Source: Candidatus Saccharimonadota bacterium (lineage in GTDB: Bacteria; Patescibacteriota; Saccharimonadia; Saccharimonadales; UBA4665). From it: 32,000 nucleotides of DNA. Shown here in pieces: positions 1-32,000 of this stretch (position 1 is the stretch's first letter; every line of letters begins with the position of its first letter). The DNA lies in the NCBI GenBank assembly GCA_963716945.1, contig OY970322.1, forward strand, positions 840,001-872,000, in the 5' to 3' direction. A program made the position numbers and the translations under genes. The notes under the pieces were generated by a model. The model worked only from the letters and a program-made list of their open reading frames with translations, had not been told where the DNA came from and searched no databases.

Positions 1-151
1 TATACGATTCGCCCAGGCCGAGTTCGCGCTGCGCCAGGATCCGGTTGTAAACCCGCTCGTCATGAACCTGAATATCAAACTGCCGGCTGCCGTTAATCTT
101 GACGTCCGCCAGGGAAAGCAGGTGCTCAACCGTCTTCTTTGCGTCAGACAT
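1..151 (-). CDS. Cyclopropane-fatty-acyl-phospholipid synthase-like SAM-dependent methyltransferase, N-terminal fragment (gene runs off the left edge)
   Basis: Hand translation of the minus strand from ATG (151-149) gives MSDAKKTVEHLLSLADVKINGSRQFDIQVHDERVYNRILAQRELGLGESY. This resembles the conserved Cfa-family N-terminus (DIxVHDERxYxRxLxxxxLGLGESY). The ORF is truncated, so it is absent from the ORF track. Confidence 0.6.
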   Translation of the reverse strand, partial: MSDAKKTVEHLLSLADVKINGSRQFDIQVHDERVYNRILAQRELGLGESY

Positions 152-184
152 ATTTTTAGTATATCATAGCTTTTTTGCTTATGT

Positions 185-1144
185 TTAGTTCTGGACCGGG
201 TGGGGTCGGTTCTCGAGGTATTCGCGGATCTTAAGGGCAGCGGTGGCGCCTTCGCCGGCGGCCGAAGCGATCTGCATGGTGGCACCGCTACGGATATCGC
301 CGGCCGCGAAAACGCCGCGCATACTGGTGTGCAGGTGCTGGTCGGTCATGACGAAGCCGATGTCGTCGAGCTTGATCGGCGACGGCTTGAGGAACTGCGA
401 ATTAGGCTCCAAACCGACGAACACGAAAACGCCGTCGGCCGGGAAATCGACTTTCTTGCCGTCTTTGGTGCCGATGACTTTGGTCACGAACTTCTCCTCG
501 CCGACAATTTCGTCGGTAGTCGTGCCGAGGTGGACGGTAACCTTGCCCTGCTTGACGAACGTCTCCAGCTCGTGCTGCAGGATGTCGCTGGCCTTAATGG
601 TCGAGCGTACCAGCAGGTCAATGTGCGAAGCGAAACGGGTCAGAAAAATCGTCTCCTGAATAGCCGAGTTGCCGCCGCCGACCACGACCAGCCGCTTGTC
701 GCGGTAGAAGGCGCCGTCGCAGGTCGCGCAGTAGTGCACGCCGCGGGCGTAGTACTTCTGCTCGCCGGGGACGCCGATCTTCTTATAATCCGAACCGGTA
801 GCGATCAGGACGGCCCGGGCCAGCATGTCGCCGCTGGTCGTTTCCAGGCGCTTGAGGTCGCCCTCGTCATGGATGGCCGTGACTTCGCCAAGCTCGATGA
901 CGGCGCCGAAGCGTTCGGCCTGCTTGCGCAATTCTTCCGACAGCTTAAGCCCTTCGACACCGTCGGCGAAACCGGGATAGTTATCGATCTTGTCGGTGAC
1001 GGCCGCCAGGCCGCCGACCACGCCGCGCTCGAACAATACCGTCTCGATATCTTCGCGGGTGGTGTAAATCGCCGCCGACAGCGCGGCCGGACCGGCCCCG
1101 ATGATGATTACATCGTGCCGGGGAATGTCTGGAGAATCCGCCAT
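185..1144 (-). CDS. trxB: Thioredoxin-disulfide reductase
   Basis: 319 aa. It has the FAD motif IIGAGPAA, the redox-active CATCDG motif, the NADPH motif VVGGGNSA and a C-terminal FAAGD motif. Confidence 0.95.
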   Translation of the reverse strand: MADSPDIPRHDVIIIGAGPAALSAAIYTTREDIETVLFERGVVGGLAAVTDKIDNYPGFADGVEGLKLSEELRKQAERFGAVIELGEVTAIHDEGDLKRLETTSGDMLARAVLIATGSDYKKIGVPGEQKYYARGVHYCATCDGAFYRDKRLVVVGGGNSAIQETIFLTRFASHIDLLVRSTIKASDILQHELETFVKQGKVTVHLGTTTDEIVGEEKFVTKVIGTKDGKKVDFPADGVFVFVGLEPNSQFLKPSPIKLDDIGFVMTDQHLHTSMRGVFAAGDIRSGATMQIASAAGEGATAALKIREYLENRPHPVQN

Positions 1145-1154
1145 GCGCTTGCGC

Positions 1155-1403
1155 TCAGGCTACTGCCGGGGCTAGGCGGGCCAGGTTATAGCCGACAATG
1201 ACTTCTTGCGAGTCGTCCTGCTTAGTAACGACGGTTACCGGGACGGTCATGGCGCCGCTCAAGTCTATGGCTTCGGCTTGGCGGTGGGGATGTTCGTCGA
1301 GGTTGACTTCTTCGTAAGTCATACCTTTGGCGCCCAGGTACTTCTTGACCATCTGGCAGTAGCCGCAGGTGTTGGTAGTGAAGATAGTGATGTTTTTGAC
1401 CAT
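1155..1403 (-). CDS. Glutaredoxin-like / NrdH-type small redoxin
   Basis: 82 aa with a CGYC active site after an N-terminal beta-strand (ITIFTTNTCGYCQMVKKYL), consistent with a thioredoxin fold. It lies 10 nt upstream of trxB on the same strand. An SD-like GAGGGGGA precedes the ATG. Confidence 0.85.
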   Translation of the reverse strand: MVKNITIFTTNTCGYCQMVKKYLGAKGMTYEEVNLDEHPHRQAEAIDLSGAMTVPVTVVTKQDDSQEVIVGYNLARLAPAVA

Positions 1404-1533
1404 TTGGTCCCCCTCGTTAAGCGCCTTTGATACCTCACCGTGTCTCTCAGGTACGGCTACAGTCGTTTGCTTAAGGCGCGTTGTTTATTTTGATGTGCTC
1501 TAGTTCAGAACAATTCTGACTGTATTAAAGATT

Positions 1534-1571
1534 ATATATAGTGCTTGCATATAATTCAAGACACTATATAT
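1534..1571. repeat. Perfect 10-bp inverted repeat ATATATAGTG / CACTATATAT with an 18-nt spacer
   Basis: Read directly: arms at 1534-1543 and 1562-1571. A partially overlapping direct repeat ATATA(T)nGTGCTT occurs at 1534-1548 and 1566-1580. The repeat lies in the non-coding AT-rich leader of the islet. Confidence 0.7.
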
Positions 1572-1754
1572 TGTGCTTTTTAATACATTTGGCGACTATG
1601 TACTTAAAGCAAGTAGCCCTGAATAACTACTTAGCGTAAACTAAGAGTTTTTAACTGTTGGAGTTGCTCCTTTAGCAGTTGAATCTCTTGTTTTTGCCCT
1701 TGGTTAACCGTGTTCTGGGGTCTTACTGCAATCCATATTTGTACCCCCAAACCG

Positions 1755-2171
1755 ATGATTAGCACTACAGTTAAGGCAGTTCAGCGTAGCTTATTAGTAC
1801 GCGAAGTATATGCTATTGACCCCAAAGGCAACGTCTGGAAGCGCTTAGGGGGGTTCGGTGAGGCGAAGTGGGAATTATTAAAATGGGGGAGTATGACAAT
1901 AATCACTACTACTTTGACTATAATTGTTATAATGGTTCTTAGTAATAAGCGAAGGATTATAATGCCAAATCGTCAGGCCCCACAACCCACAGGTAATGCT
2001 AGAGTGCGTATTGCACCCGGACGTATTCAGGCGGTTGTTAGTGCTAGTGGAACTATATTTAAGGGCAGCGAAACGGTTTACCCTGCGGTACAACCGGCCG
2101 CGAATGTTGTTCCACCTTTGCCGTCACCAAGAAATCAGGCCCCCACACAAAGCGCCAGCACAGGGAGCTAG
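1755..2171 (+). CDS. Hypothetical small protein with one central TM helix and a Pro/Ala/Gln-rich tail (start uncertain: GTG 1710, ATG 1755 or ATG 1893)
   Basis: ORF-track frame 1710..2171. It has a hydrophobic segment TIITTTLTIIVIMVL. Its stop TAG abuts the ATG of the next ORF (2169-2171 / 2172), suggesting coupling. I recognise no family. Confidence 0.4.
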   Translation: MISTTVKAVQRSLLVREVYAIDPKGNVWKRLGGFGEAKWELLKWGSMTIITTTLTIIVIMVLSNKRRIIMPNRQAPQPTGNARVRIAPGRIQAVVSASGTIFKGSETVYPAVQPAANVVPPLPSPRNQAPTQSASTGS

Positions 2172-2783
2172 ATGGACCTCGCTTCTTTAACTGTTCCCAA
2201 TGTTGTCCTTTTTGTGGTGCCTGGATACTTTGCGATCCAAGCTTATTCATCAGTGCATTCAAAGTCAGACAAAGACTTTTCTAAATTGCTAGTCGAGAGC
2301 ATAGCTTTCAGTCTGCCTTTGGTTGGGATATATAATCCGCTTTTCGATGCCGTATACAAACATCTATTCGGTGGGAATGTTCAGAAAGTTGCTGTAACTG
2401 ACATTAAGTACTTCCTGCCACTCCTTATAATTTCTCCATTGTTAGGTTTTGTGTGGGCCAAATTGAGAGATACGAATTGGCTTAAAGAGTTCGCGTCCAA
2501 ATTTGGCATACGTGGCCCAAATAACGATTTCATAGAAACACAATTCAATAAACTAAAATCAGGTGAATACGTTACCGTAACACTTAAAAATGGAGAAGTA
2601 TTTGCCGGAGTCAGGAGGGGAACTAGTACTTATAGAAAAGACGAAATACAAAGATGTTATTTTAACTTTGTAGAGTGGTATAACGAAAAAACCGGTAAAT
2701 GGGATAAACGTCAAGGTAGCTTAATATTCGCAATTGATGATGTCGAGTACATGGAGACGAGCCATGAATTACCAAAATGGTAG
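2172..2783 (+). CDS. Hypothetical membrane protein: about 3 N-terminal TM helices plus a beta-rich soluble C-terminal domain (possibly DUF6338-like, from memory)
   Basis: 203 aa. Hydrophobic segments are VVLFVVPGYFAIQAY, IAFSLPLVGIY and FLPLLIISPLLGFVWA. The C-terminal stretch YVTVTLKNGEVFAGVRRG looks like beta-strands. AT-rich codon usage is unlike the flanking genes. Confidence 0.6.
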   Translation: MDLASLTVPNVVLFVVPGYFAIQAYSSVHSKSDKDFSKLLVESIAFSLPLVGIYNPLFDAVYKHLFGGNVQKVAVTDIKYFLPLLIISPLLGFVWAKLRDTNWLKEFASKFGIRGPNNDFIETQFNKLKSGEYVTVTLKNGEVFAGVRRGTSTYRKDEIQRCYFNFVEWYNEKTGKWDKRQGSLIFAIDDVEYMETSHELPKW

Positions 2784-3018
2784 TTACTTGTTTAAGCTAC
2801 GGTTAGGAGATTTTTGGCACAGGTAAACTTGGGTCTTGGGGAAGATCTCTAGTAGCTTTGCCGCAACTTTCGCAGGTATTGTCTACGGTAGGCTTGTAGT
2901 ACCTAACGCAGCCTATTGTGGTGCAATATTTATCTTCTTCCATCAGTACATCATACGTCTACTTGCTATAAAGGGATAGTCGCCATACATTTAACGCTTA
3001 TCTTGGAATTATCTGAGG

Positions 3019-3600
3019 CTACTTGGAGATCGAGTGCAACGTGACGTCGAAGACCAGGTCGGCGTTAGCCGGGATACCCGAGTTGGCCGGCGGGTTGGCG
3101 CCGTAGGCCAGGGCGGCCGGGATCAGCAGCCGGCGGGTACCGCCGACTTTCATGCCGGGGATGCCCTGCGACCAGCCGGCAATAACCTGGCTGAGCGGGA
3201 AAGTCACCGGTTGGCCGCTGTCCTTGGAGCTCTGGAAGATGATACCGGTGCTGGCCACGGCGCCGGTGTAATCGACGGTAACCGTAGCGCCCGGCTGGAC
3301 GGCGGCGCCGGTGCCCGGCGTGGTGTCTATCTCCTGTAGGCTGCTGATTTTTGATACCGGCGTGAAGTTGGCCAGTTTGGTACCTTGTAGTTTGGCTGAA
3401 TTGTCCACTGATTTGCTCCCTTGTGATGAAGATGAATTAGTCGTACTTGATGAACTGGCCGTACTCGAAGCGCCGTCGCCGGGCTTCTGGTCATGCTGCT
3501 GCACCAGTCCGTAAATGACGCCGATAGTAAGGGCCGACGAAGTTACTAAAAATAATATCGCACCGAAGGCGGCGAACGCCCGTTCTCGTTTTCTGGCCAT
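3019..3600 (-). CDS. FKBP-type peptidyl-prolyl cis-trans isomerase, membrane-anchored or secreted
   Basis: 193 aa with an N-terminal TM/signal anchor and a Ser-rich linker. The C-terminal FKBP domain reads VTVDYTGA...FQSS...PVTFPLSQVIAGWSQGIPGMKVGGTRRLLIPAALAYG. An SD GGAG lies 8 nt upstream. Confidence 0.9.
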   Translation of the reverse strand: MARKRERAFAAFGAILFLVTSSALTIGVIYGLVQQHDQKPGDGASSTASSSSTTNSSSSQGSKSVDNSAKLQGTKLANFTPVSKISSLQEIDTTPGTGAAVQPGATVTVDYTGAVASTGIIFQSSKDSGQPVTFPLSQVIAGWSQGIPGMKVGGTRRLLIPAALAYGANPPANSGIPANADLVFDVTLHSISK

Positions 3601-3640
3601 TAAAAATCTCCGTTTGTTGCTTCTATAGTCACAGTATAGC

Positions 3641-4780
3641 TTACGACGGGTAGCTGTTGCCAGCGCTGGTGATGAACAGGTCGTGCGGGTGGCTTTCGCT
3701 CAGGGAGGCGCTGGTGATCCGGCGCAGGACGGCGGTCTCCCAGAGTTCGGGAATGGATTTGGCGCCGACGTAATAGAAGCCCGAACGGATACCCTCGGTC
3801 ATCGTCTGGACGACCGTGTCCAAGTCGCCGCTGGACGGCACCAGGCCTTCGACGCCTTCGGCGACCAGGACGGTCTTGCCGGTGTAGCTTTTGCCATGGA
3901 ACTCGTCTTCGGAGCTGATCTTCTTGCCGCGTTCCATGGCGCCGATCGAGCCCATGCCGCGGTAGCCTTTGAACTTGTAGGTATCGGCACCGTTGATGAT
4001 GCTGCGGAAGCGGGCCGGTACCTGGTCAGGCGTAAATTCGATGACTTCACCCGGCGACTCTTCGGTGGCGGCAAACAGCCGGCCCATCATGACCGACGAA
4101 GCGCCGGCCGCCAAGGCTTTGGTGATATCGCCGAAATAGTTGATGCCGCCGTCGGCGATGACCGGGACGCCGTGCTGCTTGGCGACCTCGGAAGACTCGA
4201 TGATAGCCGTCAGCTGCGGCACGCCCATGCCCGACACGATCCGGGTCGTGCAAATGGCGCCCGGCCCCATGCCGACCCTCAGGCCGTCGGCACCGGCCTC
4301 GATCAGCGCTTCGGCGCCTTCGGCGGTGGCGATGTTGCCGGCGATAACGTCGACCTTGTGGTGCTTCTTGATAAAGGTGACGGCCTCGATGACAAACTTG
4401 GAAAAGCCATGGGCCGAGTCAACCACGATAACGTCGACGCCGGCGGCCACCAAAGCCTTGACCCGCTCTTCGTAACCCGGGCTGGAACCGACTGCCGCAC
4501 CGGCCAGCTGGCCGGCCTTCTTGACTTTGGCGACTTCGGCGGCCTGGTCCTTGATAGTCAGGTTGCGGTGGATGATACCGATGCCGCCGGCCTTGCCGAG
4601 GGCGATGGCCAGCCGGCTTTCGGTCACGGTGTCCATAGGTGCCGATACCAGCGGTACTTTGAGGCTGATATTACGCGTTAGCCGGCTGCCGAGGGCGATG
4701 TCGGAACGTGAAAACCCGGCATAACCGGGTTTTAGTAATACGTCGTCAAATGTGAGGGCGGTCTCTGTACTAATCTGCAT
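3641..4780 (-). CDS. guaB: IMP dehydrogenase family protein lacking the CBS (Bateman) subdomain
   Basis: 379 aa. The N-terminus [12 protein letters not shown]...SAPMDTVTE...GGIGIIHRN is IMPDH-like. It has the catalytic loop [11 protein letters not shown] and the C-terminal SESHPHD motif. The roughly 120-aa CBS pair normally found after ...EVAKVKK is replaced by a few residues. Confidence 0.85.
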
Positions 4781-4785
4781 AATCC

Positions 4786-4815
4786 ATTCTAAGCCTAAAC
4801 CACTAGCTTTGTCAA
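4786..4815 (-). promoter_or_regulatory. Sigma70-like promoter TTGACA-18 nt-TAGAAT, 5 nt upstream of the IMPDH ATG (leaderless geometry)
   Basis: Minus-strand reading: TTGACA (4815-4810), an 18-nt spacer, TAGAAT (4791-4786), ggatt, then ATG at 4780. There is no SD. Confidence 0.55.
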
Positions 4816-4832
4816 AGGCCGGGCCGCCGAAT

Positions 4833-7379
4833 TCAGGCCCGTTTAGCCGAAAATTCGGTCTCGGCGGCGGCAGCAGCAGTGTCGAGCAAGCGGTTGACTT
4901 CGGCGTCGGTCAGGGTCCGGTCGTAGCTGGCGATGCTCAAGCGGAAGCTGACATTTTTGTGGCCGGCATCATCTTCGGCCTGGTAAATATCGAGGAACTC
5001 CAGCTTGGGCAAGCTGTTAGGCGGCTGGGCTTTGGCAATCTCCGAGCGGACAAAGTCAAGGAGTTCCCGGTAAGCCAGTTCGGCCGGTACTTTGAGCGTC
5101 AGGTCCTGCGTGACTTTGGGGAAGCGCGGCAGCGGCACATAGGCGGCGGCCGGGTGCGGTTTTAGCAGCTGCAGCAGGTCGATTTCGAAACCGGCGGCGT
5201 AGTCCGGCAGTTTCAGCGCCTGGCGAACGGAAAGTTTGAACTCCCCGACCTCTCCCAGCACCGTGTCGCCGATATGGACGGTTGCCGCGCGGCCGGTTTC
5301 GTAATAGGGGATGCGGGTGCGGGTTTCACCGATGTATTTAGCCGGGTCCAGGGTTTCGAAAACCACGTCATCGGCCAGGCCGGGCGCCGCCAGCAGCTCC
5401 ACCAGGAATTTTTTAGCCTGGTAGTAGGGGGCGCCGCCATATTGCTTAGCCGCCTTGGCATCGGCCGCAAAGACGAAAGCCGCCCGCTCGAACTCAACCG
5501 GCACGCCGTCATGTTCGACGCCGGCGATGTGGGCTTTGCCCAGCTCGAAAAGGCCGAAACGGTCATACCCGGCCTTGACGTTGAGATGGATTTTGTCGAG
5601 CAGGCTCGGCAGCAGGCTCAGGCGGTAATACTGCAGGTCCGGACTGAGGGCATTGGCTACCTGGAAAGCCACGGCCTTATCCTGGCCGACCTTATCCATC
5701 AAATCGCCATGGACGAAACTATAAGTCAGGACTTCGTTGGCGCCGGCCCGGCTCAAGGTCCGGCGGACGGCGGCTTTCAGTTCCAGCAACGGGTCTTTGG
5801 CAACCGGCGCCAGGTCGCGGCGCGGCAGCTCCAGCGGCAATTTGTCATAGCCGTAAAGCCGGCCGATTTCCTCGACGACGTCTTCGCGCAGCTCGATGTC
5901 GGTGCGCCAGAAAGGTGCCGCCACGATTAGTTCGCCGCCGTTAAGTTCGACTTTGAACTCGACGTTTTCGAGCAGCGTTTTCATCTCGCCGGCCGCCAAT
6001 TCCAGGCCTAGACGGTCATTTATAAAGTCAGCCGCCAGCTTGACCGGCGGGTATAAACTATTGCGTTCCAAGACCGTGGCGTCCAAGTGATTATCGTCCA
6101 GGACTTGGCCCGCGACCTGGCCGGCGGCATGATTATGAATCTCATCGACGATCTTGGCTAAGACGGCCAGGTTCTGCAGCGGGCTCTGGCCTTTGGTGAA
6201 GCGGGTCACGGCATCGGTGAACAGGCCGTGCGCCATGCTGGTACGCCGCACCGAGTACATGTCGAAATTAGCGCACTCCAAGATGATATTCTCGGTGTGT
6301 TCGTCAACCTCGGTTTCACTGCCGCCCATCACGCCGCCGACACCTATCAACTGCTTATCGGTAGCGATCATGATAGCTTCGGCCCGCGGTTCGATCTGCT
6401 TGCCGTTCAACAGCTTGATTTTCTCGCCCGGCTTGGGGTTGCGGATCGTAATCACGGCCTCGCCGCCGCTCAAGGACTTGACCTTGTCATAATCGTAAGC
6501 GTGCAGCGGCTGGCCGGTCTCCAGCATATAGAAGTTAGTGTAATCGACGATGTTGTTGATTGATTTCTGGCCCAGCTCGGCCAGGGCCACTTGCAGCCAC
6601 AGGGGGCTTGGCCCGACCTTGACGCCGGCCATCGTAACGGCCGTGAACCGCCGCACCAGGTCCGGCAGTTCGTTCCTGATCTCAAGCGGCAGTTTGGAAT
6701 CGGCGGTTTCCGGGAAAGCCGGCCGCGGCACATACCAGCCGGGACTTGCGTAAGGCAGGCCCTGGATGCCGGCGAATTCTCGGGCTATGCCCAAGAAACC
6801 GAAACAGTCCGGCCGGTGCGTAAACATCTTGTTCTCAATGTCGAGGATGGTGTCGTCCAGACCCAGGGTTTCGGCGAAATCGGCGCCCGGCTGAGCTTCC
6901 CCGAGCTCCAGGATGCCGGCGTGGCTGTCGCCCAGCGCCAATTCCCGAAGCGAGGCCAGCATACCGTTGCTCTTCTGGCCGCGAATTTCGCGGGCTTCCA
7001 GCACGAACGGCTCCTTGTCAAAAGTCTCGGGTACCGTCGTGCCCGGCGGCAGCCAGGCCACGGTCAGGCCTTCGCGGACGTTGGGCGCGCCGCAAACCAC
7101 CTGGACATAACCCTGCCCGTCGCGTTCGACATCTTTGACCGCTCGGCCGTCATCGATTTTGCATAAGTTCAGTTTGTCGGCGTCAGGATGCTTGACGCAC
7201 GAAACGACTTTGGCGATGACGATGCCCCGGTACTTCTTGCCCAGGTCAATGACTTCGTCGACGCCGCCGAGCTGGGCGCCGACTTTTCGGACCAGTTCGT
7301 CGATACCGATTGCCGTTACGTCATCGGCGCTGTCATACTTCTCATTCAGCCGCCGGACTATGTTCAGGCTGACCTTCAT
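4833..7379 (-). CDS. pheT: Phenylalanine--tRNA ligase beta subunit
   Basis: 848 aa with an N-terminal OB/tRNA-binding domain (VKHPDADKLNLCKIDDG), B3/4 and B5 regions, and a C-terminal FDX-ACB-like domain. It overlaps pheS by 4 nt. Confidence 0.95.
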   Translation of the reverse strand: MKVSLNIVRRLNEKYDSADDVTAIGIDELVRKVGAQLGGVDEVIDLGKKYRGIVIAKVVSCVKHPDADKLNLCKIDDGRAVKDVERDGQGYVQVVCGAPNVREGLTVAWLPPGTTVPETFDKEPFVLEAREIRGQKSNGMLASLRELALGDSHAGILELGEAQPGADFAETLGLDDTILDIENKMFTHRPDCFGFLGIAREFAGIQGLPYASPGWYVPRPAFPETADSKLPLEIRNELPDLVRRFTAVTMAGVKVGPSPLWLQVALAELGQKSINNIVDYTNFYMLETGQPLHAYDYDKVKSLSGGEAVITIRNPKPGEKIKLLNGKQIEPRAEAIMIATDKQLIGVGGVMGGSETEVDEHTENIILECANFDMYSVRRTSMAHGLFTDAVTRFTKGQSPLQNLAVLAKIVDEIHNHAAGQVAGQVLDDNHLDATVLERNSLYPPVKLAADFINDRLGLELAAGEMKTLLENVEFKVELNGGELIVAAPFWRTDIELREDVVEEIGRLYGYDKLPLELPRRDLAPVAKDPLLELKAAVRRTLSRAGANEVLTYSFVHGDLMDKVGQDKAVAFQVANALSPDLQYYRLSLLPSLLDKIHLNVKAGYDRFGLFELGKAHIAGVEHDGVPVEFERAAFVFAADAKAAKQYGGAPYYQAKKFLVELLAAPGLADDVVFETLDPAKYIGETRTRIPYYETGRAATVHIGDTVLGEVGEFKLSVRQALKLPDYAAGFEIDLLQLLKPHPAAAYVPLPRFPKVTQDLTLKVPAELAYRELLDFVRSEIAKAQPPNSLPKLEFLDIYQAEDDAGHKNVSFRLSIASYDRTLTDAEVNRLLDTAAAAAETEFSAKRA

Positions 7380-8410
7380 GAAAACTGCCTCAAGAAATCT
7401 AAGCGGGCCGATTCGAAATGCCGGACATCCTCGACACCGTATTTCATCATGACCAGCCGGTCGATGCCGCCGCCCCAGGCGAAACCGGTATAAACGTTAG
7501 TGTCTATCCCGGCGGCATGCAAGACATTGGGGTGGATCATGCCGCAACCGAGCAGTTCGATCCAGCCGGACTGGGAGCAAACCGGGCAGCCTTGCTTGTC
7601 GCAGAACGGGCAGCTGAGCATGAATTCGAACGACGGCTCGGTGAACGGGAAATAGAACGGGTTGGTCTTAACCTCCAGCTCTTTGCCGTAGTAGGTCTGC
7701 AGGAAGGTCTTGAGCGTAGCGATCAGGTGGCCGGCATTGATGCCCTTGTCGACGTAAATCCCTTCCAGCTGGTAAAACGTGTGCTCGTGGCGGGCGTCCA
7801 GGTCTTCGTTGCGGAAAACCCGGCCCGGAATCACCGCGGCAATTGCCTTGCCGGCTTCCAGGTTGGGCTTCAACTGCCGCAAAACGCGGTTCTGCATGGT
7901 CGAAGTATGGGCCGGCGCGATGAACTGCTTGCCGTTCTTGTCGGTTTGGGCGGTCATGAAGGTGTCATAGTCGTCGCGGGCGGGATGGTCTTCGGGAAAG
8001 TTCAGCGAACCGAACATATGGAAATCGTCGTCGATTTCACGCGATTCGACGGCCGTGAAACCCATCCTGTATAAGATATCGAGCACGGCCGACAGTTCGG
8101 TCATCAGAGGATGCTGGCTGCCCTGGCCGGTCGGCAGCAAACGCGGCCGTTTGCCGGCCGGCACGTTGGCGTCATTGGGCGCCGTCACGTCGACCGGCGG
8201 TAGGGCGGCCGCCTCGTCTTGAACGGCTTTTAGGAGCCGGTTCAGCTCTTCGCGCAATTGGTTAATCTCCTGCCCGAAAGCCGCCCGGCCCTCGGCCGGC
8301 ATGGTTTTGAGCTGGTCGAACAGGCTGCGCAGTTCCGGGCTGCGCAGAACCGAGTTATCGCCGCCTTGGGCGCGGCGCTTCAAATCATCAGCCAGTTTTT
8401 GGTCAATCAT
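7376..8410 (-). CDS. pheS: Phenylalanine--tRNA ligase alpha subunit
   Basis: 344 aa with class II aaRS motifs: FRNEDLDARHEHTFYQLEG (motif 2) and GFAWGGGIDRLVMMKYG (motif 3). Confidence 0.95.
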   Translation of the reverse strand: MIDQKLADDLKRRAQGGDNSVLRSPELRSLFDQLKTMPAEGRAAFGQEINQLREELNRLLKAVQDEAAALPPVDVTAPNDANVPAGKRPRLLPTGQGSQHPLMTELSAVLDILYRMGFTAVESREIDDDFHMFGSLNFPEDHPARDDYDTFMTAQTDKNGKQFIAPAHTSTMQNRVLRQLKPNLEAGKAIAAVIPGRVFRNEDLDARHEHTFYQLEGIYVDKGINAGHLIATLKTFLQTYYGKELEVKTNPFYFPFTEPSFEFMLSCPFCDKQGCPVCSQSGWIELLGCGMIHPNVLHAAGIDTNVYTGFAWGGGIDRLVMMKYGVEDVRHFESARLDFLRQFS

Positions 8411-8429
8411 CTTACAGGTAATTGTACCA

Positions 8430-8479
8430 GAGGCCGCTTAAGAGCGGTATGCGGCTTTGGCGTCTCGAGGCCGCTTAAG
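8430..8479. repeat. 13-bp perfect direct repeat GAGGCCGCTTAAG x2 (8430-8442 and 8467-8479)
   Basis: Read directly. The first copy contains the small hairpin CCGCT-TAAG-AGCGG. The repeat lies in the 75-bp gap between the stop of the hypothetical gene and the pheS start. Confidence 0.7.
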
Positions 8480-8485
8480 CTTGGT

Positions 8486-9094
8486 TTAAGAGCCGGAGAA
8501 GCCCGTGGTGTGCGGCGACGGGGTAGCAACCTCGTCAGGATGTACGCGGCCTTCGGCCAAGGCATGGCCGGAAAGGGCGTGGCCGCCCAACGACTGCAGG
8601 ACGACCGTATCGCCGACGGTGGTTACGGTCTCCAGGCAATCGAGGTCTTCAGGATTAGGAATCGATACCAGCCAGCGGGTCCGGACACCGTCAACTTCTA
8701 CGGGCTGGCTTTTTAGGATAACGCCGATCGGCTGGTCTTCCTCAGAGATGCCCGGCTGGGCAGGCAAGTCGCTAATCTCAAGCTGGAAGCCGCTGATACC
8801 CGGTTCGGCTAAAGGTTCGTCGCGGTTGATCCTCTTGCTATCCAGCCGCTTGCCATTGGGCCGCTCTTCCCACAAGAAAGCATCCCATTCAACGCCGGGC
8901 TTGGTCGGCCTCAGGCTTACCTGGGCGGCCTGCTCGCCTTCGCGGCGCAGCGCCGCCAGGCTTGTCCGGTTAGCGGTCTGGGCCGCCCTCAGGGCCCTGG
9001 TAGCGGCATGCATCTTTTGGGCGGCCTTGACGGCCAGCACCAGATCTTCGGCGGCCTGGAGTTCAGTGCCGGTTTCTTTTGACGGAATACCCAT
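8486..9094 (-). CDS. Hypothetical protein (Ala-rich helical N-terminus, beta-rich C-terminus)
   Basis: 202 aa with native GC. An SD AGGAG lies 9 nt upstream of the ATG. I recognise no family motif. Confidence 0.6.
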   Translation of the reverse strand: MGIPSKETGTELQAAEDLVLAVKAAQKMHAATRALRAAQTANRTSLAALRREGEQAAQVSLRPTKPGVEWDAFLWEERPNGKRLDSKRINRDEPLAEPGISGFQLEISDLPAQPGISEEDQPIGVILKSQPVEVDGVRTRWLVSIPNPEDLDCLETVTTVGDTVVLQSLGGHALSGHALAEGRVHPDEVATPSPHTTGFSGS

Positions 9095-9242
9095 AATATA
9101 TACTCCTGACTGGCACTCGGCGTGCCGGCTTAGCGCCCACCCGGTATTTTCTTAATACATTATTCTAATATTTACCAGCCGGCCCGTCAACCCGGCGGAT
9201 AAGCTGTTTGGCCTGGACCGCCCGAGGACTTAATATATGGGT

Positions 9243-9740
9243 ATGGCAAATTTTTCATTTGACGCGGTCAGCGACTACGACAAGGCCGAGATGAATAACG
9301 TCTTCGACCAGACACAGCGCGAGATGGCCAACCGTTATGATTTCAAAGGTACGCCGGCGGCCATAGAGTGGCTGAACGGCGACAAGACCGGGCTCAAGAT
9401 TACCGGCAGCGGCGATTGGCAAATCGACGCCATCCTGGATATCGTGCGCAAGAAACTGGCCGCCCGCAACCAAAGCCAAAAAACGCTGGACACCACAGGC
9501 GAGGTCGTCGAAAGCAACCTCAAAGCCGTCAAAGAAGTGCCCTTCGTCCAAGGCTTAAGCCAAGACAAGGCCAAAAAAATCACTTCGCTGCTGCGCGATA
9601 AGTTCCCGAAACTCAAAACCCAAATCCAAGGCGACGCCGTCCGCGTCACCGGCAACAGCAAAGACGACCTCCAGGCGGCCATGCAATTATTGCGCGCCCA
9701 GGACTTCGACTTCCCGCTCGGTTTCAACAATTTCAGGTAA
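9243..9740 (+). CDS. yajQ: YajQ family (UPF0234) nucleotide / cyclic-di-GMP-binding protein
   Basis: MANFSFDAVSDYDKAEMNNVFDQTQREMANRYDFKG...QGDAVRV...DDLQ... matches the YajQ family layout. The ORF track starts at ATG 9237; I prefer ATG 9243, which lies 6 nt after a TAATAT -10 at 9231-9236. Confidence 0.9.
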   Translation: MANFSFDAVSDYDKAEMNNVFDQTQREMANRYDFKGTPAAIEWLNGDKTGLKITGSGDWQIDAILDIVRKKLAARNQSQKTLDTTGEVVESNLKAVKEVPFVQGLSQDKAKKITSLLRDKFPKLKTQIQGDAVRVTGNSKDDLQAAMQLLRAQDFDFPLGFNNFR

Positions 9741-9750
9741 ACTAAAGCTT

Positions 9751-11076
9751 ATGCAGGATAACCCTGATTTGCTGGCTCAGACTAAAGCCGTGCTCGAAAT
9801 GAACGACCGCGGCAATTACACCCAACCGGCCCACGGACTGTACCCGCACCAGTGGCTGTGGGACAGCTGCTTCATCGCGATCGGTTTGCGCCACCTCGAC
9901 GTCGAGCGGTCCAAAACCGAACTGCTCAGCCTGCTGCGCGGCCAGTGGCGCAACGGTATGCTGCCGAACATTATCTTCCGTGACGACCCGCAATACCGGG
10001 CCGACCGCAATATCTGGCGCAGCTGGCTGAGCCCGTTCGCGCCCAACGACATCATGACGACCGGCATCACCCAGCCGCCGGTGCTGGCCGAAGCCGTCGT
10101 CCAAGTCGGCAAGAAGCTGGCCTGGCCGGAGCGCCGCCAATGGTACCGCATGGTCTACCCGGCGCTGGTAGCTTACCACCAATGGCTGTACAACGAACGC
10201 GACCCGCACGGGGAAGGTTTGATCCTACTGATCCACCCCTGGGAAACCGGCCTTGATAACACGCCGCCCTGGATGGCCGAGATGCACGAGCACCTGCTGC
10301 CGCTGTGGATCCGGGTGATCGAGAAAACCCGTTTCGACCGCGTGATCAACCTCTTCCGGCGCGACGCCCGCTCGGTGCCGTTGGACCAGCGCTTCTCGAC
10401 CATCGAATCGCTGGCCCTGCTGGACATCCAGCGCCGGTTGCGGCGCAAAGCCTATGACATTAACAAAATCCTCGACCATTCGCTATTCGCAATTGAAGAC
10501 TTAACCTTTAACAGCATCCTGATCCGGGCCAACACCCACTTGCGCGAAATTGCCAAAAGTTTGCGCGAAGACTTGCCCGGCGCCCTGGGGGCCAGCATGG
10601 CCAAGACCGAAAAGGCGTTCAACGATCTGTGGGACCCCTATTCGGGCCAGTATTATTCGCGCGATTTCATCACTCACCGGCTGCTCAAAACCCCCAGTAT
10701 CGCTACCCTGTTGCCGTTGTACGCCGGATCGGTAACCAAAGAGCGGGCCGAACAGCTGGTGCGGCTGCTCGAGAACGACCAGGCCTTCGGTCCGGCTTAC
10801 CCGGTACCCAGCGTGCCGCTGAATTCTTTCTGGTTCCAACCCAAGCTTTACTGGCAGGGACCGGCCTGGGTCAATATGAACTGGCTGATAATCGACGGCT
10901 TGAGGCGCTACGGTTTCGACGACCACGCCGCGGCGCTGCGCGAAACGACGCTCGAGATGGTCGCCAAATCAGGCTCTTCCGAATACTTCGACCCGTTAAC
11001 CGGCGAAGCGGCCGGCGCGAGTAACTTCTCCTGGACCGCCGCCCTGGCGATCGACCTCCTGAAAACCGCTAAATAA
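9751..11076 (+). CDS. (alpha/alpha)6-barrel glycoside hydrolase, GH63-like (mannosylglycerate/glucosylglycerate hydrolase- or trehalase-like)
   Basis: 441 aa. Motifs YPHQWLWDSCFIAIG, IHPWETGLDNTPPW and YWQGPAWVNMNW are typical of the GH63/GH37-type clan. Substrate cannot be assigned from sequence. Confidence 0.75.
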   Translation: MQDNPDLLAQTKAVLEMNDRGNYTQPAHGLYPHQWLWDSCFIAIGLRHLDVERSKTELLSLLRGQWRNGMLPNIIFRDDPQYRADRNIWRSWLSPFAPNDIMTTGITQPPVLAEAVVQVGKKLAWPERRQWYRMVYPALVAYHQWLYNERDPHGEGLILLIHPWETGLDNTPPWMAEMHEHLLPLWIRVIEKTRFDRVINLFRRDARSVPLDQRFSTIESLALLDIQRRLRRKAYDINKILDHSLFAIEDLTFNSILIRANTHLREIAKSLREDLPGALGASMAKTEKAFNDLWDPYSGQYYSRDFITHRLLKTPSIATLLPLYAGSVTKERAEQLVRLLENDQAFGPAYPVPSVPLNSFWFQPKLYWQGPAWVNMNWLIIDGLRRYGFDDHAAALRETTLEMVAKSGSSEYFDPLTGEAAGASNFSWTAALAIDLLKTAK

Positions 11077-11080
11077 AACC

Positions 11081-12244
11081 ATGCCCTACTCCGCCGCCCA
11101 CACCCACTACCACCTCAGCCGGATGAAAGAAATGGGCCGTATCTACTGGTGCCACAGCGTCAGTTCTTCGGGCATCGCGCTGGCGGCTATTTTCATTCCG
11201 ATCTTTCTGCTCAAACTCGGCTATTCGCTGCACAGCGTCTTCCTCTATCTGCTGATGCAGCAGGGCCTGGCAGCCGTGCTGCAGTATCCGGCCGCCCGGC
11301 TTTTCCGGTATATTAGGCCACACCGTTTGCTGGTGCTGGGCAATCTCTGGTACGCGGTGCTATTTGGCTTGCTGATCAGCCTGCAGGCCCGCCATTGGCC
11401 GCTGCTGATGCTGGCCCTGGCCTGGGCGCTGACCCGGACGATCTATTGGGCGGCTTTCCATTTTTGCTTCAGCCTGGCCCGCGGCCACAAGCACCCGGCC
11501 CGCAAGATTGCCGGCATCAACGCCTTGAATATGCTGACTGCCACCGCTTCGCCGGCTATCGGCGGCATCGTGGCAACGGCTTTTGGTATCAGCTACGTTT
11601 ACCTGGCGGCCGTGCTGTTGCTGATTATCTCGGTGTTGCCGATGCTCAAACGCGGGGACGGCCCGGACAAGACGGATGTCAGGATAGACTGGCAACAGAT
11701 CTGGGTCATGCGCCGCGATGCCTTCGCCAACGCTTTCAACGGCACGGTCGGCATGGCCGAGCTGAACATCTGGCCGCTGTTCGTCTTCCTGCTGGTCAGC
11801 TCGTACGCCGGTATCGGCTTATTGAGTTCGGTCATCGCCGCCAGCAGCATAGTCGTTACTTTGTATGTCGGCCGGCGGCAGGAAGCCAAAGGCGAAGGCC
11901 ACTACATCAACCGCGGCGCGGCGGCCTACAGCCTGACCAGTCTCGGCCGGGCGATTGCCGAAAACACGTTCCAGGTCTTCGGCCTGAACCTGCTTGGCGG
12001 CGTCGGCCGGTCGCTCTATGTCACGCCGTACATGAACCGCTACTACACCAACAGCGACGGTGACGGTTCGTTCCGGCTGGGCTATATCACGGTCATGGAA
12101 ACCTCGTTTTCGCTCGGCGCCGTGCTTTATACGCTGGGGCTGCTAGCCTTGACGGCGGTCTTCCCGATCAAAACCGTCCTGTCCATAGGCCTGGCTTTCG
12201 TCGCTCTGGCCGCGATCGGCGTGCGGCTAATCCGTCAGCACTAA
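11081..12244 (+). CDS. MFS-type transporter
   Basis: 387 aa with about 10-12 hydrophobic helices. It starts 4 nt after the glycoside hydrolase stop, so an operon is likely. Confidence 0.7.
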   Translation: MPYSAAHTHYHLSRMKEMGRIYWCHSVSSSGIALAAIFIPIFLLKLGYSLHSVFLYLLMQQGLAAVLQYPAARLFRYIRPHRLLVLGNLWYAVLFGLLISLQARHWPLLMLALAWALTRTIYWAAFHFCFSLARGHKHPARKIAGINALNMLTATASPAIGGIVATAFGISYVYLAAVLLLIISVLPMLKRGDGPDKTDVRIDWQQIWVMRRDAFANAFNGTVGMAELNIWPLFVFLLVSSYAGIGLLSSVIAASSIVVTLYVGRRQEAKGEGHYINRGAAAYSLTSLGRAIAENTFQVFGLNLLGGVGRSLYVTPYMNRYYTNSDGDGSFRLGYITVMETSFSLGAVLYTLGLLALTAVFPIKTVLSIGLAFVALAAIGVRLIRQH

Positions 12245-13290
12245 TCGTCCAAATGGGGCTTGTCGAGCGCTAAAGGCTCGATAGAGACTTCGGTATCGGC
12301 GATCTTGACGATGTCGCGGTCGATTTTGCCTAGTTCCTTATAGGTAGTATTGAAGTGGCCGACGGTCGTGCCGAGGCTGCTGCCGAGCTTGATCATGTAG
12401 CCGTTGTGGGCCAGCAGGTGTTTATGCAGCTGCTCAATGTTCTTGCGGATTTTTTCGGTGTCTTTGTGGATTTCGATTGACCGGAGGCCTTGGACGATAG
12501 TCTGCAGCATGGCCGACAGCGTGCTCGGGCCGACAATCGTGACTTTCTTGTCGGCGGCGGCGTACTGCATCAGGTTGCGGCCGCTGACGCCGCCGAGGCC
12601 GACTTTGTTAGCCAGCAGGTCGTAGTAAATCGCTTCGCTCGGGATGAACATCAGCGCCTGGTCGAGCGTACCCTTGCCGGGCTTGATGTATTTGGCGGTC
12701 TCGTCAATCCGGCGCTTGAGGTCTTCCTTGAAAGCCTTCTCCAGCGCCGGCCGGTCGGCTTCTTTGGCGTCAATCAGCCGGTTGTAGTTCTCCAGCGAGA
12801 ACTTGCTGTCAATCGGCAGTACCCGGTCATCCAGCAGGATGGCGGCGTCGACGATCAGGCCCTCGCCCAGCTTGTATTGGAGCTGGTAGGCGCCCGGCGG
12901 CAAGGTGTTCTTAAGAATTTGCTCCAGGTAATACTCGCCGAGCACGCCGCGCTGTTTCGGGTTCTGCAAAACGTTTTGCAGGGTCTTGAGTTCGGAGGCG
13001 ATGTCGCCGACATTCTTATTGGTGCGGTCGAGCTCGGTCAGCTTCTGGGTGACATCGGCGATAATCTTGCTGCTGGCCGCGAACTGGGCCGTCATCTGTT
13101 TATTGCTGGCCCCCAGCTGGTCGCTGAGCTGTTTCTGCAAGCCGTCCTTGAGCTGCGTGACGTTTTTATTCAATTCGGTCAAATCGGCCTTGATGAGCAG
13201 CGAACTCTGGGCATCGCCGGCCGGCCGCCGCAACAGCGCCGCCGCCAGTACCAACACCAGAATCCCCAAAACGATAACCGCTATAAGCAT
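12241..13290 (-). CDS. rmuC: DNA recombination protein RmuC
   Basis: 349 aa with an N-terminal TM anchor, a long coiled-coil region and a C-terminal RmuC domain (MFIPSEAIYYDLL...VTIVGPSTLSAMLQ). An extended -10 TGATAGAAT lies 6 nt upstream of the ATG. Confidence 0.9.
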   Translation of the reverse strand: MLIAVIVLGILVLVLAAALLRRPAGDAQSSLLIKADLTELNKNVTQLKDGLQKQLSDQLGASNKQMTAQFAASSKIIADVTQKLTELDRTNKNVGDIASELKTLQNVLQNPKQRGVLGEYYLEQILKNTLPPGAYQLQYKLGEGLIVDAAILLDDRVLPIDSKFSLENYNRLIDAKEADRPALEKAFKEDLKRRIDETAKYIKPGKGTLDQALMFIPSEAIYYDLLANKVGLGGVSGRNLMQYAAADKKVTIVGPSTLSAMLQTIVQGLRSIEIHKDTEKIRKNIEQLHKHLLAHNGYMIKLGSSLGTTVGHFNTTYKELGKIDRDIVKIADTEVSIEPLALDKPHLDD

Positions 13291-13302
13291 GCTTCTATTC
13301 TA

Positions 13303-14046
13303 TCAGTTTTCGATAGTAACGGCGGTACCGACAGAGGCCCAATTGTAGAGCCAGGCGGCGGTCGCCAGCGGCAGCTCGACGCAGCCGTGCGAAGCGTCGG
13401 CCGAATCGGGGCTGATGTTGCCAAAATCACTATTCGAGCGCCAGGTAGCATCGTGGAAGCCGTAGCTGCCGTACTGGTTATGCAAGAAAGGCATCCAATA
13501 AGACACCGGATCGCTCCAGCTGCCGGTGGTGTCCGAGCCGGTCAGCGTCAGGTCGCGCTCTTTGCCGTAAATGTGGTATGTGCCGGTCGGCGTCAGATCG
13601 GCCGCCAGGTACTCGATGCCGGTCACGACCGGCGAATCATAGGCCGTCGTCGCCCCGTCGCAAGCCCAGAGGTGGCGCTGGCTGATGCTGACCAGGACCA
13701 GCCGGCCGAGGCTGTTGCCGGCGCAATGGTTGGTGGCGGCGGCCGGGGCGGCAGCAGGCGTTTTGGCCGGCGCGGTTTTCGGCGTATTGGTCGAGACTGC
13801 CGCTGGAGTTTTGGCGGCGGCCGGCTGCTTAGCCGGTGAAAAACCGCCGCGCAGCATAAACAAACCGGCCGCGGCCGCCAACAAGACCGCGGCCAACAGC
13901 GGCCAACGACGGCTCTTGCGGCGGACGGCCTTAGCCCTGGACACCGGTTTGACCGGCCGTGCCGGGCGCCGGTTCGAGCGGTAATAGGAATAGCCGACCA
14001 GGCTGCCCGGCCGGACGGTTTTTTGATTGAGGGAAGTTGCGCTCAT
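13303..14046 (-). CDS. L,D-transpeptidase (YkuD domain), membrane-anchored
   Basis: 247 aa with a basic N-terminus, a TM helix and an Ala/Pro-rich linker. The YkuD-type catalytic motif SHGCVELP lies near the C-terminus. Confidence 0.85.
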   Translation of the reverse strand: MSATSLNQKTVRPGSLVGYSYYRSNRRPARPVKPVSRAKAVRRKSRRWPLLAAVLLAAAAGLFMLRGGFSPAKQPAAAKTPAAVSTNTPKTAPAKTPAAAPAAATNHCAGNSLGRLVLVSISQRHLWACDGATTAYDSPVVTGIEYLAADLTPTGTYHIYGKERDLTLTGSDTTGSWSDPVSYWMPFLHNQYGSYGFHDATWRSNSDFGNISPDSADASHGCVELPLATAAWLYNWASVGTAVTIEN

Positions 14047-14125
14047 ATAGCTGTTGGGCCCGCTTTTTGGGGGAAGCGGTTACCCGATATTACCAGTTTT
14101 GGTTGAATTTTGGCTGTGTTTATTT

Positions 14126-14989
14126 TTATAGAGACTCTTTTAGTATACCATCCCTGGCCCGCCAGGCTTGCAAGAATCTGACTGCCAGATATAACGCGAA
14201 CGCGGCGCTGGTTATGAAGAAGCTAACCGGATAAGGCTGATAGTAAGAGATGAACAGGCCGAACCAGGTAGCCGACAAGGCAACCCCAACCGATATGAGA
14301 ATCCCCGTCATCGGACGTCGGGCCAGCCGCTCGGCGACAGCCGCCGGCGTAACCATCAGGGCGAAAATCAGCAGCACGCCGACCACCTGGACGGCAATCG
14401 AGGTAGCCAGGGCCAGCAGCAACATGAAGGCCATGTTCATACCTAGGATAGAAACGCCTTTGGCCTCGGCCACGTCCTCGTCCAGCGAGGTGAATAACAG
14501 CCGCCGGTAGAGCACGACGATTGCTATGAGAGTCAGGACGCCGGCAATTGCCGTTATAATGACGTCGCCGGTACTGATGCCTAAAATTTCACCGAATAAT
14601 AATGAATAGGCTTCGGTGGCGTAACCCTTGTACAGACTTATAAATAACACTCCTAGCCCCAGCATGAAAGCCAAAACCGTGCCGATCTGGACGTCGCGGC
14701 TGGCGGCTCTTCGGCCCAGGGCCGCCATTGACAGACCACCACCCGAGGTAAACGCCAGCAAGCCGACCAGCGGATTAAAGCCCAGCAGCACGGCCCCGGC
14801 GGCGCCGGCAAAGCCGATATGCGACAGCGCGTGGGCCGCGAACGACAGCCGCCTGAGAACTACGAAATAGCCGACCACGCCGGCGACAATCGCCACGATC
14901 GTCCCGGCCTCGAAGGCATGCTGCATAAAACCGTACTGCCACATGGTCTGCAGATCGCTCCAGAGGTTAAGGCTGAAACCGTTAGTCAT
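14126..14989 (-). CDS. znuB: Metal (Zn/Mn) ABC transporter permease, ABC-3 family
   Basis: 287 aa polytopic membrane protein typical of ZnuB/MntB-type permeases. It overlaps the ATPase gene by 8 nt. Confidence 0.9.
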   Translation of the reverse strand: MTNGFSLNLWSDLQTMWQYGFMQHAFEAGTIVAIVAGVVGYFVVLRRLSFAAHALSHIGFAGAAGAVLLGFNPLVGLLAFTSGGGLSMAALGRRAASRDVQIGTVLAFMLGLGVLFISLYKGYATEAYSLLFGEILGISTGDVIITAIAGVLTLIAIVVLYRRLLFTSLDEDVAEAKGVSILGMNMAFMLLLALATSIAVQVVGVLLIFALMVTPAAVAERLARRPMTGILISVGVALSATWFGLFISYYQPYPVSFFITSAAFALYLAVRFLQAWRARDGILKESL

Positions 14990-15782
14990 GGTGGACCGCC
15001 TCTTCGGTTCCGAGCACGGCTACCCGGCCGCGCGAATCGCGCAGTACTTCCACCGGCGCGTCATATAGTTTTGACAACGCTTCGGTCGTAATAATCTGCT
15101 TGGGCGTGCCCGTGGCTATCCGGCCGTTGACGGCGTAAATCAAGCGGTCGACGACCGGCAGCAGCGGGTTTATATCATGGGCGATCAGCAGGACGGCCAC
15201 GCCTTGGGTACGGGCTACTTCGGCCACCAGCTGCACCAGCTCGGCCTCGCGGCGAATATCAAGATTAGCCAGCGGCTCGTCAAGCAGCAGCAGGTCCGGC
15301 TGGCCGGCCAGAGCCTGCGCCAGGAAAACCCGCTGGAGTTCGCCGCCCGACAATTCGCCCAGCGGCCGCCCCGCCAGGGTTTCAGCTTGAACGGCCCGCA
15401 AAGACTCCAGAGCCTGCCGGCGTTCAGCGGCAGCTTGGGAGGGCAGCGCCGCGCCCCAGCGGCCGCCGCTAATACCCAGCCGGACCAGCTCGAGCGCTTC
15501 CAAGCGAAGTTCACTGTCAATCGGATGGCGCTGCGGCACATAGCCGATTCGGGGGTTGCCGCGGTGCGGCGGACTGTCAAAAATTTCCAGGCGGCCGCCC
15601 AGCGGTTTAGACAGCCCGAGCAACAGCCGGAATAATGTCGTTTTGCCGGCGCCGTTTGGGCCTAAGACGCCGACGAACTCGCCTTCGCGGACGGTGAAAT
15701 CGGCGTTTTGCCAGATCAGCTTGCTGCCATAACCGGCCGACAGGCCGGCGGCGCGGACGATAACGGCCGGATTTTTAGTCAT
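14982..15782 (-). CDS. znuC: Metal ABC transporter ATP-binding protein
   Basis: Walker A GPNGAGKTT, signature LSGGELQR and Walker B LLLLDEP. It sits between the SBP and permease genes. Confidence 0.9.
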   Translation of the reverse strand: MTKNPAVIVRAAGLSAGYGSKLIWQNADFTVREGEFVGVLGPNGAGKTTLFRLLLGLSKPLGGRLEIFDSPPHRGNPRIGYVPQRHPIDSELRLEALELVRLGISGGRWGAALPSQAAAERRQALESLRAVQAETLAGRPLGELSGGELQRVFLAQALAGQPDLLLLDEPLANLDIRREAELVQLVAEVARTQGVAVLLIAHDINPLLPVVDRLIYAVNGRIATGTPKQIITTEALSKLYDAPVEVLRDSRGRVAVLGTEEAVHHD

Positions 15783-15793
15783 TCGTTCTCATT

Positions 15794-16714
15794 CTACTGC
15801 CCCAAAGCGTTGGCGTTCAAGGCGTTTTCCAGATTGATCAGTTCGGCGTTCATCCAATCCTGGAAAGTCGTGTCCGGCGGCTGGACGGTCTCGGTAACGC
15901 CGACGACCGGGATGTTATTGTCGGCTGCCAGCTTCTTGATGCTGTCAGTCAGCGGCGTGACGGTCTGCTCGTTGTAGACAAGGACCTTAACCTGTCCGCC
16001 TTGAAGCTGCTGTTGGAAAGTCACGATGCTGCCGGTCGGCGGATCGTTGCCCTCGGCGACGGCTTCGATGAAGGCCGGGGGCGAAACCAGGTCCAGCCCG
16101 GCAGCATTAGCCAAATACTGGAAAATATCTTCGGTAGCGGCGACTTTGGTACCGCCAAACTGCCGCTTGATGTCGGCTATCCGGTTTTGGTAAGGCGCCA
16201 GCGACGCCTGCACCGTCTTCAGCTGTTGCAGGTAGTAAGTCTTGCCGCCCGGATCCAGCGCTATCAGATCCTTGTCCATTTGGGCAACGGCCTGATTAAC
16301 GTAAGCCGGGTTATACCAGAGATGGGGATTATCGCCTTCCTTTTTGCCGACCAGCGTCGCCACGGTCAGGACTTTACGACTCGGGTTGGGCTGGGCGCTA
16401 AGCAGTTTGTTGCCCCAGCTGTCGTAGCCGGCGCCGTTGAGAATGACATAATTGGCGGCGGCGAAAGACCGGGCATCTTTGGTATTGCTCTCATATTCGT
16501 GGGGGTCGGCGTTCGGATCGGAGACGATCGACGTGACAACCACCCGATTACCGCCCAGCTGAGAGGCCAGGCTGCCCCAGAAATTTTCGGCGGCCACGAT
16601 GTGGAGCTTGGTGCCGGAGGACGGACTATTACTATGGTGAAAGCTTAAGCCGATGGCTGCTGCTATGACAATTATTATGGCTGAGCCAATCATGGCGGGT
16701 TTACGGAATGACAT
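15794..16714 (-). CDS. znuA: Metal ABC transporter substrate-binding protein (ZnuA/TroA-like)
   Basis: 306 aa with an N-terminal anchor and the cluster-9 SBP pattern (DPHEYE, NPHLWYNP). An SD AGGAAAG lies 6 nt upstream. It is divergent from zur. Confidence 0.9.
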   Translation of the reverse strand: MSFRKPAMIGSAIIIVIAAAIGLSFHHSNSPSSGTKLHIVAAENFWGSLASQLGGNRVVVTSIVSDPNADPHEYESNTKDARSFAAANYVILNGAGYDSWGNKLLSAQPNPSRKVLTVATLVGKKEGDNPHLWYNPAYVNQAVAQMDKDLIALDPGGKTYYLQQLKTVQASLAPYQNRIADIKRQFGGTKVAATEDIFQYLANAAGLDLVSPPAFIEAVAEGNDPPTGSIVTFQQQLQGGQVKVLVYNEQTVTPLTDSIKKLAADNNIPVVGVTETVQPPDTTFQDWMNAELINLENALNANALGQ

Positions 16715-16728
16715 GTTAACTTTCCTCT

Positions 16729-16787
16729 TAATCTTAATCTACCGCCAGATTAGCCCAGCTAAATTTTTATTGCAAATTTGTCGCAAT
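16729..16787. promoter_or_regulatory. Candidate Zur/Fur operator elements in the znuA-zur divergent region
   Basis: TAATCT TAATCT-ACCGCC-AGATTA (16729-16752) forms a 6-bp inverted repeat with a duplicated left arm. ATTGC-N9-GCAAT (16769-16787) overlaps the putative zur promoter. Neither matches a consensus I can state confidently. Confidence 0.3.
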
Positions 16788-16799
16788 TCGTGTTATATT
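16770..16799 (+). promoter_or_regulatory. Putative zur promoter TTGCAA-18 nt-(TGt)TATATT, 8 nt before the ATG
   Basis: TTGCAA at 16770-16775, TGT at 16791-16793, TATATT at 16794-16799 and ATG at 16808. Confidence 0.4.
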
Positions 16800-16807
16800 T
16801 GCGAAGT

Positions 16808-17230
16808 ATGGCCGACTTGCCCGAACAGCTTAAAACCACCTTGAAACAGCACGGCCAGAGCCTGACCCGGGTCCGCCGGACGATTTTTGACGTGCTGGTC
16901 GACAAAGAGCCCCAAACAATGCGCGAGGTCGTGGCCGCCTGCGCCGGCCGGGTCGACCGGGCCAGCGTTTACCGGACCGTCGCCCTGTTCGAACGCCTCG
17001 GCATTGTCCAGCGGCTGCAAATCGGCTGGAAATACAAACTGGAGCTGAGTGACGCCTTCCACCGCCACCACCACCATTTGACCTGTAGCAACTGCGGCCG
17101 GACTTTCCCCTTGCCCGAAGACGAACAATTGGAGAAACGCCTGCGATCTTTGGCCGGCGGCCCGAATTTCATAATGCAGGGCCACCAATTGGAAATCCAG
17201 GGCCTCTGCCAAAGCTGTTATAAAACATAG
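16808..17230 (+). CDS. zur: Fur-family metalloregulator (likely Zur)
   Basis: It has a winged-helix N-terminus (RRTIFDVL...), a His-rich site with CxxC (HRHHHHLTCSNCG) and a C-terminal CQSC. It is divergent from the znuABC-like operon. The ORF-track start 16778 is a non-ATG codon; I prefer ATG 16808. Confidence 0.9.
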   Translation: MADLPEQLKTTLKQHGQSLTRVRRTIFDVLVDKEPQTMREVVAACAGRVDRASVYRTVALFERLGIVQRLQIGWKYKLELSDAFHRHHHHLTCSNCGRTFPLPEDEQLEKRLRSLAGGPNFIMQGHQLEIQGLCQSCYKT

Positions 17231-17310
17231 AACCGGCGCGATATACGGCCGGTTCGGTAGGAAGCCTCACACTTCCTTTATTCAGCTTATGCCGGGGGCT
17301 GTCAAAATGC

Positions 17311-17330
17311 AATGTGACTTCCCTCACATT
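17311..17330 (-). terminator. Weak hairpin AATGTGA-N6-TCACATT followed by a T-run on the minus strand, downstream of the DUF475 gene
   Basis: Read directly. The 7-bp AT-rich stem reads AATGTGAgggaagTCACATTgcATTTT on the minus strand. It is not a strong intrinsic terminator. Confidence 0.3.
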
Positions 17331-17353
17331 TTAGGCAGCCGCCGGGCGCGTTT

Positions 17354-18349
17354 CTAGAGGGCTTCTTTGGCCTGGTGCGAAGCGATGAAAGACGCGCCGA
17401 TAATGCCCAGGCCGACAATTCCGGTAACGGCGTCGGGCACCGAGAAGAAAATGCTGCTCAGGAGGGCGGCGGCCAGCACGACGATGGCGTAGTGGGCGCC
17501 GTGTTCGAGGTAGATATAGGCTTTGAGTGTGCCGCGCCGGACCATGAAAACCGTCAAGCTGCGAACCCAGATAGCGCCGACCCCCAGGCCCAGGGCGATC
17601 AATAAGACCTTGTCGGTAATGGCGAAGGCGCCAAGCACGCCGTCGAAACTGAAACTGGCGTCCAATACTTGCAGGTAGACGAAGGCCAGAGCCGCGACCC
17701 AGCCGACGTATTGCTTGGTCCCGCCCGGCTCCAGCCGGCCCAGGAAATCTATAAATAATTTGATGGCCGTGTATGACAGCACGCCGGTTGAGCCGGCCCG
17801 CAAAACCGAAGCGTGGTTGCCGGCGAACAGGGCCAGCCCGCAAACGACGATAGCCGTCACCAGCGGCGGCAGCCAGATACTGCCGCCGATGTTCTGCAAC
17901 GGTTTCTCCAGCCGCTCCAGCCACCGGACTTCACGGGTGTCGTCGAACAGGAAATAGGCCGCCAAGGTCAGCAGGAAAGCACCGCCGAAAGCCGCGATCG
18001 TGGCGTGCGCCGAAGCCAAATGGTCGCCGTAAAGCGCGGGCTGGTGAAGCGCCTCTCTGATGACCTCCGACCAGGGCAAATGGGCGGTTGCCATGACCAC
18101 CAGGATCGGGAACAGCAGCCGCATGCCGAGAATCGCGACAATCATGCCGACGGTCAGGAAAAGCCGCTGCCAGAAGTGCGATAACCTTTCCAGAACCTTG
18201 GCGTTGATGATGGCGTTATCGAAGCTGAAGGCGATTTCGATGGCAATCAGCACCAGCGTCGTCAAGGCCGCCGCCGGACCCAAAGTCAAGAGCGCCAGCA
18301 GCACGGCGGCCACCGTAATCAACCCTGAAAAGCCGAAGTAGTGCAGCAT
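17354..18349 (-). CDS. DUF475 / TerC-like integral membrane protein
   Basis: 331 aa polytopic protein. The motif IEIAFSFDNAIINA is characteristic of the TerC/DUF475 clade. It starts 4 nt after the hydrolase gene. Confidence 0.8.
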   Translation of the reverse strand: MLHYFGFSGLITVAAVLLALLTLGPAAALTTLVLIAIEIAFSFDNAIINAKVLERLSHFWQRLFLTVGMIVAILGMRLLFPILVVMATAHLPWSEVIREALHQPALYGDHLASAHATIAAFGGAFLLTLAAYFLFDDTREVRWLERLEKPLQNIGGSIWLPPLVTAIVVCGLALFAGNHASVLRAGSTGVLSYTAIKLFIDFLGRLEPGGTKQYVGWVAALAFVYLQVLDASFSFDGVLGAFAITDKVLLIALGLGVGAIWVRSLTVFMVRRGTLKAYIYLEHGAHYAIVVLAAALLSSIFFSVPDAVTGIVGLGIIGASFIASHQAKEAL

Positions 18350-18353
18350 CCTG

Positions 18354-19187
18354 TTATCCTACCACACCCTCGGCCGGCCGGGCTGCCCGAATCCGCTCAA
18401 CAATGAAACGGCTGGCCCGGACGGAAATAACGTGGCGCTCGCGAATGGTGTAGATTTTGACCTGTTTGGTATCTTTGCCGAAGATGGATTGCGGTTTGCC
18501 GCGGATGACGAGCATGTCGTAGGTGCCGTAAATAACGTCCATCGGCGCCTCCAAATATTTAATATCTTCGGCGGCGGTTTGTTCCATGATGGTGTGCTCC
18601 AGACTTTTGACGAACGGCTGCCAGGTGTCGCGGTCGACTTCGAAGCCGGCAATCCGCTGGGCCAGCCGTTCGGTCCGTTTAGCGGTTTCGGCGTCAAACG
18701 TCGGCTGGAAGCGGATCATATAGCGGAAAAACCTGGAATACAGATTAAGGCGCAGGCGGTAGCGCCGTTTGCCCGGCAGGCCCTCGTACAGCGGCATCTC
18801 ATAGAGCACCAGGTGCCTGACCAAGTCCGGCCGCAGCCGGGCGACCCGCACCGCCACCAGGCAGCCCATGGAATGGCCGACGATGATAGCCGGCCGGCCT
18901 TGAACCAATTTTTCGATACTTGCTATGACGGCCGCGGCATGGTCATCGGTCGTATAAGCCGGCCAGTCCGGCTTCGGCGAGTCGCCGAAGCCGAGCAAAT
19001 CCAAGGCGACCAAACGATAAGCCGACTGCGGCAGGCCGGCAACGACCCTCTCCCAGGTCTGGCCCGTCCGGCCGATGCCGTGCAGCAGCACTACCGGCTG
19101 TCCCTCGCCGGTGTCGATCGGCCGGGCCAGACGGTAGGGCCGCCCGAGCGTCCGATGCCAGAAGCGGTCGAAAATTTTCAGCCTCAT
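18354..19187 (-). CDS. Alpha/beta-fold hydrolase
   Basis: 277 aa with the oxyanion region VVLLHGIG and the nucleophile elbow VGHSMG. Confidence 0.85.
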   Translation of the reverse strand: MRLKIFDRFWHRTLGRPYRLARPIDTGEGQPVVLLHGIGRTGQTWERVVAGLPQSAYRLVALDLLGFGDSPKPDWPAYTTDDHAAAVIASIEKLVQGRPAIIVGHSMGCLVAVRVARLRPDLVRHLVLYEMPLYEGLPGKRRYRLRLNLYSRFFRYMIRFQPTFDAETAKRTERLAQRIAGFEVDRDTWQPFVKSLEHTIMEQTAAEDIKYLEAPMDVIYGTYDMLVIRGKPQSIFGKDTKQVKIYTIRERHVISVRASRFIVERIRAARPAEGVVG

Positions 19188-19216
19188 ACCTCTAGTATAA
19201 GCTGCTATAATTAGGA

Positions 19217-20203
19217 ATGATAATGCTTATCTTCGTCGAAGTCCTGTTGCTGGTCGCCGCTTCCGCCATCTGTTCCGGCCTCAATATCGCCGTTATGTCG
19301 CTGGACCTCGGCGACCTCCGGCGCAAGGCCAAACTCGGCAATCGGGCCGCGGCCCGGGTCCTGCCGCTCCGGCGCAACGGCCACCTGACGCTGGCCAGCA
19401 TCCTCTTGACGAACGTGGCAGCCGTCTCGGCCACTTCGCTGGTACTCAACCAACGGCTTAACGGCTGGGCGGCCGGCTTAGCCAGCACGCTGTTAATCGT
19501 CATCTTCGGCGAAGTCCTGCCGCAAGCCCTGTTCTCCAAGAACCCGCTGGCCTGGTCCAGCTTCTTCGCGCCGGTATTGAAGGCCATGATGTTTATAACC
19601 TACATTGTCAGCAAGCCGCTACAGCTGTTGCTCGATAGGCTCTTCCCCCATGAACACCCTCGGCTGCAGAGCCGCCACGAACTAGGCCTGCTGATTGCCG
19701 AACACCTCGACAGCGAAGGCAGCGAGCTTGACGAGGATGAAGTCGAAATCATCCGCGGCGCCCTCCAGCTCAGCGAGAAGCGCGTCCGCGACATCATGAC
19801 CGACATCCGCCATACCTATTGGCTGACGCGCGAGACCGCCTTGGATGATCCGAAAATTGACGAGATCAAACTCCAGGGCTTCAGCCGCATCCCGATCTTC
19901 AACCAGCAGCTGACCAAATGCTACGGCCTGCTGCTGATGAAGGACCTGGTCGACATCGACTTTGACGATAATGCCTACAAGGTTGACGACATGCCGCTCT
20001 ACCCCGTCCAACTGGTTGGCAGCATGACGGCCCTGGACACGATGTTCCGCAAATTTATCGCCGCCGGCACGCACCTCATCCCGATCGAGCGCGACGACAA
20101 GATCATCGGCATCGTCACCATCGAAGACCTGATCGAAGAAATCCTGGGCCACGAAATCGAGGACGAAACCGACCGGCTGAGGCAGCGGCCCCTAATCAAA
20201 TAG
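19217..20203 (+). CDS. CNNM/HlyC-CorC-type transporter-associated protein (DUF21 membrane domain plus CBS pair)
   Basis: 328 aa with four N-terminal TM helices (DUF21-like). The motif RVRDIMTDI begins a CBS pair. There is no C-terminal CorC_HlyC domain. An extended -10 TGCTATAAT (19203-19211) lies immediately upstream. Confidence 0.85.
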   Translation: MIMLIFVEVLLLVAASAICSGLNIAVMSLDLGDLRRKAKLGNRAAARVLPLRRNGHLTLASILLTNVAAVSATSLVLNQRLNGWAAGLASTLLIVIFGEVLPQALFSKNPLAWSSFFAPVLKAMMFITYIVSKPLQLLLDRLFPHEHPRLQSRHELGLLIAEHLDSEGSELDEDEVEIIRGALQLSEKRVRDIMTDIRHTYWLTRETALDDPKIDEIKLQGFSRIPIFNQQLTKCYGLLLMKDLVDIDFDDNAYKVDDMPLYPVQLVGSMTALDTMFRKFIAAGTHLIPIERDDKIIGIVTIEDLIEEILGHEIEDETDRLRQRPLIK

Positions 20204-20983
20204 CGGCCGGGCGGTGGCCAAAGTACCGCCGGCAAATTGCTCGAATAGTTTTTCGGGCTCGCTGCCAGTCTGAAGCTTAGCGTAAGGCAAAATAGCACCG
20301 CTGAAACCCTCTGTCTGCCAATAAGCCCCGCCCGGCAGCTTAACATCGGTGAAACCGGCCGGTTCGGGATAAGCCGTCAGGTACAAATACGGCTCCGGAA
20401 TCGTTTCATCGCCGGTCGAGAAGCCCAAGCCCAACTGCCGCTCGTCGTCATGCGGGAACCACACCAGCGACAAATCGAAATGGTGCGGATAGAGCAGGAT
20501 CGGGCTGGTCACGCCTTCGCCAAGCGAGGCTTTCAGCTTCCGGAACCGTGCGTCCAGCCACCATAGCGCCTCGGCATAAGCCAGCACCTGCTCCTTATCG
20601 ACCGACAAGCCGCCGGCCTTGAACTTCGGCTCTTCCAGCTCGGCCTCGACGCCCTTGCCCGCCAGCCAGTCACGAAAGATCTGCATCGCCGCCGGCCCGT
20701 CGCAGTCTTGCAACTTCCAGTTCTGGTTGCCCAGCCGCAGTTTGCCGCGCACCAGGTCGATGCTCACCCGAATCTCTTCGCCGGCCACTATGAAAGTCTG
20801 CGTACTGATACCGCGCATCGTCACTTCCAAACCGTACTGCCACTGCCGCGGATGTTTCGGCAGGAATGCCCGCTGCAAACTGCCGATAGCCAGCGCCATA
20901 TCCCGCAGGCAATCGCGCGTCGGTCCCAGCTCGGCAGCCGCCAGCGGCGGCAATGGTTTATTCATACCGTTTAAGTTTAGCAA
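20192..20983 (-). CDS. Conserved hypothetical protein (possibly DUF5996-like, from memory)
   Basis: 263 aa with native GC. The motif YPHHFDLSLVWF recalls DUF5996-type proteins. This is unverified. Confidence 0.55.
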   Translation of the reverse strand: MLNLNGMNKPLPPLAAAELGPTRDCLRDMALAIGSLQRAFLPKHPRQWQYGLEVTMRGISTQTFIVAGEEIRVSIDLVRGKLRLGNQNWKLQDCDGPAAMQIFRDWLAGKGVEAELEEPKFKAGGLSVDKEQVLAYAEALWWLDARFRKLKASLGEGVTSPILLYPHHFDLSLVWFPHDDERQLGLGFSTGDETIPEPYLYLTAYPEPAGFTDVKLPGGAYWQTEGFSGAILPYAKLQTGSEPEKLFEQFAGGTLATARPLFD

Positions 20984-21006
20984 ACCCGGGCCGCCCGGGC
21001 TTCAAT

Positions 21007-21441
21007 TCAGGCAAAAGCCGGCACGAGCGGCGAATTAACCACGGCGCTTGCGGGTTCTTCCAAGCGCGGAATACTATAAGTTTCGCCTTCCCTCAAGTAG
21101 CCGCCGGTAACAGGCTGCTTGCCGATTCTCATCGCGTAATCGGGGACCGGCACCAATAGGCCGTTGGCGAATAAGGCTTCGGATTGGAAAAGGGTCTGCC
21201 CCTCCAGGTCGACGAAATCGAGTTTTACTACATATAAAGCCGAGGGTTCGCTCCGTTCGACGCTGCCGACCCAGACGGGATGTTCGGACGCCTCTTGGCG
21301 GTGGCGGCCCTGCCGGCCGAGCCGTAACATTGCCGAATAGAAGCCTTTGACAAGGGTGTCTGCCGTAATCGGCGGTCCGCCGTCGACGTATTCATCAAGC
21401 GAACGGTAAGTGCCGGAGTGCGCAGCTTCGGTGCTTTTCAT
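21007..21441 (-). CDS. Hypothetical protein
   Basis: 144 aa with native GC. It is co-directional with, and 23 nt upstream of, the previous gene. I recognise no motif. Confidence 0.5.
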   Translation of the reverse strand: MKSTEAAHSGTYRSLDEYVDGGPPITADTLVKGFYSAMLRLGRQGRHRQEASEHPVWVGSVERSEPSALYVVKLDFVDLEGQTLFQSEALFANGLLVPVPDYAMRIGKQPVTGGYLREGETYSIPRLEEPASAVVNSPLVPAFA

Positions 21442-21500
21442 AGCACCTTTGTTATATCATTCGACGGCTAGATTGTCCAGATTATGGTTACGCTTCAAAC

Positions 21501-21531
21501 AAAAAAGAGCCTTTTGAGGGGCTCCTTTTTG
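21501..21531. terminator. Bidirectional terminator-like hairpin A6-GAGCC-N8-GGCTC-T5
   Basis: Read directly: aaaaaaGAGCCttttgaggGGCTCcttttt. The stem is short (5 bp). It sits in a divergent intergenic region where no annotated gene ends. Confidence 0.4.
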
Positions 21532-21670
21532 TCGCGGCTTCCGCTATATGTTAGCTTGGACGCTGATCACCTCACAGTGACTAAGTACCAATATAGCCCT
21601 AGCCCAGATCCATGTCAACGCCAATCGTCCCCAGCCGTGGATAAGGCGTGTACAGATAGTGGATAAGTGA

Positions 21671-21699
21671 TTGACAGCGCCCGACCCTGAACCTATGCT
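21671..21699 (+). promoter_or_regulatory. Sigma70-like promoter TTGACA-17 nt-TATGCT for the 21736 gene
   Basis: TTGACA at 21671-21676 and TATGCT at 21694-21699, followed by a 36-nt leader with AGGA before ATG 21736. Confidence 0.5.
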
Positions 21700-21735
21700 G
21701 AAGAAGACATTAAAGCATAAGCAGGATCTTCCTCC

Positions 21736-22593
21736 ATGAAATCAACCAGACGAGACGAACGCGGCTTCGGCCACGCCGTCACCATAGTATTAGCCGTAAT
21801 CGTCATCGCCGCCATTGCCGCCATCGGCTGGCAAGTCACCAAGAAGAACAAGACGACGCCGGCCGCGACGAACACCAGTACCACCGCGGCCGTCACCAAT
21901 AGCGCCGAAGCTTCCTGTAACAAGGTCTACCACGACACCAACCTGTGTAAGTTTGCCGCCAACAGCGCCGACTTCGCCAAGACCGCTTACACCGCCGTCG
22001 ACACCAGCGTCGACGCCCAGGGCCAGACCAGCAGCATCACCATCAAATCCGACGGCAAAGGCAACACCGCCCTAACCAGCACCGCCGCCGGCCAGAGCTT
22101 CGACAGCATTGAGATCGGCACCACCGTCTATACCAAAGACCCGGCTTCCAACACCTGGACCAAGTACACCTCCAACGCCCCGGCCGTCAGCAACCCGGCC
22201 AGCGACATCAAGACCAACTTCAGCACCAGCACCACCCCGGCCGCCCAGCAGATCCAGTACAAGAACCTCGGCAAAACCGCCTGCGGCAAACTAACCTGCT
22301 TCAAGTACCAGATCATCGACCCCGCCAACGCCGGCACCACCCAGTACGCCTGGTTCGACACTAACAGCTACCGCCTCCAGGAATATTCCAGCAAAGGCAG
22401 CGACGGCAGCACCAACACCTTCGTCATAACCTACGGCGCTGTCAGCATCACCGCCCCCTCGCCCGTAACCGACGCCTCAGCCGCCGCCAGCTCCGGCACC
22501 GGCGCCTCCTCCAGCACCCCAACCGCCGCCCAAGTCCAAGCCGCCGAACAGCAGGCCGCCGCGGCTGCTGCTTCCGCCCAATCCGGTCAGTAA
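21736..22593 (+). CDS. Membrane-anchored extracytoplasmic protein, Thr/Ala/Ser-rich
   Basis: 285 aa with an N-terminal anchor (AVTIVLAVIVIAAIAAIGW), two Cys pairs and low-complexity T/A/S linkers at both ends. Native high GC. Confidence 0.7.
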   Translation: MKSTRRDERGFGHAVTIVLAVIVIAAIAAIGWQVTKKNKTTPAATNTSTTAAVTNSAEASCNKVYHDTNLCKFAANSADFAKTAYTAVDTSVDAQGQTSSITIKSDGKGNTALTSTAAGQSFDSIEIGTTVYTKDPASNTWTKYTSNAPAVSNPASDIKTNFSTSTTPAAQQIQYKNLGKTACGKLTCFKYQIIDPANAGTTQYAWFDTNSYRLQEYSSKGSDGSTNTFVITYGAVSITAPSPVTDASAAASSGTGASSSTPTAAQVQAAEQQAAAAAASAQSGQ

Positions 22594-22635
22594 TAACTAA
22601 TCCTTCTTTAGTTTGTTGAAAGCCAGTTATCTTTT

Positions 22636-23085
22636 TTATAGTGCTGGGAGTATTTTTTGCGGGAACTCATTTTCGCCAATTTTACCTTTAAGTCTGCCAT
22701 CGCTACCTGATACTGAGTATTTCTGACGCGGTCTACGTACAATCCTAATCCATTCATTAAGGCCGTGATCCTCATCCAAGGCGGCCTTTAGTTCCTGAAA
22801 ACTTAAGCATACTATTCCATCGTCGTTACAAACAAGTGCAACAAAAACTGTTTTAAACGTTTCTTGCATTCTATGTATATCATCTTGGTGGTCTTGATGA
22901 AAGGTAAAAATCCAAGGCGATAGTCGGTTAGTTGAGTGTTTTATGTATAAACCGACATTGTCATTGAGTATATAGGCTGCGTTAGCGCTCCTACAAACAA
23001 AACTTTCTACTTTGACCCCGCCTGGTACACCATGAATTAATCTCGTAAGCACAGTGCCATGAAAAAATTCATATTTATGAATCAT
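22636..23085 (-). CDS. Hypothetical 149-aa protein, tightly linked downstream partner of the Z1-domain ATPase
   Basis: Its ATG lies 3 nt after the Z1 gene stop (TAAtacATG). The alternating hydrophobic pattern suggests a small alpha/beta domain. The E6...D42...K49 (LYIKHS) spacing is loosely PD-(D/E)XK-like, but the acidic residue of the (D/E)xK motif is not evident. Confidence 0.7.
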   Translation of the reverse strand: MIHKYEFFHGTVLTRLIHGVPGGVKVESFVCRSANAAYILNDNVGLYIKHSTNRLSPWIFTFHQDHQDDIHRMQETFKTVFVALVCNDDGIVCLSFQELKAALDEDHGLNEWIRIVRRPRQKYSVSGSDGRLKGKIGENEFPQKILPAL

Positions 23086-23088
23086 GTA

Positions 23089-24972
23089 TTATTTATAGCG
23101 TCTATTTTTTAAAAATCTTATATTACCAGCTTCAGGAGCGTATTTATAGAATACTCTGGCCATTCCTTCGGGATTTTTAAAAATCTTTATGTGGTGGATG
23201 GCACGGGGAAACTTAGGCTGTTCCAGAGTGTTTTCTGCCATGAAGCCCCTAGTACGCTGGATATTTTTCACATCCGCACTTTTATAAGATACATCAAGAG
23301 CTGTGGTGCGGTGTACCGCAATAGACTCATTACCAAAAGGACTAAAGTCTCTAATAAATTCCAGCACATATAATGGTAAAGAGTCTTCAGGCAATAATGA
23401 TTTAAGCTGTTTAAGTTTTGGTGCGGAATTGATATCGCTATTTATGAGATCGTCAATTTCGGAGGTGTAAGCGAAAATTTGCCAACTCATCTCACCACTA
23501 TCGAGTGTCACATTTGTTTTATTTATGCTTGAGGATGCAGCAGCTGAAACTCGGGAATCTTCTAGCCAAACTGGGCTCCCTTGACCAGAACGTATTGCCG
23601 ATAGGGCCAGGCGGTGAAAAACAAAGCATTTCTGCCATCCTAGGTATAGTCGTTCGGGGATATGTAATTCAAAATATTCAAGATACTTACCTCTGGTGCC
23701 AAACATTCGTGCTCTCTGAATATAGGTGTCCTGTTGAATTTTATGCTTCACGTCACGTGTGAAAAACATACTAAGTAAATTCTCGAAAGTTACTCCTCTG
23801 GAAACTATATTACCCCCAATTGCTATTGTAAAAAGAGAAGACGGGCTAGTCGCTGACTTATACTCATTTGCAGCTTTATCAGAATTACTATTCATGACAA
23901 CAATGTTATTACGGCCTATGTTGGTCTTAACAAACTTGGTCAAAATGTCCTCCCTGTTAGGATAGTTTTTTAGAGCTATTTCCCAAAGACGTTTTACATA
24001 TGCCTCATATTTAGGATCATCCTCGTCTTTTAGAACATTTAATATCTTAACTACTTGTTTGTAATCTTCAGTATGATCCACTTTTTTCCCGCTAGTGTGT
24101 ACCAACATACTGTAGTTTTGTTCTTGCTCATTTTTGTAGAGATTGAGATACGCCACGTTAATCATGAAGCTTAGTAATGCATCCCTTAGATATTTTGGAG
24201 CATCATGATCTTCTGGTAATAAAACTAGCTTATACTTTAGCGTCTCTCCATTATCATCCTGGGCACCCTGTGTGGGGAAGAATTTATCTTGTCCTGTATA
24301 TAGAGGATGTGGAGGAAAATCCACCCATTTTTCGTTGTCATTTTCGAATGTATTATTTAGGTCAAGTCTGGCGGGTGTGGCAGTAACGCCAATGTAGATT
24401 CCGTCTGAACCTATTAGCTTTTCAACAAGTTCGTTAATTTTAGTTTTTTCATTTTTATTGATTTTTGCGTTTGGACTTGCATAATCAGCCTCATCATCAA
24501 TTACTACGCGCCCATGAATACGATCAATTCGTGACAAAAGCTTTTGGAGATCGCTAGAATTCTTCTTACTAAATATCACCCAATACCCTTTATTAAGCTC
24601 GACGCTTGGATCCATAATTTCATGGAACCTCTTAGGTGCCGGGTCAAGACCCGAACGCGAGAACCGCTCTAGATTTTGTTCAAGAAGTTGCACTGAATCA
24701 TTTAACAGCAAGATAATAATTTTATGCCCATCATCAAGGAGCCTTGCAGTTAGAGCAATCATCATTTCAGTCTTACCACTCTGCGGTTCACCATAAACCA
24801 CAAATGAACGAGTCGCCTGATGAACTATATTAACAATTGATTTATCTACGGCTAGCTCTATTCCGTCGGTCCAAAGCCCTTTTTTCTTTAATAACTTGAG
24901 ATTACTCTCGTAACGAAAGCTTGCATGCTCAACTGCGGCGCCTTTAAACTTGTTGATGTCAAAATCCGCCAT
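23089..24972 (-). CDS. Z1-domain protein: P-loop/DEAD-like SF2-type ATPase fused to a Z1 domain
   Basis: 627 aa with Walker A GEPQSGKT (aa 61-68), Walker B DDEAD (159-163) and VTATPARL. The Z1-type signature is GGNIVSRGVTFENL...QQDTYIQRARMFG (aa 386-425), compared with the family pattern GGxxLSRGxTxEGL...DTLxQxxRWFGYR. An SD AGAGG lies 6 nt upstream. Confidence 0.85.
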   Translation of the reverse strand: MADFDINKFKGAAVEHASFRYESNLKLLKKKGLWTDGIELAVDKSIVNIVHQATRSFVVYGEPQSGKTEMMIALTARLLDDGHKIIILLLNDSVQLLEQNLERFSRSGLDPAPKRFHEIMDPSVELNKGYWVIFSKKNSSDLQKLLSRIDRIHGRVVIDDEADYASPNAKINKNEKTKINELVEKLIGSDGIYIGVTATPARLDLNNTFENDNEKWVDFPPHPLYTGQDKFFPTQGAQDDNGETLKYKLVLLPEDHDAPKYLRDALLSFMINVAYLNLYKNEQEQNYSMLVHTSGKKVDHTEDYKQVVKILNVLKDEDDPKYEAYVKRLWEIALKNYPNREDILTKFVKTNIGRNNIVVMNSNSDKAANEYKSATSPSSLFTIAIGGNIVSRGVTFENLLSMFFTRDVKHKIQQDTYIQRARMFGTRGKYLEYFELHIPERLYLGWQKCFVFHRLALSAIRSGQGSPVWLEDSRVSAAASSSINKTNVTLDSGEMSWQIFAYTSEIDDLINSDINSAPKLKQLKSLLPEDSLPLYVLEFIRDFSPFGNESIAVHRTTALDVSYKSADVKNIQRTRGFMAENTLEQPKFPRAIHHIKIFKNPEGMARVFYKYAPEAGNIRFLKNRRYK

Positions 24973-25079
24973 CGCATACCTCTTTCAATTAAGATATTTT
25001 TATGCCTTTAATACTAGCATCTTTTCAGATTATAAAAATGAAATGTCAATTCTTCTTTAGTGCAAGTATAATGATCTAA

Positions 25080-26258
25080 GTGAAAATTAAGCATATTCAT
25101 CCTTTCCCTGCCCGTATGGCTCCCGAGATAGCTCTTGATGAATGCAACAAACTACAGAAGGGATCAACCATTCTCGATCCAATGTGTGGATCTGGAACAA
25201 CCCTACGAATGGCGATTAAGTCAAGCATGAACGCCATAGGAAGTGATTTAGATCCTCTTGCAGTGCTAATAGCAACCGTAGGCACAACTTATCTGGATGA
25301 GGATACAGTAGTTAAAGTCGCTCAAGATGTGGTCTCTAAAGCCCGGCTGCTTTCGTTAAAAGAGACTCGTCTGCCATGGATAGACACCGATCAAGAGACG
25401 AAAGCTTTTATAGACTTCTGGTTTGCAAAAAAACAGATTAACGATCTACGTAAGATTGTCACTATTATATTTAGAGATTATGAATCAGAAACTCAGTCTT
25501 TTCTCAAGATTGTAGTAAGTCGCCTAATAATCACAAAAGATATGTCCGCGTCGCTAGCTAGAGACACATCTCATAGCAGGCCGCACCGAATCTCTTTAAC
25601 CAATGACTATGACGTTTTTGCCAATTATATAAAATATGCTAAGCAAGTAGCACAACGGCTGCCTAAAGAACCTACGTCCTTAGTGAAAGTAAGTCGTAGT
25701 GATGCTAGGCAACTAAATGACATCGCTGATAATTCAATTGATGCTGTCATTACATCTCCACCATACTTGAACGCCATAGACTACATGCGAGGTAATAAGC
25801 TCTCTCTAGTATGGCTTGGCTATAAAGTCAGTGACTTACGTTATGTTAGAGGCATTAGTATTGGCGCAGAAAAGAGACTACAGGAATCTATAGATCAAGG
25901 ACTTCTATCACGATTAACAAAGGACATGCATTTTTATAAAGACCTAGGAAGCCCTCATAAAGGTATGTTCGAGCGATATATGATTGATATGCTCGCATTA
26001 ATGAAAGAGGTCAGGAGAGTGCTAAAGCCAGGTAGTAAGGCAACATTAGTTGTAGGTAATTCATGCTTGCGAGGAACTTTCATTAAAAATACTACGGCAG
26101 TTATCTCAGCTGCAGAAATACTAGGTTTTAAATTCTTAGATGAAGTTGCTCATGAGCTACCTCAAAATATGCGATATCTTCCAACTCCGGCAAGTAGCCA
26201 AAAAACACCTCTATCAAAACGAATACGTACTGAGTCAATCCTTTATTTTAGCAAATAA
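25080..26258 (+). CDS. DNA amino-methyltransferase (N4-cytosine or N6-adenine), SPPY motif
   Basis: 392 aa with SAM motif I ILDPMCGSGTT (aa 31-41) and catalytic motif IV DAVITSPPY (aa 221-229), separated by about 185 aa (alpha-like order). A VLKPGSKATLVVGNS motif follows motif IV. The only in-frame start is GTG 25080, directly preceded by a stop. Confidence 0.85.
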   Translation: MKIKHIHPFPARMAPEIALDECNKLQKGSTILDPMCGSGTTLRMAIKSSMNAIGSDLDPLAVLIATVGTTYLDEDTVVKVAQDVVSKARLLSLKETRLPWIDTDQETKAFIDFWFAKKQINDLRKIVTIIFRDYESETQSFLKIVVSRLIITKDMSASLARDTSHSRPHRISLTNDYDVFANYIKYAKQVAQRLPKEPTSLVKVSRSDARQLNDIADNSIDAVITSPPYLNAIDYMRGNKLSLVWLGYKVSDLRYVRGISIGAEKRLQESIDQGLLSRLTKDMHFYKDLGSPHKGMFERYMIDMLALMKEVRRVLKPGSKATLVVGNSCLRGTFIKNTTAVISAAEILGFKFLDEVAHELPQNMRYLPTPASSQKTPLSKRIRTESILYFSK

Positions 26259-28123
26259 CCTATGTCGCATACGCTATCTAAATAATGCTGTGTCTCCGCA
26301 TCTACCGAATGCACATAACAGCCTTTTTGGCCGCGGGTCATGAGAGTTCGATAGGTGTTCTTTATAATCTGGTCGGCGAGTGCTTCGGCTGCTGCTGGAT
26401 CTTCTGCATGCATCTTCTTATAGCCATGGACCGACTTGTCAGAGCCAGCGCGTTTGGTGGCGTCAGTGATAATTCTGCCGTTGCGGACTATTAAGTCTGG
26501 ACCGATAATTACGCCCACATAGTCCATTTCAAGACCTTGGCAGGTGTGGATGCAGCCGATTTCGTTGACTGCATCAGGCTTCAAAATCCATAAATTACCA
26601 TCGCTAGCTAAGTTCCAGCGCATGGCAAAATCATACTCGTCTATGATAACGTCTTTAACCTGGCCTGTTCGATCATTCTTGCTCTGCCATTTCCAGCAAT
26701 AGCCGGCAACAAGTCGTGCCTTATTTGCTATCTTATTCTTTTCAAAAATTAGATCGCGCAGCTCATTGGGATTATTTATAACCTTAAAATCGTAATCGAT
26801 TCCGGCCATGGTTTCGTTTGCCGTTTCGTGAATCTGGAGAGTGTTATCTAGCCAAGCTAAATAGCCGTCCGAGCCATTGCAGCGAAACTGGGATTCAAGA
26901 ATTAGCTCTTGGGTCTTTGCTCCAATCTGGAAGGCCCACATTTTTATTTCCTCGCTCTCACCGATGTCTTTCAGCGTTACTTTCTGGTCTTCGTCTAGGA
27001 AGAAAATACTAAACTTGGATGATTCTATGATTTCTTTAATCTGATTTTCGCCTTTGTTTTGATACATGCCTGACTTGGCGTTCAGGCGGTGCGCTTCATC
27101 GACTATAAGAGCATCAAATAAGTTGGGCTTCGTTTCTGTGAACGAGCCTGACCCGCTAAACAAATTGCTTATATGGCTCTTGCGGAAACTTTTTGTTAAC
27201 TTGCTTTCGTAAACATCGCGCGGCGCGGCATTTCTAGTGACATACTTCGTTAGCAACTGCTTTTTTGTAAGCTCGACCAGAAGATTTATTGCTACTACGG
27301 ACTTACCCGTGCCGGGCCCACCTTGTACGATCAAGACGTTTTTATTATTGACAGTTGATTGCTCCGCTAGCTTAAGAGCAGTTTCATAAACCACTTTTTG
27401 GTCATCTATCATAAGAAATTCTTGATTGCCTTGCAGCATTGAGTCGAGCTTGTCGGCCAGATTCTTGGATGGCTTAATCTTGCCATGGTCAATGCGATAC
27501 ATGACCTGATCCTTATCGCCGTACTTAACATTGGCTTTTATAAACTCTCGGAGCTTCAAGGCATCCGGCTTAAGAAATACCGGCGCCTTATCCGTATAGT
27601 CCTTATAAAACTCATTGGTGATAACGTCATCCTGTTCATAGTTGTGTAGATAGGCACATGGGTGTAGTTGAATATGTTCTTCGTGTACTGTTTGATTAAA
27701 GTCTTCAAGCAAGCAGGCGTAAGTCCACGCTTGGTAAGAAGGATGGGAGACTTCCCTTTCGGCTCGGCCGACATAGCTGACAACAATGCCATCCTTATCA
27801 CTTAAGGTCGCTTCGCTCCATTGTTTTAATTCAATCAGAATGGCAGCATCTTGACGCTTGGCGTTCTTGCCGGCAATTATGAAGTCGATCCTCTTTGACG
27901 ATTGCGGAATGTGATATTCGATCGCTATTTCGGTGTTTTGTGATATTTCATCATCTTCCAAAACTCTGTACATGTACTGCATGGAGTTTTCCCAAGATCT
28001 TATTTCACTCATGCTCGTTTTGTGACCGGTGGCTTTTTTAAAGGCTCTATGGACTATGTCACCGATGTCATTAGACATTACGTCCTTCATGAAGTCCTCT
28101 TTTGTAGAGGTGTATACAATCAC
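26243..28123 (-). CDS. DUF2075-type protein: N-terminal PD-(D/E)XK nuclease-like domain plus SF1-like P-loop ATPase (Schlafen-helicase-like)
   Basis: 626 aa. Nuclease-like residues are E69, D80 (RIDFII) and E98-L-K100 (ILIELKQW). It has Walker A GGPGTGKS (268-275) and Walker B IVDEAHRL (340-347). Family-typical motifs are ESQFRCNGSDGYLAWL and HTCQGLEMDYVGVIIG. The GTG start overlaps the MazG-like stop. Confidence 0.85.
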   Translation of the reverse strand: MIVYTSTKEDFMKDVMSNDIGDIVHRAFKKATGHKTSMSEIRSWENSMQYMYRVLEDDEISQNTEIAIEYHIPQSSKRIDFIIAGKNAKRQDAAILIELKQWSEATLSDKDGIVVSYVGRAEREVSHPSYQAWTYACLLEDFNQTVHEEHIQLHPCAYLHNYEQDDVITNEFYKDYTDKAPVFLKPDALKLREFIKANVKYGDKDQVMYRIDHGKIKPSKNLADKLDSMLQGNQEFLMIDDQKVVYETALKLAEQSTVNNKNVLIVQGGPGTGKSVVAINLLVELTKKQLLTKYVTRNAAPRDVYESKLTKSFRKSHISNLFSGSGSFTETKPNLFDALIVDEAHRLNAKSGMYQNKGENQIKEIIESSKFSIFFLDEDQKVTLKDIGESEEIKMWAFQIGAKTQELILESQFRCNGSDGYLAWLDNTLQIHETANETMAGIDYDFKVINNPNELRDLIFEKNKIANKARLVAGYCWKWQSKNDRTGQVKDVIIDEYDFAMRWNLASDGNLWILKPDAVNEIGCIHTCQGLEMDYVGVIIGPDLIVRNGRIITDATKRAGSDKSVHGYKKMHAEDPAAAEALADQIIKNTYRTLMTRGQKGCYVHSVDAETQHYLDSVCDIGYLLK

Positions 28124-28473
28124 TTGTCTAGGTCCGTATATTTCTTGTGATTGCCTTTGGCTTTTTTGACTGGGTATTTTGCTGCGTTTTTCTCCATTTT
28201 TTTCTTAAGAGCGGTCGGCAAATCGATTTTTAAATCATTAGCCAGCAGCAACACCCAGTAAAGAACGTCGGCTAATTCATCGCTTACGTCATCAATGTGC
28301 TCGCTTAGATGTTGCTGTATTTCCTGTTTGTCTTTCCATTGAAAATGTTCAAGCAGTTCGCCAGCCTCTAGTACGAGTGAAATAGCTACATCTTTTGGGT
28401 TATGGAATTGTTGCCAATCGCGAGCATCACGAAACTCAATAATTTTTTGCTGCAACTCCCTCAAATCGCTCAT
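28120..28473 (-). CDS. MazG-like all-alpha nucleoside triphosphate pyrophosphohydrolase
   Basis: 117 aa with FRDARDW..FH.PKD...L.LEAGELLEHFQW (the EExxE-type metal site) and SDELADVLYWVLLLAN (the ExxD site). It is first in a two-gene operon. An extended -10 TGTTAATAT (28491-28483) lies 9 nt upstream of the ATG. Confidence 0.85.
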   Translation of the reverse strand: MSDLRELQQKIIEFRDARDWQQFHNPKDVAISLVLEAGELLEHFQWKDKQEIQQHLSEHIDDVSDELADVLYWVLLLANDLKIDLPTALKKKMEKNAAKYPVKKAKGNHKKYTDLDK

Positions 28474-28517
28474 ATTAACTGAATATTAACACTTTTTAAT
28501 CTGTTTTGGAACGGTTG

Positions 28518-29549
28518 TTACTTAGCTTTAGACCGATATTCTTCTGTAATCGCATAATGCAGCCCGACGAGCAGAGCCAAGTTGACGAGGAACCCGGGGA
28601 TGGCGCCGAATTGGATGCGGGAGAAGACGAAGAATTGGGTTAGTAATAGGTTGATTAGGACGGCGCGGCGGAAGAGTTCGAAGGCTTCGAGGCGGGAGCT
28701 TAGGATTCTCAGGGCGCCGGTGACGGCGAAGAAGCCGGCGACGGCCGACGTGATTAGCTGGCCGACGATTAGGCGGTTGGCGTAGGAGTCGTGGGCCTGG
28801 AAGATCGAGTGCAGGTCGTCGAAGTTGTTGAAGACGGTGGCCAGCGTGATGACCAGGAAGACGGCGGCCTGGGCAATGAACAGCGTGCCGACTACGCGGC
28901 TGGAGGCGCGGTTGTGCCAGAAGCGTTCGTAGCGTTTGTCGGCGGCGGTCAGGAAACGCTGGAAGCGGTTGGGTTCGGGCGGCGGGACGGTGTCGAGACG
29001 GGCCAGCAGTTTTTTCAGCTCCTGGGTGATCGGGCTATGCGGGTCGGATTTGGCTAACAGCTGGTCGATCTTGCGCTTGTCGGCGCTGTTGAGGTTCTTG
29101 AGCACGGCTTCTTCGAGTTGGGCCAGGGCGTTCAGTTCGTACTCGTGCTGCGTCAGACGGTTGGGCCGGCTGAGGAAGTTGAAGGTCAGGTAGAGGATGA
29201 TGAAAATGGCGTAAATCAGGCCGATCGTCGGGCGGAAGAAGTAGTTGTTATCCTTGGTCAGGAATTTGCCTAGCTCGTCGATGAACACGCCGAAGCCGGC
29301 ACCGCCCAGGAAGGCCGATATCCGCTGTACCCTGGCCCCTAGGAACGACAGGTTCAGCGTCAGGGCGACCAGCATCAATAAGCCGCCGTAAAGCATGTGG
29401 GCGATGTGGAGGTTGCCGCCGCCGACCTGCGGGTAGCCGGTGATACTCAGGAAGAAGCGCAGCAGCAGCACGGCGCTGATCGCCGAAACCAGGAAAATCT
29501 CCAGGTGGTCGCGGGCGCGGACATTGCGGTAGAAGAGCTTTTGTGACAT
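28518..29549 (-). CDS. Hypothetical polytopic membrane protein
   Basis: 343 aa with about 7-8 hydrophobic helices split by a roughly 90-aa helical cytoplasmic insert. Native GC, except for an AT-richer last ~15 codons next to the island. Confidence 0.7.
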   Translation of the reverse strand: MSQKLFYRNVRARDHLEIFLVSAISAVLLLRFFLSITGYPQVGGGNLHIAHMLYGGLLMLVALTLNLSFLGARVQRISAFLGGAGFGVFIDELGKFLTKDNNYFFRPTIGLIYAIFIILYLTFNFLSRPNRLTQHEYELNALAQLEEAVLKNLNSADKRKIDQLLAKSDPHSPITQELKKLLARLDTVPPPEPNRFQRFLTAADKRYERFWHNRASSRVVGTLFIAQAAVFLVITLATVFNNFDDLHSIFQAHDSYANRLIVGQLITSAVAGFFAVTGALRILSSRLEAFELFRRAVLINLLLTQFFVFSRIQFGAIPGFLVNLALLVGLHYAITEEYRSKAK

Positions 29550-29602
29550 CTGGCTATTAGTATAGCCGATGCGGGTCTAAGTTCAGCGGGCGGTCAAAAG
29601 AT

Positions 29603-30190
29603 CTAGCCCCAGGGCGTAACCGGAACCGCGGTCGCGGGGTTGTCACCGCTGCTAGGCGCAAGATAATCGACGGCTACTTCCATGGCGCCGAGGAAAAGCG
29701 TGTCAATCGCGTGGGCGACTTCTTCTTCGTTAGCCCGCCTGGTCGTGTCGGCGTCGACGGCGCGGCCGAGCGTCAGCAGCGAACGGACGTTTTCGCGGAC
29801 ATGGGTCTGGAGTTCGCCGCTGTCCGGGTCTTCATCGGCGTATACCGTCTTGCTAACGGTATAGATACCGGGGGCCAGGCCTCGTCTTAATAAGAACTTG
29901 CGTTCCCTGGTTATGGCATGGGCGGCGGCCATCCCCAGCGGGGCTTCGTCCGCCGGACCCATCCAGCGGCGCTCTTCATCGGTCTGAAGCGTGACGACTA
30001 CGTCGCGCCCGCCTTGCTTGATGATGCGGCTAAAACCGGCTGATTCCGGCCGGCCTTCGGGGCGCAGCGTTTCGATGAGATTCACGAAGTTGCTGGTGGC
30101 AATCGGCGACGCCAGCACCTTAATGCCGCGGCTGGACTTTAAGCCCGGTCGCTCCAGTGAACCTCCATAACTTTCCGCGTCGTAACTCAT
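29603..30190 (-). CDS. Hypothetical protein
   Basis: 195 aa with native GC. It is preceded by a canonical promoter. I recognise no motif. Confidence 0.6.
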   Translation of the reverse strand: MSYDAESYGGSLERPGLKSSRGIKVLASPIATSNFVNLIETLRPEGRPESAGFSRIIKQGGRDVVVTLQTDEERRWMGPADEAPLGMAAAHAITRERKFLLRRGLAPGIYTVSKTVYADEDPDSGELQTHVRENVRSLLTLGRAVDADTTRRANEEEVAHAIDTLFLGAMEVAVDYLAPSSGDNPATAVPVTPWG

Positions 30191-30199
30191 AATATCCTT

Positions 30200-30228
30200 A
30201 TTCTATTACATTACTTTGGATTTGTCAA
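30200..30228 (-). promoter_or_regulatory. Sigma70-like promoter TTGACA-17 nt-TAGAAT, 9 nt upstream of ATG 30190
   Basis: Minus-strand reading: TTGACA (30228-30223), a 17-nt spacer, TAGAAT (30205-30200), aaggatatt, then ATG. Confidence 0.55.
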
Positions 30229-30264
30229 GTATTAGCTCGTCAGCTGACAGGGGTAAGGTGAGAT

Positions 30265-32000
30265 TCAGCGCTTGCGCTTCTTGGGGTCGAGTTCACGCTT
30301 GCGCAGACGCAGGCTCTTCGGCGTTACCTCTAATAATTCGTCGTTTTCGATGAAGTCGAGGCATTGTTCGAGGCTGAGTATAGTCGGCGGTGTCAGTTGG
30401 ACCGTGCCGTCGGAGGACGAACTGCGCATGTTGGTCAGGTGCTTGGCCTTGCAAACGTTGATTTCCATGTCTTCCTGGCGGGTGTTGAGGCCGATAATCT
30501 GGCCGGCGTAAATCTTCTCGGCCGGACCGATGAAGATCGTACCGCGGGCCTCGGCCGTTTCCAGGGCGTAAGGCGTGGTGGTGCCGGTCTCGAACCCGAT
30601 CAGCACGCCGTTGCGCAGCTGCTGCAGGGCGGCGGTTTGCGGCTGCGAACCGATAACCAGGCTGTTCATGACGATCGTGCCCTTGGTGTTGGTCAGCAGG
30701 ATGTTGCGCATACCGAGCAGGGCGCGGGTCGGCATCTCGTAGATCAGCTTGGTCACGCCTTTGGAGGCCGAAGTGAATTGTTCCTTGAGGGTCGCCCGGC
30801 GCTGGCCGAGTTCCATCTGGACGGTACCGACGTGTTCGGCCGGGACTTCGATGATAACTTCTTCGACCGGCTCCATGGTTTGGCCGTTTTCTTCGTGGGT
30901 AACGACCTGCGGCCGGCCGACTTCGAACTCGTAGCCTTCGCGGCGCATGGTTTCGATCAGGACGCCGAGGTGCAGTTCGCCGCGGCCGGCGACCGTGAAG
31001 CCGATGCCGTCTTCTTCGACCTGGAGGCCGACGTTGGTTTCCAGTTCTTTGTCGAGGCGGCCGGCGATCTGGCGCGAGGTATTGAATTCGCCTTCCTGTC
31101 CCTTGAACGGGCTGGTGTTGGGGCCGAGGTAGATCCTCAGCGTCGGCGCTTCGACTTCGATAACCGGCAGGGCTTCCGGCTGTTCGGCGTCGGCGACGGT
31201 TTCGCCGATCTGGGCGTCGGCGATGCCGGTCAGCTGGACGATGTCGCCGGCCACGCCTTCCGGCACTTCGAACTTCGACACGCCGTGGCTCATGAAGACG
31301 TTGTCGACTTTGGCTTTGGTTTGGGTCCCGTCTTTTTTGCACAGCACGACCTGGTCGCCGGGTTTGACCCGGCCGCGGGTGATGCGGCCGATGGCGTATT
31401 TGCCCTTGAAAGTATCGCTGGCCAGGGCCGTTACCAGCATCTGGAAAGGCTTGTCGAGCTCGACGCTCGGTGCCGGGACGTGTTCGATAATGGCTTGGAA
31501 AATGGCTTCCAGGTCGCCCTTGGCTTCCGCGTCCTGCGGCGGCTCGCTCCAGGCTTTGCCGGCCCGGCCGATGGCGTAATAAACCGGGTAGTGCAGCTGG
31601 TCCTCGTGGACGGCCAGCTCCAGGAACAAGTCGGCCAGCTCGTCTTCGACTTCTTTGATGCGGGCGGCGTCCTTGTCGATTTTGTTAATGATAACTATCG
31701 GCTTGAGCTCGCTCTCCAGCGCCTTCTCAAGCACGAACTTGGTCTGCGGCATCGGACCTTCCTGGGCGTCGACAATCAGGATGCAGCCGTCGGCCATGTT
31801 GAGCGTCCGCTCGACCTCGCCGGAGAAATCGGCGTGGCCCGGCGTGTCGATAATGTTGATGCGGTAGTCATCGTGCTGGACGGCCGTGACTTTGGCGGTA
31901 ATCGTAATCCCCCGCTCCTTCTCCTGGTCGCCGCTGTCCATAATCAGCTCCTGGTTCATTTCGGCCTGATTGTCGCGGAAAGTCTGCGACTGCTTGAGCA
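30265..32000 (-). CDS. typA: Translational GTPase TypA/BipA (N-terminus lies beyond the right edge)
   Basis: G-domain motifs ERGITI, DTPGHADF and NKIDK, followed by EF-G-like domains and a basic C-terminus. The frame stays open upstream of the track's Met to the window edge (…LKQSQTFRDNQAEMNQELIMDS…), as in BipA homologues. Confidence 0.95.
   Translation of the reverse strand, partial: LKQSQTFRDNQAEMNQELIMDSGDQEKERGITITAKVTAVQHDDYRINIIDTPGHADFSGEVERTLNMADGCILIVDAQEGPMPQTKFVLEKALESELKPIVIINKIDKDAARIKEVEDELADLFLELAVHEDQLHYPVYYAIGRAGKAWSEPPQDAEAKGDLEAIFQAIIEHVPAPSVELDKPFQMLVTALASDTFKGKYAIGRITRGRVKPGDQVVLCKKDGTQTKAKVDNVFMSHGVSKFEVPEGVAGDIVQLTGIADAQIGETVADAEQPEALPVIEVEAPTLRIYLGPNTSPFKGQEGEFNTSRQIAGRLDKELETNVGLQVEEDGIGFTVAGRGELHLGVLIETMRREGYEFEVGRPQVVTHEENGQTMEPVEEVIIEVPAEHVGTVQMELGQRRATLKEQFTSASKGVTKLIYEMPTRALLGMRNILLTNTKGTIVMNSLVIGSQPQTAALQQLRNGVLIGFETGTTTPYALETAEARGTIFIGPAEKIYAGQIIGLNTRQEDMEINVCKAKHLTNMRSSSSDGTVQLTPPTILSLEQCLDFIENDELLEVTPKSLRLRKRELDPKKRKR

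Follow-up and report, generated by a model that had tools for sequence, protein, structure and literature searches.

CglI, NgoAVII, and BceSIV are three-gene ATP-dependent restriction-modification (R-M) systems with M, R, and H/N subunits, and CglI works as an R2H2 complex that translocates with ATP and then cleaves (PMC4267653, PMC5861437). The DEAD-Z1 hallmarks (Q within Walker A, motif VI in the form QxxR, and a histidine pair with a spacing of 8 residues) were defined for its H.CglI motor (PMC4267653, PMC5861437). Type III R-M enzymes (Mod and Res) also combine an amino-methyltransferase, an SF2 helicase-like ATPase, and PD-(D/E)XK nuclease function, but their ATPase acts as a switch, whereas the DEAD-Z1 motor of CglI is a true translocase (~170 ATP/s per monomer). 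A nuclease joined to DUF2075 is a separate architecture that is anti-phage by experiment in Nhi of S. epidermidis and in Nhi-like proteins (bioRxiv 10.1101/776245; 10.1101/2022.05.11.491447). We analyzed a 32,000-nt stretch of a high-GC Candidatus Saccharimonadales (CPR) chromosome, here called the window. A 5.9-kb low-GC stretch within it is probably two independent defense modules placed tail to tail in an exchanged slot, with module A being CglI/NgoAVII-like and module B being Nhi-like with a MazG partner (Table 1).

Table 1. Features of the low-GC stretch and its surroundings, in window coordinates
Feature	Position	Strand	Description
Left anchor of slot	19217..20983		CNNM 19217-20203 (+), DUF5996 20192-20983 (-)
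Native-GC lineage-specific genes in slot	21007..22593		144 aa, 21007-21441 (-); 285 aa, Thr/Ala-rich, 21736-22593 (+)
Left edge of low-GC block	22594..22635		42-nt AT-rich spacer after TAATAA stop of 285-aa gene
Module A small subunit, putative nuclease partner	22636..23085	-	149 aa, PD-(D/E)XK/Hjc-like fold in model
Module A motor	23089..24972	-	627-aa DEAD-Z1 SF2 helicase-like ATPase, like H-subunit of CglI
Divergent intergenic region	24973..25079		107 nt, AT-rich, between Z1 operon and methyltransferase gene
Module A methyltransferase	25080..26258	+	392-aa amino-methyltransferase
Module A/B junction, recent recombination breakpoint	26243..26275		16-nt overlap of methyltransferase and DUF2075 3' ends
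Module B effector	26243..28123	-	626 aa, N-terminal PD-(D/E)XK plus DUF2075/SLFN-g3 SF1-type helicase ATPase
Module B partner	28120..28473	-	117-aa all-alpha MazG-like NTP pyrophosphohydrolase
Old right-hand junction	28474..28565		44-nt spacer plus AT-rich last 16 codons of membrane-protein gene
Right anchor of slot	28518..29549	-	Conserved 343-aa multi-pass membrane protein, adjoining TypA (30265-31959)

The low-GC stretch (22594 to 28517) has a GC content of 0.405, compared with 0.596 in the rest of the window. We excluded a second patch, at 1500 to 3000, from this baseline. The first-pass annotation had described an abrupt fall from about 70% to about 30% that lasts ~5.9 kb. The GC change is indeed sharp at the left and right ends, with the 285-aa gene GC rich right up to its own stop codon, and GC stays low over that length, but the fall is from ~60% to 40%, because 300-nt windows average 0.596 outside (standard deviation [sd], 0.038; minimum, 0.47) and 0.406 inside (sd, 0.032; maximum, 0.49). 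GC at third codon positions (GC3) is 0.31 to 0.49 across the five genes versus 0.65 to 0.84 in flanking genes, and the dinucleotide signature distance between the stretch and the rest of the window is 94, versus 22 to 36 for control chunks of equal size. The stretch is thus compositionally foreign in GC, GC3, and dinucleotide signature. Other parts of the annotation also held. The five genes are tightly packed (spacers, left to right, of 42, 3, and 107 nt; overlaps of 16 and 4 nt; a last spacer of 44 nt), four of them have Pfam matches, and the domain calls agree that they are of defense type and act on nucleic acids or nucleotides. A PADLOC 2.0 profile run gave no system call, consistent with the claim that the whole block corresponds to no named system. 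We found no integrase or transposase domains among the genes called or scanned from 18354 to the window's right end and no tRNA or tmRNA genes within the whole window. The strongest candidate for a flanking direct repeat, 17 nt at 88%, is unconvincing, and both of its copies lie inside coding sequence. These results agree with the annotation's description of an island without mobility genes.

Hotspots with variable cargo between conserved core genes occur in Enterobacteria and Pseudomonas. The slot described here resembles these chromosomal defense-island hotspots in having fixed flanking core genes and in being empty in one species and filled with differing R-M or defense cargo in others. Homologues of the membrane protein at the right anchor are present in 52 genomes, mostly Saccharimonadales, and the left anchor is kept past the variable segment in 12 other loci. 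The slot is empty in L017, where the membrane gene and CNNM are 63 bp apart. Elsewhere it carries a methyltransferase with a MutH-like endonuclease and GmrSD (L002), a methyltransferase with MvaI/BcnI (L020), T5orf172 with DEAD (L013), or, besides MazG and DUF2075, an AAA_15/21 ATPase pair (L149) or a 450-aa gene with a D12 methyltransferase (L150). The 144-aa and 285-aa genes in the window (GC3 of 0.65 and 0.84) had no homologue at the equivalent site in relatives by tblastn; the 144-aa protein matched one L002 open reading frame weakly (E = 8e-04). By gene order, the interval from the membrane gene to DUF5996/CNNM is apparently a recurrently exchanged hotspot whose cargo differs between relatives. 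Unlike the described hotspots, it lies in a ~1.1-Mb CPR genome, shows neither an integrase nor a tRNA gene nor repeats, and keeps module B stable while the neighboring position turns over. Natural competence, with integration of DNA via homologous recombination, is documented in Saccharibacteria (PMC10187176). Natural transformation followed by recombination in the conserved flanks would be the simplest account of cassette turnover without mobility genes.

We compared the locus with its sister, L150, and found ~90% nucleotide identity, unbroken, across the membrane gene, the spacer next to it, MazG, and DUF2075. Identity drops from ~0.9 to background at 26260 to 26320, and beyond module B L150 has a different cassette in place of the trio of methyltransferase, Z1, and small-protein genes. 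Since L150 is collinear through MazG and DUF2075 and then diverges, the MazG-DUF2075 pair is resident in the subclade and only the trio is strain specific. The last ~10 codons of the window DUF2075 gene are unlike those of all relatives (C termini are ...ETQHYLDSVCDIGYLLK in the window, ...ETRDYFKAEIKGNSNA in L150, and ...ETQQYFQSMT in L148), and the recent junction is within these codons. The single recent insertion implied by the first-pass annotation does not fit this pattern, because module B is shared with L150 at ~90% and divergence begins only at the far end of DUF2075. The annotation had also hinted that the junction falls within the membrane-protein gene, at its 3' end. The AT-rich tail is real (GC of 0.40 in the last 48 nt versus 0.60 in the remainder of the gene; GC3 of 0.23 in the last 13 codons versus 0.86 in the body), but a recent junction at that place is not supported, since the same tail peptide, HYAITEEYRSKAK, is encoded in L150, whose spacer is also almost identical. 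In all relatives, the GC3 of this tail is 0.46 to 0.62, below that of the gene bodies. As for a block present at the same locus with native composition throughout the clade, we found MazG and DUF2075 at the same locus in relatives, still at low GC, and did not find the trio there.

The 626-aa module B protein matches Pfam PF09848 (SLFN-g3_helicase/DUF2075) at 6e-104. In PADLOC, its N-terminal half matches PDC-S41, itself a single-gene candidate (1.3e-16), and residues ~235 to 416 give partial matches to AbiO (2.9e-12) and Nhi (2.3e-11). It resembles Nhi and the Nhi-like proteins in having an N-terminal PD-(D/E)XK domain followed by a DUF2075 SF1-type helicase core, and it differs from these single-gene systems in the partial extent of the profile match and in its coupling to a MazG-like pyrophosphatase. 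The residues E69 ... RIDF ... IELKQW, an E...D...ExK motif, are conserved in 6 close homologues among 7 aligned DUF2075 sequences. In the remaining one, from B. thuringiensis, the N-terminal domain differs and is GIY-YIG-like, and the MazG pairing persists even with this N terminus. The 117-aa partner matches Pfam MazG-like (4.1e-20), and its closest PDB match is dCTP pyrophosphatase 1 (DCTPP1, RS21-C6; 3.9e-21 over the whole protein). Its family has invariant metal-binding residues (E36, E39, E42, E66, and D69), which keep the ExxExxE and ExxD motifs of the all-alpha MazG-like proteins. Unlike DCTPP1, the window protein is bacterial, has 117 aa, and sits in an operon with a nuclease-helicase.

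In the window, DUF2075 starts at a GTG that shares 4 nt with the end of MazG. L005, L148, and L149 have a 4-nt start/stop overlap as well, and that of the window is conserved in L150, although DUF2075 is called there from a downstream start. MazG lies directly upstream of DUF2075 in eight other loci and is absent beside it in three (L059, L061, and L145), making the link frequent but not universal. In four Saccharimonadales lineages (L005, L148, L149, and L150/L151), MazG and DUF2075 occupy this site with no trio beside them, and DUF2075 homologues at 90 to 95% identity are found in related Saccharimonadales. The pair is also present in Halalkalicoccus, Priestia, Marivirga, and plasmids of B. 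thuringiensis and B. mycoides; its plasmid hosts include haloarchaea as well as Bacillus and Priestia, and the plasmid-borne copies in Priestia and B. mycoides lie among R-M genes. The pairing is absent from the literature searched, in which no paper names both DUF2075 and MazG. The low GC of module B is retained in lineages that seemingly inherited the module vertically.

The module A motor matches Pfam Z1 (5.6e-29) and, weakly and second best, ResIII (2.8e-07), as well as the PADLOC Type II helicase profile (Helicase_II; 3.7e-42; residues 48 to 449). Walker A GEPQSGKT (Q for G), DDEAD, TATP, Q419-x-x-R422 (motif VI), and H292/H300 are invariant among 120 Z1 homologues and agree with the DEAD-Z1 hallmarks of H.CglI. 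The Z1 region also matches MzaC of the MZA system (PADLOC, 1.7e-11; NCBIfam, 6.6e-13), but with 47.5 bits against a cutoff of 1500 and the Z1 stretch alone aligned, and no other Mza genes are present. The C-terminal domain (residues ~450 to 627; model pLDDT of 76) has no fold match (TM of at most 0.26 to nuclease folds) and no family match, did not match the H.CglI C-domain fold, and carries an invariant polar patch (H593-H594-x-K596...N600...R606) on a confidently modeled beta-hairpin. We detected no sequence match to PDB chains for the Z1 protein. The methyltransferase matches Pfam N6_N4_Mtase (6.6e-15) and PADLOC MTase_II (2.4e-30); its motifs are in alpha-type order, with motif I (CGSGT, at residue 36) ahead of motif IV (SPPY, at residue 226) and the target-recognition region in the middle. 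A promoter-like site at 25043 to 25072 (+), between the divergent genes, is a consensus match of a kind no commoner than in shuffled sequence.

For the 149-aa protein, Pfam, NCBIfam, and PADLOC gave no match. We found 126 homologues at 40 to 70% identity, and the family has 987 representatives at 50% identity, of which 149 of the best 150 listed are stand-alone proteins of ~100 to 215 aa. It matches phrog_28860 (4.5e-12). In Foldseek searches, its AF2 model (pLDDT of 86, pTM of 0.85) best matched Hjc, RecU, tRNA-splicing endonuclease, and PvuII among PDB structures; in BFVD, its best matches were Holliday-junction resolvases and PD-(D/E)XK nucleases. The E-values are weak (0.002 to 0.1). Profile searches gave no sequence link to any nuclease and a weak match to the Zip2 XPF-like domain. 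Residues H9, G10, K49, R54, P57, W58, F60, F62, C86, G90, R117, Y123, G127, and G130 are invariant and E6, D89, and E98 nearly so. Because these conserved residues miss the canonical PD-(D/E)XK positions, the protein is only putative as a catalyst. The model is consistent with an uncharacterized stand-alone family of putative nucleases with a Holliday-resolvase/restriction-endonuclease-like fold.

The Z1 gene, which ends 3 nt ahead of the small gene here, lies <60 bp upstream of it on the same strand in all 76 metagenome loci with room. A methyltransferase is within 400 bp of the pair in 30 of 38 assessable loci and further off in 3 more. Homologues of the window methyltransferase at 37 to 61% identity adjoin the pair in other loci, all 38 partner methyltransferases have SPPY, and the trio occurs in unrelated genomic contexts. 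Like the CglI family, the window thus has a methyltransferase, an ~630-aa DEAD-Z1-C helicase-like ATPase with the family's special motifs, and a separate nuclease-type partner. The differences are that this partner has 149 aa and a PD-(D/E)XK/Hjc-like model, whereas that of CglI joins a PLD nuclease to a DNA-binding domain of the B3 type; that the methyltransferase is an SPPY amino-methyltransferase and not a C5-cytosine enzyme; and that the motor lacks both the C-domain fold match and the PDB sequence match noted above. In contrast to Type III R-M, the motor and the predicted nuclease are separate polypeptides, and the motor is of the DEAD-Z1 subfamily.

The first-pass annotation had treated the five genes implicitly as one system. 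Their contiguous low GC, the close packing, the 16-nt overlap between methyltransferase and DUF2075, and the common theme of nucleic acids and nucleotides would fit one integrated, unnamed defense system that came recently, and in one transfer, from a donor of low GC. We find this hardly credible: neither DUF2075 nor MazG is beside the small-protein gene in any of 81 other loci, MazG and DUF2075 stand without the trio in unrelated plasmids and in the four related lineages, where other cassettes follow, and the sister diverges exactly at the module boundary. GC3 is also unequal between modules (0.31 to 0.35 in A versus 0.43 to 0.49 in B), and the nonconserved last codons of DUF2075 resemble a secondary join. 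It is quite unlikely, too, that module B is a housekeeping pair in which, in this nucleotide-scavenging lineage, a MazG/DCTPP1-like enzyme clears modified dNTPs out of the salvaged pool and DUF2075 serves as a repair or recombination helicase-nuclease, even though several related lineages have the module at this site with as much divergence as their backbone shows, DCTPP1 is a sanitizing enzyme (a likeness in name and homology only), and de novo synthesis of nucleotides is missing in Saccharibacteria (PMC10187176). Its distribution in Saccharimonadales is patchy (absent from L002, L003, L017, L020, and others but present in the distant L005), its composition stays foreign, and its plasmid copies among R-M genes, its PDC-S41 and partial AbiO/Nhi matches, and the experimental anti-phage activity of the nuclease-DUF2075 architecture speak against it.

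Module A might alternatively be a Type III (or Type I) enzyme with a split Res, in which the methyltransferase reads the target and Z1 plus the small protein form a sequence-blind "Res" recruited to unmethylated sites. The partner methyltransferases fall into two unrelated classes, only 22 to 27% identical to each other, while Z1 (45 to 77% identity across loci) and the small protein are well conserved; two classes with one conserved pair fit poorly with site reading by the small protein. The ~190-aa central region between motifs I and IV could read sequence, ResIII is the motor's second-best Pfam match, and in the Z1 tree, clades mostly share a methyltransferase class, as co-evolving partners should. 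Even so, we consider a split Res unlikely, since a single conserved type of motor would need to bind methyltransferases of two unrelated classes, and CglI, the closest characterized DEAD-Z1 enzyme, recognizes its site via a separate R-subunit while its methyltransferase acts alone. Moreover, in a basal clade of Z1-small pairs (L064, L109, L122, and probably L115), no methyltransferase lies next to the pair, which is unexpected in a classical restriction enzyme and weighs on the CglI-like reading as well, and small PD-(D/E)XK enzymes of similar size, such as PvuII, can read sequence themselves. There is a slim chance that the nuclease is instead in the C-terminal hairpin of Z1, with the 149-aa protein a noncatalytic adaptor, DNA-structure binder, or regulator. 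The invariant polar patch, the missing canonical residues of the small protein, and the existence of inactive PD-(D/E)XK-fold proteins such as the Zip2 domain favor it, but the Z1 domain has no nuclease fold or family match, the CglI C-domain binds DNA without cutting, and the small protein is itself rich in invariant or near-invariant polar residues (H9, K49, R54, R117, and Y123; E6, D89, and E98).

In the two-module reading, module B (26243 to 28473) would direct its Nhi-like nuclease-helicase against phage DNA or replication intermediates. We infer that the DCTPP1-like pyrophosphatase translationally coupled to it most likely hydrolyzes canonical or modified dNTPs, dCTP derivatives above all, and would thereby starve or unmask phage DNA synthesis. 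Module A (22636 to 26258) would be a strain-specific ATP-dependent R-M system built like CglI/NgoAVII. Its methyltransferase would mark host DNA, the SPPY motif suggesting N4-methylcytosine, and the DEAD-Z1 protein would use ATP to translocate along double-stranded DNA. The 149-aa protein, translationally linked to Z1, would replace the PLD-B3 R-subunit as nuclease and possibly as site reader too. Incoming DNA without the methylation would be bound, translocated, and cut, presumably by a complex of these subunits. Module A would then be a variant of ATP-driven restriction-modification with an undescribed small nuclease-like partner.

The block at positions 22594 to 28517 has a G+C content of 0.405 and is one of two patches in a window that otherwise has about 0.60. 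In 300-nt windows, the island averaged 0.406 (range, 0.34 to 0.49) and the rest 0.596 (standard deviation, 0.038; minimum, 0.47). G+C at third codon positions was 0.31 to 0.49 in the five island genes versus 0.65 to 0.84 in the flanking genes, and the dinucleotide signature distance from the island to the rest was 94, compared with 22 to 36 for equal-sized control chunks. The drop in G+C described in the first-pass annotation is real, but the size given there, 70% to 30%, was too large for a step measured at about 60% to 40%. Through the block in order, the five genes are bounded by spacers of 42, 3, and 107 nt, then by overlaps of 16 nt and 4 nt, and last by a spacer of 44 nt, and all the domain calls made for them in that annotation hold (Z1, SPPY methyltransferase, DUF2075, and MazG-like, with no match for the 149-amino-acid [aa] protein).

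Genes of the low-G+C block, positions of the MazG-DUF2075 pair in related loci, and contents of the slot (the variable segment between the membrane-protein gene and the DUF5996/CNNM genes) in relatives
Locus	Feature	Position	Strand	Content or match
Window	Small protein ORF	22636-23085	-	149 aa
Window	Z1 ATPase ORF	23089-24972	-	Z1 (5.6e-29) and ResIII
Window	Methyltransferase ORF	25080-26258	+	N6_N4 methyltransferase family, SPPY
Window	DUF2075 ORF	26243-28123	-	DUF2075, now SLFN-g3_helicase (6e-104)
Window	MazG-like ORF	28120-28473	-	MazG-like (4.1e-20)
Window	MazG+DUF2075	26243-28473		
L148	MazG+DUF2075	5601-7810		Beyond DUF2075: SDH-protease group
L149	MazG+DUF2075	1204-3413		Beyond DUF2075: AAA_15/21 ATPase pair
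L150 (sister)	MazG+DUF2075	1414-3641		Beyond DUF2075: 450-aa gene and D12 methyltransferase
L005	MazG+DUF2075	11112-13327		
L017	Slot			Empty; anchors 63 bp apart
L002	Slot			Low-G+C methyltransferase, MutH/Sau3AI-like endonuclease, GmrSD
L020	Slot			Methyltransferase, MvaI/BcnI endonuclease
L014	Slot			Methyltransferase, DUF5655
L013	Slot			T5orf172 nuclease, DEAD helicase
L007, L010, L016, L018	Slot			Housekeeping-type genes: MscS, DUF2130, TGT, ABC transporter

We found no tRNA gene in the whole 32-kb window, only short chance-level matches as direct or inverted repeats around the island, and no integrase or transposase domain in the genes called and scanned from position 18354 to the right end of the window, which bears out the earlier observation that the island has no mobility genes. 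The island thus shows none of the signs of site-specific integration (an integrase or transposase, a tRNA target, or direct repeats). Promoter and terminator scans gave counts that were not above those in shuffled sequence. An IMG/VR scan returned no relatives of the DUF2075 protein and one contig for the small protein, so the island is not evidently phage-borne. A second low-G+C patch (0.41 versus 0.60) lies at positions 1500 to 3000, between a thioredoxin-reductase-like gene (185 to 1144) and an FKBP gene (3019 to 3600). Its ORFs at 1710 to 2171 (153 aa, no Pfam match) and 2172 to 2783 (DUF6338, 7e-07) may represent another small accessory insertion.

The block is two stacked modules in a CPR defense hotspot, each a variant of a familiar kind. 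The "unnamed five-gene system" of the first-pass annotation stands insofar as neither module passes as a named system in the membership tests made, but there are two modules and not one. Module A is the trio of small protein, Z1 motor, and methyltransferase, and module B is the MazG-like gene with DUF2075. None of the 81 metagenomic or viral loci holding the small-protein gene contained DUF2075 or MazG, and in L005, L148, L149, and the sister lineage (L150/L151) the MazG-DUF2075 pair occupied this same site, directly following the membrane gene, with no trio. Proteins of the sister lineage are 95% (membrane protein), 95% (DUF2075), and 91% (MazG) identical to those of the window. Nucleotide identity to L150 holds at about 0.90 without a step through the membrane gene, the spacer, MazG, and DUF2075 and collapses at about 26260 to 26320; the DUF2075 C termini part ways after the residues ETQHY, and in the window the last DUF2075 codons overlap the methyltransferase gene at its 3' end by 16 nt. 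Because identity to the sister is unbroken and the cargo beyond the pair differs among relatives, module B is an old resident of the subclade. The strain-specific cassette is the trio alone, from 22594 to about 26270.

Module B of L148 has diverged about as much as the backbone (0.80 to 0.86 against 0.74 to 0.93), with a nucleotide identity of about 0.82. The G+C content of the module is about 0.42 to 0.45 (0.39 to 0.47 over five Saccharimonadales lineages), compared with 0.51 to 0.62 for the backbones. Since the module is as diverged as the backbone, its low G+C is no sign of recent arrival. We rejected the idea that the pair had recently passed between L005 and the window lineage by a crossover within the membrane gene; sliding nucleotide identity was flat at 0.6 to 0.8, with no step. 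It had also been suggested that a junction lies inside the 3' end of the membrane gene. The tail of this gene is indeed AT rich (third-position G+C of 0.23 versus 0.86 for the gene body), but the sister has an identical tail peptide and a near-identical spacer, and the tails are somewhat AT-richer in every relative too (0.46 to 0.62). Because of these shared features, the tail marks no recent junction, and its reading as a recombination scar was dropped in view of the identical peptide, the spacer, and the unbroken identity of about 90%.

Homologs of the 343-aa membrane protein came overwhelmingly from Candidatus Saccharimonadales/Saccharibacteria assemblies, and relatives share the gene order typA, membrane gene, variable segment, (DUF5996), CNNM, and hydrolase. 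The slot is a recurrent exchange site, and defense genes are often its cargo. Saccharibacteria have natural competence, with integration of DNA through homologous recombination (PMC10187176); given this competence and the lack of mobility genes, the simplest route for cassette exchange would be through the conserved flanks. In L005, the slot continues after the MazG-DUF2075 pair (13333 to 15973) with a DUF6527 and DUF6791-ThiF (E1-like) pair and an HTH-SocA/Panacea antitoxin-type gene, which are more defense or toxin-antitoxin-type cargo. The neighbor of the trio in the window (21736 to 22593) has native G+C and degenerate internal repeats of 27 to 30 nt, and it encodes a 285-aa Thr/Ala/Ser-rich protein with a hydrophobic N-terminal segment; we found no homolog of this protein at the equivalent place in relatives. 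L002 has a protein of similar composition at the equivalent position, but the two are unrelated, and the idea that this analogous secreted protein is a homolog was dropped when no homology was found.

The motor of module A has the features of the DEAD-Z1 (H.CglI) subfamily and is probably a member of it, its motifs matching the published definitions (PMC5861437). The Z1 domain (PF10593) covers residues 262 to 446 (101.8 bits; cut-off, 25) and ResIII residues 58 to 202, with Walker A at 61 to 68 and DDEAD at 159 to 163, and the PADLOC "Type II helicase" model matched at 3.7e-42. DEAD-Z1 proteins are defined by a glutamine in Walker A, QxxR in motif VI, and two histidines, H282 and H290 in H.CglI (PMC5861437). 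The corresponding features of the motor are GEPQSGKT (glutamine for glycine), Q419-R-A-R422 in motif VI, and H292/H300, which have the same 8-residue spacing as in H.CglI; these motifs are invariant in 120 homologs. The motor does not qualify as an MZA component: its NCBIfam MzaC score of 47.5 bits falls below the cut-off of 1500, and there was no other Mza match. At its C terminus, the motor has a domain (residues 440 to 627; 23092 to 23655, minus strand) with an invariant H593-H594-x-K596...N600...R606 patch on a confidently modeled beta-hairpin. We found no fold match for this domain (pLDDT, 76) by Foldseek against the PDB, where nothing exceeded a TM score of 0.26 and 6F1S, which represents the C-terminal DNA-binding domain of the CglI H subunit, was outside the top 50, and no usable Pfam family at E values up to 10. 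A reading of the HHxK...N patch as PLD or HNH was not supported by any meaningful Foldseek match.

The 149-aa protein belongs to a real conserved family, with 126 homologs at 40 to 70% identity and 987 representatives in a 50%-identity library (E values up to 0.001). Among the best 150 representatives listed, 149 are stand-alone proteins of about 100 to 215 aa. Pfam searches at E values up to 10 gave nothing usable, sequence searches of the small, Z1, and DUF2075 proteins against PDB chains gave no matches, and PDB profile searches with the small-protein family and the Z1 C-terminal domain returned only noise (ZIP2, E value of 1.3; PR10, E value of 0.5). By hhalign, the family is unrelated to the N-terminal nuclease domain of the DUF2075 protein (probability, 0.2%). 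The AlphaFold model of the small protein (pLDDT, 86; pTM, 0.85) has the secondary-structure order H-E-E-E-E-H-E-E-H. Its nearest structures in two libraries (PDB and viral) were the Holliday-junction resolvases Hjc and RecU, tRNA-splicing endonuclease, PvuII, and other PD-(D/E)XK nucleases, with probabilities up to 0.99 to 1.00 and TM scores of 0.4 to 0.6, yet E values of just 0.002 to 0.1. On this model, the protein is predicted to have the PD-(D/E)XK (restriction-endonuclease-like) alpha-beta-beta-beta-alpha-beta fold. H9, K49, R54, R117, and Y123 are invariant and E6, D89, and E98 near-invariant, and the arrangement of the conserved E6 (on helix 1), K49, D89, and E98 is unlike the canonical D...ExK on strands 2 and 3. 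Because the conserved residues do not follow this textbook layout, the nuclease activity is putative.

We used the 81 metagenomic and viral loci with the small gene to define the linkage of module A. The Z1 gene ended no more than 60 bp upstream of the small gene on the same strand at every locus with room for it (76/76). A methyltransferase could be assessed at 38 loci and was within 400 bp in 30 of them and one gene away in three more; it lay upstream and codirectional, upstream and divergent (as in the window), or downstream. The partner methyltransferases fall into two classes, 37 to 61% or 22 to 27% identical to that of the window, and SPPY is motif IV in all 38 (loci L054 to L144), whichever the class. 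It thus appears to be the type of methylation that is kept, rather than the enzyme lineage. We take SPPY as motif IV of the window's methyltransferase to mean N4-cytosine methylation. A basal clade has Z1 and the small gene with no adjacent methyltransferase (L064, L109, L122, and probably L115; in all four, Z1 at ∼4100 to 6000 and small gene from 6001), and L122 has a methionine aminopeptidase and a glycosyl hydrolase as neighbors. Such a clade would not be expected of a classical restriction enzyme and calls for caution.

The trio was found in three full contexts with very different neighbors, among them IS66 and a deaminase/NT5C/HATPase group. In the latter (L055, Omnitrophica; 8495 to 12787), genes for a 338-aa protein with a dCMP-deaminase domain, an NT5C nucleotidase, and an HATPase_c_3 protein of 823 aa come after the trio and may be another nucleotide-targeting defense group. 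The small protein matched phrog_28860 (function unknown) over its full length (4.5e-12), and one viral contig from IMG/VR (L064) carries the Z1-small pair, so the pair travels on (pro)phage-like DNA too. At L090 (2164 to 2598), L095 (6001 to 6435), and L096 (962 to 1396), an intact small gene follows only the last ∼55 Z1 codons; these may be decayed systems or cases in which the small gene was kept alone.

We propose that module A is an ATP-dependent restriction enzyme of the CglI-like kind, in which the nuclease partner is new and minimal and host DNA is marked by N4-cytosine methylation. To our knowledge, CglI is the sole DEAD-Z1 enzyme studied biochemically. CglI and NgoAVII are three-gene systems in which an R2H2 complex moves along double-stranded DNA, with each motor hydrolyzing ∼170 ATP/s, and cleaves targets that are unmethylated (PMC4267653, PMC5861437). 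Their R subunit joins a PLD (HxK) nuclease to a B3-like domain, whereas the partner in the window is a 149-aa protein with an Hjc/RecU/PvuII-like model that would stand in for it, and their methyltransferase is a C5-cytosine enzyme, unlike the N6_N4_Mtase family protein with SPPY as motif IV found here. An R2H2-like complex with ATP-dependent translocation and cleavage is predicted for module A from the invariable adjacency of the two genes and their 3-nt spacer. That one well-conserved Z1-small core serves two unrelated methyltransferase classes also calls for caution; it would agree about as well with a Type III-like enzyme, a less likely reading in which the methyltransferase reads the target sequence. 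However, Type III Res joins an SF2 motor to a C-terminal PD-(D/E)XK domain in one protein, with the target-recognition domain carried by Mod, and here motor and nuclease-fold protein are separate genes at all 76 loci; among the best-listed small-family representatives, 149 of 150 are shorter than 220 aa, and the remaining one has 313 aa.

In module B, the 626-aa protein has an N-terminal nuclease motif E...D...ExK (IEY...RIDF...IELKQW; E69) that is conserved in close relatives, followed by a PF09848 (DUF2075) helicase core at residues 261 to 608; Pfam searches of the N-terminal domain at E values up to 10 gave nothing usable. Nhi and Nhi-like proteins have a nuclease plus DUF2075 architecture and protect against phage as single genes (bioRxiv 10.1101/776245; 10.1101/2022.05.11.491447). 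The window protein likewise has an N-terminal nuclease and a PF09848 core in one chain, but the PADLOC Nhi (2.3e-11) and AbiO (2.9e-12) models matched the helicase core alone (residues ∼235 to 416), and its best PADLOC match was PDC-S41, a candidate system. Many of the DUF2075 homologs at 64 to 68% identity (protein records P0264 to P0360) are about 770 to 823 aa long, and 22 of the best 120 matches listed have a fused Peptidase_S24 (LexA-like) domain, which could be a built-in DNA damage or RecA sensor.

The 117-aa partner is a MazG-like PF12643 protein (72.2 bits; cut-off, 27), all-alpha, and closest to dCTP pyrophosphatase 1 (DCTPP1; 3.9e-21), with invariant metal-binding residues E36, E39, E42, E66, and D69. 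The MazG stop and DUF2075 start overlap by 4 nt in the window, L005, L148, and L149; the overlap is conserved in L150, where the DUF2075 gene is called from a downstream start. Plasmids of Halalkalicoccus, Priestia, Marivirga, and the Bacillus cereus group carry the pair as well. The Bacillus thuringiensis DUF2075 partner has a different, GIY-YIG-like N terminus, so it is the helicase core to which MazG is linked. Not every locus has the pairing, which is absent in L059, L061, and L145. We infer that MazG and DUF2075 form a two-gene module in which the nuclease-helicase would attack phage DNA and the pyrophosphatase would deplete or sanitize deoxynucleoside triphosphates (dNTPs), perhaps modified dCTP. 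The literature searched did not mention DUF2075 together with MazG.

The principles behind both modules are familiar; by analogy, module A would be of the CglI/NgoAVII (or Type III) kind and module B of the Nhi kind. We consider it possible, if on balance doubtful, that Z1 with its ∼150-aa partner is a distinct ATP-dependent restriction branch and that MazG with DUF2075 is a two-gene immune module. In the restriction branch, a DEAD-Z1 translocase would drive a minimal nuclease from a new PD-(D/E)XK-like family, and self-marking by N4-cytosine (SPPY) methyltransferases would be interchangeable and, in one clade, dispensable. The immune module would couple nucleotide-pool and DNA attack through a DCTPP1-like dNTP pyrophosphatase and an Nhi-like nuclease-helicase.

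A sharp drop in G+C with defense-type domains is not the same as one system. Comparison with the sister genome separates the resident module from the swapped cassette and shifts the true junction by 2.3 kb. The combination of a DEAD-Z1 motor, a ∼150-aa nuclease-fold protein, and an SPPY methyltransferase extends CglI to a second, apparently much larger architecture. The Z1-small protein partnership is large, consistent, widespread, and unannotated, and the ∼150-aa family comprises about 1,000 clusters at 50% identity, nearly always stand-alone and with no Pfam model. The pairing of MazG-like and DUF2075 proteins is broad, with conservation across CPR bacteria, Bacillus, and haloarchaea, and is undescribed in the literature searched. 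The 1.1-Mb genome of this CPR episymbiont has a dedicated slot in which restriction-modification and defense cassettes turn over without a mobility gene, and this turnover fits natural competence as the exchange route.

What the first reader, a model, noticed from the sequence alone, without database searches (positions are those of the whole stretch)
26243..28473. Translationally coupled MazG-like NTP pyrophosphohydrolase plus DUF2075 nuclease-helicase pair as a candidate nucleotide-targeting immune module
The MazG-like ORF ends in TGA overlapping the GTG start of the DUF2075 ORF (GTGA at 28120-28123). This implies co-translation and a functional pair.

The DUF2075 protein combines a clear PD-(D/E)XK-like triad (E69, D80, E98-x-K100) with Walker A/B and SF1-type C-terminal motifs. 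This is the same helicase type found in the C-terminus of eukaryotic Schlafen proteins.

All-alpha MazG/dCTPase-like enzymes hydrolyse canonical or modified (d)NTPs. Joining an NTP-degrading enzyme to a nuclease-helicase suggests one of two mechanisms. One is dNTP-pool depletion or sanitising of modified phage nucleotides coupled to DNA degradation. The other is generation or removal of a nucleotide signal. As far as I know, no characterised defence system has this composition. Single-protein nuclease-helicases such as Nhi or Hna are only architectural analogues.
Basis: partly seen in the sequence, partly recalled or inferred. Interest (0 to 1): 0.8.

Follow-up and report, generated by a model that had tools for sequence, protein, structure and literature searches.

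The report
Conserved MazG–nuclease-helicase defence gene pair
A small dCTP-pyrophosphatase-like gene and a Schlafen-type nuclease-helicase gene overlap by four bases and travel together across many bacterial phyla. They look like an undescribed two-gene variant of the known Nhi-type anti-phage nuclease-helicases, but what the small enzyme contributes is untested.

Summary
A 117-aa MazG-like gene (28120-28473, minus strand) ends in a TGA that overlaps the GTG start of a 626-aa DUF2075/Schlafen-group-3 helicase gene (26243-28123). Homologues begin MIVYxxTK, so the GTG is the real start rather than the ATG at 28090.

The pairing is not local:
- 64 of 80 homologous loci from many phyla carry a MazG-like gene beside the helicase on the same strand. 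16 of these overlap by 4 or 1 nt.
- About 60% of 70 informative MazG-like loci from metagenomes are followed by a DUF2075 gene.
- Identity matrices of the two proteins correlate (Mantel r 0.51).

The pair sits in a low-GC island at a hotspot downstream of typA. The cargo next to it differs between related genomes.

The small protein belongs to the DCTPP1/RS21-C6 family. The large one shares its helicase domain with Nhi and AbiO and is closest to the PADLOC candidate PDC-S41. Its N-terminal nuclease assignment rests on invariant motifs only; fold searches were not significant.

The same MazG-like family also occurs alone and upstream of HNH, NOV_C and GIY-YIG nucleases. This favours a generic nucleotide-pool-cleaning accessory over a signalling enzyme.

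No paper in the library describes the pair. Verdict: a real, conserved, probably defensive module and a new variant of a known kind. The mechanism is inferred.

The parts
28120..28473 (-). MazG-like / DCTPP1-family NTP pyrophosphohydrolase gene, 117 aa. It consists of the catalytic core only.
   Evidence: ORF. Pfam PF12643 at 4e-20. A profile of the family matches PDB 4qgp at 1e-25 and mouse/human DCTPP1 at 2e-24. Catalytic and pocket residues are conserved.
28267..28368 (-). Codons of the metal-binding motifs E36-x-x-E39-x-x-E42 and D65-E66-x-x-D69.
   Evidence: Invariant in alignment A2 and in 63-64 of 64 DUF2075-linked copies.
28120..28123 (-). GTGA. The TGA stop of the MazG-like gene overlaps the GTG start of the DUF2075 gene.
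   Evidence: Sequence. The same 4-nt overlap (ATGA or GTGA) occurs in 14 related loci and a 1-nt overlap in 2. N-terminal conservation in homologues supports this start.
26243..28123 (-). DUF2075 / Schlafen-group-3 nuclease-helicase gene, 626 aa.
   Evidence: ORF. Pfam PF09848 at 6e-104. PADLOC PDC-S41 at 1e-16, AbiO at 3e-12, Nhi at 2e-11. More than 8000 homologues.
27389..28123 (-). N-terminal domain (aa 1-245), a putative PD-(D/E)XK/RecB-like nuclease. Invariant residues are E69, D80, E98-L-K100-Q101, H127, Q131-x-x-x-Y135, H160 and N161.
   Evidence: Invariance shown. AF2 model has pLDDT 80.8 and pTM 0.82, with D80 and ExK on consecutive strands. Best fold matches are nucleases but not significant: EndoMS at E 0.24 and a NERD protein at E 0.03. 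No Pfam hit. The domain is found only at the N-terminus of this architecture, in 2556 clusters.
26300..27343 (-). SF1-type helicase domain (aa 261-608). Walker A GGPGTGKS lies at 27299-27322 and Walker B DEAH at 27089-27100.
   Evidence: Pfam stretch 261-608. Motif invariance. Foldseek top hits are SLFN11, RecD2, Dna2, nsp13 and Upf1.
28474..28517 (-). 44-nt gap to the upstream same-strand host gene (343-aa membrane protein). No sigma-70-like site was found, so the pair may be read through or may use a non-consensus promoter.
22600..28500 (.). Low-GC island (0.39-0.44, against about 0.60 in the flanks). It holds the pair plus a Z1-ATPase/methyltransferase unit.
   Evidence: Composition profile. 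The island genes are a Z1/ResIII ATPase at 23089-24972 (-), an N6_N4 methyltransferase at 25080-26258 (+) and a 149-aa ORF at 22636-23085 (-).

Best explanation
**What it is**
A horizontally spread, two-gene conflict (anti-phage) module.

**The effector**
- It is the 626-aa protein: an N-terminal metal-dependent nuclease-like domain joined to a Schlafen/DUF2075 SF1 helicase.
- This is the Nhi / Nhi-like / AbiO type of enzyme, which loads on and degrades invader DNA using ATP.

**The accessory**
- The upstream, translationally coupled 117-aa protein is a DCTPP1-type all-alpha NTP pyrophosphatase.
- Its most likely job is to hydrolyse non-canonical pyrimidine dNTPs, such as 5-methyl-, 5-hydroxymethyl- or otherwise 5-substituted dCTP, to the monophosphate.
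- That would do two things. It would stop modified nucleotides, whether made by a phage or salvaged from degraded phage DNA, from entering host DNA, keeping the host chromosome from becoming a substrate of a modification-sensitive nuclease. It would also starve phages that build their DNA from modified dCTP.

**Shown here**
- Gene structure and family memberships.
- Conserved catalytic residues.
- Conserved linkage and co-variation of the two genes.
- Island and hotspot context.

**Inferred**
- Nuclease activity.
- Defence function.
- Substrate preference of the pyrophosphatase.
- The logic connecting the two proteins.

**Confidence by part**
- About 0.7 that this is a conserved two-gene defence-type module.
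- About 0.3 for the specific pool-sanitiser role.
For: **Linkage**
- 64 of 80 loci from many phyla carry the pair on one strand. 16 have overlapping stop/start codons.
- In the reciprocal test, 41 of 70 informative MazG-like loci are followed by a DUF2075 gene.
- Mantel r is 0.51, with 0 of 2000 permutations reaching it.

**Defence context**
- The island is low in GC.
- In three related genomes the pair is likewise flanked by low-GC cargo that differs between them: in two (L168, L171) at the same site next to the p343 homologue downstream of typA, and in L169 also downstream of typA but with other low-GC genes in between and no p343 homologue. The cargo is a Z1+MTase unit here, an SDH_protease gene, a BubE/ThiF/Multi_ubiq set with SocA_Panacea, and a Zeta/HSDR_N_2 set.
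- Among 136 immediate neighbours of the 80 loci are HNH_2 (6), Fic (5), AbiEi (4), RhuM (4), type IV REase-like PLD-helicase-DUF3427 (3-4) and NERD (3).
- PADLOC hits are PDC-S41, AbiO and Nhi.

**Effector**
- Nuclease-like and helicase motifs are invariant.
- Sister subfamilies carry a GIY-YIG nuclease in the same N-terminal position.

**Accessory**
- It belongs to the DCTPP1 family, with catalytic residues and W20, H24, W46 and Y72 conserved.
- The same MazG-like family sits upstream of HNH and NOV_C nucleases.

**Modified-DNA theme**
- Phages escape Nhi-like defence by losing a DNA methylase.
- DUF2075 genes neighbour DUF3427-DUF3883 modification-dependent enzymes.
- A Priestia plasmid has the arrangement DUF3578-MazG-DUF2075 inside an RM island.
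Against: - There is no experimental evidence for any step.
- The N-terminal nuclease fold was not confirmed. There is no Pfam hit, Foldseek E-values are 0.03-0.24, and hhalign against a NERD protein was negative.
- 12-16 of 80 loci lack MazG, so it is dispensable for many family members.
- MazG-like relatives at about 72% identity stand alone in ordinary contexts.
- About 19 of 70 metagenome loci show no coupled partner at all. Linked and unlinked copies are intermixed. The enzyme may therefore be a generic housekeeping function.
- The Nhi-like protein with the methylase-escape phenotype is not shown to be a close relative of this protein.
- The island itself encodes a DNA methyltransferase, which would have to make a mark the nuclease ignores.
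- No relatives were found in IMG/VR viral contigs. That says nothing either way about defence.
Confidence: 0.45

Rival explanations
1. Regulated dNTP depletion plus DNA degradation. In this reading the MazG-like enzyme is itself an effector. It is held in check by, or activated through, the helicase, and on infection it collapses the dCTP or wider dNTP pool while the nuclease-helicase degrades phage DNA. The logic resembles Gabija or the dCTP deaminase and dGTPase defences.
For: - Tight translational coupling and co-variation suggest a complex.
- Nucleotide depletion is an established defence strategy, and Gabija couples nucleotide hydrolysis with DNA nicking (abstracts).
- MazG-like domains have been proposed as NTP-targeting effectors in rare PUA-HAD systems.
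- DefensePredictor lists MazG among predicted defence domains.
Against: - The protein is a 117-aa catalytic core with no sensor or regulatory domain.
- Near-identical family members exist unpaired and with several unrelated partners. That is hard to reconcile with a toxic enzyme needing a specific keeper.
- Many family members work without it.
Confidence: 0.15
2. A DNA-damage or replication-stress module rather than immunity. The nuclease-helicase processes damaged or stalled replication intermediates, in the way Dna2 or SLFN11 do. The MazG-like enzyme removes damaged dNTPs. The genes are mobile because such functions are accessory.
For: - About half of the family carries a complete LexA-like self-cleaving S24 domain, with the AAG site, GxSM and a Lys. 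This points to RecA-ssDNA sensing.
- RadC-like JAB genes are inserted or adjacent in several loci.
- Fold matches include Dna2 and SLFN11.
- MazG/DCTPP1 enzymes are classical house-cleaning enzymes.
Against: - Distribution is patchy, and identity is about 60% across phyla and into archaea.
- The GC content is foreign, and the cargo next to the pair varies between relatives.
- Neighbours are rich in restriction, Abi and toxin genes.
- RecA-ssDNA sensing is equally compatible with sensing phage replication.
Confidence: 0.15
3. Operon hitch-hiking. The MazG-like gene is an ordinary house-cleaning gene that is simply co-transcribed with the nuclease-helicase, and the two products have no functional interaction.
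For: - The family also occurs alone.
- Linked and unlinked copies do not form separate clades.
- 12-16 of 80 helicase loci lack it.
Against: - Chance or neutral adjacency does not explain several findings. There is 80% linkage across more than ten phyla. Gene order and 4-nt overlaps are retained. The gene reappears on the other side in the Halomonas group. The two proteins co-vary. MazG is recruited in parallel to HNH, NOV_C and GIY-YIG nucleases.
Confidence: 0.12
4. Nucleotide-signal control. The MazG-like enzyme makes or destroys a signalling nucleotide, for example (p)ppGpp or a phage-made or system-made messenger, that switches the nuclease-helicase.
For: - MazG-family enzymes hydrolyse diverse NTP-like molecules (background knowledge).
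- Nucleotide signals control several defence systems (abstracts).
Against: - The closest characterised relatives are dCTP and modified-dCTP pyrophosphatases, with the binding-pocket residues conserved.
- No cyclase, sensor (CARF, SAVED and the like) or other signal-making partner is conserved in the neighbourhood.
- The enzyme has promiscuous partners.
Confidence: 0.05

Closest known systems
Nhi (S. epidermidis SERP2475), Nhi-like (Millman et al. 2022) and AbiO: single-protein nuclease + DUF2075 helicase defences
   Same: - Same domain order: an N-terminal nuclease-type domain followed by a DUF2075 SF1 helicase.
- PADLOC Nhi (2e-11) and AbiO (3e-12) models match the helicase region.
- Same defence-island habitat.
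   Different: - The matches cover only residues about 234-416. The N-terminal domain is not detectably related.
- Those systems are described as single genes. Here a MazG-like gene is coupled in about 80% of family members.
PADLOC candidate PDC-S41
   Same: - It is the best PADLOC match (1e-16) and covers the N-terminal domain plus Walker A (residues 3-296).
- The large protein therefore falls in or near an already listed defence candidate.
   Different: - It is listed as a single-gene candidate and is unvalidated.
- The MazG-like partner has no PADLOC model.
Eukaryotic Schlafen group III proteins (SLFN11, SLFN14 and others)
   Same: - The helicase domain is homologous: Pfam SLFN-g3_helicase at 6e-104, and the top Foldseek hit is human SLFN11.
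   Different: - Schlafens have an N-terminal tRNA/rRNA endoribonuclease core, not this domain.
- They have no MazG partner.
DCTPP1 / RS21-C6 (mammalian dCTP pyrophosphatase 1) and archaeal 4qgp pyrophosphatase
   Same: - E-values of 1e-25 to 2e-24 over the whole domain.
- The metal-binding EExxE...ExxD residues and aromatic pocket residues are conserved.
- DCTPP1 prefers dCTP and 5-modified dCTP.
   Different: - The bacterial enzyme's substrates are unknown.
- DCTPP1 is a stand-alone housekeeping enzyme, not an operon partner of a nuclease.
Dna2 / AddAB-type nuclease-helicases
   Same: - A RecB-like nuclease motif set (D...ExK...QxxxY) sits with an SF1 helicase in one chain.
- Dna2 is among the fold matches.
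   Different: - There is no significant sequence or fold match for the nuclease domain.
- The biological role differs.
Gabija (GajAB), and the dCTP deaminase and dGTPase depletion defences
   Same: - These provide a conceptual precedent for combining nucleotide hydrolysis with DNA cleavage, or for using pool manipulation as defence.
   Different: - The proteins are unrelated.
- Depletion there is triggered by infection. Here the enzyme is a bare house-cleaning-type core.

Membership tests
MazG-like / DCTPP1 all-alpha NTP pyrophosphohydrolase | Profile match above the curated threshold | tested here: met
   PF12643 scores 72.2 bits against a cut-off of 27. PF03819 scores 32 bits against 22.
MazG-like / DCTPP1 all-alpha NTP pyrophosphohydrolase | Metal-binding EExxE ... 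ExxD motif | tested here: met
   E36, E39, E42, E66 and D69 are invariant in A2 and in 61-64 of 64 linked copies.
MazG-like / DCTPP1 all-alpha NTP pyrophosphohydrolase | Similarity to solved DCTPP1/RS21-C6 structures across the domain | tested here: met
   4qgp at 1.3e-25; 6sqw and 2a3q at 2e-24. Aligned residues run 4-115.
MazG-like / DCTPP1 all-alpha NTP pyrophosphohydrolase | (d)NTP pyrophosphohydrolase activity and preference for 5-modified dCTP | not testable with these tools
   This needs enzyme assays.
DUF2075 / Schlafen group 3 helicase (PF09848) | Full-length profile match | tested here: met
   348.6 bits against a cut-off of 24, covering profile positions 1-354 of 354.
DUF2075 / Schlafen group 3 helicase (PF09848) | Walker A, Walker B and SF1 motifs, plus an SF1B-like fold | tested here: met
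   GGPGTGKS, DEAH, Q380, Q412, R414, R592 and R597 are invariant. Foldseek hits are SLFN11, RecD2, Dna2 and nsp13 at E 1e-7 to 1e-5, though the model's pLDDT is only 64.
PD-(D/E)XK (RecB/NERD-like) nuclease | D ... (D/E)xK catalytic motif on consecutive beta strands | tested here: met
   D80 lies on strand 78-86 and E98-L-K100 on strand 92-100 of the model. These residues are invariant in 79 of 79 sequences. A Q131xxxY135 motif follows.
PD-(D/E)XK (RecB/NERD-like) nuclease | Significant sequence-profile or fold match to a known member | tested here: inconclusive
   No Pfam hit even at E 10. Best PDB match is EndoMS at E 0.24. Best BFVD match is a NERD protein at E 0.03 and TM 0.45. hhalign against a NERD protein was negative.
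Nhi / AbiO defence proteins | Full-length homology to the family model | tested here: not met
   PADLOC Nhi (41 bits) and AbiO (44 bits) align only to residues 234-416, the helicase core. The protein shares the architecture and the DUF2075 domain but is not a member of the Nhi family proper.
Anti-phage defence system (generic) | Location in variable defence islands or hotspots | tested here: met
   The island is low in GC. The cargo beside the pair varies between relatives. Neighbours are defence-type genes.
Anti-phage defence system (generic) | Protection against phage on expression | not testable with these tools
   This needs plaque assays.

The most novel reading that the evidence does not exclude
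Self/non-self discrimination maintained at the level of the nucleotide pool. In this reading a DCTPP1-type enzyme is the 'immunity' half of a modification-sensing nuclease-helicase, and of HNH, NOV_C and GIY-YIG nucleases elsewhere. It destroys modified dCTPs so that the host chromosome never acquires the mark that the nuclease attacks. At the same time it denies hypermodified precursors to phages. This would be a new organising principle for type-IV-like restriction. It would also be a bacterial antecedent of the DCTPP1 and Schlafen functions seen in animals.
Probability: 0.2. Interest if true: 0.85.

Novelty: new variant of a known kind. Interest (0 to 1): 0.62.

Why it matters
- Nuclease-helicases with the Schlafen-type DUF2075 domain are validated anti-phage proteins, but their triggers and self-protection are poorly understood.
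- This work shows that one large, cross-phylum branch of the family is almost always co-encoded, often translationally coupled, with a dCTP-pyrophosphatase-like enzyme. The same enzyme is also recruited by other nucleases.
- That gives a concrete, testable link between nucleotide-pool sanitation and DNA-targeting immunity.
- It supplies a natural test case for MazG as a defence domain, which has been predicted but never validated.
- It brings together in one operon the bacterial relatives of two mammalian genome-guardian proteins, DCTPP1 and Schlafen.

Tried and rejected
- **Start codon.** I tested whether the ATG at 28090 is the true start. It is not: homologues conserve the 11 residues upstream.
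- **Nuclease fold.** I tried to confirm the N-terminal fold in several ways.
  - The full-length AF2 model was too poor (pLDDT 64), and its matches were dominated by the helicase.
  - The domain model was good (pLDDT 81) but gave no significant PDB or BFVD match.
  - A permissive Pfam scan and hhalign against a NERD neighbour were negative.
- **PDB sequence search.** The helicase family profile found nothing.
- **A universal third gene.** Clustering 534 neighbour ORFs found none. TPR, RadC, HNH_2 and other genes recur only in subsets.
- **A DUF2075-specific MazG clade.** The nearest-neighbour test showed linked and unlinked copies intermixed.
- **Shared N-domain.** hhalign showed no relation between the other MazG partners and the DUF2075 N-domain.
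- **Phage origin.** No relatives were found in IMG/VR. There was only one strong hit among GenBank phages, a 22-kb Microcystis record.
- **Integration signatures.** There is no tRNA, Rfam hit, flanking repeat or convincing promoter or terminator around the pair.
- **Source organism.** The cluster look-up gave no name for it.
- **Literature.** No paper combines DUF2075 or Schlafen with MazG in this sense.

Full report
**1.

The window carries two ORFs on the minus strand:
- A 117-aa ORF at 28120-28473.
- A 626-aa ORF at 26243-28123 that begins with GTG.

The + strand reads tcac at 28120-28123. The coding strand therefore reads GTGA, with the stop of the first gene inside the start of the second.

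The public gene call for this protein (P0001, 615 aa) uses the ATG at 28090. Homologues of 617-624 aa begin MIVY(S/T/A)xTK, and Y4, K8 and F11 are invariant. The GTG is therefore the real start and the overlap is real.

Family assignments:
- The small protein matches MazG-like PF12643 at 72 bits against a cut-off of 27.
- The large protein matches SLFN-g3_helicase (DUF2075, PF09848) at 349 bits against a cut-off of 24.

**2. The setting is a low-GC island at a hotspot**

- The pair lies at one end of an island of about 6 kb with GC 0.39-0.44. The surrounding genome is at about 0.60.
- The rest of the island holds a Z1/ResIII ATPase, an N6/N4 DNA methyltransferase and a 149-aa ORF. PADLOC labels the first two 'Helicase_II' and 'MTase_II'.
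- I examined three genomes of the same lineage, with TypA 87-93% identical to the window's.
  - The same pair is present, with the helicase protein 78-92% identical.
  - In two of them it sits at the same site, next to the homologue of the 343-aa membrane-protein gene downstream of typA.
  - It again has low GC, 0.41-0.47.
- The genes on the other side of the pair differ between these genomes:
  - an SDH_protease gene;
  - a BubE/ThiF/Multi_ubiq set with a SocA_Panacea gene;
  - Zeta-toxin and HSDR_N_2 genes plus two large unknown proteins.
- The pair is therefore a self-contained unit sitting beside a variable-cargo hotspot. It does not depend on the Z1/methyltransferase genes.

**3. The pairing is conserved**

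*Starting from the helicase.* A scan of one genome per species with a profile of the helicase family returned 80 loci. They come from Proteobacteria, Bacteroidota, Nitrospirota, Verrucomicrobiota, Elusimicrobiota, Planctomycetota, Chloroflexota, Patescibacteria and other groups.
- An HMM search of all six-frame ORFs found a MazG-like gene beside the helicase gene in 64 of 80 loci, always on the same strand.
- It lies upstream in 56 loci and downstream in 8.
- Several of the 16 negative loci have too little flanking sequence to tell.
- In the 55 upstream cases measured, the gaps are as follows:

| Gap between MazG stop and helicase start | Loci |
|---|---|
| -4 nt | 14 |
| -1 nt | 2 |
| 2-3 nt | 13 |
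| 5-30 nt | 19 |
| 40-72 nt | 5 |
| about 700 nt (a RadC-like JAB gene is inserted) | 2 |

*Starting from MazG.* The reciprocal scan of metagenome contigs with a MazG-like profile gave 70 informative loci.
- 41 of these have a DUF2075 gene immediately downstream.
- Some are from the same subfamily, at 55-65% identity.
- Others are from divergent subfamilies, at 30-40% identity.
- Others again are GIY-YIG-DUF2075-S24 proteins.

*Co-variation.* Pairwise identities of the two proteins across 62 pairs correlate, with Mantel r 0.51. None of 2000 permutations reached that value.

A MazG-like gene is at most one of a few thousand genes in a genome. This degree of linkage cannot be chance.

**4. The large protein**

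*Helicase half.*
- Walker A (GGPGTGKS, K274), DEAH (342-345) and further SF1 motifs are invariant in 79-80 of 80 sequences.
- A full-length AF2 model is mediocre, with pLDDT 64. Its best structural matches are human SLFN11, RecD2, Dna2, coronavirus nsp13 and Upf1, which are SF1B-type helicases.
- The PDB holds no sequence relative.

*N-terminal 245 residues.*
- They model well on their own, with pLDDT 80.8 and pTM 0.82.
- Invariant residues are E69, D80, E98-L-K100-Q101, H127, Q131-x-x-x-Y135, H160 and N161.
- D80 and ExK lie on consecutive strands, as in PD-(D/E)XK enzymes.
- From background knowledge, the D...ExK...QxxxY pattern resembles RecB-family nucleases.
- Independent confirmation failed:
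  - No Pfam hit, even at E 10.
  - The best PDB fold match is EndoMS at E 0.24.
  - The best viral match is a NERD protein at E 0.03 and TM 0.45.
  - hhalign against a NERD protein was negative.
- I therefore treat 'nuclease' as likely but not shown. One supporting point is that sister subfamilies carry a GIY-YIG nuclease in the same position.
- The N-domain occurs only at the N-terminus of this architecture. It is found in 2556 clusters at 50% identity.

*Relation to known defence proteins.*
- PADLOC places the protein nearest to candidate PDC-S41 (1e-16, residues 3-296).
- It gives partial, helicase-only matches to AbiO (3e-12) and Nhi (2e-11).
- Nhi is itself a PD-(D/E)XK + DUF2075 protein. 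Millman's Nhi-like protein has the same layout without sequence similarity to Nhi.
It is fair for Hna, which is SF2.

**5. The small protein**

- A profile of the family matches an archaeal pyrophosphatase (4qgp, 1e-25) and mouse/human DCTPP1/RS21-C6 (2e-24) over the whole domain.
- The EExxE and ExxD metal ligands are conserved. So are R18, W20, H24, W46, Y72 and Y100.
- The bacterial protein is only the catalytic core. It has no sensor or regulatory domain.

**6. The MazG-like gene is a promiscuous accessory**

- A 72%-identical relative stands alone in an ordinary context.
- Of the 28-29 metagenome loci without DUF2075, about nine have another tightly coupled downstream gene.
  - One such family, of 320-370 aa, has a shared N-terminal region and either an HNH or a NOV_C (DUF3883-type) nuclease domain.
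  - A second unknown family also occurs.
- Linked and unlinked MazG-like sequences are intermixed by nearest neighbour.
- On the other side, 12-16 of 80 helicase loci lack MazG.
- I read this as one generic enzymatic activity recruited repeatedly by DNA-cutting conflict proteins. It does not look like a specialised signalling partner.

**7. Neighbourhoods**

No third gene is universal. The 136 nearest neighbours of the 80 loci include:
- HNH_2 (6), Fic (5), RhuM (4), AbiEi (4) and NERD (3);
- PLD-ResIII-DUF3427 proteins that PADLOC calls type IV methyl-directed restriction enzymes (3-4);
- RadC (3);
- TPR proteins of about 650 aa, coupled upstream (4).

A Priestia plasmid has the arrangement DUF3578-MazG-DUF2075 inside a restriction island. 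The family reaches archaeal plasmids. It is essentially absent from viral collections.

**8. Mechanism**

*Shown.*
- The pair is a real, conserved, mobile two-gene unit in defence-type surroundings.
- Both proteins keep their catalytic residues.

*Inferred.*
- The large protein is the effector. It is an ATP-driven nuclease-helicase that degrades invader DNA, by analogy with Nhi.
- For the small protein I favour sanitising the pool of 5-modified dCTPs. Four points support this:
  1. Its closest characterised relatives do exactly that.
  2. A bare, apparently constitutive enzyme with free-living near-identical relatives is unlikely to be a toxic pool depleter.
  3. It accompanies several kinds of nuclease.
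  4. The DUF2075 world has links to modified DNA. Phages escape Nhi-like defence by losing a DNA methylase. DUF2075 genes sit beside DUF3427-DUF3883 modification-dependent enzymes.
- Such an enzyme would keep salvaged or phage-made modified nucleotides out of host DNA, preventing self-attack. It would also starve phages that use modified dCTP.

*Confidence.* I give about 0.7 to 'conserved two-gene defence-type module' and about 0.3 to this specific role.

*Rivals.*
- Regulated dNTP depletion.
- A DNA-damage-response module. This is supported by complete LexA-like S24 domains on about half the family.
- Neutral operon hitch-hiking.
- Control of a nucleotide signal.

**9. Novelty**

- No paper in the library combines DUF2075 or Schlafen with MazG.
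- MazG appears only as a predicted, unvalidated defence domain in DefensePredictor, and as a rare effector in PUA-HAD systems.
- The large protein falls in or near a listed single-gene candidate, PDC-S41.
- I therefore class the finding as a new variant of a known kind: Nhi-type nuclease-helicase immunity with a dedicated NTP pyrophosphatase partner.
- It is interesting mainly because the linkage is so broad and because it suggests a testable link between pool sanitation and DNA-targeting immunity.

Noticed in passing
L001-L080 long forms, e.g. L039:5992-8391 and L033:6001-8397; also P0024 and P0038: About half of the family (38 of 79) is roughly 800 aa long and carries a C-terminal Peptidase_S24 (LexA/UmuD-like) domain. 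In most of these the Ala-Gly cleavage site (..AAG..), the GxSM serine motif and a conserved Lys are retained. That suggests RecA-ssDNA-triggered self-cleavage. The window's protein is the short form without this domain.
   Followed up: partly
L091:401-1372, L113:1817-2809, L098:4324-5388, L085:4348-5322, L129:4339-5457; also L086:562-1659 and L128:948-2060: MazG-like genes that lack a DUF2075 neighbour are often translationally coupled to proteins of 320-370 aa. These share an unknown N-terminal region and end in either an HNH or a NOV_C (DUF3883-type) nuclease domain. A second unknown partner family also exists.
   Followed up: partly
L100:677-2812, L135:547-2571: Divergent DUF2075 proteins downstream of MazG-like genes carry a GIY-YIG nuclease domain at the N-terminus and an S24 peptidase at the C-terminus. 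The nuclease has been swapped within the same architecture.
   Followed up: partly
L012:5295-5993, L061:5314-5997, L087:4345-5019 (between the two genes); L034:7913-8593, L062:4854-5585, L076:7917-8624 (downstream): In several loci a RadC-like JAB domain gene is inserted between the MazG-like and DUF2075 genes, or follows the DUF2075 gene with an overlap.
   Followed up: no
L007:3638-5587, L042:263-2221, L073:3686-5668, L030:4238-5536, L165:2629-4647: In a subset of loci a TPR-repeat protein of about 650 aa is encoded immediately upstream of the MazG-like gene, overlapping or nearly so. One example is the 22-kb record named Microcystis phage Mwe-JY31. This may be a three-gene variant.
   Followed up: no
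window 22636-26258: The rest of the island holds a Z1/ResIII ATPase (23089-24972, -) with a 149-aa ORF starting 3 nt after its stop (22636-23085, -; no family hit). It also holds a divergently oriented N6_N4 methyltransferase (25080-26258, +). The 3' end of the methyltransferase gene overlaps the 3' end of the DUF2075 gene by 16 nt, and no terminator is predicted between these convergent genes.
   Followed up: partly
L168, L169, L171 compared with window 17000-32000: The region downstream of typA/bipA is a variable-cargo hotspot in this lineage. The MazG-DUF2075 pair is constant. The adjacent genes change: a Z1+MTase unit, an SDH_protease gene, a BubE/ThiF/Multi_ubiq set with SocA_Panacea, or a Zeta-toxin/HSDR_N_2 set with 1356-aa and 441-aa unknown proteins.
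   Followed up: partly
L167:3548-6866 (Priestia aryabhattai plasmid NZ_CP083270.1): Here a DUF3578 gene overlaps the start of the MazG-like gene, and DUF2075 follows. The arrangement is flanked by a restriction endonuclease, MutT, a type I RM system and an ABC-three-component system. From memory, DUF3578 is a McrB-N-like reader of modified DNA; I did not check this.
   Followed up: no
window 1500-3000: A second low-GC patch (about 0.42) holds two ORFs: 1710-2171 (no family hit) and 2172-2783 (DUF6338). It may be another small acquired insert.
   Followed up: partly
window 21736-22593 (+): This 285-aa ORF has a strongly skewed composition (GC skew about -0.25) and degenerate 27-30-nt direct repeats. 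It gives only weak DUF4307 and DUF6215 hits. It sits at the island boundary and is also present in L081.
   Followed up: no
window 28090-28123: The public gene call for the DUF2075 protein (P0001, 615 aa) starts 11 codons too late, at the ATG. This hides the stop/start overlap with the MazG-like gene in automated annotation.
   Followed up: yes
window 28474-28517: Only 44 nt separate the MazG-like gene from the upstream same-strand host gene, and no sigma-70-like site was found there. The foreign pair may be transcribed by read-through from a host gene.
   Followed up: partly
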